Shown: positions 1 to 32,000 of the stretch, in pieces | Layout of the letters: every line of letters begins with the position of its first letter | How positions within the stretch are numbered: position 1 is the stretch's first letter | NCBI RefSeq assembly: GCF_000008665.1 | Contig: NC_000917.1 | Location: forward strand, 390,001-422,000 | Reading direction: 5' to 3' | Length of the DNA stretch: 32,000 nt | Origin: Archaeoglobus fulgidus DSM 4304 | Lineage (GTDB): Archaea; Halobacteriota; Archaeoglobi; Archaeoglobales; Archaeoglobaceae | Translations under genes and position numbers: made by a program | The notes under the pieces: model-generated | Seen by the model: only the letters and a program-made list of their open reading frames with translations | What the model was told of the DNA's origin: nothing | The model's database searches: none

Positions 1-92
1 ACCTTCCCGCCCTCCTTAACTTGAGCAGGCTGCTGAGCACAGCCGGCAATCAGAATCGCCAGAGCCAGAGCAAGGAGCGAAACCTTCCTCAT
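1..92 (-). CDS. 5' end of a secreted lipoprotein gene (partial, continues beyond the left window edge)
   Basis: Reverse complement from ATG at 92-90 reads MRKVSLLALALAILIAGCAQQPAQVKEGGK. This is a basic N-terminus, a hydrophobic core and a lipobox-like LIAGC. The ATG directly abuts the TGA (95-93) of the upstream minus-strand gene. Only 30 codons are visible, so the mature protein is unknown. Confidence 0.5.
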   Translation of the reverse strand, partial: MRKVSLLALALAILIAGCAQQPAQVKEGGK

Positions 93-1190
93 TCAGACCA
101 CCTCCCTCATCTCTCCATCGAACTTCACAATCCCCCTACCAACAACGGCGTAGTAGCTGCCCGCACACCTCAAGCAGAGACCATCCTTAACGCGTGTGGC
201 CATTGCAAGCTCTCCGCACTTCTCACACCTTTTGTTTTCAAAAATCGGTGCCCTCTCTATAGGCTGAACCTCTACAAACTCAACCTTGAACTCCTCTTCC
301 GGAATCTCAAGCATCTTCCAGCCAGTCTCCTCCCAGAACTCGGAGAGCCTCTTTGCATCCTCCTCACTGCCCTCTCTCCTCACTATAACCTTGTTAAAGA
401 GCTCAAGAGCCTCTTTGCTGAAGTACTTCCTCACGTTCTCAGCATTTACGTAAACTCTCACGCCCTTCCAGTCTTTTCTTCTGACTATAGTAAGAGCATT
501 CTTTCCAAGGTCGAGGTAAATCAGAGAGTTGTTTCCGAGCGTGCATCCGGTTGCAACCTGCACGCCGTCAGTAAGGCAGTTGTTGCACTCCACTATTGCG
601 AGAATATCCTCTCCAACACTCGCCATTGCATCTTCTTCAACTCCGAGCTTTTCCATTGCTATGACGGACATTCTAACTCCGAGCGCAACGAAGGGGCAGA
701 TGTGACCGTGAAACTCCTTTGCCCTCAAAAGCAGCCTTGTCAGCTTTGATTGAGGATTTGCCTCCTCAAACCATCCGATTTTCGCGTTTCCTACTGAATC
801 TATCGTAGAAGAGTACGGCTTTATATCCACAACTGGTGTGCCGTCGAGAGCATCGAGTCCTTTAACCTTCAGAACTCTCCCATCCCTTTCAAGCAGCTCA
901 ACAACTGCGAAACCAATCGGATTCGGGCGATGGGGAGAGCGGGTCGCAAAGACTCCATGTTCTCTGCTGTCGTGAGGAGGAACAACAAGCAAAGCGTCCC
1001 TGTTTGCTCTGTCAAGCCAGTAGAGGACAATAAGATGAGTGCAGGTTTCAATATCCTTCAAACCGTCCTCAAACTCCGGGAAAATCTCGATTTCTACTGT
1101 TTCCTTGGAGAACCTTCCCTGATGTGGAGCTTTGCTAAAGTTTTTGTAGGGAGACCTTATCACACCTACCTGCCTTAGCTGCACGAGCAT
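93..1190 (-). CDS. Fusion protein: TrmO/TsaA (YaeB, UPF0066) domain + FmdE/FwdE-like domain with C-terminal zinc ribbon
   Basis: ORF 93..1268. The N-terminal half (VIRSPYKN...HLIVLYWLD...FATRSPHRPNPIG...GTPVVDIKPY) matches the TrmO/YaeB signature. The C-terminal half (FHGHICPFVALGVRM...CNNCLTDGVQVATGCTLGNN) matches FmdE, followed by CEKCGE...CLRCAG. The ORF-track start at 1268 is a TTG. I prefer ATG at 1190 (MLVQLRQVGVIRSPY), which sits at the usual distance from the TrmO core. Confidence 0.8.
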   Translation of the reverse strand: MLVQLRQVGVIRSPYKNFSKAPHQGRFSKETVEIEIFPEFEDGLKDIETCTHLIVLYWLDRANRDALLVVPPHDSREHGVFATRSPHRPNPIGFAVVELLERDGRVLKVKGLDALDGTPVVDIKPYSSTIDSVGNAKIGWFEEANPQSKLTRLLLRAKEFHGHICPFVALGVRMSVIAMEKLGVEEDAMASVGEDILAIVECNNCLTDGVQVATGCTLGNNSLIYLDLGKNALTIVRRKDWKGVRVYVNAENVRKYFSKEALELFNKVIVRREGSEEDAKRLSEFWEETGWKMLEIPEEEFKVEFVEVQPIERAPIFENKRCEKCGELAMATRVKDGLCLRCAGSYYAVVGRGIVKFDGEMREVV

Positions 1191-1293
1191 CACCTTTTTG
1201 TGTGGTGTTACTAACAACTGTGCTAATGGCAGACTGAAGATTAAAATTTTGGTTTTTGGTGTTACCAAAGGTTACAAAGAACAGTAAATTTAT

Positions 1294-1315
1294 GAGAAGA
1301 AAAATTGAAAGAAAA
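1294..1315 (-). terminator. Oligo-T stretch after the hbd stop (candidate archaeal terminator)
   Basis: Immediately 3' of the TGA (1318-1316), the minus strand reads TTTTCTTTCAATTTTTCTTCTC. Archaeal RNA polymerase terminates at oligo-T runs. No experimental support. Confidence 0.35.
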
Positions 1316-2230
1316 TCACTTACGAACCCCCAACCTCCTCAGCACCTCAGTAGCCCTCTCCTGCCCGAAGTACTCGTAAACACCTCCCTTGCTGCCCGGC
1401 TTTAACGATGGGTCGCCCAGATAGCCAGCATCCACAAGCTGGACGAGTAGCTTTGGAGGTGCCCACTTGGGGTCTTTCGTTGCCTCGAACATCGCCTCGT
1501 AGATTCTGAGCCTCGTGTCGAGGCCGACCAAATCTCCCGTCTCAATGGGGCCCATAGAGTAGCCGTAGCCGAGCATCATGCCGATGTCGATGTCCTGCGG
1601 TGTCGCAACACCTTCCTGAACCATCAGCAAGGCCTCCTTGCCAAGAACAAGGCCAAGGCGGGAGGTAGCAAAGCCGGGGGAGTCATTGACGACGATGGGC
1701 ACTTTTCCCAGCTTGAGGAACCAGTCTCTGATGCCGTTAACAAGCTTCTCGTCGCTCAGCAAGCCCTTTACAAGCTCAACAAGCTTCTGAATCTGCGCTG
1801 GGTTGAAGAAGTGAATGCCCAGAAACCTCTCTGGGTTGCTGACGGCGGAGGAGAGCTTGGTTATGCTTATTGAGGAGGTGTTTGAGCCTATGACCGCATC
1901 CGTAACAGCATCAATCTCCCTCAGAACCTTCAGCTTCAGGTTAACGTCCTCGAAAACGGCCTCTATTACCAGATCACAGTCCTTTAAAGCGCTGTGAGAT
2001 GTGCTGGTGGATATTCTGCTCAGCACAGCGTTCATCTCCTCCTCCGTGATTTTTCCTTTTTCCACAAGCCTCTGCAGTCCAAATCTGCCGGCTTTTATCG
2101 CCTCCATTCCCTTCCTCAGCCTTTCCTCGCTAACGTCAATCGCAACAACCTCCAAACCCTGCTGGGCAAAAAATTGGGTTATCTGGGTGCCCATCAGGCC
2201 GAATCCGACAACTCCAATCTTCTCGAACAT
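1316..2230 (-). CDS. hbd: 3-hydroxyacyl-CoA dehydrogenase (NAD-dependent)
   Basis: 304 aa. N-terminal Rossmann motif IGVVGFGLMGTQI, central NTSS and HFFNP motifs, and a C-terminal dimerisation region typical of the 3HCDH family. Last gene of the beta-oxidation operon. Confidence 0.9.
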   Translation of the reverse strand: MFEKIGVVGFGLMGTQITQFFAQQGLEVVAIDVSEERLRKGMEAIKAGRFGLQRLVEKGKITEEEMNAVLSRISTSTSHSALKDCDLVIEAVFEDVNLKLKVLREIDAVTDAVIGSNTSSISITKLSSAVSNPERFLGIHFFNPAQIQKLVELVKGLLSDEKLVNGIRDWFLKLGKVPIVVNDSPGFATSRLGLVLGKEALLMVQEGVATPQDIDIGMMLGYGYSMGPIETGDLVGLDTRLRIYEAMFEATKDPKWAPPKLLVQLVDAGYLGDPSLKPGSKGGVYEYFGQERATEVLRRLGVRK

Positions 2231-2234
2231 GCCA

Positions 2235-3005
2235 TCACCTTCCCCTAAACTCAGGCTTCCTCTTCTCCAGAAACGCCCTCATCCCCTCCTTAGCATCCTC
2301 GCTGGAGAAGAGCAGGGCGAAGAGGCTTGCCTCATACCTCAGCCCCTCCTTCAGGGGCATGTTGATTGATGCGTTCAAAGCTTTCTTCGCCACCTTTACA
2401 GCGAGAGGCGATTTCTCGATTATTTTAGCGGCAACCTCCTTTGCCCTCTCCATCAGCCTTTCGTGCTCCACAACCTCCTCAACCAGCCCTATTCTTAAAG
2501 CAGTCTGAGCATCGATTATCTCCCCCGTAAGAACAAGCTTTTTCGCCATCCCCAGCCCCACGAGCCTCGGCAGCCTCTGCGTCCCTCCCGCTCCGGGAAT
2601 TATGGCGAGGTTTATCTCTGGCTGCCCGAACTTTGCCTTTTCACTGGCAATTCTTATGTCGCACGCCATCGCCAGCTCACAACCCCCACCGAGGGTGTAT
2701 CCGTTAACTGCGGCAATCACCGGAATCTCAAGCTCCTCAATTCTCGAAAAGAGATCCGTTCCGAGCTTTGTTGCCTCAAAAGCCTTAATTGCATCCCTCT
2801 GAAGAAGCTCGTTGATGTCAGCGCCGGCAGCAAAGGCCTTGCCGCTGCCGGTAATGATTAAAACTCTTGCCACTTCCTCGATGCCCTCAATAACCTCAGC
2901 CAGCTCCATCCTCGTTTTGGTGTCAAGAGCGTTTAGCTTCTCTGGTCTGTTGAGGGTTGCAACAGCAATTTCACCATCAAGCTCAAGCTTGACTCTCTCT
3001 CCCAT
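2235..3005 (-). CDS. Enoyl-CoA hydratase (crotonase family)
   Basis: 256 aa. Contains LNRPEKLNAL, FAAGADI, and GYTLGGGCELAMACDIRIAS followed by FGQPEINLAIIPGAGGTQRL, the classical crotonase oxyanion-hole and catalytic-Glu regions. Confidence 0.9.
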   Translation of the reverse strand: MGERVKLELDGEIAVATLNRPEKLNALDTKTRMELAEVIEGIEEVARVLIITGSGKAFAAGADINELLQRDAIKAFEATKLGTDLFSRIEELEIPVIAAVNGYTLGGGCELAMACDIRIASEKAKFGQPEINLAIIPGAGGTQRLPRLVGLGMAKKLVLTGEIIDAQTALRIGLVEEVVEHERLMERAKEVAAKIIEKSPLAVKVAKKALNASINMPLKEGLRYEASLFALLFSSEDAKEGMRAFLEKRKPEFRGR

Positions 3006-3014
3006 TCTCCCACC

Positions 3015-4163
3015 TCAAAGCTTTCCTATCAACCTTCTCGCAATTATCTGCTTCTGAACCTCTTTCGTTCCCTCGTAAATCTCCATCAGCTTCGCATCCC
3101 TGTAGTAGCGCTCTGCCGGATACTCGCCGATGTACCCGTAGCCACCATGAAGCTGCACGCACCAGTCTGCGACGTAAACAGCTGTCTCCCCTGCAAACCA
3201 CTTGGCCATCGAGGAAAGCTCAGGCCTTGACTGCCCGATGCTGCACTGCCAAGCAGCCTGCCACGTCAGCAGCCTTGCAGCCTGAATGCGCGTCGCCATC
3301 TCGGCAATCTTGAATTGCGTGTGCTGAAATGCAGCAATCGGCTGCCCGAACTGCTTCCTCTGCTTAACGTAGTTCAAAGCAAGCTCAAAAGCCCCCTGAG
3401 CTATCCCCACAGCCTGAGCCGCCACCCTCGGTCTCGTGTGGTTGAAGAACTCCATGAGGTAGTAGAAGCCCTTTCCCGGCTCGCCCAGAATGTTCTCCTC
3501 CGGCACCTTTACATCTTTCAGCACAATCTCAGCTGTATCACTCGCCCTGAGGCCGAGCTTGTTCTTTATCTTCGTAGCCTTAAACCCCTTACTCTTGCTC
3601 TCCACAATGGCGAAGGTGAGGCCGTGGTGCCTCTTCTCCCCCTCGTAGGTTCTACCCAGAACCAAAACGAAATCGCAGACAGTGCCGTTGGTGATGAACA
3701 TCTTGGTGCCGTTTATGACCCACTCGTCCCCCTCCTTGACGATTTTGGTCTTAACGTTAGCCACATCACTTCCCGCCTCTGGCTCGGTTGTCGCCATTGC
3801 CGAAATCCCGTGCCTCTCAGTCACCCATCTAAGATACTTCTCCTTCTGCTCCTCACTGCCGAACAGGATGAGAAGCTCAGTGCCGAAGGTTGAGCTAAGG
3901 CAAGCATTCCCTATCCCCGGACTAACCCTGTAGAACTCCTCCGTAACCAGAGCTTCCTCAAAAAGACTTAACCCCATACCCCCATACTCCTCAGGAATCT
4001 TCACTGTCGAGAAGCCAAGGTCTCTCGCCTTCCTGACGATTTCCATTGGATACTTTTCCTCTCTATCGCACTCCTCTATAACTTCGGGGGTGAACTCCTT
4101 CTCAGCAAACTCTCTCGCAGCCCTCCTTATGTCCTCCTGCTCAGGAGTTAGCTTAAAATCCAT
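3015..4163 (-). CDS. Acyl-CoA dehydrogenase (FAD-dependent)
   Basis: 382 aa. Contains TEPEAGSD, WVINGTKMFITNG and QLHGGYGY...YRDAKLMEIYEGT (catalytic Glu region), the ACAD family signatures. Confidence 0.92.
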   Translation of the reverse strand: MDFKLTPEQEDIRRAAREFAEKEFTPEVIEECDREEKYPMEIVRKARDLGFSTVKIPEEYGGMGLSLFEEALVTEEFYRVSPGIGNACLSSTFGTELLILFGSEEQKEKYLRWVTERHGISAMATTEPEAGSDVANVKTKIVKEGDEWVINGTKMFITNGTVCDFVLVLGRTYEGEKRHHGLTFAIVESKSKGFKATKIKNKLGLRASDTAEIVLKDVKVPEENILGEPGKGFYYLMEFFNHTRPRVAAQAVGIAQGAFELALNYVKQRKQFGQPIAAFQHTQFKIAEMATRIQAARLLTWQAAWQCSIGQSRPELSSMAKWFAGETAVYVADWCVQLHGGYGYIGEYPAERYYRDAKLMEIYEGTKEVQKQIIARRLIGKL

Positions 4164-4559
4164 TCAAACCACCTCGAAGTAAACTTTCCAGACTCCAGTT
4201 TCGTCCTTGCCCGGCTTTAACCTCACAACGTCGCCAACCCTGACCTCTTTCGCCCATCCCATCACCCTCACTTCCCCAAATCTGGCGATGGCGATGGTGT
4301 AGGGCTCCCTGTGCCACTCAAAACCTGCGGGAATTGTGTGAACTGTGGTGAAAGCTTCAACAACCCCCTCTCCTGTAATCTCAACCCACTCAACCTCTCC
4401 ACCGCAAAGGCATTCGGCCCTTGGCGGGTGGTGTTCTTTCCCGCAGCTTTTGCAGACGGTCTTGAAAACCTTCCCCTCTTCAAGCCCCTTCCAGTACCTT
4501 TCTGTCTTTGCCACGGGAATGCGGTGCTTCATCACGAGCTCACGACTCTCGATAAACAT
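4164..4559 (-). CDS. DUF35 OB-fold / zinc-ribbon protein (thiolase partner)
   Basis: 131 aa. Rubredoxin-like CKSCGKEHHPPRAECLCGG followed by an OB-fold-like C-terminus. Its stop abuts the acd start (4164/4163) and it begins 4 nt after the thiolase stop. This is the arrangement known for the DUF35 proteins that scaffold archaeal thiolases. Confidence 0.8.
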   Translation of the reverse strand: MFIESRELVMKHRIPVAKTERYWKGLEEGKVFKTVCKSCGKEHHPPRAECLCGGEVEWVEITGEGVVEAFTTVHTIPAGFEWHREPYTIAIARFGEVRVMGWAKEVRVGDVVRLKPGKDETGVWKVYFEVV

Positions 4560-4563
4560 CCTC

Positions 4564-5727
4564 TCACCTCCCGAAAATCATGACAAAGGCAAAATGTCCC
4601 GTCCCGCCCACATTGTGCAGCAAAGCCCTGTTGTTCCTCAGTTCAACCTGCAACTCCCCAGCCTCTCCACGCAGCTGCTTTACGATTTCGTAAACCATCG
4701 CAACTCCTGTTGCTGCCAACGGATGACCTTTCGCCTTTAAACCGCCGAAGGTATTTACAGGAAGCTTTCCGCCCAGCTCTGTCTCCCCGCTCTCCACAAG
4801 CTTCCCTCCCTCGCCCTTCCTGCAGAAGCCGAGGTCTTCGTAGGCCATAATCTCGGCGATGGTAAAGCAGTCGTGCACAGTAGCAAAATCAAGCTGCTTT
4901 ACCGGCTCCTCTATGCCAGCCTTCCTGTAAGCCATCTCCCTCGCCAGAACCGTAGCTTTAAGGCCGACAAAGCTCTCCCTGTTGGTCATATTTGAGGTGT
5001 CTGATGCGTAGCCAACCGAGTCAATCCACACGACATCGTCAATGCCGAGCTCCCTTATCTTCTCCTCACTCGCCAGAATTGCTGCTGCCGAGCCATCGCT
5101 TATCGGGGAGCAGTCGTAGAGCTTCAGTGGATAGGTGATGTACCTCGAATTCAGCACGTCCTCAACGGCAATCTCCTTCTGGAAGTGCGCCTTCGGGTTT
5201 CTGGCAGCGTTTCTGTGAGCCTTAACCGCAACCTTTGCCATCTGCTCCTCAGTAGTTCCATACTTCGCCATGTGGGCGGTTGCGTGCATTGCGTAGTAAG
5301 CGGGAAAGGTCGTGCCGTACTGGTGGAACTCCCACAGATAATTCCCCGCCCTGCCGCCGATAGCGAGGGAGGTGGCAGTGTCAACCTCAGTCATCTTCTC
5401 CACGCCAATGGCTATGGCCACGTCAGCCATGCCTGAAGCGATTGATGTGTACGCTGTATAAACCGCAGCAGCTCCTGTTGCACAGGCAGCCTCCACCCTC
5501 AGAGGCCCCTTACCCGCAAAACCGCAATACTCGTTTACAGGAACAGCAGGCATCAGCTCGTATCCCCTCGTATTTACTGATCCAACAACGCTCAGCTCAA
5601 CCTCATCCTGAGTTATCCCTGCATCGTCAAGCGCCTCCTTAACAGCCTCATAGGCAAGCTCCTGAATTACAGCATCATCTCTTCTCCCAAACCTTGAACA
5701 TCCAACGCCGATAACTCCAACTCTCAT
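4564..5727 (-). CDS. Thiolase (SCP-x / archaeal acetyl-CoA C-acyltransferase type)
   Basis: The ORF track gives 4564..5874, but the first 49 codons are low-complexity and non-thiolase-like. ATG at 5727 gives MRVGVIGVGCSRFGRR, a typical N-terminus. The nucleophile Cys context is VEAACATGAAAV, with GHPLAATG and NVGGTG near the C-terminus. Confidence 0.88.
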   Translation of the reverse strand: MRVGVIGVGCSRFGRRDDAVIQELAYEAVKEALDDAGITQDEVELSVVGSVNTRGYELMPAVPVNEYCGFAGKGPLRVEAACATGAAAVYTAYTSIASGMADVAIAIGVEKMTEVDTATSLAIGGRAGNYLWEFHQYGTTFPAYYAMHATAHMAKYGTTEEQMAKVAVKAHRNAARNPKAHFQKEIAVEDVLNSRYITYPLKLYDCSPISDGSAAAILASEEKIRELGIDDVVWIDSVGYASDTSNMTNRESFVGLKATVLAREMAYRKAGIEEPVKQLDFATVHDCFTIAEIMAYEDLGFCRKGEGGKLVESGETELGGKLPVNTFGGLKAKGHPLAATGVAMVYEIVKQLRGEAGELQVELRNNRALLHNVGGTGHFAFVMIFGR

Positions 5728-5806
5728 TGAAAAAAGTAGTCGTGTAATATTTAATGTTTTCGTGAAATATGAATTTTGCCTTGCAGCTCTATGCGTAGAG
5801 TTGGAA

Positions 5807-6304
5807 CTATGTTTTGGTTCTGATGGTCGTTCTACGATGATCTTTGTGCGTTTTAGAGGATATGTAGGTTGCAAGGTGATTAATCTTTATTCCCTTCTTA
5901 ACGAACCACTCCATGAACTTCCTGCGCTCCTCGTTGAACTCCTCAATGTCTCTGTACCTTACTACGAAGCAGAGGTCGTAGGCGGAGCCAACGAGTTCAA
6001 GAACGTTCTCCACGTAGTCGAGCTTGTTGAAGTGCTCTATAATCTCGTCTATCCTCGTCTTCGACTCAATGTCGAGGTCGACGAAGGTTACAGTGAGCAT
6101 GCTAAGCCCGAGCTTCTGGTAATTTGCCTTCCAGTAACCCTCCTTAATTTTTATTAGATATCCGTTGTCTTCAAGGGCTCTGACTCTGTTCTGAACAGTC
6201 CTGAGCGTTATTCCGAGCATCTCGGCAATCTCGCTCTGAGTTTTACCCCTTAAAATGTTCTCGATAATGGCCATATCGATATCGTCAAGCTGGCCTTTTC
6301 GCAT
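5807..6304 (-). CDS. Lrp/AsnC-family transcriptional regulator
   Basis: From ATG 6304: MRKGQLDDIDMAIIENILRGKTQSEIAEMLGITLRTVQNRVRALEDNGYL (HTH), followed by an RAM/ACT-like alpha-beta C-terminal domain. The 22-codon extension to 6370 in the ORF track runs through an AT-rich promoter-like region. Confidence 0.85.
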   Translation of the reverse strand: MRKGQLDDIDMAIIENILRGKTQSEIAEMLGITLRTVQNRVRALEDNGYLIKIKEGYWKANYQKLGLSMLTVTFVDLDIESKTRIDEIIEHFNKLDYVENVLELVGSAYDLCFVVRYRDIEEFNEERRKFMEWFVKKGIKINHLATYISSKTHKDHRRTTIRTKT

Positions 6305-6320
6305 AGTATGAAAGTAAACT

Positions 6321-6368
6321 AAAAATATAAAAATTTTATGTTTGCCATTAAATGGCAATTTTAATTGC
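6321..6368 (-). promoter_or_regulatory. Candidate lrp promoter plus overlapping palindromic operator sites
   Basis: Seen directly: TTGCCATT-A-AATGGCAA at 6342-6358 (8-bp perfect arms). It overlaps GCAATT-TT-AATTGC at 6355-6368. Both lie just upstream (minus sense) of an A/T block at 6321-6340 that could be the TATA box, about 20-40 nt before ATG 6304. Lrp-family proteins bind AT-cored palindromes of this size, so autoregulation is an inference. Confidence 0.4.
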
Positions 6369-6386
6369 AATTAAAGTGTAAGTATC

Positions 6387-6737
6387 TCACCTTCGAATTT
6401 CCGCCCATTTGTCTTCATTTTCAGCAACTCTCACTCTGCGAACGTTAAGTCCCTTTTCCGCAAGTTCGCTGAATATTCTCAGGCAGATGTTCTCCGAGGT
6501 TGGAATTTCGATCTGCTCGTTGAGCAGTGTGTGGTCGAACTTAGCCACCACCTCGTTGACAATTCTCTTTAGGTCGAAGAAGTCCATGACCATCCCGTTC
6601 TCCTTTACTTTGCCCGATATCTCCACTTCAACCTTGAAGTTGTGGCCGTGAACTTTTCCACACTTTTTGTGGCCCGGGATGCTGTGTGCTGCGCTGAAGG
6701 ATGTGGATATGCCAATTATCATCTCCTCTTCCATCAT
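6387..6737 (-). CDS. queD: 6-carboxy-5,6,7,8-tetrahydropterin synthase (QueD / PTPS-III)
   Basis: 116 aa. Contains FSAAHSIPGHKKCGKVHGHNFKVEV (His/Cys zinc and catalytic motif of the PTPS/QueD family). ATGA overlap with the queE stop. Confidence 0.88.
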   Translation of the reverse strand: MMEEEMIIGISTSFSAAHSIPGHKKCGKVHGHNFKVEVEISGKVKENGMVMDFFDLKRIVNEVVAKFDHTLLNEQIEIPTSENICLRIFSELAEKGLNVRRVRVAENEDKWAEIRR

Positions 6738-7411
6738 CTCACCCCCAGATACTTGTGAACCTGCGGAATCACCCTCGTGTCGGCGAAGTCAATCATACGC
6801 TTCTGCAGCTTAAGAATTTTTTCCACCCTGCTGCCGAAGACAGGCTGAAGGACAAATCCGAAAACGTAATTTTTGATCTCGTACGCCGAGTTAAGAACTT
6901 CATCAGCATCAAATTTATCGGGAAGGACTATTTTGCAGAAAGTCTTTCTCCTTCTGGTGTTTCTCAATACTTTAAAGCATTTTACAGTTTTTTGGAATAC
7001 TTCATCGTAGTTTTTCAGCCCTGCTTCCCTTACCTTCAAATCTCCTGCAACGTAATCGCAGAATTTGAGCTTTTTAGCCTTTTCAGGCAGAGTCATATTC
7101 GATTCAAGGTAAAAGGGGTGCGTTTTGCTCAGAGATGCTATAAACTCAGCCTGCAGCATGGGCTCACCACCGGTAAAGCACACTGAGTGGACTTTGCTGG
7201 AGTCTATCCGCCCCTGAACGTACTCGGCAGAAACTGGATTCTTAAGGGTTCTGTTTGCAGTCAAATCCAAACAGTTTTCAGACGTTTTTGGTGTGTCGCA
7301 GTAGTAGCAGTTAAGATTGCATCCCGCAAATCTCACGAAAAGCTGCCTGACGCCAATGTAAAACCCCTCTCCCTGAATCGACTCGAAAATTTCAATCAGA
7401 TTTGCCCTCAT
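6734..7411 (-). CDS. queE: 7-carboxy-7-deazaguanine synthase (radical SAM, QueE)
   Basis: 225 aa. Contains IFESIQGEGFYIGVRQLFVRFAGCNLNCYYCDT, the QueE N-terminus with a CxxxCxxC radical-SAM cluster motif. Sits between queC and queD. Confidence 0.88.
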   Translation of the reverse strand: MRANLIEIFESIQGEGFYIGVRQLFVRFAGCNLNCYYCDTPKTSENCLDLTANRTLKNPVSAEYVQGRIDSSKVHSVCFTGGEPMLQAEFIASLSKTHPFYLESNMTLPEKAKKLKFCDYVAGDLKVREAGLKNYDEVFQKTVKCFKVLRNTRRRKTFCKIVLPDKFDADEVLNSAYEIKNYVFGFVLQPVFGSRVEKILKLQKRMIDFADTRVIPQVHKYLGVR

Positions 7412-8111
7412 TCCTCGCCCTCATCTCCTCGTAAATTTTCACCGCATTTTTCCATTCCTCATCGCTGAGGAGAGGGTCCTTCACTCCGTTGGCAAGGAAG
7501 GCTTCAGTGCGCTCAAGGCACGTCCCGCAGCTCAAGCAAGGCCTATCGCCCCCTTCATAGCAGCTCCAGGTAAGCTCGTAGGGAACTCCCAGCTTTAAAC
7601 CAAGCCTCACGATGTCCGCCTTGGTCATGTCCACGAAGGGCGCCCTAACCTCCACAGGCGTCCAGATGTTTGCAAGATAAACTGCAGTATCAAGAGCTTT
7701 AACGAACTCCTTCCTGCAGTCTGGGTAGATGCTGTAGTCGCTGAGGTGTGCTGCATAGTGCACTTCCTTCGCTCCGATTTTTACCGCATAGCCTGCTGCT
7801 ATTGACAGCAGAATCATGTTTCTGTTTGGAACGATTGTTCTCCGCTGAACTTCCTCGCTGTAAAATGCCTTTGGAACCTCCTCTTCCCCCGTCAAGGCCC
7901 CGTAAGAGATGAGGTCGTGAATTGTAGAGATGTCGACCTTGAGATGTCGAACTTTAGCAGCCTTTGCAACTTTTTCGGCGCTTTCGATTTCCTTGGAATG
8001 CTTTTGGCCGTAGAAGAACGTTAGAGCGTGAACCTCGTAACCTCCGTCGAGCAAGTAGTAAAGGAGTGTTGAGGAATCAATCCCACCACTCAGGAGCATT
8101 ACGGCTTTCAT
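7392..8111 (-). CDS. queC: 7-cyano-7-deazaguanine (preQ0) synthase QueC
   Basis: PP-loop LLSGGIDSS and a C-terminal zinc motif CYEGGDRPCLSCGTCLER. The ORF-track start at 8129 is a TTG. ATG at 8111 (MKAVMLLSGG) gives the usual QueC N-terminus. Confidence 0.9.
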   Translation of the reverse strand: MKAVMLLSGGIDSSTLLYYLLDGGYEVHALTFFYGQKHSKEIESAEKVAKAAKVRHLKVDISTIHDLISYGALTGEEEVPKAFYSEEVQRRTIVPNRNMILLSIAAGYAVKIGAKEVHYAAHLSDYSIYPDCRKEFVKALDTAVYLANIWTPVEVRAPFVDMTKADIVRLGLKLGVPYELTWSCYEGGDRPCLSCGTCLERTEAFLANGVKDPLLSDEEWKNAVKIYEEMRARNEGKSD

Positions 8112-8196
8112 GTAGAAGGTGGATTTCAAAGTTATATGAAGTCATCGCCCTTTAAACCACAATATTCATAAATCCTATGCAGAATTTTTCATCTGA

Positions 8197-8279
8197 GCGG
8201 GGGTTGCCGAGCGGACAAAGGCGCAGGATTGAGGGTCCTGTCCCGTAGGGGTTCGAGGGTTCGAATCCCTCCCCCCGCA
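8197..8279 (+). tRNA. tRNA-Leu (anticodon GAG)
   Basis: Hand-folded 83-nt cloverleaf. Acceptor GCGGGGG/CCCCCGC. Anticodon stem CAGGA/TCCTG with loop TTGAGGG (U33, GAG, G37). Long variable arm (class II). T-arm GAGGG-TTCGAAT-CCCTC. Discriminator A. CCA is not encoded and there is no intron. Confidence 0.93.
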
Positions 8280-8368
8280 TTTAGTTCTGTTCGTTGAGTT
8301 TGGGAGGTTCAAGAAGCATGTCCAAGTAAAAGATATCTCTGATGACGAAAAGAAGATTTACACGTCCA

Positions 8369-11300
8369 CTTTCAATCCCATTTTGGTCTGATTTCAACTT
8401 ACTGTGTTCCGAGCTTTCAGAGGCAGGCCAAGAGCTCTTTTAATCCCATTTTGGTCTGATTTCAACCTTCATGTGCTCTCAACCAGTAGTATATTGTCCT
8501 AACTGCTTTCAATCCCATTTTGGTCTGATTTCAACAGGCCCGGAATCAACAGGAACACCTGATACACGAATACTTTCAATCCCATTTTGGTCTGATTTCA
8601 ACATGCGGAATTAACAGCATTATCAGGAAAGCGATTATGACTTTCAATCCCATTTTGGTCTGATTTCAACGGGGGGAGGATGAGAGCTCTGTTTGCCGTT
8701 CTGGTGTCTTTCAATCCCATTTTGGTCTGATTTCAACTTTCTGGCATGGGGAGTTAGCAGGAACGTGGCAGGCTACTTTCAATCCCATTTTGGTCTGATT
8801 TCAACGTTAAGCTCTCGGTCGGGCTCTTTGCTCGGTAGAACCCTTTCAATCCCATTTTGGTCTGATTTCAACGACTGTAATCTCAACTCCTCCGCCATCT
8901 TCTGAAACTCCTTTCAATCCCATTTTGGTCTGATTTCAACCACATTGACGTGGCGGATTAAGCGCTTGTGGAAAGTGTTTTCTTTCAATCCCATTTTGGT
9001 CTGATTTCAACGATGAAGCCATATTTGTCGCATTATTCCACGACGTCCTTTCAATCCCATTTTGGTCTGATTTCAACCTTCTCAACTATCGGTTGTTTGA
9101 CATTTGTATCCTTTCCTTTCAATCCCATTTTGGTCTGATTTCAACGAAGTTCCACATTCCCGTGACTTTCAAGAAGATTATGCTTTCAATCCCATTTTGG
9201 TCTGATTTCAACACAATCTGATCGAACAGATTACCAGTCAAAGCAACTCCCTTTCAATCCCATTTTGGTCTGATTTCAACTTGCTGAGCTCAGAGGCTTT
9301 ACCGCTAACACTCGCCTTAACGCTTTCAATCCCATTTTGGTCTGATTTCAACTTGTCAGTTCTCTTCTGATCGATTCGGCCAGAGTGGTATATTCTTTCA
9401 ATCCCATTTTGGTCTGATTTCAACCTGAGTCTGCTTACTCCAAGATTTATGTCTCTGTATGTCTCTTTCAATCCCATTTTGGTCTGATTTCAACCCGGCA
9501 AAACAAGATACCACGATTTCTTCCCATGCCACTTTCAATCCCATTTTGGTCTGATTTCAACCTCCGACTATCACCCAGTCAAACCCCTCGAAGTCCGACT
9601 TTCAATCCCATTTTGGTCTGATTTCAACAGGTGCCTTGTAACCTTTCTATTTTTTGATTGCTCTCTTTCAATCCCATTTTGGTCTGATTTCAACTACCGA
9701 GCTGCTCAGCGTTGGGATGGAGTATTTCACGCTTTCAATCCCATTTTGGTCTGATTTCAACCTGCGGGGGAGCAGCCCATCGCCGAATACGACAACCTTT
9801 CAATCCCATTTTGGTCTGATTTCAACTACTCCCCTGAAACCTCCTCAGAGCCTTCGTGTCCTCTTTCAATCCCATTTTGGTCTGATTTCAACCGTTCGGC
9901 GTCGTAGAGGAAGAGAAGAGGGAGTCCAGACTTTCAATCCCATTTTGGTCTGATTTCAACGAGGCGTTCATCAAGGAGGCTTACCGAGTTCTAAAAAAAG
10001 ACTTTCAATCCCATTTTGGTCTGATTTCAACAGTCGTTTTGAAAACCACCGAGCCGTCAGCGGTTGCGACCCCTTTCAATCCCATTTTGGTCTGATTTCA
10101 ACTAAGATCCTGAAGCCAGATCCAGACCTCAAAGAAGGCCTTTCAATCCCATTTTGGTCTGATTTCAACCAATCTCGTCGTCAGCAATCGAGATATTAGC
10201 AGTTCCCGACTTTCAATCCCATTTTGGTCTGATTTCAACTATTTAGCCCTCTTAACGACCCGTTCTTCGCTGTTTATCTTTCAATCCCATTTTGGTCTGA
10301 TTTCAACTTTAAGAACCTTGAATGTCTTACCTGCTGGAAGTCTAAACCCTTTCAATCCCATTTTGGTCTGATTTCAACTCAGCCACGTCGTTGAACCGAT
10401 GCTCGCAGACTTCAACGGCTCCCTTTCAATCCCATTTTGGTCTGATTTCAACTCCGTAACTATGCTATTGTTCTCAAGCAAATTATACTCTTTCAATCCC
10501 ATTTTGGTCTGATTTCAACCAGGAGGAATGATATGTTTATTGGACAAAGACAGGTCTTTCAATCCCATTTTGGTCTGATTTCAACATCGCCAATTGCCTC
10601 AACACTCACTTTGCCATAGCAATACAACTTTCAATCCCATTTTGGTCTGATTTCAACTTCGGGGGATTTGATGAGTTGCTTCTCCTCTTGCCCTTCTTTC
10701 AATCCCATTTTGGTCTGATTTCAACTCCCCTCTGGAGTTCGTGAGGTATGCCTCCTTTATCTTTCAATCCCATTTTGGTCTGATTTCAACGGCCGAGCTG
10801 AAGCTGCTCTATGTCGGAGAGTTCCACTTTCAATCCCATTTTGGTCTGATTTCAACTAACGAATCTCAAAGCCCTCGCATTGGAAAGGGTCGCTTTCAAT
10901 CCCATTTTGGTCTGATTTCAACCAAGTACAGACTCTCGAAGCCGCCCGTAAAATCGCTCTTTCAATCCCATTTTGGTCTGATTTCAACAAACCCCCCTCT
11001 TGGTGGAGTTGGCAAAGATTATGTCCTTTCAATCCCATTTTGGTCTGATTTCAACTCACGACGCTCCCTAACGGTAAGGCAATAGTTAAAAGCTTTCAAT
11101 CCCATTTTGGTCTGATTTCAACTAGGGCAACAGTTGTTCGATCTCCTCTCTCGTTAAGCTTTCAATCCCATTTTGGTCTGATTTCAACTGTTCAATCAAG
11201 TCAAAACGTATTACTCTCAAAGCGCTTTCAATCCCATTTTGGTCTGATTTCAACCATTAACAGCTCTCAGAACGATTTGGGACAGAACAATCTTTCAATC

Positions 11301-11590
11301 CCATTTTGGTCTGATTTCAACTTGAACTCCACCTCTGGCAACAGCGGCTGCTATTACTGCTTTCAATCCCATTTTGGTCTGATTTCAACCCTTGATCGAG
11401 GGAGAGAAGAACCCTCGAGTCGTCGTCCTTTCAATCCCATTTTGGTCTGATTTCAACTCAAAAACGTTTTGGAGAGTAGTTCTCGCACTTGCTGCTTTCA
11501 ATCCCATTTTGGTCTGATTTCAACCGCCTTGCTGAAAGCTCTAAGCACCACTTCGGCAATCTTTCAATCCCATTTTGGTCTGATTTCAAC
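8369..11590 (-). CRISPR. CRISPR array: 48 x 30-nt repeats and 47 spacers (35-44 nt)
   Basis: Every repeat was located by hand, the first at 8369-8398 and the last at 11561-11590. Plus-strand unit is CTTTCAATCCCATTTTGGTCTGATTTCAAC. Only the repeat at 8437-8466 differs (CTTTTAAT...). All spacers are unique by eye. Minus-strand transcription is inferred for three reasons. The reverse complement GTTGAAATCAGACCAAAATGGGATTGAAAG ends in ATTGAAAG, the canonical Cas6-generated 8-nt crRNA 5' tag. The long AT-rich non-coding flank lies on the right. The single degenerate repeat lies at the left (trailer) end. Confidence 0.97.
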
Positions 11591-11660
11591 CATCAGTAAT
11601 TTTCCCTCTATTTCCAATTTAAAGTTTTCTGAGGGATTTTTTCATTTATATACCTCCGCG
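11591..11660 (-). promoter_or_regulatory. CRISPR leader with candidate TATA box
   Basis: 425 bp of visibly AT-rich non-coding DNA (11591-12015) abuts the array. On the minus strand, TATATAAA (11652-11645) is preceded by purine-rich GGAGG (BRE-like) and lies about 55-60 nt upstream of the first repeat. The transcription start site is not known. Confidence 0.45.
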
Positions 11661-12015
11661 AGGTGTCGAAAGTGCATCTCATTTATAACGGCGTGCGACT
11701 TTTATCCTGCTACTCAATTTCCTACTAAACCATTTTCCGGAACTTATTTCTACTTTAAAATCTTTTCCTCAAGCTTATCCTGCCAAAAAATAATCAAAAC
11801 AATCCATTTCCAAAAATAACCAAATATAAAACATAATTCTACCCAATTAAAACTCAAGATAAATTACTGTGACAAGCACTCTGAGATGATTTTTCGCAGA
11901 ATAACGGTCTAAAACTGGCCAAAATCTAAACTCAATTTATTTCCTCTTGCTTTGCAATCACACTGACTCTCAATAAAACCCTTAATCTTAATTACCCACA
12001 CCCCAAACAGGAATC

Positions 12016-12687
12016 ATGTTCAAACCAAAGGCCATCGCAGTTGACATAGATGGCACCCTCACCGACAGAAAGAGGGCTCTGAACTGCAGGGCTGTTGAAG
12101 CTCTCCGCAAGGTAAAAATTCCCGTGATTTTGGCCACTGGTAACATATCTTGTTTTGCGAGGGCTGCAGCAAAGCTGATTGGAGTCTCAGACGTGGTAAT
12201 CTGCGAGAATGGGGGCGTGGTGAGGTTCGAGTACGATGGGGAGGATATTGTTTTAGGAGATAAAGAGAAATGCGTTGAGGCTGTGAGGGTGCTTGAGAAA
12301 CACTATGAGGTTGAGCTGCTGGACTTCGAATACAGGAAGTCGGAAGTGTGCATGAGGAGGAGCTTTGACATCAACGAGGCGAGAAAGCTCATTGAGGGGA
12401 TGGGGGTTAAGCTTGTGGATTCAGGCTTTGCCTACCACATTATGGATGCTGATGTTAGCAAGGGAAAAGCTTTGAAGTTCGTTGCCGAGAGGCTTGGTAT
12501 CAGTTCAGCGGAGTTTGCAGTTATCGGCGACTCAGAGAACGACATAGACATGTTCAGAGTTGCTGGATTCGGAATTGCTGTTGCCAATGCCGATGAGAGG
12601 CTGAAGGAGTATGCTGATTTAGTTACGCCATCACCAGACGGCGAGGGGGTTGTTGAGGCTTTGCAGTTTCTGGGATTGTTGCGGTGA
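12016..12687 (+). CDS. HAD-superfamily phosphatase, archaeal phosphoglycolate phosphatase / Cof-like (type IIB)
   Basis: 223 aa. Motif I is AVDIDGTLTD, motif II is ILATGN, and motifs III/IV are K...GDSENDIDMF. The size and cap match the archaeal PGPase subfamily. The substrate is not proven. Confidence 0.8.
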   Translation: MFKPKAIAVDIDGTLTDRKRALNCRAVEALRKVKIPVILATGNISCFARAAAKLIGVSDVVICENGGVVRFEYDGEDIVLGDKEKCVEAVRVLEKHYEVELLDFEYRKSEVCMRRSFDINEARKLIEGMGVKLVDSGFAYHIMDADVSKGKALKFVAERLGISSAEFAVIGDSENDIDMFRVAGFGIAVANADERLKEYADLVTPSPDGEGVVEALQFLGLLR

Positions 12688-13108
12688 GCCTGCTTAACCT
12701 TCCTCGACCTGTGAAGAGCATTACCGCTTCTCTCACCAGTTCTGCAACAGCTGGCCTCCTATCCCGTTTTATTTTCAGGTTGGGGCAGAAGGTGTCGGCA
12801 TAAACGTAAAACTCATCCCCATTAAGCTCAAACAGCCCCTCCTCTTCTCCCTTCCTCCTCACCACGAACGGGAAGGTTTTGCATGCGAGTGGCTTTAGGT
12901 CGTTTTGCAGTGAGCAGAGCCTGCCACTCTGGAAGGGGCACTTCCCTCCAATTTTGCGAATGTAAAATCTTCCTGCCTTCTCAATCACAAAGCCGGTGCC
13001 TCTGAGCTTCAGGTACTCGTAGGCTGTAAGCCTTGGCGTGTAAACTCTGCAGCACATCCCGCAGGCGTTGCAGTGCCAGGAAGCAACACGCCTCCATGGC
13101 ACGTGCAT
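12623..13108 (-). CDS. CxxCxxCC (YkgJ/UPF0153) putative Fe-S or zinc-binding protein
   Basis: 161 aa. N-terminal CNACGMCC plus further Cys residues (CPFQSGRLC, CKTFP, CPN), as in PF03692-type proteins. The 3' end overlaps the convergent HAD gene by 65 nt. Confidence 0.65.
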   Translation of the reverse strand: MHVPWRRVASWHCNACGMCCRVYTPRLTAYEYLKLRGTGFVIEKAGRFYIRKIGGKCPFQSGRLCSLQNDLKPLACKTFPFVVRRKGEEEGLFELNGDEFYVYADTFCPNLKIKRDRRPAVAELVREAVMLFTGRGRLSRLTATIPETAKPQQPPRRLVMA

Positions 13109-13313
13109 GTTTGAAAGTTAGCCTCACTGCTGATTTGGGTTTTGGTTCGCCATGCTTGAAGTGTGGAAGTTTGCCGGAGTTGAAGTATCGCCGGTCAGAA
13201 CCGTGGGAGTGTATATGCGCCTACTCGTAGAAAGAGCTGCTCAGGTGGACAGGATTTAAGAGCAGTTTCGAGAACCTGTTCGGAACCCGTCCAGTGCCAG
13301 TAGTGATTATAAT

Positions 13314-13694
13314 TTAACTCAGGAGTTTCGTCGTAAACTCAGACTCCCTCAGGAACACGGGAACTTCAACGTCTCTGCCCCCTACTTCAATGGTTGGTTT
13401 AATAGCGACTCTGATTTTCGTCTTCTCCCCATTCGCGATGTGCGTCACCCACCATTCTCGAATAAAACTGTTGTTTAGCCTTAAAGAAAACTTAAGTGTG
13501 GTCTTCGATTTTGGTTTTACGGTTACTGGAGAATTTTCATAACCATCGGCAACCTTCACGCCGTTCATCTCAATGGTGTAGTGGTATCCGCTTACTACAA
13601 TAGGAACGACATCCTCGTTCCTGACTTTAGCGAGAGCCACAATTTCTGTTTGGCTGTCTGTTACAACTCCCCACATCGCCTTAACGGACTCCAC
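13314..13694 (-). CDS. LEA14-like (LEA_2 / COG5608-type) domain protein, no signal peptide; possibly the 3' half of a frameshifted two-domain gene
   Basis: 126 aa from a GTG start. WGVVTDSQTEIVALAKVRNEDVVPIVVSGYHYTIEMNGVKVADG...IREWWVTHIANGEKTKIRV parallels the upstream paralogue domain residue for residue. See the finding on the frameshift. Confidence 0.6.
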   Translation of the reverse strand: MESVKAMWGVVTDSQTEIVALAKVRNEDVVPIVVSGYHYTIEMNGVKVADGYENSPVTVKPKSKTTLKFSLRLNNSFIREWWVTHIANGEKTKIRVAIKPTIEVGGRDVEVPVFLRESEFTTKLLS

Positions 13695-14197
13695 AGTGAC
13701 AGGGAAGCCATCGACCTTTCAGGAACGTTTGTGCAGAATCCGGAAAGAATATCTGTTTTAAACCGGTTTGTAATTTCAAATGGAACTTTGAAGTCAATAA
13801 ATCTTAGATCAAAGACCATGTATCCCCTAATGCTAACCGTTGACTCCTCCCCGTTTGTGATGTGGCTTCTCCACCATTGGGGAATTTTGCTGTTGTCGAC
13901 ATACGTGGTGATTATCACAGTTGATTCAGAGTTTGGTTCGATATGGGCGCTTAATGCCGATCCCTCACCCATTTTGATTCCGTTGATGTAAACTTCCGTC
14001 AGAATGTCCTTTAACGGTAGCGGAAACGGGTTTGGATTGTAAACTTTGACCGTTGTTATGATTTCTGTCGTAGACTCTGTCACTTTTCCCCACTTGCTGT
14101 TGATTTCCTTCAACTGGGGTTTCCCTACCACCTGTAAGCATCCAGTTATGGCAAGGGCAACGAGGGCGATTACAGTAATTCTCATAATTACAATCAT
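13661..14197 (-). CDS. LEA14-like (LEA_2) domain lipoprotein/secreted protein
   Basis: From ATG 14197 (the ORF-track start at 14209 is a GTG): MIVIMRITVIALVALAITGC, a signal peptide with lipobox-like ITGC. This is followed by WGKVTESTTEIITTVKVYNPNPFPLPLKDILTEVYINGIKMGEG...IPQWWRSHITNGEESTV, the LEA_2 immunoglobulin-like repeat pattern. Confidence 0.7.
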   Translation of the reverse strand: MIVIMRITVIALVALAITGCLQVVGKPQLKEINSKWGKVTESTTEIITTVKVYNPNPFPLPLKDILTEVYINGIKMGEGSALSAHIEPNSESTVIITTYVDNSKIPQWWRSHITNGEESTVSIRGYMVFDLRFIDFKVPFEITNRFKTDILSGFCTNVPERSMASLSLWSPLRRCGEL

Positions 14198-14313
14198 GGT
14201 ATTAGACACAAAAGCTTTCTCCTTAATCTCACAGGTGTTTTCATGGTCTTGCGAAAGGTTGATATTTTTTTAGGATAAATTTAAACAAGTTACCCTCCGA
14301 GCAGGGATAGGAT

Positions 14314-16629
14314 ATGGATAGTGAGTCAATTGAAAAAATTTGGGAGGAGTGGTTTAAGGAAGTATCCAAAGAATTTTCTCCTGAGCTGAGAGTAGTGGTT
14401 AAGGAGAGAATTAAAGGATACATCTACGCCCTTCTCTCAGGTGAGGACTCCGAAAAAATAGTGGAACAAATCGATGATGAACTGATTGAGAGGATAATCA
14501 GGAGTGGAAGCAAACCGGAAGATGTAGTCAGAAGAATGGAACTCTTCGCAAATAAACTTTCTGAATACGAAGAGTTCGAGAAGGTTGCGAAGAACTTTGC
14601 AAGGTTTGTTCCAGCACTTCTGAGGAAAATGTTGGGTGTTTATGAGAGAATTTTGCAGGAAGAGCAAGAAAGAAGGAAAAGGGCTGAGAGAGCTTTAAGG
14701 GTCTTGAGCAAGGTTAACGAAGCTGTAACCAGAGCAAGCGATGAGGAAGAGCTGCTAAAGGAAGTCTGCAGGATAATTGTTGAGGAAGGCGGTTACGCCT
14801 ACGCCTGGGTTGGGTATGCTGAGAAGGATAAGACTGTAAAGCCAGTTGCCGCTTCAGGCAATGACGACTATGCATGGGTAATAAAGGTTACCTGGAACGA
14901 TAGCGAGACCGGTCGGGGACCTGTTGGCAGCTCAATCAGGCTTAGAAAAACTGTGGTGGTAAGGGAAACCGACGCAGACGAGTCCTTCAAACCCTGGAGA
15001 GAAGAAGCTTTAAAAAGAGGTTTTAGATCTGTAGCAGCCATTCCTCTTCACGTTGAGAACGAGGTAATTGGCTCTTTAGCCATCTACGCTCCAGAGCCAG
15101 ACGCTTTTGACGAGGAAGAGCTCTCCCTGCTTGAAGAGCTTGCCGAAAGTCTCTCTAATGCAATCGCCTCCCTGAGAGAGAAAAAGGAAAAGGAGATGCT
15201 GGAGAAGCTGTACGAGCTTGTAGTAGAGAACACAGGAACAGCAATACTCGTAATCGAAAACGGAAAGATCGTTTTCGCAAACAAAGAGGTGGAAAAATTA
15301 TCAGGATACAGCAGAGAAGAGCTTGTAGGAAAGCCTTTCACCATTCTGCTTCCTGAAGAAGATCGCAAAGAGATTCTAAGAATTCACAAACTAAGGCTTG
15401 CAGACCCCGAATCGGCTCCAAGACAGTACGAGATAAAGTATGTTGACAAAGAAGGCAGAATAAGGTATGCAATTATCACGGCTACGGTTATTCCCGGAAC
15501 TAAAAGGGTTGTTGTCTCCTTAATGGATATTACCGAAGCTAAGGAGATGGAGAGAAAGCTAAAAGAAAGCGAGGAAAGGTACAGGGCTGTATTTGAAAAC
15601 TCCCCTCTGGGAATAGTTCTTGCGTCAGTGGACACAACGATCCTTGACTGCAATAATGCAGCTTTAAGAATGTTCGGAATGAGAAGAGAAGACGTCATAG
15701 GGAAAAAATGGACCGAACTTGGCCTTTTTGATGACGCCAAGCTGCCCGAGATAATGAAGGAGTTTTACCGTGGACTGAGCGAAGAGTTCAGGGAGCTGGA
15801 CTTGGAGGTAAACATTGGTGGGAAATTAAAAATCCTAAAAGTGTTTCCGGTTTTGCTTAAAAAAGAGGGGGTTCCCTACACATTTCTTAACATAATTGAG
15901 GATATCACCGAAAAGATGATTGCGGAGAGAAAGCTAAGAGACGCTCTCGAAAGCCTTCAGATTCTGAGATCAGTCGATTTGGGAATTATAGAGGGCAAAA
16001 ACCTTCGAGATATGCTTCTTGAAGTGGCAAAGGTTGTAAGGCGAAAGATTGGCTGTGATGTTATTGCTATCAGGGTTTTCGGTGAAAATGGCTTTGTTGT
16101 TTCAGATCCTGAGATTGGAAGATCTGTTTTAGAGAAAATAGACGCTGAGAAAGAGGTCGTGGTAAATATTCTGGAAAAAGATGATTTAAATGAACTGGAG
16201 GTAGAGCTGCTCAAAGGCGGATTTGCTCGCTATGTCTCGATACCCTTAATAGCAAGAGATGAGAAAGTAGGAGTGATATTTGCAGCAAGCAAGGGAATTG
16301 AGGGGAAGGATATCGATTTCCTCAAAACAACAGCGGGACAGCTTGCTATAGCCATACACGAAGCGTTACTGTTTGAGGCTAAGATGAAAGCATACGAGCA
16401 GATAGAGAAGAACATAGAGCAGTTTGCAATTTTAGTTGACCACATCCGCAATCCTTTGGCTGCTGCACAGGGATACGTTGAGATATTCGTCGAGAACGAG
16501 GAAGCGAAGAAAAAAATTAAAGAGCAGCTTGACAGAGTGGTGGAGCTGGTTGAGCAGCTCGAGAGGGGGTGGGTTGAGTCTGAGGCAATAAGAGACTATT
16601 TAAGAAGAGAGCGTGAAGAAAGGAGGTGA
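14314..16629 (+). CDS. Multidomain sensor: helical N-domain, GAF, PAS, PAS, GAF and a DHp-like (HisKA-like) helix, with no ATPase (HATPase_c) domain
   Basis: 771 aa. GAF-like blocks are around residues 130-290 and 550-690. There are two PAS blocks (VVENTGTAILVIENGKIVFANKE..., FENSPLGIVLASVD...). The C-terminus FAILVDHIRNPLAAAQGYVEIF is an H-box (His codon at 16441-16443). The ORF ends about 60 aa later with no N/G1/G2 boxes. Confidence 0.85.
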   Translation: MDSESIEKIWEEWFKEVSKEFSPELRVVVKERIKGYIYALLSGEDSEKIVEQIDDELIERIIRSGSKPEDVVRRMELFANKLSEYEEFEKVAKNFARFVPALLRKMLGVYERILQEEQERRKRAERALRVLSKVNEAVTRASDEEELLKEVCRIIVEEGGYAYAWVGYAEKDKTVKPVAASGNDDYAWVIKVTWNDSETGRGPVGSSIRLRKTVVVRETDADESFKPWREEALKRGFRSVAAIPLHVENEVIGSLAIYAPEPDAFDEEELSLLEELAESLSNAIASLREKKEKEMLEKLYELVVENTGTAILVIENGKIVFANKEVEKLSGYSREELVGKPFTILLPEEDRKEILRIHKLRLADPESAPRQYEIKYVDKEGRIRYAIITATVIPGTKRVVVSLMDITEAKEMERKLKESEERYRAVFENSPLGIVLASVDTTILDCNNAALRMFGMRREDVIGKKWTELGLFDDAKLPEIMKEFYRGLSEEFRELDLEVNIGGKLKILKVFPVLLKKEGVPYTFLNIIEDITEKMIAERKLRDALESLQILRSVDLGIIEGKNLRDMLLEVAKVVRRKIGCDVIAIRVFGENGFVVSDPEIGRSVLEKIDAEKEVVVNILEKDDLNELEVELLKGGFARYVSIPLIARDEKVGVIFAASKGIEGKDIDFLKTTAGQLAIAIHEALLFEAKMKAYEQIEKNIEQFAILVDHIRNPLAAAQGYVEIFVENEEAKKKIKEQLDRVVELVEQLERGWVESEAIRDYLRREREERR

Positions 16630-16633
16630 TGCT

Positions 16634-16990
16634 GTGAACAAACGTAGAGTTATGGTTGTGGAGGATGATTCAGCAGTTCTCGAAACCGTGCAGATTATGC
16701 TGGGTGATAAGTACGAAATTATACCCGCAACGAACGGTGAGGAGGCAGTAAAGAAGTACAAGATGTTCAAACCAGATGTCGTGCTAATGGACGTCATGAT
16801 GCCCGTAATGGACGGTGTTGAGGCAACTAAGGAGATAAAGAAAATAGACCCTCAGGCAAAGATAATAGGCCTCACTGCCTATGCCAGAAAGAAGGGGAAG
16901 GAGCTGCTTGATGCAGGAGCGCTTGAAGTTGTTGAAAAGCCCTTTACGAGGAGGCAGCTGATTGAAGTCATAGAGAAATACTTGGAATGA
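16634..16990 (+). CDS. Stand-alone receiver domain (CheY-like response regulator)
   Basis: Contains VMVVEDD, PDVVLMDVMMPVMDG (phospho-acceptor Asp), GLTAYA and EKPF, with no output domain. I prefer the GTG at 16634, which is in frame with ORF 16613..16990. It lies 5 nt after the Shine-Dalgarno-like AGGAGGTGA (16621-16629) and just after the upstream TGA. Confidence 0.9.
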   Translation: MNKRRVMVVEDDSAVLETVQIMLGDKYEIIPATNGEEAVKKYKMFKPDVVLMDVMMPVMDGVEATKEIKKIDPQAKIIGLTAYARKKGKELLDAGALEVVEKPFTRRQLIEVIEKYLE

Positions 16991-17976
16991 GTAATATGCA
17001 AGATGTATTTCGGGAAGTTGTGGAAATTGCCCCATTCCCTGCTTTACTACACAATGAGATAGGGGTTATTGTTTACGCAAATAAGGCCTTTGAGAGAGTT
17101 TTTGGCTACTCTCGGGAGGAGGTTTTGCAGAGAATTTTTGTCGAGCTTGTCCACCCCAGAGACAGAGAAAAAGCGGAAAATGCGATGAGGAGAAGACTTG
17201 CGGGGGAAACGGTAGAACCTTTTTTGATAAAAGTTAGAGGAAAGGACGGAAACTACAGAACAGTTCAGGTTTTTGGGAGCAGAGCACGTTTTATGGGTGA
17301 GATTTTGGGGATTATTGCTTTATCTGACGTCACAAAGCTTGAAGAGCAGAAGGTAATGCTAACATTGATAACCCGCGCACTAAGGCACGATGTGCTGAAC
17401 GCCCTCACAACCGCCATGTCGTACTTTGAGATTAGCAGAGAAATTTGTAAAAACTGCGAGAATTCCAACTATTTGGAGAAACTGGGATTGTCTATTGAGA
17501 GAGCAGTCAAAATCATAAAAGATTTGAGGGAGTTTGAGGAGGCCGTAGTTAAGGGAGAGCTGGAAAGAATAAATGTCAGAGAAATCGTTGAAGACGTTGC
17601 AGACCACTTTAACGTGCCCATAACAATAGAGGGTGAGTGTGAGGTTGTGGCCGACAGAGGATTGAGAGCAGTCTTTGAGAATTTATTCCAGAATGCCATC
17701 CAGCATGGCAAGACGGACAGAATTGAGGTCACAATGAAAAACGTTGGAGACTTCTGCGAGATAAGGGTAATTGACTACGGCAAGGGGATACCGGAGGAGA
17801 TAAAGGATAATATTTTCGAAGAAGGATTTACTTATGGCGAAGCTGCATCAACCGGACAGGGGCTCTACCTCGTTAAGAAGCTTGTTGAGAGATACGGTGG
17901 GGAAATCCGGGTTGAGGATAACAGTCCGAGGGGAGCGGTCTTTGTTGTCAGGTTGAGGGCGTGGGTTGGGGAGTGA
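16987..17976 (+). CDS. PAS-domain sensor histidine kinase (DHp + HATPase_c)
   Basis: 329 aa. N-terminal PAS (ALLHNEIGVIVYANKAFERVFGYSREEV). H-box LITRALRHDVLNALT. N-box FENLFQNAIQHG. G1 IDYGKGIP. G2 GQGLYLVKKLVERYGG. ATGA overlap with the response regulator gene. Confidence 0.9.
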   Translation: MSNMQDVFREVVEIAPFPALLHNEIGVIVYANKAFERVFGYSREEVLQRIFVELVHPRDREKAENAMRRRLAGETVEPFLIKVRGKDGNYRTVQVFGSRARFMGEILGIIALSDVTKLEEQKVMLTLITRALRHDVLNALTTAMSYFEISREICKNCENSNYLEKLGLSIERAVKIIKDLREFEEAVVKGELERINVREIVEDVADHFNVPITIEGECEVVADRGLRAVFENLFQNAIQHGKTDRIEVTMKNVGDFCEIRVIDYGKGIPEEIKDNIFEEGFTYGEAASTGQGLYLVKKLVERYGGEIRVEDNSPRGAVFVVRLRAWVGE

Positions 17977-17983
17977 AGATACC

Positions 17984-18000
17984 AAAAAGCTATATATATT
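17984..18000 (+). promoter_or_regulatory. Candidate internal promoter (TATA box) for the KaiC-like operon
   Basis: AAAAAGCTATATATATT starts 8 nt after the kinase stop (17974-17976). The TATATATAT core (17991-17999) lies about 34 nt upstream of ATG 18029, which is the spacing of a short-leader archaeal promoter. Confidence 0.5.
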
Positions 18001-18028
18001 GGGAACCATATTAACCAAGGGATCCAAA

Positions 18029-18394
18029 ATGACAATGATAATGAGGAGTATCATTGATTCTTTAGAAGCTCTGTTTTCAAGTTTCTTTTCGAGCATAGCC
18101 CCAAACTTGTATGAAGTTTTGAACTTTCACTGCAAGAAGCATACAGGAATGAATTTTGCTGAAGCCACTCTTAAAAATCCCAAGCTCACCTACGAGTTTC
18201 TCGTGAAGTTCTTCGATTCGGAGATGGCAGTTGACGTTCTTGACTACCTGCTCAGCAATTTTCTGAAGAAGTATAGCATTCGAGCCTACGGAATCCTGAA
18301 AAGCTTTAAAAGTGGGGATAATAAAAAATTGATTGAGGTGGCTAAGTTATACAGCAAGGTGATGCAGAATGGAGGCGGTAAAGACAGGGATTGA
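18029..18394 (+). CDS. Hypothetical small alpha-helical protein (121 aa), translationally overlapped with the KaiC-like gene
   Basis: ORF 17966..18394. The GTG at 17966 would overlap the kinase gene and read through the TATA element, so ATG 18029 (MTMIMRSIIDSLEALF...) is preferred. I recognise no family motif. The 3' end overlaps the KaiC-like start by 26 nt. Confidence 0.5.
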   Translation: MTMIMRSIIDSLEALFSSFFSSIAPNLYEVLNFHCKKHTGMNFAEATLKNPKLTYEFLVKFFDSEMAVDVLDYLLSNFLKKYSIRAYGILKSFKSGDNKKLIEVAKLYSKVMQNGGGKDRD

Positions 18395-19700
18395 GGGTTT
18401 TGATGATATTTTTGGAGGATTCTACAGGGGCCAGATAATACTTATTGCCGGTAATCCCGGCTCCGGAAAAACGACTTTTTGTGCTAAGTTTCTTTATGAA
18501 GGGGCCAGAAGATTCGGTGAAAATGGACTTTACATAAGCATTGGCGAGTCGAAGGAGGAGTTTTACGAGTACATGAAAAAACTTGGGATGGACTTTGAGA
18601 AACTGGAGAAGACGGGCTCATTCAAATATGTGGAAATGCTCGCACCCACCTCGGAAGATGCGCTAATGCAGCTATCGAGAGAGCTAACTAAAAATGCCCT
18701 CGAATTGAAAGCGACGAGAATCGTCATCGACTCAATTTCTCCCATACTGTCGATGAATCCCGAGACGGCAAGGGCAATTCTGCACAACGCCCTCAAAACC
18801 ATTAGCAGGGAGCTGAAGTCGGTTGTGCTGATGACAGAAGAGATGCCAATAGGCGAGACGAGAATCGGTCAGGGGATAGAGGAGTTCGTTGTTGATGGAG
18901 TTATAGTTCTCAGGCTTGAAGTTCCAGAGGCTGGGGCTCCTGTTAGAACGATGAGTGTGCTGAAGCTCAGGGGAAAGCCGCTGGACAGGGCTGTGTACAA
19001 CTTTGAAATAGGACCTCCTTCAGGTGTGAGAGTGCTGATGCACGGAATAGAGGAGCTCGAGTCGAACATAGATTTTAATAACAAAATAGCCACCGGCATT
19101 GATGGTTTTGATGAACTTTTGGGTGGTGGCATCATCAGGGGAACTGCGACGGCATTCGTTGGACCTTCCGGAGGGGGAAAAACAGTGCTCATGCTTAGCG
19201 CAGCAGCCAATGTTGCCATTAACGGTGAGAATGTTACCTATATCTCCTTTGAAGAGCCAAGGCAGCAGATTGAAGAAACCTTAAAATTCCTTGGCTACGG
19301 AGAAGTAGAAGGTCTCGAGATTTTGAGCCTAAATCCGAGGATGATATCTTTAAGGGCGCTATACGACATACTATCTAAGACTGTTCTGGACCACCGCACA
19401 ATGCTTTTCATCGACGGGCTGAACGCAATCAGGAGGGAGTTTGGAGAGGCTTTTCACAGAGTGGTTAGGGATGTGGTGTTTCAGATGAAAAAGAACGGGA
19501 TAACAGTTGTTATCAGCCTAATTGGCGGTACTATCAAGGAGACTCTTTTAAGCACCATCGTTGATAATGTAGTTGAGCTGAGGGTGGTGGAGAAAGATGG
19601 CGAACTTAGGAGGGAGATCGCAGTTCGTAAAGCGAGGATGTCCAGAGCTTCTAACGAAGTGAAAAGACTCGTCTTCGACGGAAAGCCTGCGGTGAGATGA
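18369..19700 (+). CDS. KaiC-like double RecA-superfamily ATPase
   Basis: 443 aa, two tandem KaiC/RadA-type domains. Domain 1: TGIEGFDDIFGGFYRGQIILIAGNPGSGKTTF, with Walker B RIVIDSIS. Domain 2: TGIDGFDELLGGGIIRGTATAFVGPSGGGKTVL, with YISFEEP (catalytic Glu pair) and Walker B MLFIDGLN. Confidence 0.9.
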   Translation: MEAVKTGIEGFDDIFGGFYRGQIILIAGNPGSGKTTFCAKFLYEGARRFGENGLYISIGESKEEFYEYMKKLGMDFEKLEKTGSFKYVEMLAPTSEDALMQLSRELTKNALELKATRIVIDSISPILSMNPETARAILHNALKTISRELKSVVLMTEEMPIGETRIGQGIEEFVVDGVIVLRLEVPEAGAPVRTMSVLKLRGKPLDRAVYNFEIGPPSGVRVLMHGIEELESNIDFNNKIATGIDGFDELLGGGIIRGTATAFVGPSGGGKTVLMLSAAANVAINGENVTYISFEEPRQQIEETLKFLGYGEVEGLEILSLNPRMISLRALYDILSKTVLDHRTMLFIDGLNAIRREFGEAFHRVVRDVVFQMKKNGITVVISLIGGTIKETLLSTIVDNVVELRVVEKDGELRREIAVRKARMSRASNEVKRLVFDGKPAVR

Positions 19701-20083
19701 TGGATGCAGCCAGAAAAATCTTAGAGAGGCTTGAAAAAAGAGGATACAAAATCATAGAAAGAGAGAAAGTGAGAGGTGAGTCTGGGATAGAGCATACCTT
19801 CGATGCAGTAATACTAGGGCCTCAGGGAAAAAGAATTGCAGTGACAATTCTTGAGAGGCTTGGATTCGAACACGTAATTCCCCTTCTTGCCTTCAGAAAT
19901 GATCACAGAATGCCCCACATCGTATTTGCAAAGGAGATCGAAGTGGGAGTTGAAAAAATCCTGAAAAATTCCAATATTGTTGTAATACATCTGAAAGACC
20001 TTTCCGTAGCTTATGATCATCCAGAGTTAAGGGAAGAACAAGTGCTTGAAAAGGTTCTGAAACTACTCGAGGACACGACCTAA
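19697..20083 (+). CDS. Hypothetical protein (128 aa), ATGA-coupled to the KaiC-like gene
   Basis: Its start ATG (19697-19699) overlaps the KaiC-like TGA (19698-19700). The secondary-structure-like pattern is helix (AARKILERLEKRGYKI), strand (EHTFDAVIL), strand (KRIAVTILE). This is faintly reminiscent of a restriction-endonuclease-like fold, but no catalytic motif is evident. Confidence 0.55.
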   Translation: MMDAARKILERLEKRGYKIIEREKVRGESGIEHTFDAVILGPQGKRIAVTILERLGFEHVIPLLAFRNDHRMPHIVFAKEIEVGVEKILKNSNIVVIHLKDLSVAYDHPELREEQVLEKVLKLLEDTT

Positions 20084-20115
20084 AAAGTTTTAAATATTAA
20101 GTTCTAAAATAATAC

Positions 20116-21033
20116 ATGGATTACATGGAACTTGTTCTGGAGAACATTCGAGACGGTATTTTCGTCATTCAGAATGATGTAATCGTTTTCGCGACCCCTT
20201 CGGTAAAAGAGGCCGGATACGATATTTCAGAAGTTGTTGGTAAAAAATTTATTGAGTTCATCTGGGAGGGGAACAGAGAGGATGTTCTCAAAATCATCAG
20301 GTCCTTAACGGATGGGGCTGAATGTGAAATCAGAGCTCTGGCTAAGAAAAAAGATGGTAGGGCATGGATAGACGCCAGGTGCAAAAAGGTTGGAGAATAC
20401 CTGATTGTTGTAGCTAGAGACGTTTCCAGGCTGGTCTCTCTTGAAACTCTGCTTAGAGCCACCTTGGACATGCTTAGGCATTCACCAAGCGAAATTGACG
20501 AAGTTGAGAACATTCTGCGTGAGTATTTTGATGATGCAAGCTTTTCAGAAAAAATTCAGGACTTCAAGATTAAAGTAGGTGAGGTCACAGTTCCCGTTAG
20601 GTTTCAGGACAGAGTGTTGGGGAGCCTCAAAATCCAGCTGCCAGACTGGTTTGAGGTCACCGCCGAGGACATGGAACTTTTCAACGTTTTAGGGGAGTGT
20701 GTAGCGAAAAACATGATCATGCTGGAGTCAAGGAGAATCATAAGAAGCTCTCTTGTAGCTATTAAGGCAGCTTCAGAGAACCTTGCTCTTCTTGTCGATA
20801 GGATAAGAAATCCCCTTGCCGCCATTAACGGTTTTGTGGAGGTAAAAGTAGGAGGAGACGTTTACGAAAAGGTTCATGAACAGGTTATGGCAATTGAGGA
20901 GATTGTGAAGACTCTCGATGACGAGTGGGAGAAGGTGGACAGGCTTGCAGATAAGCTCAGCGAAGCCTTTTCTGTTTTAGAAAAACTCGGAACGACTGAA
21001 TCTCAGAAAATAAATAAAAAACGAAAAACCTAA
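20116..21033 (+). CDS. PAS sensor with C-terminal DHp-like helix in which the phospho-acceptor His is Arg; no ATPase domain
   Basis: 305 aa. N-terminal PAS (LENIRDGIFVIQNDVIVFATPSVKEAGYDISEVVGKKF). The C-terminus LALLVDRIRNPLAAINGFVEVKV is paralogous to the H-box of the 771-aa sensor, with an AGG (Arg) codon at 20800-20802 where the paralogue has His. Confidence 0.75.
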   Translation: MDYMELVLENIRDGIFVIQNDVIVFATPSVKEAGYDISEVVGKKFIEFIWEGNREDVLKIIRSLTDGAECEIRALAKKKDGRAWIDARCKKVGEYLIVVARDVSRLVSLETLLRATLDMLRHSPSEIDEVENILREYFDDASFSEKIQDFKIKVGEVTVPVRFQDRVLGSLKIQLPDWFEVTAEDMELFNVLGECVAKNMIMLESRRIIRSSLVAIKAASENLALLVDRIRNPLAAINGFVEVKVGGDVYEKVHEQVMAIEEIVKTLDDEWEKVDRLADKLSEAFSVLEKLGTTESQKINKKRKT

Positions 21034-22928
21034 ACCTTCAAAGCCAGATCAGCTCCCTCCCTTGTTGCATCGAGAGCCTTTCTGGGCTTAACGCAGTCTC
21101 CAATCTTGTAGAGCTCGCTAACCTTGCCCTGAAGCTCGTCATACAGCCCATTGTTCGGCTTTGTACCGACAGCTATAACAGCAGTGTCACACTGCAACTC
21201 TTTCCTCTCACCATTCTGCTCCACAACCACTGCATTGGGCTTGATTTCAACAGCCTTCGTGTTGGTGAGCATCTCCACTCCCTTCTCTTTCAGGTACATC
21301 AATACGGTCCATCTTGTCGAGATGCCTATATCCTGGCCAATCTTCGGCAACATCTCCACAATTGTAACCTTCTTCCCCTCATTTGCAAGCTCTGCTGCAA
21401 CATCGCATCCAACTCCTCCTCCGCCTATAACCACCACACTGTTTCCAACCTCTGCCCTTCCTGCGAGGACATCGAAGGCTGTTACAGCATTCTCAACTCC
21501 CGGAATTGGTGGGATCAAAGGAGAAGCTCCAACGGCTATTACCGCAACATCAGGGTTCTCTGCTAAAACTTTGCCCGCATCAGCCTCCGTGTTGTATCTC
21601 ACCTCTACCCCAAGCTTTGGCAGGACGTTCATGAAGTACTTGCCCACTTCTGCAAATTCATAGCCCAAAGGTGACTTCGCAGCCAAGTTGAGCTGCCCTC
21701 CCAATTTGTCAGTTTTCTCGAATAAAACTACCTTATGCCCCTTTCTTGCAAGCATCTCTGCAGCCATGCATCCTCCCGGTCCACCTCCGACAATAACAAC
21801 CTTCTTTGGTTTTTCTGCTTTCAGATTTTCAAACTCAGCCTCCCTTCCAACTATGGGGTTAACGAGGCATGTAACTGGCTGAGCCTGCATAACCATGTCC
21901 ATGCAGCCCTGGTTGCAGGCCACGCAATACCTTATCTCATCAAACCTTCCCTCCTTGGCCTTCTTCGGCAGTTCAGGGTCGGCAATCAAAGCTCTCAGCA
22001 TTGCAACCATATCTGCCTTGCCCTCCTGCAGTATCTTTTCAGCCACAATCGGATCATTGATGCGGTGAGATGCGATAACGGGAACGCTTACAGCGCTCTT
22101 TATCTCTGCTGCAAGGTAAGCAAAACCTCCTCTGGGAACGAGCATTGTTGTCAAAGGCTTTCTGGACTCGTGCCAGCCCGCCATTACGTTGATTGCTACA
22201 ACTCCTGCATCCTCCAATATTTTGGCAATCTGCTTCATTTCTCTGACTGTGTTCCCTCCCTCGATGAACTCGTCTCCGGGGATTCGTATCATTACTGGAT
22301 AGCTCTCTCCGCACTTTTCCTTGATTTTTTGAATTATCTCAACCGCAAACCTCGTGCGGTTTTCCAAGCTGCCCCCATACTCGTCCGTTCTTTTGTTCGT
22401 TGCGGGGCTGAAGAACTGGGAAATGAGGTAGCCTGCTGAACCAATAAGCTCGACAGCATCGAAGCCAGCTTTCTTCGCCCTCACAGCTGCATCAGCAAAC
22501 TCCTCCTCGATTTGAAGGATTTCTTCTTTGGTGAGCTCTTTGGGAGTGCGCTTGGTGAAGATTGGTGGTGGTATGGGGGATGGGGCGACTGGTTGGCGGT
22601 TGGGGTCGAAGGAGATTTCGTATCTGCCTGGGTGCCATAGCTGTAAAGCGCATTTCACGTCGTACTTGTGGAAGACGTCGGCTATCTTCTTGAGGTCTGG
22701 AATAAATTCGTCGGAGTGTGCTGCTATTCCACCAAAGAAGTGGGGTTCGATTTTGGCAATCCCTACAACCGCAAAACCTATCCCTCCCTTCGCCCTCTCT
22801 TCGTAGAATCTCAAAAGCCTGTCAGTAGGTCTTCCATCGGGAGTGTGGTAGTTGAGTTCAGCAGCAGGCATTACAATGCGGTTCTTTACCTTCATTCCTC
22901 CAAACTCGATTGGCTCGAAAAGCTTCAT
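21030..22928 (-). CDS. Old-Yellow-Enzyme-type FMN domain + [4Fe-4S] + FAD/NAD(P) domain oxidoreductase (2,4-dienoyl-CoA reductase FadH / NADH oxidase family)
   Basis: 632 aa. N-terminal TIM-barrel OYE pattern (VKNRIVMPAA...LQLWHPGR...DAVELIGSAGYLISQFFSP). Cluster motif CVACNQGC. Then VVIVGGGPGGCMAAE and VVVIGGGGVGCDVAAE dinucleotide folds. Confidence 0.9.
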   Translation of the reverse strand: MKLFEPIEFGGMKVKNRIVMPAAELNYHTPDGRPTDRLLRFYEERAKGGIGFAVVGIAKIEPHFFGGIAAHSDEFIPDLKKIADVFHKYDVKCALQLWHPGRYEISFDPNRQPVAPSPIPPPIFTKRTPKELTKEEILQIEEEFADAAVRAKKAGFDAVELIGSAGYLISQFFSPATNKRTDEYGGSLENRTRFAVEIIQKIKEKCGESYPVMIRIPGDEFIEGGNTVREMKQIAKILEDAGVVAINVMAGWHESRKPLTTMLVPRGGFAYLAAEIKSAVSVPVIASHRINDPIVAEKILQEGKADMVAMLRALIADPELPKKAKEGRFDEIRYCVACNQGCMDMVMQAQPVTCLVNPIVGREAEFENLKAEKPKKVVIVGGGPGGCMAAEMLARKGHKVVLFEKTDKLGGQLNLAAKSPLGYEFAEVGKYFMNVLPKLGVEVRYNTEADAGKVLAENPDVAVIAVGASPLIPPIPGVENAVTAFDVLAGRAEVGNSVVVIGGGGVGCDVAAELANEGKKVTIVEMLPKIGQDIGISTRWTVLMYLKEKGVEMLTNTKAVEIKPNAVVVEQNGERKELQCDTAVIAVGTKPNNGLYDELQGKVSELYKIGDCVKPRKALDATREGADLALKV

Positions 22929-23045
22929 GCTGTATGGCTTGCGGGATTAGCTATAAACCTTTCGAATCCGTGTAGGATTTTACGTATATTTTCCAAAAAA
23001 TAGTAGCTTAAGGGCTAATATGTAAACCAAAATTCCAAAAACTTT

Positions 23046-23071
23046 ATTACTGAAAAATATTACTGAAAAAT
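23046..23071 (+). repeat. Perfect 13-bp tandem duplication (ATTACTGAAAAAT x2) in a promoter region
   Basis: Read directly: 23046-23058 and 23059-23071 are identical. The repeat ends 12 nt before ATG 23084. Confidence 0.85.
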
Positions 23072-23083
23072 ACATTGTTCAGC

Positions 23084-23539
23084 ATGGAAGAGGCTGAGAA
23101 AGCGAAGAGAAGGTCGATAGAGCTTCTCAACGAAACGAGGAACTGTGCCTATTCTTCCTTTGTTGCCCTTGCCGAAGCTCTGAATATCAGTCTCAACGAG
23201 GACATGAAAAACATGGCTATCGGCTTCGCCGGTGGAATCTCGGGGTCGGGACACATCTGCGGGGCCTTGTGGGGCTCCATAGCAGCAGCAAGTCTTTACA
23301 CTATGAAAATGATGGGGGACAGAAGGAAAATCCAGAACCCGCTGGAAAGGTACATGCCCGTCTATGCCAAATGCGCTGGAATTTACAGAAAGTTTGTTGA
23401 GTTAAATGGAAGCCCAAATTGCGGGGATTTAAATCCGAACCTCGACCTCGTGTCTGTGGAGCAGAGAAGGAAATGCATGGAAATAGTCAGCAGGGCGGTT
23501 GAAATCACGCTCTCCTCCCTCAAGGACCAAAAAACTTAA
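23084..23539 (+). CDS. C_GCAxxG_C_C family (putative redox-active) protein
   Basis: Contains NCAYSSFVALAEAL, GFAGGISGSGHICGALWGS, CGDL and C...V, the conserved Cys pattern of the family. The ORF-track start at 23075 is a TTG, and the ATG at 23084 (MEEAEKAKRR) is preferred. Confidence 0.78.
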   Translation: MEEAEKAKRRSIELLNETRNCAYSSFVALAEALNISLNEDMKNMAIGFAGGISGSGHICGALWGSIAAASLYTMKMMGDRRKIQNPLERYMPVYAKCAGIYRKFVELNGSPNCGDLNPNLDLVSVEQRRKCMEIVSRAVEITLSSLKDQKT

Positions 23540-23563
23540 TTAAGTTTTAAACTAAACAACAAT

Positions 23564-23622
23564 AGCTCCGCCCCTCACGCCCGGGTGAGAAGCATGATCC
23601 CGGGTCGGTTGGCGGAGCTACA
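23564..23622 (+). ncRNA. Candidate single-hairpin H/ACA box guide sRNA
   Basis: Hand fold of an intergenic sequence. Lower stem AGCTCCGCC (23564-23572) pairs with GGCGGAGCT (23611-23619), 9 bp. Internal pocket strands are CCTCACG (23573-23579) and TCGGTT (23605-23610). Upper stem CCCGGG (23580-23585) pairs with CCCGGG (23599-23604). The apical loop TGAGAAGCATGAT carries 5' UGA-GA and 3' UGA elements (K-loop-like, an L7Ae site). ACA is at 23620-23622. The upper stem lies 14-15 nt from ACA, as required for H/ACA guides. The opposite strand lacks an ACA. Confidence 0.65.
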
Positions 23623-23729
23623 CCAGCATGGAAACTATTTTGCAACAACAATCCCCAATACTGATACCCTTCTACTCTGGCTGGAAATAACATAGAAAAC
23701 TTTAAAAAATCATCATCATCAATCCGTAT

Positions 23730-24329
23730 ATGAAGTGGGGTTCAGCGTTCAGGCTTGCGGTTAAGGCCTTTCTGTTCGGACTGCTGTGGGTTGTTATAGG
23801 AGCCCTGCTGGTTACTGGTGGAGTATTCATGTTCCTCACAGGCGTCAGGATTCTCGCATTCCTTGCAGGGTTTGCAGGTCTGTTTATCATGTTCTTCGGC
23901 TTCTTTGCAGCGGTGTTCAAGGTTGGAAGCGACGCGTTCCTTGAGAAGTACGAAGCTTCACTTCAGCCTGTGGAGGTTACCTACGAGAACCAGGGCTTTG
24001 CGATGATACTCGGACAGCTCATCGACCAGGCTCTCACAAAAAACCCCTCCAAAGGAAACCTTGTGAGGGATTTGGAGGGCAATCTGGTTGTTGAGGTTAC
24101 AGACATGAACGCAGCGGCAACGGTTGAGTTTAATAAGGGCAGGATAACGGTTTACAACGGAATGCCCGCAAAAGGGAAATTCTCTATCATCTCTTCCGAC
24201 TTTGAGACCATCAACTCCCTCGCAACGGGAAAGGCGGGAATGCTGAAAACTCTAAAGCTTTTAGCCACCGGAAAGCTAAAAATAAAGGGCATAAGGATGG
24301 CAAGAAAGTTCCAGAGCCTCTTAGCCTAA
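23730..24329 (+). CDS. Membrane-anchored SCP2 (sterol-carrier-protein-2-like) lipid-binding domain protein
   Basis: 199 aa. The N-terminus has two long hydrophobic segments (LFGLLWVVIGALLVTGGVFMFL and LAFLAGFAGLFIMFFGFFAAVF). The C-terminal about 110 aa match the SCP2 pattern (...AAATVEFNKGRITVYNG...DFETINSLATGKAGMLKTLKLLATGKLKIKG). Confidence 0.72.
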   Translation: MKWGSAFRLAVKAFLFGLLWVVIGALLVTGGVFMFLTGVRILAFLAGFAGLFIMFFGFFAAVFKVGSDAFLEKYEASLQPVEVTYENQGFAMILGQLIDQALTKNPSKGNLVRDLEGNLVVEVTDMNAAATVEFNKGRITVYNGMPAKGKFSIISSDFETINSLATGKAGMLKTLKLLATGKLKIKGIRMARKFQSLLA

Positions 24330-25661
24330 AATCTTTTTTATCGCCCTCAATCCCAGCTCGTAAAGCTCCCTCGCCCTATCCTCAGTTTTTGCTTCCGCAT
24401 AAACCCTTGCAATGGGCTCAGTCCCTGAGGGGCGAATTAAAACCCACCCGTCCTCGAAGTCAATCCTCGCTCCATCGATGTGATTGGCTTCGGGAAACTC
24501 CTCCTTCAGCCCTTCAAGCAGTCTCTTCTTCTCCCTGCACTCCACTTTGCCTTTTACAATGTGGTATCTTGGAATCTCAGCCGCAAGCTCGCTCAACCTC
24601 TTTCTTTTCTCATCAAGAAGCTCCAGAACCTTTGCAACGCTCATCCCCCCATCTCTCGCAATGAGATGCTCTGGGAAAATCAGCCCACCATTTCCCTCTC
24701 CGCCGAAAACAGCTTCCTTTTCAATCATCACCTTTGCAACCACTGGCGAGCCTACGGCGGTGTAAATAATCTCTCCACCAGCCATCTTAACCGCATCTTC
24801 AACGCATTTTGAGGATGAGACTGGAGTTACCACCAACCCCCCTCCATTCTTCTCAACGTAGTGCTTTGCCATGAGAGCGAGCATCACATCCTCATTGACG
24901 AAGTTTCCCTTCTCGTCAACAAAAACCGCTCTATCAGCATCTCCATCGTGAGCAACGCCGAAATCTGCCCTGAAGTCAACAACAGCCTTCTTCAGCAAAT
25001 CCAGCGAAGCCTCTACAGGCTCGGGATTTCTTGCGGGGAATCTGCCGTCGGGGTTGCAGTTTATTCCATAAACGTCGCAGCCAAGCTCCTTCAGAATTTC
25101 GGGAGTGGTGAAGCAGCCAGCTCCGTTTCCACAGTCAACGGCAACCCTGTAGGATTTGTCAAGCTCAACTGAGTTGATGATGGCCTCTATGTACTTCCTC
25201 AGCCCCGAATTGTCTTGGTAAAGCTGCCCCACCTCGCTCCATTCTGCGATCCTGAACTTCTTGCTCATGTAAACTCTCTCGCTCTCCTCGTCCATCTCCC
25301 TGTAGAACTCCACCCCATTCTCCTGAACGAACTTGATGCCGTTATACTCTCTCGGATTGTGGCTTGCAGTCACTATAACCCCTGCTGAGCAGTCCGTCTC
25401 CTTCACGTAATACTGAAGGGCCGGTGTGGGGGCAATGCCGATGTCAACAACATCACTGCCAGTGGACATTATTCCAGCCGAAACTGCAGATTTGAGCATT
25501 GAGCTTGAAATTCTCGTGTCGCATGCGATGGCTATCTTGCCCTGCCTTAGCGTTCCAATGGTCCTGCCAAGGTTTAGAGCCATATCGGCTGTAAGCTCGG
25601 AATTTGCAATCCCTCTAACTCCATTGGTTCCAAAAAGCTCTCCGGCTCCTCCTGCTCTCAT
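24321..25661 (-). CDS. Phosphohexomutase (phosphoglucosamine mutase GlmM / phosphomannomutase family)
   Basis: 446 aa. Contains LFGTNGVRG, the active-site loop GVIVTASHNPREYNGIKF, the metal loop FGVAHDGDADR, a GEGNGG sugar-binding loop and a RPSGTEP phosphate loop. Confidence 0.9.
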   Translation of the reverse strand: MRAGGAGELFGTNGVRGIANSELTADMALNLGRTIGTLRQGKIAIACDTRISSSMLKSAVSAGIMSTGSDVVDIGIAPTPALQYYVKETDCSAGVIVTASHNPREYNGIKFVQENGVEFYREMDEESERVYMSKKFRIAEWSEVGQLYQDNSGLRKYIEAIINSVELDKSYRVAVDCGNGAGCFTTPEILKELGCDVYGINCNPDGRFPARNPEPVEASLDLLKKAVVDFRADFGVAHDGDADRAVFVDEKGNFVNEDVMLALMAKHYVEKNGGGLVVTPVSSSKCVEDAVKMAGGEIIYTAVGSPVVAKVMIEKEAVFGGEGNGGLIFPEHLIARDGGMSVAKVLELLDEKRKRLSELAAEIPRYHIVKGKVECREKKRLLEGLKEEFPEANHIDGARIDFEDGWVLIRPSGTEPIARVYAEAKTEDRARELYELGLRAIKKILG

Positions 25662-25720
25662 GGCAGCAATTCAGAATGAATGTTCAAAAAGTTTTTTACC
25701 GAGATTCCGAATCACTTTTG

Positions 25721-27886
25721 ATGCTCCCTGTCGAACGCCCGCTCCTTACGATCCTTCTAATCTCGTCTGTAATCGCTTTCTTTATCTTCTCAGCCCAAAA
25801 CCTTGAATTTGGATCTGCTGACTATGCAGACAGCTTTCCTCCATGGGATGCGATTTACAGGCAGTATGAGCTTTACTACAAGGATTTTGGCTATACTCCC
25901 GAAAACGTTTACATCATCGTGAAGGCTGAGGACGTTTTGAGCAGAGATGTTATGGAGTACATGCTCTCCCTCCAGAAGGTTCTTGAGGGGAGGGATGGCG
26001 TTGTTTCTACCTCTTCTCCCGCCTCCATCCTTCGTGATGTGCTTGGAGATATTCCTGACAGCGAAGAACTCGTTGGGGAAACTGCTGAAAGGCTCGCCAA
26101 GTCCCTTTTGCCTGAAAGGAGCTTTGCTCTGATTTCTGTTCAAATTGAAAGCATGGAGAATGACAGGCTAATGGAGCTTGCTGAGGAGATTGAGAGGATT
26201 CTGCAATTCGTCTCTCCTCCGCCCGGAGTTGTTGTTGACGTTACGGGCGGGGCTGTGCTGATGTACCAGATTGCTAAGGCCGTTGAGGAGGATGTTTACC
26301 GCACATTTTTCATAGCATCAGTGACGATGATTGCAGTCCTAGTTGCCGTTTTCAGCGGGGTCGTGAGGAGCAAGCTCACGGTTTTGTTTCCCTTAATTGT
26401 TTCTCTGATGTCCGTTGCAGTTATGGCTGGATTGCTGCCCCTTCTGGGGCTTCAGATGACAGAGTACAACTCCGCAACAATCCCCATTCTAATCGGTCTT
26501 GCCATTGACTACGCTGCCCAGCTTCAGAACCGCTATGAGGAAGAGAGGAGGGGAGGGAGAGAGGTTGATGAGGCCTTAGAGGAGGCATTAAACCACACTA
26601 GGTTCCCCCTTTTCATGGCCATGGCCACAACAGTAATTGGCTTCGCATCGATGTGTGCTCCGGGAATTCCTTCGCTCTTCTGGTTCAGCTTCCTCCTTTC
26701 AGTTGGTCTTATTACCGCTTTTTTGCTTTCGAACACCTTCTTGCCTTCACTGCTAAAGCTTTCCGACAGAGGAGGGAGAGAGGAATCCATTTCCCCCGGA
26801 ATTCTTGAAAAGCTTCTCACGACAATAGCCAAGGTTACAATAGCCAATTCGAGAAAAATTCTTGCTTTAACTCTGATTCTGATTGTTGTCGGAGCTTATG
26901 CCAGCACACACGTTGAGCTTGAAACGAACAGGAGGAAGTATGCTCCTCCAGACCTTCCAGCTTTGGTTAAGTTCGAGGAGATTGAGAGAAAGGTTTCCCC
27001 GCAGTACGTCTACGCTCTGGTTCTTTCTACAGAGAGAATTGATGCGGAAAGTGTTGTGAAAGCTGAAGAGCTGGCCAAGTACATTTCCTCAAGGGAGGAG
27101 ATTTACGACTACGACTCCCTCGGGAAGACCTTGGAGGAGTATTACGGTGCCATCCCTGCAGAGAGTTTTTCGAAGGCTATTGATGCTCTTCCCAAAAGCA
27201 TTTACAGCAGGTTTATTTCTGGGAACCAGCTGGCAGTCTACTTCTACACCAACACGCAGACGGAGGAGGAAGTTGAGAAGATGATGCGGAGCATCGAAAA
27301 TGACTTGAGATTTCTGGAGTGGGATGGGGATTACTACATAACGGGCTTCCCCGTCATCCTCGGCCATCTCAGTGAGGTTCTATTCAGCAGCCTCAACCTC
27401 ATGACGTTGGTGGCGTATCTGCTCATCGTAACTTTCCTTCTCCTCGCCTACCGCTCTGTTGTGAGGGCCATCATACCGCTCATCAGCATTTCTGTGGCTG
27501 TAGCTTCGATGAACGTCTGCATGCTTTTGATGGGGATTAAGCAGACGACCATTTCAATAGCCCTCAACTCAATTGTGCTGGGAATGGGTATTGATTACTC
27601 CATCCACATCACGGAAAGGTACTTCGAGGAGAGGGGGAAGTTTGGTGTGGAGGAGTCCGTTAAGAGAACAGTTGAGAGAACGGGAAAAGCTGTCCTCACC
27701 TCAGCCCTAACAACTGCGGGCGGGTTTGGGGCCCTTTACTTCTCCACCTTCCCCGTTTTGAGCAACTTCGGAATTCTCGCATTCATAGCTATAATCTTCA
27801 GCCTTCTGGCAGCGACCTCAGCAGTCCCTGCGCTGCTGATTCTCTACGAGAAAAACTACTTCAGGGAAATCCTGAAAATGACCTGA
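25721..27886 (+). CDS. RND-superfamily (MMPL / COG1033-type) membrane exporter
   Basis: Two repeats, each a large extracytoplasmic domain followed by five to six transmembrane helices, with GLAIDYAAQL and GMGIDYSIHITERY motifs. The ORF track starts at 25676. I prefer ATG 25721 (MLPVERPLLTILLIS...) because 25676 lies only 14 bp from the divergent mutase start, leaving no promoter space. Confidence 0.82.
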   Translation: MLPVERPLLTILLISSVIAFFIFSAQNLEFGSADYADSFPPWDAIYRQYELYYKDFGYTPENVYIIVKAEDVLSRDVMEYMLSLQKVLEGRDGVVSTSSPASILRDVLGDIPDSEELVGETAERLAKSLLPERSFALISVQIESMENDRLMELAEEIERILQFVSPPPGVVVDVTGGAVLMYQIAKAVEEDVYRTFFIASVTMIAVLVAVFSGVVRSKLTVLFPLIVSLMSVAVMAGLLPLLGLQMTEYNSATIPILIGLAIDYAAQLQNRYEEERRGGREVDEALEEALNHTRFPLFMAMATTVIGFASMCAPGIPSLFWFSFLLSVGLITAFLLSNTFLPSLLKLSDRGGREESISPGILEKLLTTIAKVTIANSRKILALTLILIVVGAYASTHVELETNRRKYAPPDLPALVKFEEIERKVSPQYVYALVLSTERIDAESVVKAEELAKYISSREEIYDYDSLGKTLEEYYGAIPAESFSKAIDALPKSIYSRFISGNQLAVYFYTNTQTEEEVEKMMRSIENDLRFLEWDGDYYITGFPVILGHLSEVLFSSLNLMTLVAYLLIVTFLLLAYRSVVRAIIPLISISVAVASMNVCMLLMGIKQTTISIALNSIVLGMGIDYSIHITERYFEERGKFGVEESVKRTVERTGKAVLTSALTTAGGFGALYFSTFPVLSNFGILAFIAIIFSLLAATSAVPALLILYEKNYFREILKMT

Positions 27887-28260
27887 CTTGCCGTTCTCAG
27901 CTTACGGCGTATTTGCGGAAGCTCGTACATGTAGAGTGTCAGTATTCCGTTGAGAACTCTGTCAAAGCCGAAGGCTCTTTTAATGAACTCTGCATGAAGC
28001 TTATCTCTGACGTAAATAACCCTCTCCCCTCCAATGTCGTTCATCTCAAGGATTACGGGAATTCTGAACCTCGGCCAGTCAAGCTCGTCCACGTGCTGGG
28101 CTATGAACTCAAGCTCTCTCTTCTCAATGTAGTATTCATTTCCATCCTTCGCTCTGATGGTTGGGTCCTTTTCCTTCAGCATCTCCGCTAAGCTTCTCGT
28201 CTTTTCGGGCATGTGCTTGTTCACGGCTTCAATCATCTTGGCAAGAGTTTTCTCATCCAT
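27856..28260 (-). CDS. UPF0216 / DUF61-like archaeal protein of unknown function
   Basis: 134 aa. The pattern (LNKHMP-like N-terminus, ...DGNEYYIEKRELEFIA...RIPVILEM...) matches my recollection of the archaea-specific UPF0216 family. Its ATG (28260-28258) follows the upstream TAA immediately. The 3' end overlaps the convergent RND gene by 31 nt. Confidence 0.6.
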   Translation of the reverse strand: MDEKTLAKMIEAVNKHMPEKTRSLAEMLKEKDPTIRAKDGNEYYIEKRELEFIAQHVDELDWPRFRIPVILEMNDIGGERVIYVRDKLHAEFIKRAFGFDRVLNGILTLYMYELPQIRRKLRTASQVIFRISLK

Positions 28261-29016
28261 TTACAAAACCTCCAGCTCTATCCAGCCCCCTCCCCTCTTA
28301 ATTCCAAGCATCTCGGCAGCGCTGCCCTCCCTTACGCTCAGCTCAAGGGTGCCAAAGCTTCCGATCAGCGAGAGAGGTTTCCCAACATCAACATCAGAGT
28401 ACGTTTTCACAAAGGGAAACTCAACACCTCTGAAGTAAAATCCTTTCCCCTTCACTTCCCTGAGATTTGTCACCACATTCCCGAATCTGTCGACATAAAC
28501 AACTCTGCACCTAACTTTATTGCCCTGTATTGAGCAATCGAAGAGTTCAAGCTTTTCCAGCTCCTCTTTGTTAATTTCCTCAAAGTAGGTGTAATCTCCC
28601 CTCACCACCATCGCTGCTGCTGGAGCGAAGATGTCCCTGCCGTGGAAGGTGGAGGAAAGCTCTCCAACGAGCTCTGAAATCTCCTCTTTGATGGAGTAAG
28701 CAGCCTTAATTCCATCTTCAACTGCTGAAGGATAGAGAATTCCGTTATCGGGGCCTACGAAGAAGTGGTTTTTCCCCTCAATCACCAAAGCCCTTCTTTC
28801 GCTACCAACTCCGGGGTCAACCACTGCTACATGCACAGCATTCCTGAAATACCTGAAAGAGTGGTAGAGGAGGAAGGCCCCCTGCAGGATGTTCTGCGGC
28901 TCCACAGAATGAGTAATATCAACGATTCTCGCTTCCGGGGCGAGGCTGAGGATGACTCCCTTCATCACTCCCGGATAGAAGTCCCCGAAGTCCGTGAGCA
29001 GCGAAACGACCTTCAT
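28261..29016 (-). CDS. S-adenosyl-L-methionine hydrolase (SAM hydroxide adenosyltransferase, DUF62; fluorinase/chlorinase-related)
   Basis: 251 aa. Contains VSLLTDFGDFYPGVMKGVI, VAVVDPGVGSERR, FVGPDNG and FHGRDIFAP, the conserved DUF62/SalL/FlA-type motifs. Confidence 0.85.
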   Translation of the reverse strand: MKVVSLLTDFGDFYPGVMKGVILSLAPEARIVDITHSVEPQNILQGAFLLYHSFRYFRNAVHVAVVDPGVGSERRALVIEGKNHFFVGPDNGILYPSAVEDGIKAAYSIKEEISELVGELSSTFHGRDIFAPAAAMVVRGDYTYFEEINKEELEKLELFDCSIQGNKVRCRVVYVDRFGNVVTNLREVKGKGFYFRGVEFPFVKTYSDVDVGKPLSLIGSFGTLELSVREGSAAEMLGIKRGGGWIELEVL

Positions 29017-29843
29017 GTTCCGAACATCATCCTTATTCCGTCTCTAAGCCCCGGAGCTAAGCCAAGAACAACCAGAACAAACTTCACGTAGTTTCTAAGC
29101 TTCTTATCCTCCTCTGACGTGTCAAGAAGGTAAAGGATGGCGTAAAAAACCAGAAACTTAGCTGCAGGCAGAGATATTGGCCCGAACTTATCAATCAGAT
29201 ACCTCGGAAGGACGTGGAGCTCCCAGTAACCGAGGTAGCTGATTCCGAAGAAGGTTTCAAAGCCATCAAGCATGTGAGAGAACATCGTAAGCAGGCTTAG
29301 CTCGTTTTTCATCGGCTTTAAGGAGATTGCGTAGAAAACCGCTGTAAAAGCTGCCGCAAGACCAACTCCTGCAGGAATAACCCACCAGTTAACGACCGGC
29401 AGATTTGCGAAGAGCAGGATGAGAACTCCGACAGCAGGGACGAGGCCTACGACAGCATAAACCCTGTAGTACTTCTCACCGTAAAATCTCAGCGACAGCA
29501 AGAGGGTGGGAAAGGCGATGGCAAAAATCAGGATGTAGATGAAGGGAGTCATGAAAATGTACGAGATGGGCGGTGTGAGAAATCCTGCATCCTCAACAAC
29601 CCTCACGGAAGAGCCAAGGAGAATGTAGGGGATATTTGCGTAAACAAACTTCTCATCAAAATCGAGCCTTTTTCCGAGGAACCTGTAGAGAGCGTAGACA
29701 GCAACAATCAGAATTGCAGCCCACGTGAGCGTATTCACGATGTTATAACCTTCCTTGTAAACAATCGAGTCGATGTAGTACTCTTTTATGAATTCCCACA
29801 AATCCATGGGGAAAATCAGGAGTTGGTTAAATAACTTTACCAT
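29013..29843 (-). CDS. Polytopic membrane protein (about 7-8 TM; DUF63-like by recollection)
   Basis: Highly hydrophobic, with repeated roughly 20-aa segments. ATGA overlap with the DUF62 gene. The ORF-track start at 29852 is a TTG. The alternatives are ATG 29843 (MVKLFNQ...) or ATG 29807 (MDLWEFIKEYY...). Confidence 0.62.
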   Translation of the reverse strand: MVKLFNQLLIFPMDLWEFIKEYYIDSIVYKEGYNIVNTLTWAAILIVAVYALYRFLGKRLDFDEKFVYANIPYILLGSSVRVVEDAGFLTPPISYIFMTPFIYILIFAIAFPTLLLSLRFYGEKYYRVYAVVGLVPAVGVLILLFANLPVVNWWVIPAGVGLAAAFTAVFYAISLKPMKNELSLLTMFSHMLDGFETFFGISYLGYWELHVLPRYLIDKFGPISLPAAKFLVFYAILYLLDTSEEDKKLRNYVKFVLVVLGLAPGLRDGIRMMFGT

Positions 29844-30009
29844 ACAAACCAATATGTATCAATACTATCACAGCTAAATCAACCAAAATGCTTATAAAAC
29901 CATTAACTTCATCAGCAAAAAAGGAGGTGGTAGCATCATAGAGGTTGCAAGAGATGAAGAGAGGGGGAATTACCTGTATTTCAGCGCAGAGAGATGCGTT
30001 GGATGCGGA

Positions 30010-30339
30010 ATGTGCGAGTCAGTTTGCCCCAAGTCAGCCATTAGCGTATATAGAAACGGAAAGGACTTCGAAGTGGAAATCAACGAGAACTGTGCCGTCT
30101 GCGGAACCTGCAGCGACTTCTGTCAGTTCGGGGCTCTTAAATTCTACAGAAACGGTAAAGAAGGTGGAGTGTATACAGAAATTTTGAAAGAAGAGTTGGG
30201 ATTTAAGAAAGTAGATGTAAATCCTCAAGATTGTATTTTATGCTCACTCTGCATGAAAACCTGCCCAAGAGATGCAATCAAGGTTATCAGGTCTGTTGAC
30301 CTCAAGAAGCTGAGGAGAGGAGAGATAAGCATAGGTTAG
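30010..30339 (+). CDS. Polyferredoxin, 5' segment (ends at an in-frame TAG; first Cys motif begins upstream of the called ATG)
   Basis: Contains CAVCGTCSDFC and CILCSLCMKTCP. The called Met lies inside the motif C-V-G-C-G-M-C-E-S-V-C-P, whose first Cys codon is at 29995-29997 in the same frame. The stop TAG is at 30337-30339. Confidence 0.6.
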   Translation: MCESVCPKSAISVYRNGKDFEVEINENCAVCGTCSDFCQFGALKFYRNGKEGGVYTEILKEELGFKKVDVNPQDCILCSLCMKTCPRDAIKVIRSVDLKKLRRGEISIG

Positions 30340-31068
30340 GGGTGCATAGAGTGCAGACTTTGCGTTGAGAACTGCCCCACTAAGGCAGTCAAAATCTACC
30401 ACGGTAAGCCAGTCATCGACGAAAGCAAGTGTATATACTGTGAAATATGTTCAAAGGTTTGCCCGATGGACGTCATAACAGTGAGATGCGACTCCTGCAG
30501 GATATTCGAGCAGAGGAAGGAGGCTGTCATAGGAACTGTGATAGTTGACGAAGGTTCATGCTCAACCTGCAAAATGTGCACCGAGGTTTGCCCAACTGGC
30601 GCAATAAAGGTTGAAAGAATCTTTGAAGGGGAGCAGAAGTGGAGCAAAGAAAAGTGCATCGAGGACTGCACGGTTTGCAGAGACATCTGCCCCAACAACG
30701 CAATATCCTATGCCTATGATCCGGAGAAGAGGGTTGTTTTCAGCGACAGGTGCAACTTCTGCGGGACGTGCGAGAGGTACTGTCCCGGCAACGCCATCGA
30801 AATAGACAGAAGGCTTAGGGAGGACATAGAGATTGAGTTCAAGAGGGCTGAAAGGAGTAAAAAGAAGGAAATCAGAGTGGGTGAGATCTGCATCGGCTGC
30901 GGTATCTGCGAAAGCATCTGTCCGGTCAGTCAAAACGGCAACACTATTGAGATTGTCAACGGTAAAGCTGTCGGAAGGGTGAGTGAAGCTTGCACCGCAT
31001 GCGGTCTCTGCGTGGTTAACTGTCCGGTGGAGACGATAGAGGTTAGGGAGATTAAGGAAGAGTCCTAA
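30340..31068 (+). CDS. Polyferredoxin, 3' segment (same frame as 30010..30339; the ORF-track start at 30466 is internal)
   Basis: Directly after the TAG the frame reads GCIECRLCVENCP...CIYCEICSKVCPMDV..., so the Met at 30466 sits inside a cluster motif. There are seven CxxCxxCxxxCP-type motifs in this segment. No in-frame start codon lies between 30340 and 30466. Confidence 0.6.
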   Translation, partial: GCIECRLCVENCPTKAVKIYHGKPVIDESKCIYCEICSKVCPMDVITVRCDSCRIFEQRKEAVIGTVIVDEGSCSTCKMCTEVCPTGAIKVERIFEGEQKWSKEKCIEDCTVCRDICPNNAISYAYDPEKRVVFSDRCNFCGTCERYCPGNAIEIDRRLREDIEIEFKRAERSKKKEIRVGEICIGCGICESICPVSQNGNTIEIVNGKAVGRVSEACTACGLCVVNCPVETIEVREIKEES

Positions 31069-31104
31069 CGAAAAGCAAATATATTTGCATTTTTTCCTTT
31101 TTCC

Positions 31105-31293
31105 ATGGCAAGGAAGGCTATCGTTGACAGAAGAAAATGCGCTTACTGCGGGGCCTGCGTTGCCGTCTGTCCTGCAGATGCAAATGAGCTTGTTGAAACC
31201 TTTCTCGAGATTTACGATGACAGGTGCACCGGCTGCGGAATCTGCGTGAAGATGTGTCCGATGGGAGCCTTGGCCATGGTGGAGGTGGACTAA
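31105..31293 (+). CDS. Small 2x[4Fe-4S] ferredoxin
   Basis: 62 aa with [12 protein letters not shown] and [12 protein letters not shown]. Its TAA overlaps the next gene's ATG (TAATG at 31291-31295). Confidence 0.85.
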
Positions 31294-32000
31294 TGTACGA
31301 CGTTGTGGTTGTTGGAGCCGGGCCAGCGGGAAGCATGGCAGCGAAAACCGCTGCGGAGCAGGGTTTGAAGGTTCTTCTGGTGGAAAAGAGGCAGGAGATT
31401 GGCACGCCTGTTAGATGCGCCGAGGGAATTAGCAGGGAGAGCATTGAGAAATTCTTCGAAGTGGACAAGAAGTGGATTGCGGCCGAGGTAACCGGAGCGA
31501 AAATCTATGCCCCGAACAAAACCGAAATCGTGATGTCAGAGGAGATGGCTGGCAATGAGGTTGGTTACGTTCTTGAGAGGAAAATTTTCGACCGCCACGT
31601 TGCCAGACTTGCCGCAAAGGCTGGGGCGGAGGTTTATGTTAAGACGGCAATGGTCGATTTTGAGAGAAAAGATGGAAAGGTGAAGGTAAAGCTCAGGAGG
31701 CTCGGAGAAGACTGGGAAGTTGAGACGAAAATTTTGATCGGAGCTGACGGCGTGGAGAGCAAGATTGGCAGAAAGGCTGGGATAATCAAGACCCTCAAGC
31801 TTAATGAGGTAGAGAGCTGTGCTCAGTACCTCATGACCGGTCTCGATATCGATGAGAGCTACACGTACTTCTACCTCGGGAGAGAGCTTGCTCCCGGCGG
31901 CTATGCCTGGATTTTCCCCAAGGGAAACGGTTCGGCAAATGTGGGTATAGGAGTTCTGCCGAAAATGGCCGAAAGGACTGCAAAGGAGTACCTTGACGCA
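31293..32000 (+). CDS. Geranylgeranyl reductase (digeranylgeranylglycerophospholipid reductase), 5' partial
   Basis: Not in the ORF track because it runs off the window. My translation is [33 protein letters not shown]...PVRCAEGIS...[12 protein letters not shown]...[22 protein letters not shown]. This contains the FAD dinucleotide fold, the conserved RCAEG Cys and the YxWxFP...GxG motif of archaeal GGR. Confidence 0.9.

Follow-up and report, generated by a model that had tools for sequence, protein, structure and literature searches.

The locus spanning AF_0448 to about AF_0454 of Archaeoglobus fulgidus was analyzed within a 32-kb window, by which the whole stretch of DNA under analysis is meant. 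Seven co-directional genes, termed g1 to g7 herein, occupy the + strand (Table 1), and the ORF list together with Pfam and NCBIfam searches bears out the coordinates and domains given to them by a first-pass annotation; the ORFs encode 771 (g1), 329 (g3), 121 (g4), 443 (g5), 128 (g6), and 305 aa (g7). The junctions are also largely as previously described, with an ATGA overlap common to g2/g3 and g5/g6, a 26-nt overlap between g4 and g5, and a 32-nt gap between g6 and g7. The sensor/receiver spacer, given earlier as 5 nt, must be corrected: the GTG at 16634, preceded by GGAGGTGA, is the best start for g2, and the spacer following the g1 stop codon (TGA, 16627-16629) is therefore 4 nt. A CRISPR array of 48 repeats is located ~3 kb upstream of g1.

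Table 1. Genes and promoter-like elements of the locus (positions within the window).
Feature	Position	Strand	Description
g1 (AF_0448)	14314..16629	+	Undefined N-terminal 130 aa, GAF, PAS, PAS, GAF, HisKA-like
g2 (AF_0449)	16634..16990	+	Stand-alone receiver (REC); GTG start preceded by GGAGGTGA
g3 (AF_0450)	16987..17976	+	PAS, HisKA, HATPase_c (Pfam, NCBIfam, Galperin 2018 PMC5847659)
BRE/TATA-like element AAAAAGCT ATATATAT	17984..17999	+	~30 nt upstream of g4 ATG
g4 (probably AF_0451)	18029..18394	+	121-aa protein, predicted all-helical (AF2)
g5 (probably AF_0452)	18369..19700	+	Two KaiC domains (PF06745, E 2e-91)
g6 (AF_0453)	19697..20083	+	Predicted restriction-endonuclease-like PD-(D/E)xK fold (AF2, Foldseek)
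BRE/TATA-like element AAAAGTTTTAAAT	20085..20097	+	Within g6-g7 spacer
g7 (probably AF_0454)	20116..21033	+	PAS, uncertain GAF-like remnant, pseudo-DHp (VDRIRNPL)

The TATA-like element reported before g4 is indeed present: ATATATAT at 17992-17999 is the sole copy in the window (0.06 expected) and is kept at an equal distance from the g4 ATG in the loci L004 and L005, though the spacer length differs. The full element is likely the promoter of g4-g5-g6. The sequence AAAAGTTTTAAAT, kept in four lineages (one with a g7 protein only 55% identical), is a possible internal promoter that would yield a leaderless g7 mRNA. With this second promoter-like element before g7, the locus may comprise three transcription units instead of two.

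Among the two-component genes, g3 encodes a complete cytoplasmic histidine kinase (H-box RHDVLN). The g2 product matches PF00072 (E 1e-25), no output domain was found in it with Pfam or NCBIfam, and it is entered as 'REC only' by Galperin (2018, PMC5847659); its identification as a chemotaxis CheY was ruled out (87 bits against an equivalog cut-off of 200, NCBIfam). The g1 product has a HisKA match of 33.6 bits (Pfam), no HATPase_c or other ATP-binding domain according to Pfam and NCBIfam, and an entry as 'HisKA, no HATPase' in Table S2 of the same survey (PMC5847659). Ungapped alignment of its VDHIRNPL with SHEIRNPL of the solved kinase KinB places the Asp of g1 opposite the KinB phospho-His and the His of g1 at the acidic position that follows. 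The g7 product matches PAS plus a sub-threshold HisKA (18.4 bits, Pfam), while its GAF-like region reaches an hhalign probability of 9%. Its histidine-kinase-like dimerization domain, which shares 40% identity with the g1 DHp along a 62-aa stretch, carries Arg instead of His, and the two proteins have the distinctive motif D-[H/R]-IRNPLAA in common, with the g1 His and the g7 Arg each fixed in orthologs; judged by these similarities, the g7 pseudo-DHp is a paralog of the g1 C-terminus. The contrast drawn earlier between a DHp and a DHp(Arg) domain is accordingly less sharp, the His of g1 being off the canonical phospho-acceptor position in the KinB alignment.

The g5 product is a double-domain KaiC-like ATPase, as first annotated, in which the two Walker A motifs are intact, as are the Ser/Thr pair and the catalytic glutamates. 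It aligns with solved KaiC 8zn5 over its full length (E 6e-54), its LLSTIVD lying opposite HISTITD and its Ser/Thr pair matching the KaiC phosphosites. The residues needed for ATPase activity and phosphorylation do not vary among g5 orthologs (E60, E295/E296, T396, D399, and the two Walker A motifs are unchanged in all of them); g5, a RecA-superfamily ATPase and probable autokinase, thus looks active. The cyanobacterial C-terminal tail is lacking in the 8zn5 alignment, and g5 scores under the curated NCBIfam cut-offs for bona fide circadian KaiC. In agreement with the first-pass annotation, no KaiA or KaiB homolog was found at the locus by Pfam and neighborhood check.

The AF2 model of g6 (pLDDT 80.6) resembles the nuclease domains of AF1548 (E 3e-5), Bax1, NucS/EndoMS, and Can2 in Foldseek; the (D/E)xK lysine is absent throughout the family alignment, and g6 thus appears inactive as a nuclease. 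No Pfam or NCBIfam family, NA-iREase1 and Mrr_cat included, is matched by g6 at any reported threshold, while related domains, which occur in fusion with PilB-like hexameric ATPases, match Mrr_cat (PF04471) and 'inactive REase'. With 22 clusters at E<=1e-10 in a set of 1.8 billion representatives, the g6 family is rare, and no description of it was found in the literature searched, in which Makarova 2017 is represented via citing papers. For g4, public annotations give lengths of 81, 121, and 131 aa, and an alternative TTG start at 17966 would yield 142 aa; the first 40 residues are conserved among orthologs, which favors the 121-aa start. The protein matches no Pfam or NCBIfam family, and its orthologs are confined to Archaeoglobus loci. 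Its best AF2 model has seven helices (pLDDT 88.7; the other four models, 59-67), and its best PDB match in Foldseek is PH0832 (2p9x; prob 1.0, E 0.09, TM 0.59/0.72). An HMM of KaiC-adjacent NitrOD5-like proteins gained g4 orthologs as its only extra matches (E about 1e-3), and hhalign returned E 1e-4 (prob 58%) for g4. On these grounds g4 is tentatively placed in the PH0832/NitrOD5 'archaeal Death-domain-like' adaptor class; helical proteins of this type are encoded beside other KaiC genes.

Comparison across lineages separates what is constant at the locus from what is not. In 14 of the 15 g6-family lineages whose context is usable, the gene directly upstream of g6 encodes a KaiC protein, and in most cases its stop codon overlaps the g6 start codon; this linkage spans Archaeoglobi, Methanomethylicia MAGs, and several metagenomic lineages; KaiC paralogs at 40% identity or less are without g6. 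The conserved unit is therefore the g5-g6 pair, not the seven-gene cluster. The earlier suggestion that partners should be sought among the unassigned proteins is strengthened by this tie of g6 to one KaiC subfamily and by the resemblance of g4 to 'Death-like' adaptors. In all non-Archaeoglobus loci with enough flanking DNA on both sides, the pair is accompanied by a single mutually homologous ACT-V4R family, encoded downstream, upstream, or divergently, which fills the slot that g7 has in Archaeoglobus. Since the sensor travelling with KaiC is g7 or ACT-V4R, and not g1 or g3, the proposal that inputs from four PAS and two GAF domains converge on KaiC overreaches.

No locus outside Archaeoglobus has the two-component genes. 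Within the genus they occur in three combinations (g1-g2-g3, g3 only, and g2 only), in each case on the strand of g4 and immediately upstream of it; g1 is found in one of these three variants and in no other lineage, and L005 is without g1 and g2 although L004 and L005 have identical g6 proteins. The expected conservation of gene order thus extends to another Archaeoglobus species, in which all seven genes recur, but not beyond the genus, and the conserved KaiC system does not include the two-component genes. Their adjacency within one genus may be inherited synteny. Kinases were also seen on the flanks of a bacterial KaiC locus (L010).

On balance, we consider it moderately probable that g4-g7 constitute a KaiC-centered sensory module that is wired, in Archaeoglobus, to the neighboring two-component system. 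From the observed anatomy, folds, motif conservation, and gene linkage, we infer all of the physical contacts, the direction of signaling, and the g2 output that follow. The g5 protein would form a double-ring ATPase, probably autophosphorylating on the conserved Ser/Thr pair, with g6, a putatively inactivated nuclease-fold protein whose translation would be coupled to that of KaiC, as its fixed binding partner. The g7 protein would serve as the ligand-sensing subunit (a role presumably taken by the ACT-V4R protein elsewhere), and g4 would be a small helical 'Death-like' adaptor that may replace KaiB. Whether the sensor has bound its ligand would determine the nucleotide or phosphorylation state that KaiC adopts, and this state would be read by the adaptors; the g7 pseudo-DHp would either heterodimerize with g1 or dock on the stand-alone receiver g2, and either contact would tune the level of g2 phosphorylation by g3. 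Two-component genes adjoin the module in Archaeoglobus alone, yet precedent from Pseudomonas and cyanobacteria renders the coupling of KaiC to a kinase/receiver pair plausible, if unproven. No paper was found when the literature was searched for the locus tags of these genes. Several observations count against this explanation: separate promoters before g4 and g7, if real, would allow independent expression; the many invariant polar residues of g6 (S29, H33, D36, E58, H59, R67, D69, and H74) may point to an enzymatic or ligand-binding role; the assignment of g4 is weak, given low scores and one confident AF2 model in five; and the Archaeoglobus-like locus L026 has KaiC-g6 without g7.

It is unlikely, in our estimation, that two independent systems are simply neighbors, namely an ordinary g1-g2-g3 unit and a self-contained KaiC module (g4-g7) whose output would bypass g2 and g3. 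Such an arrangement would accord with the KaiC-g6-sensor modules that lack two-component genes in Methanomethylicia and other lineages, with the differing two-component content of close relatives, with the conserved promoter-like element parting the units, and with the HisKA-only and REC-only gene pairs found elsewhere in A. fulgidus, e.g., AF_2420/AF_2419 (Galperin 2018, PMC5847659). Opposed to it are the documented coupling of KaiC, kinase, and receiver in bacteria (bioRxiv 10.1101/2022.01.26.477890) and the retention, in every Archaeoglobus variant, of at least one two-component gene that directly precedes g4 on its strand. Moreover, the paralogy of the g7 and g1 domains would be hard to explain if g7 never met two-component proteins.

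A KaiC-based timer (hourglass or oscillator), in which slow g5 autophosphorylation, reset by the sensor, would measure the duration of a condition and g4 or g6 would act as KaiB, is quite improbable: KaiA, KaiB, and the C-terminal tail are missing, g5 falls under the circadian cut-offs, and no sequence feature separates a timer from a simple switch. The host, furthermore, is an anaerobic hyperthermophile for which no daily cue is known. Such a timer would fit the conservation of the Ser/Thr phosphosite pair and CII glutamates; a Death-like protein has also been suggested, in secondary accounts, as the KaiB substitute of an archaeal oscillation system, and Pseudomonas KaiC phosphorylation follows culture age (bioRxiv 10.1101/2022.01.26.477890).

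We regard as highly improbable two further schemes. Were g5 to replace the missing catalytic domain and phosphorylate the g1 His, with g7 (Arg) as a non-phosphorylatable competitor, the absence of HATPase_c from g1 despite a fixed His would be accounted for; the known targets of RecA-type KaiC proteins, however, are their own Ser/Thr and not the His of another protein. HisKA-only proteins might still accept phosphate (Galperin 2018, PMC5847659), but Asp holds the canonical position in g1, and g1 is too sparsely distributed, as described above. Likewise, a nucleic-acid-directed KaiC-g6 ATPase and nuclease for DNA repair or anti-virus defense, with the signaling genes as bystanders, would suit the nuclease fold of g6, the membership of KaiC in the RecA/RadA/DnaB superfamily, and the nearby CRISPR array, but is opposed by the missing (D/E)xK lysine, by PADLOC (no match for g4, g6, or g7, and a weak P-loop match for g5), by a constant third partner of the small-molecule-sensing type (V4R or PAS), and by neighbor genes that are housekeeping and vary by lineage.

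The sensory module favored here can be compared with several known systems. With cyanobacterial KaiABC, whose output runs through the histidine kinases SasA/CikA to the response regulator RpaA (bioRxiv 10.1101/2022.01.26.477890), g5 shares the double-domain architecture, catalytic glutamates, and phosphosite pair; the locus differs in the traits already noted for KaiA, KaiB, and g5, and in that no kinase here has a KaiB-like domain and g2 is without a DNA-binding domain. In Pseudomonas, KaiC undergoes phosphorylation and binds a neighboring PAS histidine kinase, through the kinase PAS domain, and a single-domain receiver (bioRxiv 10.1101/2022.01.26.477890). A KaiC homolog thus adjoins a PAS kinase and stand-alone receiver in both cases; the Pseudomonas system, however, is bacterial, almost always includes the kinase (the two-component genes being optional here), and is without an AF_0453-like, Death-like, or pseudo-DHp protein. 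The 'HisKA, no HATPase' class comprises non-enzymatic proteins of Archaeoglobi and Methanomicrobia (Galperin et al. 2018, PMC5847659), with g1 among its seven A. fulgidus members; g7, absent from that census, resembles these proteins in its PAS to HisKA-like layout but has Arg for the conserved His, and the text of the survey does not mention a link of the class to KaiC. The predicted fold of g6 is that of the inactive restriction-endonuclease domains joined to NTPases, NA-iREase1 (PF22722) and Mrr_cat (PF04471). Distant g6 relatives, which form the N-terminal part of PilB/GspE-type hexameric ATPases, match these two families, whereas g6 is encoded as a protein of its own and has a KaiC-type ATPase as its partner. 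The archaeal KaiC-like 'signal transduction hubs' (Makarova, Galperin & Koonin 2017, mBio), as presented in papers citing them (PMC5847659, PMC4858521), also combine a KaiC ATPase with sensor-domain proteins and with small helical 'Death-like' proteins, earlier proposed as KaiC adaptors or KaiB substitutes; they too are without KaiA, and their role is likewise predicted. Measured against those accounts, the locus differs in its fixed partner, a nuclease-fold AF_0453-family protein, and in its sensor, an ACT-V4R or PAS pseudo-DHp protein. The locus, in which a KaiC-like ATPase, a nuclease-fold protein, and a sensor stand beside a kinase/receiver pair, probably represents a variant of these proposed archaeal KaiC hubs.

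The last four genes of the seven-gene cluster, encoding a 121-aa helical protein (g4), a KaiC-like ATPase (g5), a 128-aa protein (g6) and a PAS protein with an Arg-bearing pseudo-dimerisation domain (g7), very probably make up a KaiC-centred signalling module in which g6 is the fixed partner. Relatives of g6 were gathered by a word-based search combined with a profile search, by HMMER, run exhaustively over 1.8 billion representatives, and by a metagenome DNA scan with a narrower g6 alignment (A2); their contexts were inspected, and all loci were annotated with the window's own proteins. The family is rare, with only 22 clusters at E<=1e-10 in the HMMER scan, and in 14 of the 15 lineages with usable upstream DNA the gene immediately preceding the g6 homologue encodes a KaiC of the g5 type, the sole exception being the more distant lineage of protein P0028. 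Stop and start codons of the two genes overlap in most linked lineages. The linked KaiCs are close g5 orthologues, 53-87% identical, and derive from species of Archaeoglobus, from MAGs of Methanomethylicia (58% identity) and from unassigned hot-environment contigs. In one linked lineage, L044, the upstream KaiC has a single domain and 227 aa. No g6 accompanies those KaiC paralogues whose identity is 40% or below. Three sets of distant g6-like proteins were left out of the family proper and show no KaiC linkage: the 114-aa proteins encoded at loci L033-L041, those of the P0028 lineage, and the tandem domains attached to PilB-like ATPases.

Outside Archaeoglobus, the KaiC-g6 pair is joined by an ACT-V4R sensor from a single family of mutual homologues, whose gene may be downstream, upstream or divergent, and within Archaeoglobus g7 fills the place that this sensor holds elsewhere. 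Steady linkage and translational coupling argue that g5 and g6 would form a complex, and the exchangeable third gene argues that this predicted complex would be fed by a small-molecule sensor.

The seven plus-strand ORFs proposed in the first-pass annotation are all present, and its domain assignments were borne out by Pfam and NCBIfam searches of the proteins. The close gene junctions that it described also stand, save that the g1/g2 spacer is 4 nt, rather than 5, before the likeliest receiver start, which is preceded by GGAGGTGA; the g4/g5 overlap is 26 nt. In public nomenclature g1, g2 and g3 correspond to AF_0448, AF_0449 and AF_0450, and the entry 'Uncharacterized protein AF_0453' matches g6 at 100% identity; the order of UniProt accessions suggests AF_0451, AF_0452 and AF_0454 as the probable tags of g4, g5 and g7. 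The length of g4 differs among public records (81 aa at NCBI, 121 aa, and 131 aa in MetaClust), and of these the 121-aa form is favoured, as its first 40 residues are conserved among orthologues.

Features of the window and of related loci (g1-g7, the seven cluster genes; L handles, loci or contigs carrying relatives)
Feature	Coordinates	Strand	Content	Source
tRNA-Leu(GAG)	window 8197-8279
CRISPR array	window 8369-11590	+	48 copies of 30-nt repeat CTTTCAATCCCATTTTGGTCTGATTTCAAC, 47 exact
LEA_2-domain genes	window 13314-14209	-	two adjoining proteins, 126 and 182 aa
g1-g7	window 14314-21033	+	seven co-directional genes
g1			GAF, PAS, PAS, GAF, HisKA; no ATP-binding domain	Pfam, NCBIfam
g2	likeliest start GTG, window 16634		bare receiver	Pfam, NCBIfam
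g3			PAS-HisKA-HATPase, complete kinase	Pfam, NCBIfam
ATATATAT	window 17992-17999		promoter-like element
g4	window 17966-18394 (with alternative start; 121-aa form, 18029-18394)		no family match	Pfam, NCBIfam
g5			double-domain KaiC-like ATPase	Pfam, NCBIfam
g6			no family match	Pfam, NCBIfam
g7			PAS and sub-threshold HisKA match	Pfam
KaiC orthologue with interrupted frame	L001 3987-5327			Logan assembly
g3-g4 spacer repeats	L004 8221-8335; L005 6742-6795		three direct repeats
KaiC between two-component-type genes	L010 2350-9127
Second KaiC locus	L046 1402-3473	-	divergent double-domain KaiC

The element ATATATAT occurs once in the window against 0.06 expected and is kept about 30 nt 5' of the g4 start in two related loci despite unequal spacer lengths, and the 32-nt spacer before g7 contains a second BRE/TATA-like element, kept in four lineages. 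Given these promoter-like elements before g4 and before g7, three transcription units are possible. Just 5' of the conserved ATATATAT, the g3-g4 spacers of L004 and L005 carry the direct repeats, approximately ACT(A/G)AAAATC(C/T)ACA, which A. fulgidus lacks and which could constitute an operator. The two LEA_2-domain genes, the longer of which encodes a hydrophobic N-terminus, are the immediate upstream neighbours of g1, on the opposite strand. At this position L004, an Archaeoglobus MAG, carries genes of thiolase type, so that conservation of the cluster's flanks extends to the downstream side but not to the upstream one. Farther upstream, the CRISPR array sits directly after the tRNA-Leu gene, and no cas genes were found among its three scanned minus-strand neighbours, which are metabolic (QueC, thiolase and acyl-CoA dehydrogenase).

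Whether the g4-g7 module acts on the two-component genes g1-g3 is an evenly balanced question. Gene order, whose conservation in related genomes the first-pass annotation had named as a test, recurs in full across all seven genes in an Archaeoglobus MAG and metagenome contigs (L004, L007 and L024). A link to the two-component proteins is suggested by adjacency in three architectures, by the presence in g7 of a paralogue of the g1 dimerisation domain (the g7 C-terminus and this domain are 40% identical) and by precedent: a Pseudomonas KaiC binds an adjoining PAS kinase and a single-domain receiver (bioRxiv 10.1101/2022.01.26.477890). An independent case of KaiC adjoining two-component genes is found on L010, from an uncultured bacterium, in which a 511-aa KaiC homologue, 32% identical to g5, lies between a histidine kinase gene and one whose 771-aa product resembles receivers and kinases. 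The foremost rival, that the two gene sets are independent neighbours, has to be weighed against this adjacency and alongside the variation in the cluster: the two-component neighbourhood is specific to Archaeoglobus, contig L005, whose g6 is the same as in L004, has the kinase alone on its upstream side, L001, a more distant lineage, has the receiver alone there, and an Archaeoglobus-like contig (L026) has KaiC-g6 without g7. The genome scan with g5 returned only 11 loci, A. fulgidus itself not among them, and the survey of Archaeoglobi is therefore thin. The KaiC orthologue of L001 has one in-frame stop and two frameshifts; as every segment is still 68-88% identical, it was treated as a probable assembly error and not counted as a pseudogene, the alternative being a very recent one. 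Members of the A. fulgidus g5 and g6 clusters at 90% identity or more include entries labelled 'MAG: Methanolobus sp.' (MDK2827182.1, MDK2827181.1), probably from a mis-binned Archaeoglobus contig.

A second rival would make the locus a timer, and the features of g5 bear on it in both directions. PF06745 matches g5 twice, giving two RecA-like domains, and GxxGSGKT, GPxGxGKT, E60, E295/E296, D121 and D349 are invariant in its orthologues. Alignment with solved KaiC is full-length (E 6e-54) and sets LLSTIVD opposite the phosphosite segment HISTITD; among eight orthologues and paralogues, the phosphosite Thr and the next Asp, one Glu of the first domain and the Glu-Glu pair of the second are invariant, and the phosphosite Ser is present in seven. 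The second domain accordingly carries a predicted Ser/Thr autophosphorylation pair. Scores against the curated circadian KaiC models are far lower than the cut-offs (NF006799, 221.6 bits vs 408; TIGR02655, 134.5 vs 546), and the alignment stops near residue 470 of the 518-residue KaiC, before the cyanobacterial C-terminal tail. The earlier observation that KaiA and KaiB are missing is confirmed by family searches of the seven proteins and the flanking genes.

Less well placed is the proposal that KaiC serves as a stand-in kinase for g1, the sensor that has a dimerisation domain alone. By their residues, g3 and g2 constitute a predicted two-component pair, a kinase with an H-box and HATPase_c domain (HisKA 29.8 bits, HATPase_c 82.7 bits in Pfam) and a receiver with an acidic pocket (Response_reg 90.6 bits); RHDVLN, EDD, LMDV and KPF are readable in the translations of the two genes. 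The label CheY given earlier to g2 holds for architecture alone, as its score is far below the CheY equivalog cut-off. The dimerisation domain of g1 fits that of the solved kinase KinB without gaps, VDHIRNPL against SHEIRNPL, so that the KinB phospho-His faces an Asp of g1 and the g1 His faces the acidic residue after the phospho-His. This alignment implies either the loss of one residue following the His or a His other than the canonical acceptor; on both readings the H-E/D pair is disrupted, and g1 may therefore not be a normal phospho-acceptor. Orthologues of g7 down to 55% identity all carry the Arg of VDRIRNPL, just as the His is fixed in g1, and the HisKA score of g7 is 18.4 against a cut-off of 26.9; a GAF domain in the middle of g7 was not established (hhalign probability 9%). 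Elsewhere in A. fulgidus, HisKA-only or REC-HisKA genes lie beside REC-only genes (AF_2420/AF_2419 and AF_1472/AF_1473; Table S2, PMC5847659), and pairing of the g1-g2 kind may be usual in this protein class.

The last rival, a nuclease or defence pair, is prompted by the fold of g6 and fails on PADLOC, on the missing g6 catalytic residues and on the sensor partners. The AF2 model of g6 (pLDDT 80.6) predicts an alpha-beta-beta-beta-alpha-beta core, for which the best PDB matches by Foldseek are the nuclease domains of AF1548 (E 2.9e-5), Bax1, NucS/EndoMS and Can2; the g6 profile found no match among the sequences of solved structures. G-x-SG-x-x-H-x-FD and several other polar residues are conserved in the 29-member alignment, in which the (D/E)xK lysine was not found, strand 3 reading [ST]-x-[LTIV]-[DE]-[RK]. 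PADLOC models gave no match for g4, g6 or g7 and a weak P-loop match of g5 to mad8 only. The signalling module remains the preferred reading, with g6 presumably a non-catalytic binding module. Distant relatives match Mrr_cat and an 'inactive REase' family, and tandem g6-like domains are found in P0030, P0032 and P0033 and in P0037 (789 aa), where they are N-terminal to MshEN and a T2SSE (PilB/GspE-type) secretion ATPase; the nuclease-fold module may be a recurrent accessory of hexameric ATPases.

The remaining component, g4, likely but not securely belongs to the Death-domain-like/NitrOD5 family. One AF2 model is confidently all-helical, with seven helices (pLDDT 88.7; the other four, 59-67), and PH0832 is its only meaningful PDB match; the g4 profile found nothing meaningful among the sequences of solved structures. 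The motif VL(D/N)FH(F/C)KK...PK..YE is common to small KaiC-adjacent proteins of L046 and L047, which match Pfam NitrOD5 (PF11537, E 0.0027) and PH0832 (E 0.061); an HMM built from them retrieved g4 orthologues as its only additional matches (E about 1e-3), and hhalign of g4 against proteins of this type gave E 1e-4 and a probability of 58%. Contig L046, which also holds a KaiC-g6-V4R set, encodes a second KaiC, with a gene for a 101-aa unknown before it and, after it and overlapping, one for a helical protein of 111 aa that is NitrOD5/PH0832-like, an arrangement pointing to a different KaiC paralogue with a helical adaptor only. The Death-like protein g4 would act as a KaiB-like adaptor, in agreement with published predictions; a possible replacement of KaiB by such a protein was suggested earlier, as relayed in passages of PMC5847659 and PMC4858521.

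A bolder synthesis, which is tentative and on balance improbable, would make the AF_0453-family protein a functional counterpart of KaiB with an unrelated fold, one always needed to read the state of KaiC in an archaeal sensor system that is rare yet widespread and consists of three genes, those for the sensor, for KaiC and for an AF_0453-like protein. In Archaeoglobus, g7 would then be an independently invented SasA-like bridge to two-component signalling, having lost its phospho-acceptor and using its dimerisation domain only to dock the receiver or the HisKA-only sensor.

Archaeal KaiC-like ATPases are abundant, and their signalling roles were predicted years ago, yet almost none has a defined partner set. 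Here a compact set amenable to testing comes from a hyperthermophile that can be cultivated and is structurally well behaved. It comprises a KaiC, a small partner that stays constant, a helical adaptor and a sensor that is exchanged between lineages (PAS pseudo-DHp or ACT-V4R), to which Archaeoglobus adds a kinase/receiver pair as read-out. The locus could reveal how KaiC state is transmitted without KaiB, as well as the role of the Archaeoglobi 'histidine kinases without a kinase domain'; should the coupling prove unreal, it would remain an unremarkable case of the proposed KaiC hubs. The literature already contains the ideas of archaeal KaiC hubs (reportedly Makarova et al. 2017, mBio), of Death-like adaptors, of HisKA-only proteins and of neighbourhoods joining KaiC, kinase and receiver. 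Searches with AF_04xx locus tags returned unrelated papers only, those combining KaiC, endonuclease fold and archaea returned nothing, and those combining KaiC and V4R returned no relevant link. The constant AF_0453-family partner, the ACT-V4R/PAS exchange and the pseudo-DHp of g7 were not found in the papers searched; an earlier description, for example in Makarova 2017, is possible.

Compared with known systems, g5 shares with bona fide circadian KaiC the two RecA-like domains with Walker A/B motifs, the catalytic Glu and the predicted Ser/Thr pair, but differs in its sub-equivalog score and in lacking the KaiA-binding C-terminal tail and KaiB/KaiA partner genes. KaiC output kinases of the SasA/CikA type carry a KaiB-like (thioredoxin-fold) or pseudo-receiver domain, whereas g1, g3 and g7 have neither, their only Pfam and NCBIfam matches being PAS, GAF, HisKA and HATPase. 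Relative to PD-(D/E)xK nucleases and Mrr_cat, g6 has the core fold without the catalytic D...(D/E)xK triad or a family-model match. Among the 'HisKA, no HATPase' proteins, g1 is catalogued and matches the layout, with its His one position past the canonical phospho-His in the KinB alignment, whereas g7, which is absent from that census, has Arg for the conserved His (Galperin 2018, PMC5847659). Finally, g4 resembles the archaeal Death-domain-like/NitrOD5 adaptors in being small, all-helical in its model and encoded beside a KaiC-like ATPase, a pairing that has been published.

What the first reader, a model, noticed from the sequence alone, without database searches (positions are those of the whole stretch)
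23564..23622. Unannotated H/ACA guide sRNA candidate with a predicted target in the LSU rRNA peptidyl-transferase region
Seen in sequence: the 190-bp gap between two protein genes contains all the parts of an archaeal H/ACA guide.
- A 9-bp lower stem.
- A pseudouridylation-pocket-like internal loop (5' CCUCACG, 3' UCGGUU).
- A 6-bp GC upper stem.
- A GA-rich apical loop (UGAGAAGCAUGAU) suited to L7Ae binding.
- ACA immediately 3' of the lower stem, 14-15 nt from the pocket.

Established knowledge: this is the architecture of archaeal H/ACA guides, and several were found experimentally in Archaeoglobus.

Inference: the pocket arms are complementary to 5'-GACCG-UC-GUGAG-3' (CGGUU pairs with GACCG including one G-U; CUCAC pairs with GUGAG). 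From memory, that is the conserved archaeal/eukaryal large-subunit rRNA sequence equivalent to E. coli 23S 2588-2599. The guided pseudouridine would then fall at the equivalent of U2593. The rRNA sequence is recalled, not present in this window.
Basis: partly seen in the sequence, partly recalled or inferred. Interest (0 to 1): 0.6.

Follow-up and report, generated by a model that had tools for sequence, protein, structure and literature searches.

The report
Known archaeal pseudouridine guide RNA Afu-46
This small RNA gene is real and guides one uridine-to-pseudouridine change in the ribosome's catalytic centre, but it is almost certainly the already published Archaeoglobus fulgidus guide RNA Afu-46, so it is ordinary.

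Summary
Observation confirmed. Window 23564-23622 (+) is a single-hairpin box H/ACA guide: 9-bp lower stem, 6/5-nt pocket, 7-bp upper stem capped by a K-loop, and ACA 14 nt from the pocket. Homologues occur in 31 of 59 relatives searched (10/10 in the genus), with compensatory changes in 7 of 15 pairs and a conserved TATA-like box upstream. Its only rRNA target is GACCG-UC-GUGAG in this genome's 23S rRNA (E. coli U2593, helix 93). One numbering offset out of 45 puts U at all five other published A. fulgidus guide targets; under it this target is U2639, the site published for Afu-46 (Af46) in PMC4652768, which cites Tang et al. 2002. It is the only H/ACA-shaped locus in the genome able to pair there, and it matches the Pyrococcus orthologue Pab91 (Rfam RF02795, 35.7 bits, below the cut-off of 71), shown in vivo and in vitro to guide the equivalent Psi2685. 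Cbf5, L7Ae, Nop10 and Gar1 are encoded. 'Unannotated' holds only for Rfam's cut-off. I could not read the printed Afu-46 sequence, so the name rests on target, shape and uniqueness. The scan had not noted this family on other DNA. Already known.

The parts
23564..23622 (+). Single-hairpin box H/ACA sRNA (Afu-46/Af46; Pab91 orthologue), 59 nt to the end of the ACA box
23564..23572 (+). Lower stem P1, 5' strand
   Evidence: pairs with 23611-23619; 98.4% of cells paired, 3 pairs with two-sided change
23573..23578 (+). 5' guide arm CCUCAC; CUCAC pairs with 23S GUGAG (2641-2645)
   Evidence: CAC invariant in 26 aligned homologues
23579..23585 (+). Upper stem P2, 5' strand, opening with a G-U pair
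   Evidence: 99.4% of cells paired, 4 pairs with two-sided change
23586..23598 (+). K-loop: U.U, tandem sheared G.A/A.G (23587-23588 with 23596-23597), extruded U23595; L7Ae site
   Evidence: UG-A and CAUGA invariant or nearly so; fits the published RNAMotif descriptor; binding itself not tested here
23599..23605 (+). Upper stem P2, 3' strand
23606..23610 (+). 3' guide arm CGGUU; pairs with 23S GACCG (2634-2638), one G-U
   Evidence: CGGU invariant
23611..23619 (+). Lower stem P1, 3' strand
23620..23622 (+). ACA box (Cbf5 PUA-domain site), 14 nt after the pocket
   Evidence: invariant in all aligned homologues
23526..23542 (+). Putative archaeal promoter: purine-rich BRE-like run, then TATA-like CTTAATTA (23535-23542), overlapping the TAA stop of the upstream gene
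   Evidence: same position in relatives with unrelated flanks: T at -28 in 23/29, T at -27 in 21/29, A at -25 in 21/29, A at -31 in 23/29; transcription start inferred, not measured

Best explanation
The locus is the A. fulgidus single-hairpin box H/ACA sRNA Afu-46. It is most likely transcribed from its own TATA/BRE promoter as a roughly 60-nt RNA (inferred). L7Ae binds the apical K-loop, Cbf5 binds the lower stem and ACA box, Nop10 and Gar1 complete the particle (established for the family; genes shown present). The two pocket arms pair with 23S rRNA 2634-2638 and 2641-2645 in helix 93, leaving U2639-C2640 unpaired at the base of the upper stem, 14 nt from ACA (pairing shown by computation), and Cbf5 isomerises U2639 (E. 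coli U2593) to pseudouridine (reported experimentally for Af46 and for the orthologue Pab91). The likely benefit is stiffening of the peptidyl-transferase region at high temperature (proposed in the literature, not shown for this single site).
For: Fold and covariation: 98.9% of cells paired, 7 pairs and 17 cells with two-sided change, 0/500 shuffles, slid controls 27-56% paired. Only rRNA site with at least 3+3 bp is 23S U2639, 5+5 bp. Only start 1788751 among 45 offsets makes the published A. fulgidus positions 1364, 1970, 2601, 2632, 2878 all U, and it makes the target 2639. PMC4652768: Af46 guides L2639 as shown by Tang et al.; its supplement draws Af46 with a K-loop, 6-layer 5' guide and 5-layer 3' guide, as here. 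Of 471 genome hits to the published descriptor only this one pairs at U2639; single copy. Rfam Pab91 match over all 57 positions with identical arms CUCAC/CGGU; Pab91 guides Psi2685 in vivo and in vitro and is seen on Northern blots, and P. abyssi minus A. fulgidus numbering is 46 here (2647/2601, 2678/2632), so 2685 = 2639 (PMC2377435). Cbf5, L7Ae, Nop10, Gar1 present above cut-off. Positive control: the same scan assigns the genome's other strict hit to U1970, the published Af4.3 target.
Against: The printed Afu-46 sequence or coordinates could not be read: Tang 2002, Rozhdestvensky 2003 and Charpentier 2005 are not held and the supplement alignments are illegible. The target match alone is only modestly beyond chance (51 of 1000 shuffled rRNA sets scored as high). 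No guide-target covariation: the rRNA site is invariant, and 4 of 14 genomes with both parts carry a U-to-C arm change that leaves an A.C mismatch.
Confidence: 0.95

Rival explanations
1. A genuine but unreported H/ACA guide for U2639, the published Afu-46 being a different locus.
For: The Afu-46 sequence could not be read directly.
Against: No other descriptor hit in the complete genome can pair at U2639; the covariance model and Pab91 model each find one locus only; pocket sizes and K-loop match the published drawing of Af46.
Confidence: 0.03
2. A cis-acting hairpin of the neighbouring mRNAs (terminator, 3'-UTR or SECIS-like element of the upstream C-GCAxxG-C-C gene, or a leader of the downstream gene) that only looks like a guide.
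For: It starts 25 nt after the stop of a TIGR01909 C-GCAxxG-C-C family gene, a family that includes selenoproteins.
Against: The upstream gene is next to the hairpin in only 4 and the downstream gene in only 9 of 29 relatives' loci, while the hairpin, pocket arms, K-loop and ACA stay fixed; no U-tract terminator; own TATA-like box conserved at -28; the unpaired arms are the most conserved part and match rRNA.
Confidence: 0.01
3. An H/ACA RNA whose main target is not U2639 (a tRNA or mRNA), or which has a second target.
For: A weak 3+3 match to tRNA-Gln U8; the same 5+5 word occurs three more times in the genome outside rRNA; intron-containing tRNAs were not scanned.
Against: Arms conserved across 30 loci to fit one invariant rRNA site; the orthologue Pab91 has this one validated target; chance occurrences of a 10-base word are expected in 2.2 Mb.
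Confidence: 0.03

Closest known systems
Afu-46 (Af46), single-hairpin H/ACA sRNA of Archaeoglobus fulgidus (Tang et al. 2002, as cited in PMC4652768)
   Same: Same organism, same target 23S U2639, K-loop, 6-nt 5' guide and 5-nt 3' guide; only locus in the genome that can serve this site. The chimeric RNA of the H/ACA RNP crystal structure 3HAX was derived from Afu46.
   Different: No difference found; letter-by-letter identity could not be checked because the primary paper was not held.
Pab91 / Pfu91 / Pho91 (Rfam RF02795), Thermococcales H/ACA sRNA guiding 23S Psi2685
   Same: Single hairpin of 57-59 nt, K-loop, arms CUCAC and CGGU, ACA at 14 nt, equivalent target uridine.
   Different: Stem sequences diverged and the apical loop is 2 nt longer; scores 35.7 bits against a gathering score of 71, so Rfam does not annotate it.
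Afu-4 / Pab40 / HgcG (RF00064), three-hairpin H/ACA sRNA
   Same: Same class and machinery, same organism.
   Different: Three motifs with K-turns and other targets (16S 1167, 23S 2601 or 2632, 23S 1970); a separate locus, one motif of which probably lies at genome 2119288-2119356.

Membership tests
Archaeal box H/ACA sRNA | Hairpin with 9-bp lower stem and 10-layer upper (GA) stem around an internal-loop pocket | tested here: met
   9 bp; 7 bp + U.U + 2 G.A = 10; covariation in both helices
Archaeal box H/ACA sRNA | Apical K-turn or K-loop (RA...UGA) | tested here: met
   GA 23587-23588 and UGA 23595-23597, conserved
Archaeal box H/ACA sRNA | ANA box 14-16 nt from the target uridine | tested here: met
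   ACA at 14 nt in all 30 loci parsed
Archaeal box H/ACA sRNA | Bipartite complementarity to a cellular RNA leaving UN unpaired | tested here: met
   5+5 bp around 23S U2639-C2640, unique in both rRNAs
Archaeal box H/ACA sRNA | Cbf5, L7Ae, Nop10, Gar1 encoded | tested here: met
   all above curated cut-offs
Archaeal box H/ACA sRNA | Stable transcript, RNP assembly and pseudouridine at the target | not testable with these tools
Afu-46 itself | Targets A. fulgidus 23S position 2639 | tested here: met
   numbering fixed by five other published positions
Afu-46 itself | Sequence identical to the published clone | not testable with these tools
   papers not held, supplement illegible
Rfam Pab91 (RF02795) | Score at or above gathering threshold 71 bits | tested here: not met
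   35.7 bits, E 4e-5 per genome, full length; orthologue by target and shape, but not a formal Rfam member
Rfam Pab91 (RF02795) | Guides the uridine equivalent to P. abyssi 2685 | tested here: met
   offset of 46 from PMC2377435 gives 2639; same arms

The most novel reading that the evidence does not exclude
The A. fulgidus RNA is known, but its homologues across Archaeoglobi seem undescribed and are missed by Rfam. In some lineages the 5' arm has changed (CCCAC, UCCAC) while the rRNA site has not, and six family members lack a detectable copy; these variants might have been retargeted, or Psi2593 lost in some lineages.
Probability: 0.1. Interest if true: 0.25.

Novelty: already known. Interest (0 to 1): 0.07.

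Why it matters
Little new biology: the RNA, its target and the mechanism were reported, and a derivative served in crystal structures of the H/ACA particle. The only practical gain is annotation: Rfam's Pab91 model misses all Archaeoglobi copies, and the alignment here (A1, model R1) would extend the family and shows that this helix-93 guide is shared by Archaeoglobi and Thermococcales.

Tried and rejected
Rfam at gathering score: no hit at this locus. Sigma-70 promoter and intrinsic terminator scans: nothing, and not suited to archaea. Minus strand: folds as a mirror hairpin but lacks a 3' ANA box and K-loop. Guide-target covariation: not available because the rRNA site is invariant. Pab91 model in five family members lacking the guide: only chance-level hits. 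One search used wrong coordinates and is void (redone); the two energies came from mis-sized structure strings and are void (redone).

Full report
Observation. The 59 bases at 23564-23622 (+) lie in the 190-nt gap between a C-GCAxxG-C-C family gene (23075-23539, TIGR01909) and a 199-aa gene starting at 23730. They form a GC-rich island (68% against 23% and 36% in the flanks), fold far better than shuffles (z -3.7) and occur once in the genome. One refinement: G23579 pairs with U23605, so the upper stem has 7 bp and the pocket arms are CCUCAC and CGGUU. This register is the lowest-energy fold at 83 C and is kept as G-U, A-U or G-C in all 24 distinct homologues. The apical 13 nt are a K-loop (U.U, two sheared G.A pairs, extruded U), giving the 10/5/9 fold that PMC4652768 calls productive.

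Organism. The numbering test below supports this independently.

Conservation. BLAST and a covariance model built from 26 homologues find one strong copy in 10 of 10 genomes of the genus, 29 of 35 of the family and 2 of 2 of one more family of the class; none was found in 2 genomes of another family of the order or in the 20 more distant genomes searched. Of 357 pair cells 98.9% pair; 7 of 15 pairs show two-sided changes; no shuffle reaches this and slid controls pair at 27-56% (kin are not independent). The invariant columns are the pocket cores CAC and CGGU, the K-loop and ACA. Flanking genes change: the upstream gene is adjacent in 4 and the downstream gene within 1.5 kb in 9 of 29 relatives' loci, yet an A-rich run followed by a TTWAW box stays at about -33 to -24. 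This suggests an independent gene with its own BRE/TATA promoter and a start close to the first paired base (inference).

Target. The 23S gene lies at genome 1785815-1788756, minus strand. Scanning every U of 16S, 23S and 42 intron-less tRNAs, the pocket has one rRNA site, GACCG-UC-GUGAG, with 5+5 bp, and one weak 3+3 tRNA match. By itself that score is reached in 5% of shuffled rRNA sets, so it needed corroboration. In an E. coli 23S copy of 2905 nt the matching U is at 2594, i.e. U2593 in the standard 2904-nt numbering (A2602 landmark, from my knowledge). The site is unchanged in all 26 archaeal 23S loci parsed.

Identity. The literature gives A. fulgidus 23S positions 1364, 1970, 2601, 2632 and 2878 as proposed target uridines. 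Of 45 possible start offsets only 1788751 makes all five U, and with it the target of this guide is U2639. PMC4652768 states that Af46 allows pseudouridylation at L2639 as shown by Tang et al. 2002, draws Af46 with a K-loop, a 6-layer 5' guide and a 5-layer 3' guide, and notes that the RNA of structure 3HAX derives from Afu46. Running that paper's descriptor over the whole genome gives 471 loose hits, of which only this locus can pair at U2639; only two hits are near-perfect, and the other is assigned by the same scan to U1970, the published Af4.3 target, a positive control. I could not read the Afu-46 sequence itself, so the name is inferred from target, shape and uniqueness.

Orthologue. The best Rfam match is Pab91 (RF02795), full length, 35.7 bits, below the gathering score of 71, which is why standard annotation misses it. 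Pab91 was seen on Northern blots and guides Psi2685 in vivo and in vitro; the same paper equates P. abyssi 2647 and 2678 with A. fulgidus 2601 and 2632, an offset of 46, so 2685 is 2639 (PMC2377435). That paper places the domain V pseudouridines in helices 89, 90 and 93 and proposes they stabilise the centre at high temperature; Thermococcus cbf5, nop10 and gar1 mutants are thermosensitive (PMC6138745). L7Ae protects the Pab91 K-loop (PMC3726423). All four proteins are encoded in this genome.

Mechanism, shown and inferred. Shown here: structure, conservation, unique complementarity, spacing, machinery genes. From papers: modification at 2639 by Af46 and at 2685 by Pab91. Inferred: own promoter, transcript ends, thermal role of this one site.

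Loose ends. Four of 14 genomes with both guide and rRNA have a 5' arm ending CCAC instead of UCAC, leaving an A.C mismatch after three base pairs, with no change in the rRNA. Six family members, all drafts of 81-99% completeness, gave no copy. Tolerated mismatch and incomplete assembly are the simplest readings.

Verdict.

Noticed in passing
genome G000:C1:2119288-2119356 (+), outside the window: Second near-perfect H/ACA hairpin, arms GGUCA/GUUAC, pairing 5+5 at 23S U1970; probably motif 3 of the published Afu-4.
   Followed up: partly
window 23535-23542: The TATA-like box of the sRNA overlaps the TAA stop codon (23537-23539) of the upstream C-GCAxxG-C-C gene.
   Followed up: partly
L031, L023, L028, L026 (also L024, L030): 5' guide arm variants CCCAC or UCCAC that mismatch the invariant rRNA adenosine (E. 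coli 2598 equivalent).
   Followed up: partly
G012, G013, G022, G026, G028, G029: Family members with no detectable copy of the guide; G013, G028 and G029 do hold the unchanged rRNA site. Draft genomes, so absence is not shown.
   Followed up: partly
G038:C3:326033-326089 and G024:C37:21135-21193: Weak second full-length hits to model R1 (32.7 and 28.3 bits); perhaps other single-hairpin H/ACA guides.
   Followed up: no
window 8197-8279 (+): tRNA gene with a long variable arm and GAG anticodon (Leu), the only Rfam hit at gathering score in the window.
   Followed up: no

Follow-up and report, generated by a model that had tools for sequence, protein, structure and literature searches.

Organization of the locus and of its reading frame

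The window, that is, the whole 32-kb stretch of Archaeoglobus fulgidus DSM 4304 DNA that we analyzed, holds near its end a polyferredoxin locus whose features are collected in Table 1. The neighbors of the polyferredoxin are genes for DUF63, SAM hydroxide adenosyltransferase, and DUF61 proteins, a small ferredoxin, and a geranylgeranyl reductase. Translation of the polyferredoxin region yielded a single open frame, from an upstream TAA at 29875 to the TAA at 31066-31068, with TAG 30337-30339 as its lone break. This bears out the original prediction, made from the DNA alone, that no other codon interrupts the frame. The codons after the TAG read GCIECRLCVENCP, in the context ...EISIG*GCIECRLCVENCP.

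Table 1. Coordinates of the polyferredoxin locus, counted from the first nucleotide of the window
Feature	Coordinates	Strand	Remarks
Archaeal TATA-box-like element GCTTATAAAA	29890..29899	+	Within the conserved block CAACCAAAATGCTTATAAAAC
Shine-Dalgarno (SD)-like GGAGGTG	29923..29929	+	Invariant in 6 of 7 lineages; GGGGGTG in the seventh
ATC-ATA, candidate non-canonical initiation codons	29935..29940	+	Most likely start; ATY 5 nt after the SD in 7 of 7 lineages
Polyferredoxin, N-terminal segment	29935..30336	+	134 codons from ATC 29935; Cys motifs 1-3
TAG nonsense codon	30337..30339	+	From GAG (Glu), by G-to-T at 30337
Polyferredoxin, C-terminal segment	30340..31068	+	242 codons and TAA; Cys motifs 4-10; sequence intact
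Mechanical ORF, 200 aa	30466..31068	+	First ATG past the TAG; any product would be without motifs 4 and 5
TATA-like element AATATATTT	31079..31087	+	About 20-25 nt upstream of the ferredoxin ATG
2x[4Fe-4S] ferredoxin, 62 aa	31105..31293	+	Pfam Fer4 families; candidate electron donor of the reductase
Geranylgeranyl (digeranylgeranylglycerophospholipid) reductase, 5' part	31293..32000	+	Runs off the window; 387 aa in full-length loci

The two ORFs previously delimited at 30010..30339 and 30466..31068 do share one frame, but 30010 does not hold as a start. The ATG at this position lies inside Cys motif 1 (CVGCG-M-CESVCP, from 29995) and is therefore not the true start, and conserved coding sequence reaches upstream to about 29935. 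Since the ARDEERGNYLYF codons show synonymous third-position changes across orthologues, the N-terminal region is coding. A regular-expression search located ten Cys motifs, at 29995, 30091, 30232, 30343, 30430, 30559, 30655, 30751, 30889, and 30991. The predicted number is thus right, and the predicted CxxCxxCxxxC(P) form is not uniform: it is CxxCxxCxxxC in nine of the ten motifs and Cx3CxxCxxxC in the seventh, and motif 2 is followed by Q instead of P. The motif positions also place the TAG between motifs 3 and 4, as had been proposed, two codons ahead of motif 4.

Between the TAG and ATG 30466, the frame contains no ATG, GTG, or TTG, only ATA and ATC codons, in line with the reported absence of a start codon there. 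The Met at 30466, which is the first one past the TAG, directly follows the C-P of motif 5 and does not lie inside this motif as had been stated. The C-terminal segment appears to have no means of being translated from its own beginning, and in the strain carrying the TAG, translation is expected for the N-terminal segment only.

One gene encoding a relative of FwdF

On sequence grounds, the locus is best read as one FwdF-like polyferredoxin gene broken by a single TAG. The NCBIfam FwdF profile is collinear across the break, with the N-terminal part matching profile positions 9-135 and the C-terminal part 140-316. A search of 5.8 billion proteins returned more than 30 uninterrupted orthologues of 350 to 400 aa from Archaeoglobus, other Archaeoglobaceae, and Geoglobus. 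Both results agree with the earlier inference of one gene. The closest orthologue, an A. fulgidus protein of 364 aa (P0001) with 99% identity, reads ...EISIGEGCIECRLC..., and none of the orthologues examined is split at the TAG boundary.

We then looked into the family of the protein. Pfam detected generic Fer4 families only, and the best NCBIfam model was FwdF, the polyferredoxin of tungsten formylmethanofuran dehydrogenase (NF042909). With the intact, 90%-identical orthologue P0134, this model aligned residues 5-292 to profile positions 2-316 at 230 bits, which does not reach its curated cut-off of 375 bits, nor do the two window fragments (82 and 138 bits). FwdF was also the best sequence match among solved structures (9SW6_H and 5T5I_F; phmmer E = 7e-38, residues 7-281 versus 30-329), in an alignment that spans the break. 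An AlphaFold2 model computed from 31 orthologues (mean pLDDT 89.9) retrieved FwdF chains as the best Foldseek matches (E = 4e-21, 32% identity, probability 1.0). With a TM score of 0.47 to 0.50 and an rmsd of about 12 Å, the domains match, and the overall arrangement does not clearly do so.

FwdF from Methanothermobacter wolfeii (PDB 5T5I, 5T5M, and 5T61, chain F; see also 9SW6_H and 7BKB_K) thus provides the best match in both sequence and fold, and its eight cluster motifs are collinear with motifs 1-8 of the A. fulgidus protein. However, FwdF has eight motifs in four fused ferredoxin domains versus ten motifs here, and A. fulgidus and its closest relatives have no adjoining genes for fwd/fmd catalytic subunits. 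The protein consists of a FwdF-like eight-cluster core and an extra two-cluster C-terminal domain. Because its score is below the cut-off and the TM score is only about 0.5, we consider it a relative of FwdF and not a demonstrated member of the family. It also resembles MvhB/VhuB of the F420-non-reducing hydrogenase in using tandem 2x[4Fe-4S] ferredoxin-like domains as an electron wire, with partial matches to NF045874 (138 bits, for a cut-off of 600 bits) and to 9SW6_G (E = 6e-23). MvhB/VhuB proteins differ in having twelve clusters and in being encoded in mvh/vhu hydrogenase operons, whereas no hydrogenase genes were found near the polyferredoxin.

Conserved 5' region and candidate non-canonical start codon

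The frame has no ATG, GTG, or TTG between its upstream stop (29875) and 30010. We compared the layout of this region in the window with that in L091 (A. fulgidus DSM 8774), L093, L094, L095, L099, L100, and L102 (metagenome contig Ga0071330). Seven lineages share the same order: a TATA element, a spacer of ~22 to 27 nt, GGAGGTG, 5 nt, ATY, ATA, GAG, a variable codon, and the ARDEERGNYLYF region. The block CAACCAAAATGCTTATAAAAC is conserved in six aligned lineages, with a close variant in the seventh (L100), and its TATA-like element is likely the polyferredoxin promoter. The GGAGGTG element resembles a Shine-Dalgarno sequence, which is complementary to the 3' end of 16S rRNA. The ATY codon is ATC in four lineages and ATT in three, and the next codon is ATA, except for CAG in one lineage. 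In four of the seven, Cys motif 1 is not preceded by any ATG, GTG, or TTG. ATY is the only universally conserved candidate, and this non-canonical codon (AUY in the mRNA) is the apparent start of the polyferredoxin family. Public annotations of the start disagree, with CTG 29974 in P0001, ATA 29938 in P0132 and P0134, and ATC 29878 in P0130; P0132 and P0134 begin with MEVARDEE, which corresponds to ATA read as Met.

Two other candidates were rejected. The variable codon at 29944 could have been a mutated GTG or TTG start, and it reads GTT, GTC, TTG, GTG, GTG, CTG, and GTC across the seven lineages. GTG or TTG is thus present in three lineages and GTT, GTC, CTG, or GTC in four, and since these four have no canonical start there, the codon behaves as an internal Val or Leu. 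A frameshifted start was considered at the out-of-frame ATG 29954, with the G5 run at 29963-29967. Among the six further lineages of the alignment, five have ACG at this triplet, and the frame is the same in all lineages; the synonymous changes in ARDEERGNYLYF and the identity of DSM 8774 in this region also rule out a frameshift.

Three contigs of ~4.9 kb (L083, L084, and L085, from Logan SRR13570407, SRR4136262, and SRR4136263) begin at 29929-29933, i.e., 2 to 6 nt upstream of ATC 29935 and about 30 to 35 nt past the TATA-like element. Their other ends lie at -8 to +32 nt relative to the start codon of gyrA, a convergent gene. Such ends suggest that these contigs are transcript-derived (RNA-seq-like) assemblies with a transcription start at either end. 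If so, the TAG allele is transcribed into an mRNA that begins just ahead of the ATY codon, and coverage runs unbroken from the polyferredoxin through the ferredoxin to the reductase gene.

Neighboring ferredoxin and reductase

The reductase matched Pfam GGR_cat (5e-26) and TIGR02032 (188.6 bits, for a cut-off of 158.8). The stop codon of the ferredoxin gene overlaps the start codon of the reductase gene (TAATG, 31291-31295), which indicates that the 62-aa ferredoxin and the reductase are translationally coupled. This arrangement, with a small 2x[4Fe-4S] ferredoxin gene directly upstream of the reductase gene and overlapping it, is similar to the ferredoxin-reductase gene pair of Methanosarcina acetivorans, which includes no polyferredoxin. 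In M. acetivorans, the reductase is specifically reduced in vivo by the ferredoxin encoded beside it (PMC10821996). For the A. fulgidus reductase, the in vivo reductant is not known, and the upstream 4Fe-4S protein was named as a possible reducer in the same review (PMC10821996).

We then evaluated the original proposal of a link between the polyferredoxin and the ferredoxin-reductase pair. The order polyferredoxin, 62-aa ferredoxin, reductase is kept in A. fulgidus, Archaeoglobus neptunius, and four MAG lineages, one of which has different flanking genes. The same order is absent in Archaeoglobus sulfaticallidus, in Geoglobus, and in another Archaeoglobaceae MAG; the A. sulfaticallidus orthologue adjoins an FmdE-family gene and is the only one so placed. 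The link is thus plausible from the order kept in close relatives, which suggests a possible role of the polyferredoxin in feeding the ferredoxin-reductase pair, but it does not extend to the gene order of distant orthologues. If the membrane lipids of A. fulgidus VC-16 are fully saturated, the polyferredoxin is not essential for the saturation step.

Related TATA-like elements occupy the position of AATATATTT in nine orthologous intergenic regions, and this element may be a separate promoter for a leaderless ferredoxin-reductase mRNA. Given this conservation, the ferredoxin and reductase genes are probably transcribed from a promoter of their own and would be untouched by the nonsense mutation. 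The spacer at 31069-31104 contains the palindromic GCAAATATATTTGC followed by T-runs, and it might also terminate transcription of the polyferredoxin gene. Of the few differences between strains, two fall in this spacer (A/T at 31078 and an extra T at 31089).

Ancestral codon and age of the TAG

Across about 5,000 aligned bases, two sequences barely differ from the window: A. fulgidus DSM 8774 (CP006577, L091; the same strain as 7324), with 4 differences, and FJNF01000104 (L092), with 3. In both, the sole difference within the polyferredoxin gene is G for T at 30337, which gives GAG (Glu). GAG is also present in JARRCC010000014 (L101) and in the metagenome contig Ga0071330. The more distant orthologues checked at the DNA level have GAG or GAT at this codon, and the position is almost always Glu or Asp in our alignment of 31 orthologues. 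The sense codon found elsewhere is thus GAG or GAT, and the ancestral GAG is among the codons from which the original prediction derived the TAG by a single-base change. Of the explanations which that prediction offered, a recent nonsense pseudogene is the one backed by the evidence, given the GAG of near-identical strains.

An intact polyferredoxin is encoded by several genomes and MAGs of A. fulgidus and Archaeoglobus. A scan of metagenomes added one close relative (Ga0071330), with an intact copy, and a scan of a genome collection returned no close orthologue, only distant polyferredoxins (from Geoglobus, at 49%, and from methanogens). From these comparisons, the TAG is private to one lineage, apparently A. 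fulgidus VC-16. Apart from position 30337, the gene matches the intact DSM 8774 allele base for base, and the mutation is very recent. Literature searches with the locus tags AF0461 to AF0463 retrieved unrelated GenBank accession numbers only, and the DSM 8774 genome paper makes no mention of the polyferredoxin gene, of pseudogenes, or of SNPs.

The A. fulgidus-like sequence JARRCC010000014 (GCA_029982885.1), a draft assembly, has a nonsense codon of its own, a TGG (Trp) to TGA change at L101 3263-3265, equivalent to 30640-30642 in the window. It keeps GAG at the equivalent of 30337, and its other differences within the gene are nine synonymous and two non-synonymous changes. The polyferredoxin gene has thus been under long-term purifying selection, yet it appears to have been broken twice independently in the species complex, with the second break seen in a draft assembly. 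Two independent breaks would suggest that the gene is dispensable in some settings and hint at recurrent loss.

Sequencing error, recoding, and split gene as alternatives

That the TAG is a sequencing or assembly error of the reference, the real codon being GAG, might be thought from the GAG of close relatives, which is only one base away. The downstream 200-aa ORF is present on 14 public contigs, and we retrieved ten of them. These are independent assemblies from at least five accession series (Logan SRR606249, ERR9765743/6/7, SRR13570407, SRR4136262/3, and ERR1254308; a JGI metagenome; and an ENA assembly), all identical to the reference strain. SRR606249 comes from a mock community that presumably includes A. 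fulgidus DSM 4304. This community was prepared from separately grown cultures (10.1101/462788). Each of the ten contigs is 100% identical to the window over 1.9 to 4.5 kb, and the TAG stands in the same context in all of them. Because ten de novo assemblies of separate public read sets agree, a sequencing error, which had been one of the options put forward, is excluded for practical purposes. It is likewise extremely unlikely that the TAG is recoded in a programmed manner, as pyrrolysine or another residue or through regulated low-level readthrough, to give a full-length polyferredoxin. The reading frame past the TAG is still intact, and Pyl machinery occurs sporadically, in a few Archaeoglobi such as "Ca. 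Methanoglobus hypatiae" (10.1101/2024.09.30.615893, PMC9499178). The locus thereby resembles the pyrrolysine TAGs of the Methanosarcina methylamine methyltransferase genes, with a lone in-frame TAG in an intact, conserved archaeal gene and a host class in which some members have Pyl machinery. In these systems, however, orthologues share the TAG and pylTSBCD is present in the genome, whereas the present TAG is strain-private, replaces Glu or Asp, and is missing from sister strains with ~99.9% identity, which have GAG. Moreover, conserved genes of the same window terminate at TAG. For the DUF61 gene (27856..28260, minus strand), the stop is TAG, aligned with TAA or TGA in orthologues that share its C-terminus, which shows that TAG is an ordinary stop in the A. 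fulgidus genome. A 632-aa ORF (21030..22928, minus strand) also ends in TAG, so the window has at least two well-supported genes with this stop. Scanning the 32-kb window with ARAGORN and Rfam revealed no suppressor-relevant tRNA or RNA, only a tRNA-Leu(GAG), and to our knowledge A. fulgidus is not among the organisms reported to decode pyrrolysine. The readthrough or recoding option of the original prediction thus finds no support.

The TAG might instead have split the gene functionally, into a 134-aa ferredoxin with three motifs and a 200-aa protein restarted at ATG 30466 (motifs 6-10), with electron transfer retained. We regard this as unlikely. The sequence past the TAG is still identical to the intact allele, but a mutation this young would leave it so in any case, and the identity does not speak for selection. 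About 7 nt ahead of ATG 30466 there is a weak AGGT, although no strong ribosome-binding site precedes this codon. The seemingly transcript-derived contigs span the whole gene, which fits a split, and yet no orthologue is divided at this boundary. A restart at 30466 would also drop motifs 4 and 5 and leave motifs 3 and 6 partnerless. Low-level readthrough of the TAG near 80°C, by near-cognate decoding or by an unrecognised suppressor, might provide some full-length ten-cluster protein, which we consider very unlikely. If this did occur, the gene would be doubly throttled in translation, by its AUY start and by the TAG, and not inactivated.

Proposed loss of the polyferredoxin in strain VC-16

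We propose, with high confidence, that the locus carries a recent nonsense mutation in the FwdF-like ten-cluster polyferredoxin of the A. fulgidus type strain VC-16/DSM 4304. A single G-to-T transversion at 30337 turned GAG (Glu), at a position where an acidic residue is conserved, into TAG. Translation would end after about 134 residues, and the product would keep motifs 1 and 2, which form a complete two-cluster domain, and an orphan motif 3, with the loss of motifs 4-10. The 2x[4Fe-4S] fold draws the cysteines of each cluster from two motifs. For this reason, the long electron wire would be lost whether or not translation restarts at 30466. The TAG cuts motif 3 off from its partner, be it motif 4 or motif 6. 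The truncated protein is presumably non-functional or much reduced in function, and the gene would be dispensable under laboratory growth.

The finding is in itself ordinary, and single-base nonsense alleles are common in laboratory type strains. Its consequence for the reference genome is that both ORFs are to be read as fragments of one broken gene and not as two ferredoxins. VC-16 would be a natural polyferredoxin knockout, and strain 7324 (DSM 8774) has the gene intact; this pair could be used to probe whether the ferredoxin-reductase pair is fed by the polyferredoxin. The knockout/intact strain pair and the layout of the start codon are the only points that we consider worth following.

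CRISPR array in the window

Elsewhere in the window, a CRISPR array on the plus strand (8369-11590) consists of a 30-nt repeat, CTTTCAATCCCATTTTGGTCTGATTTCAAC, which is present 48 times and alternates with spacers of about 36 to 44 nt. The array is located just downstream of the tRNA-Leu(GAG) gene (8197-8279) and adjoins a minus-strand block of probable cas genes (93-8129). It also accounts for several spurious ORFs listed at 10741-11819.
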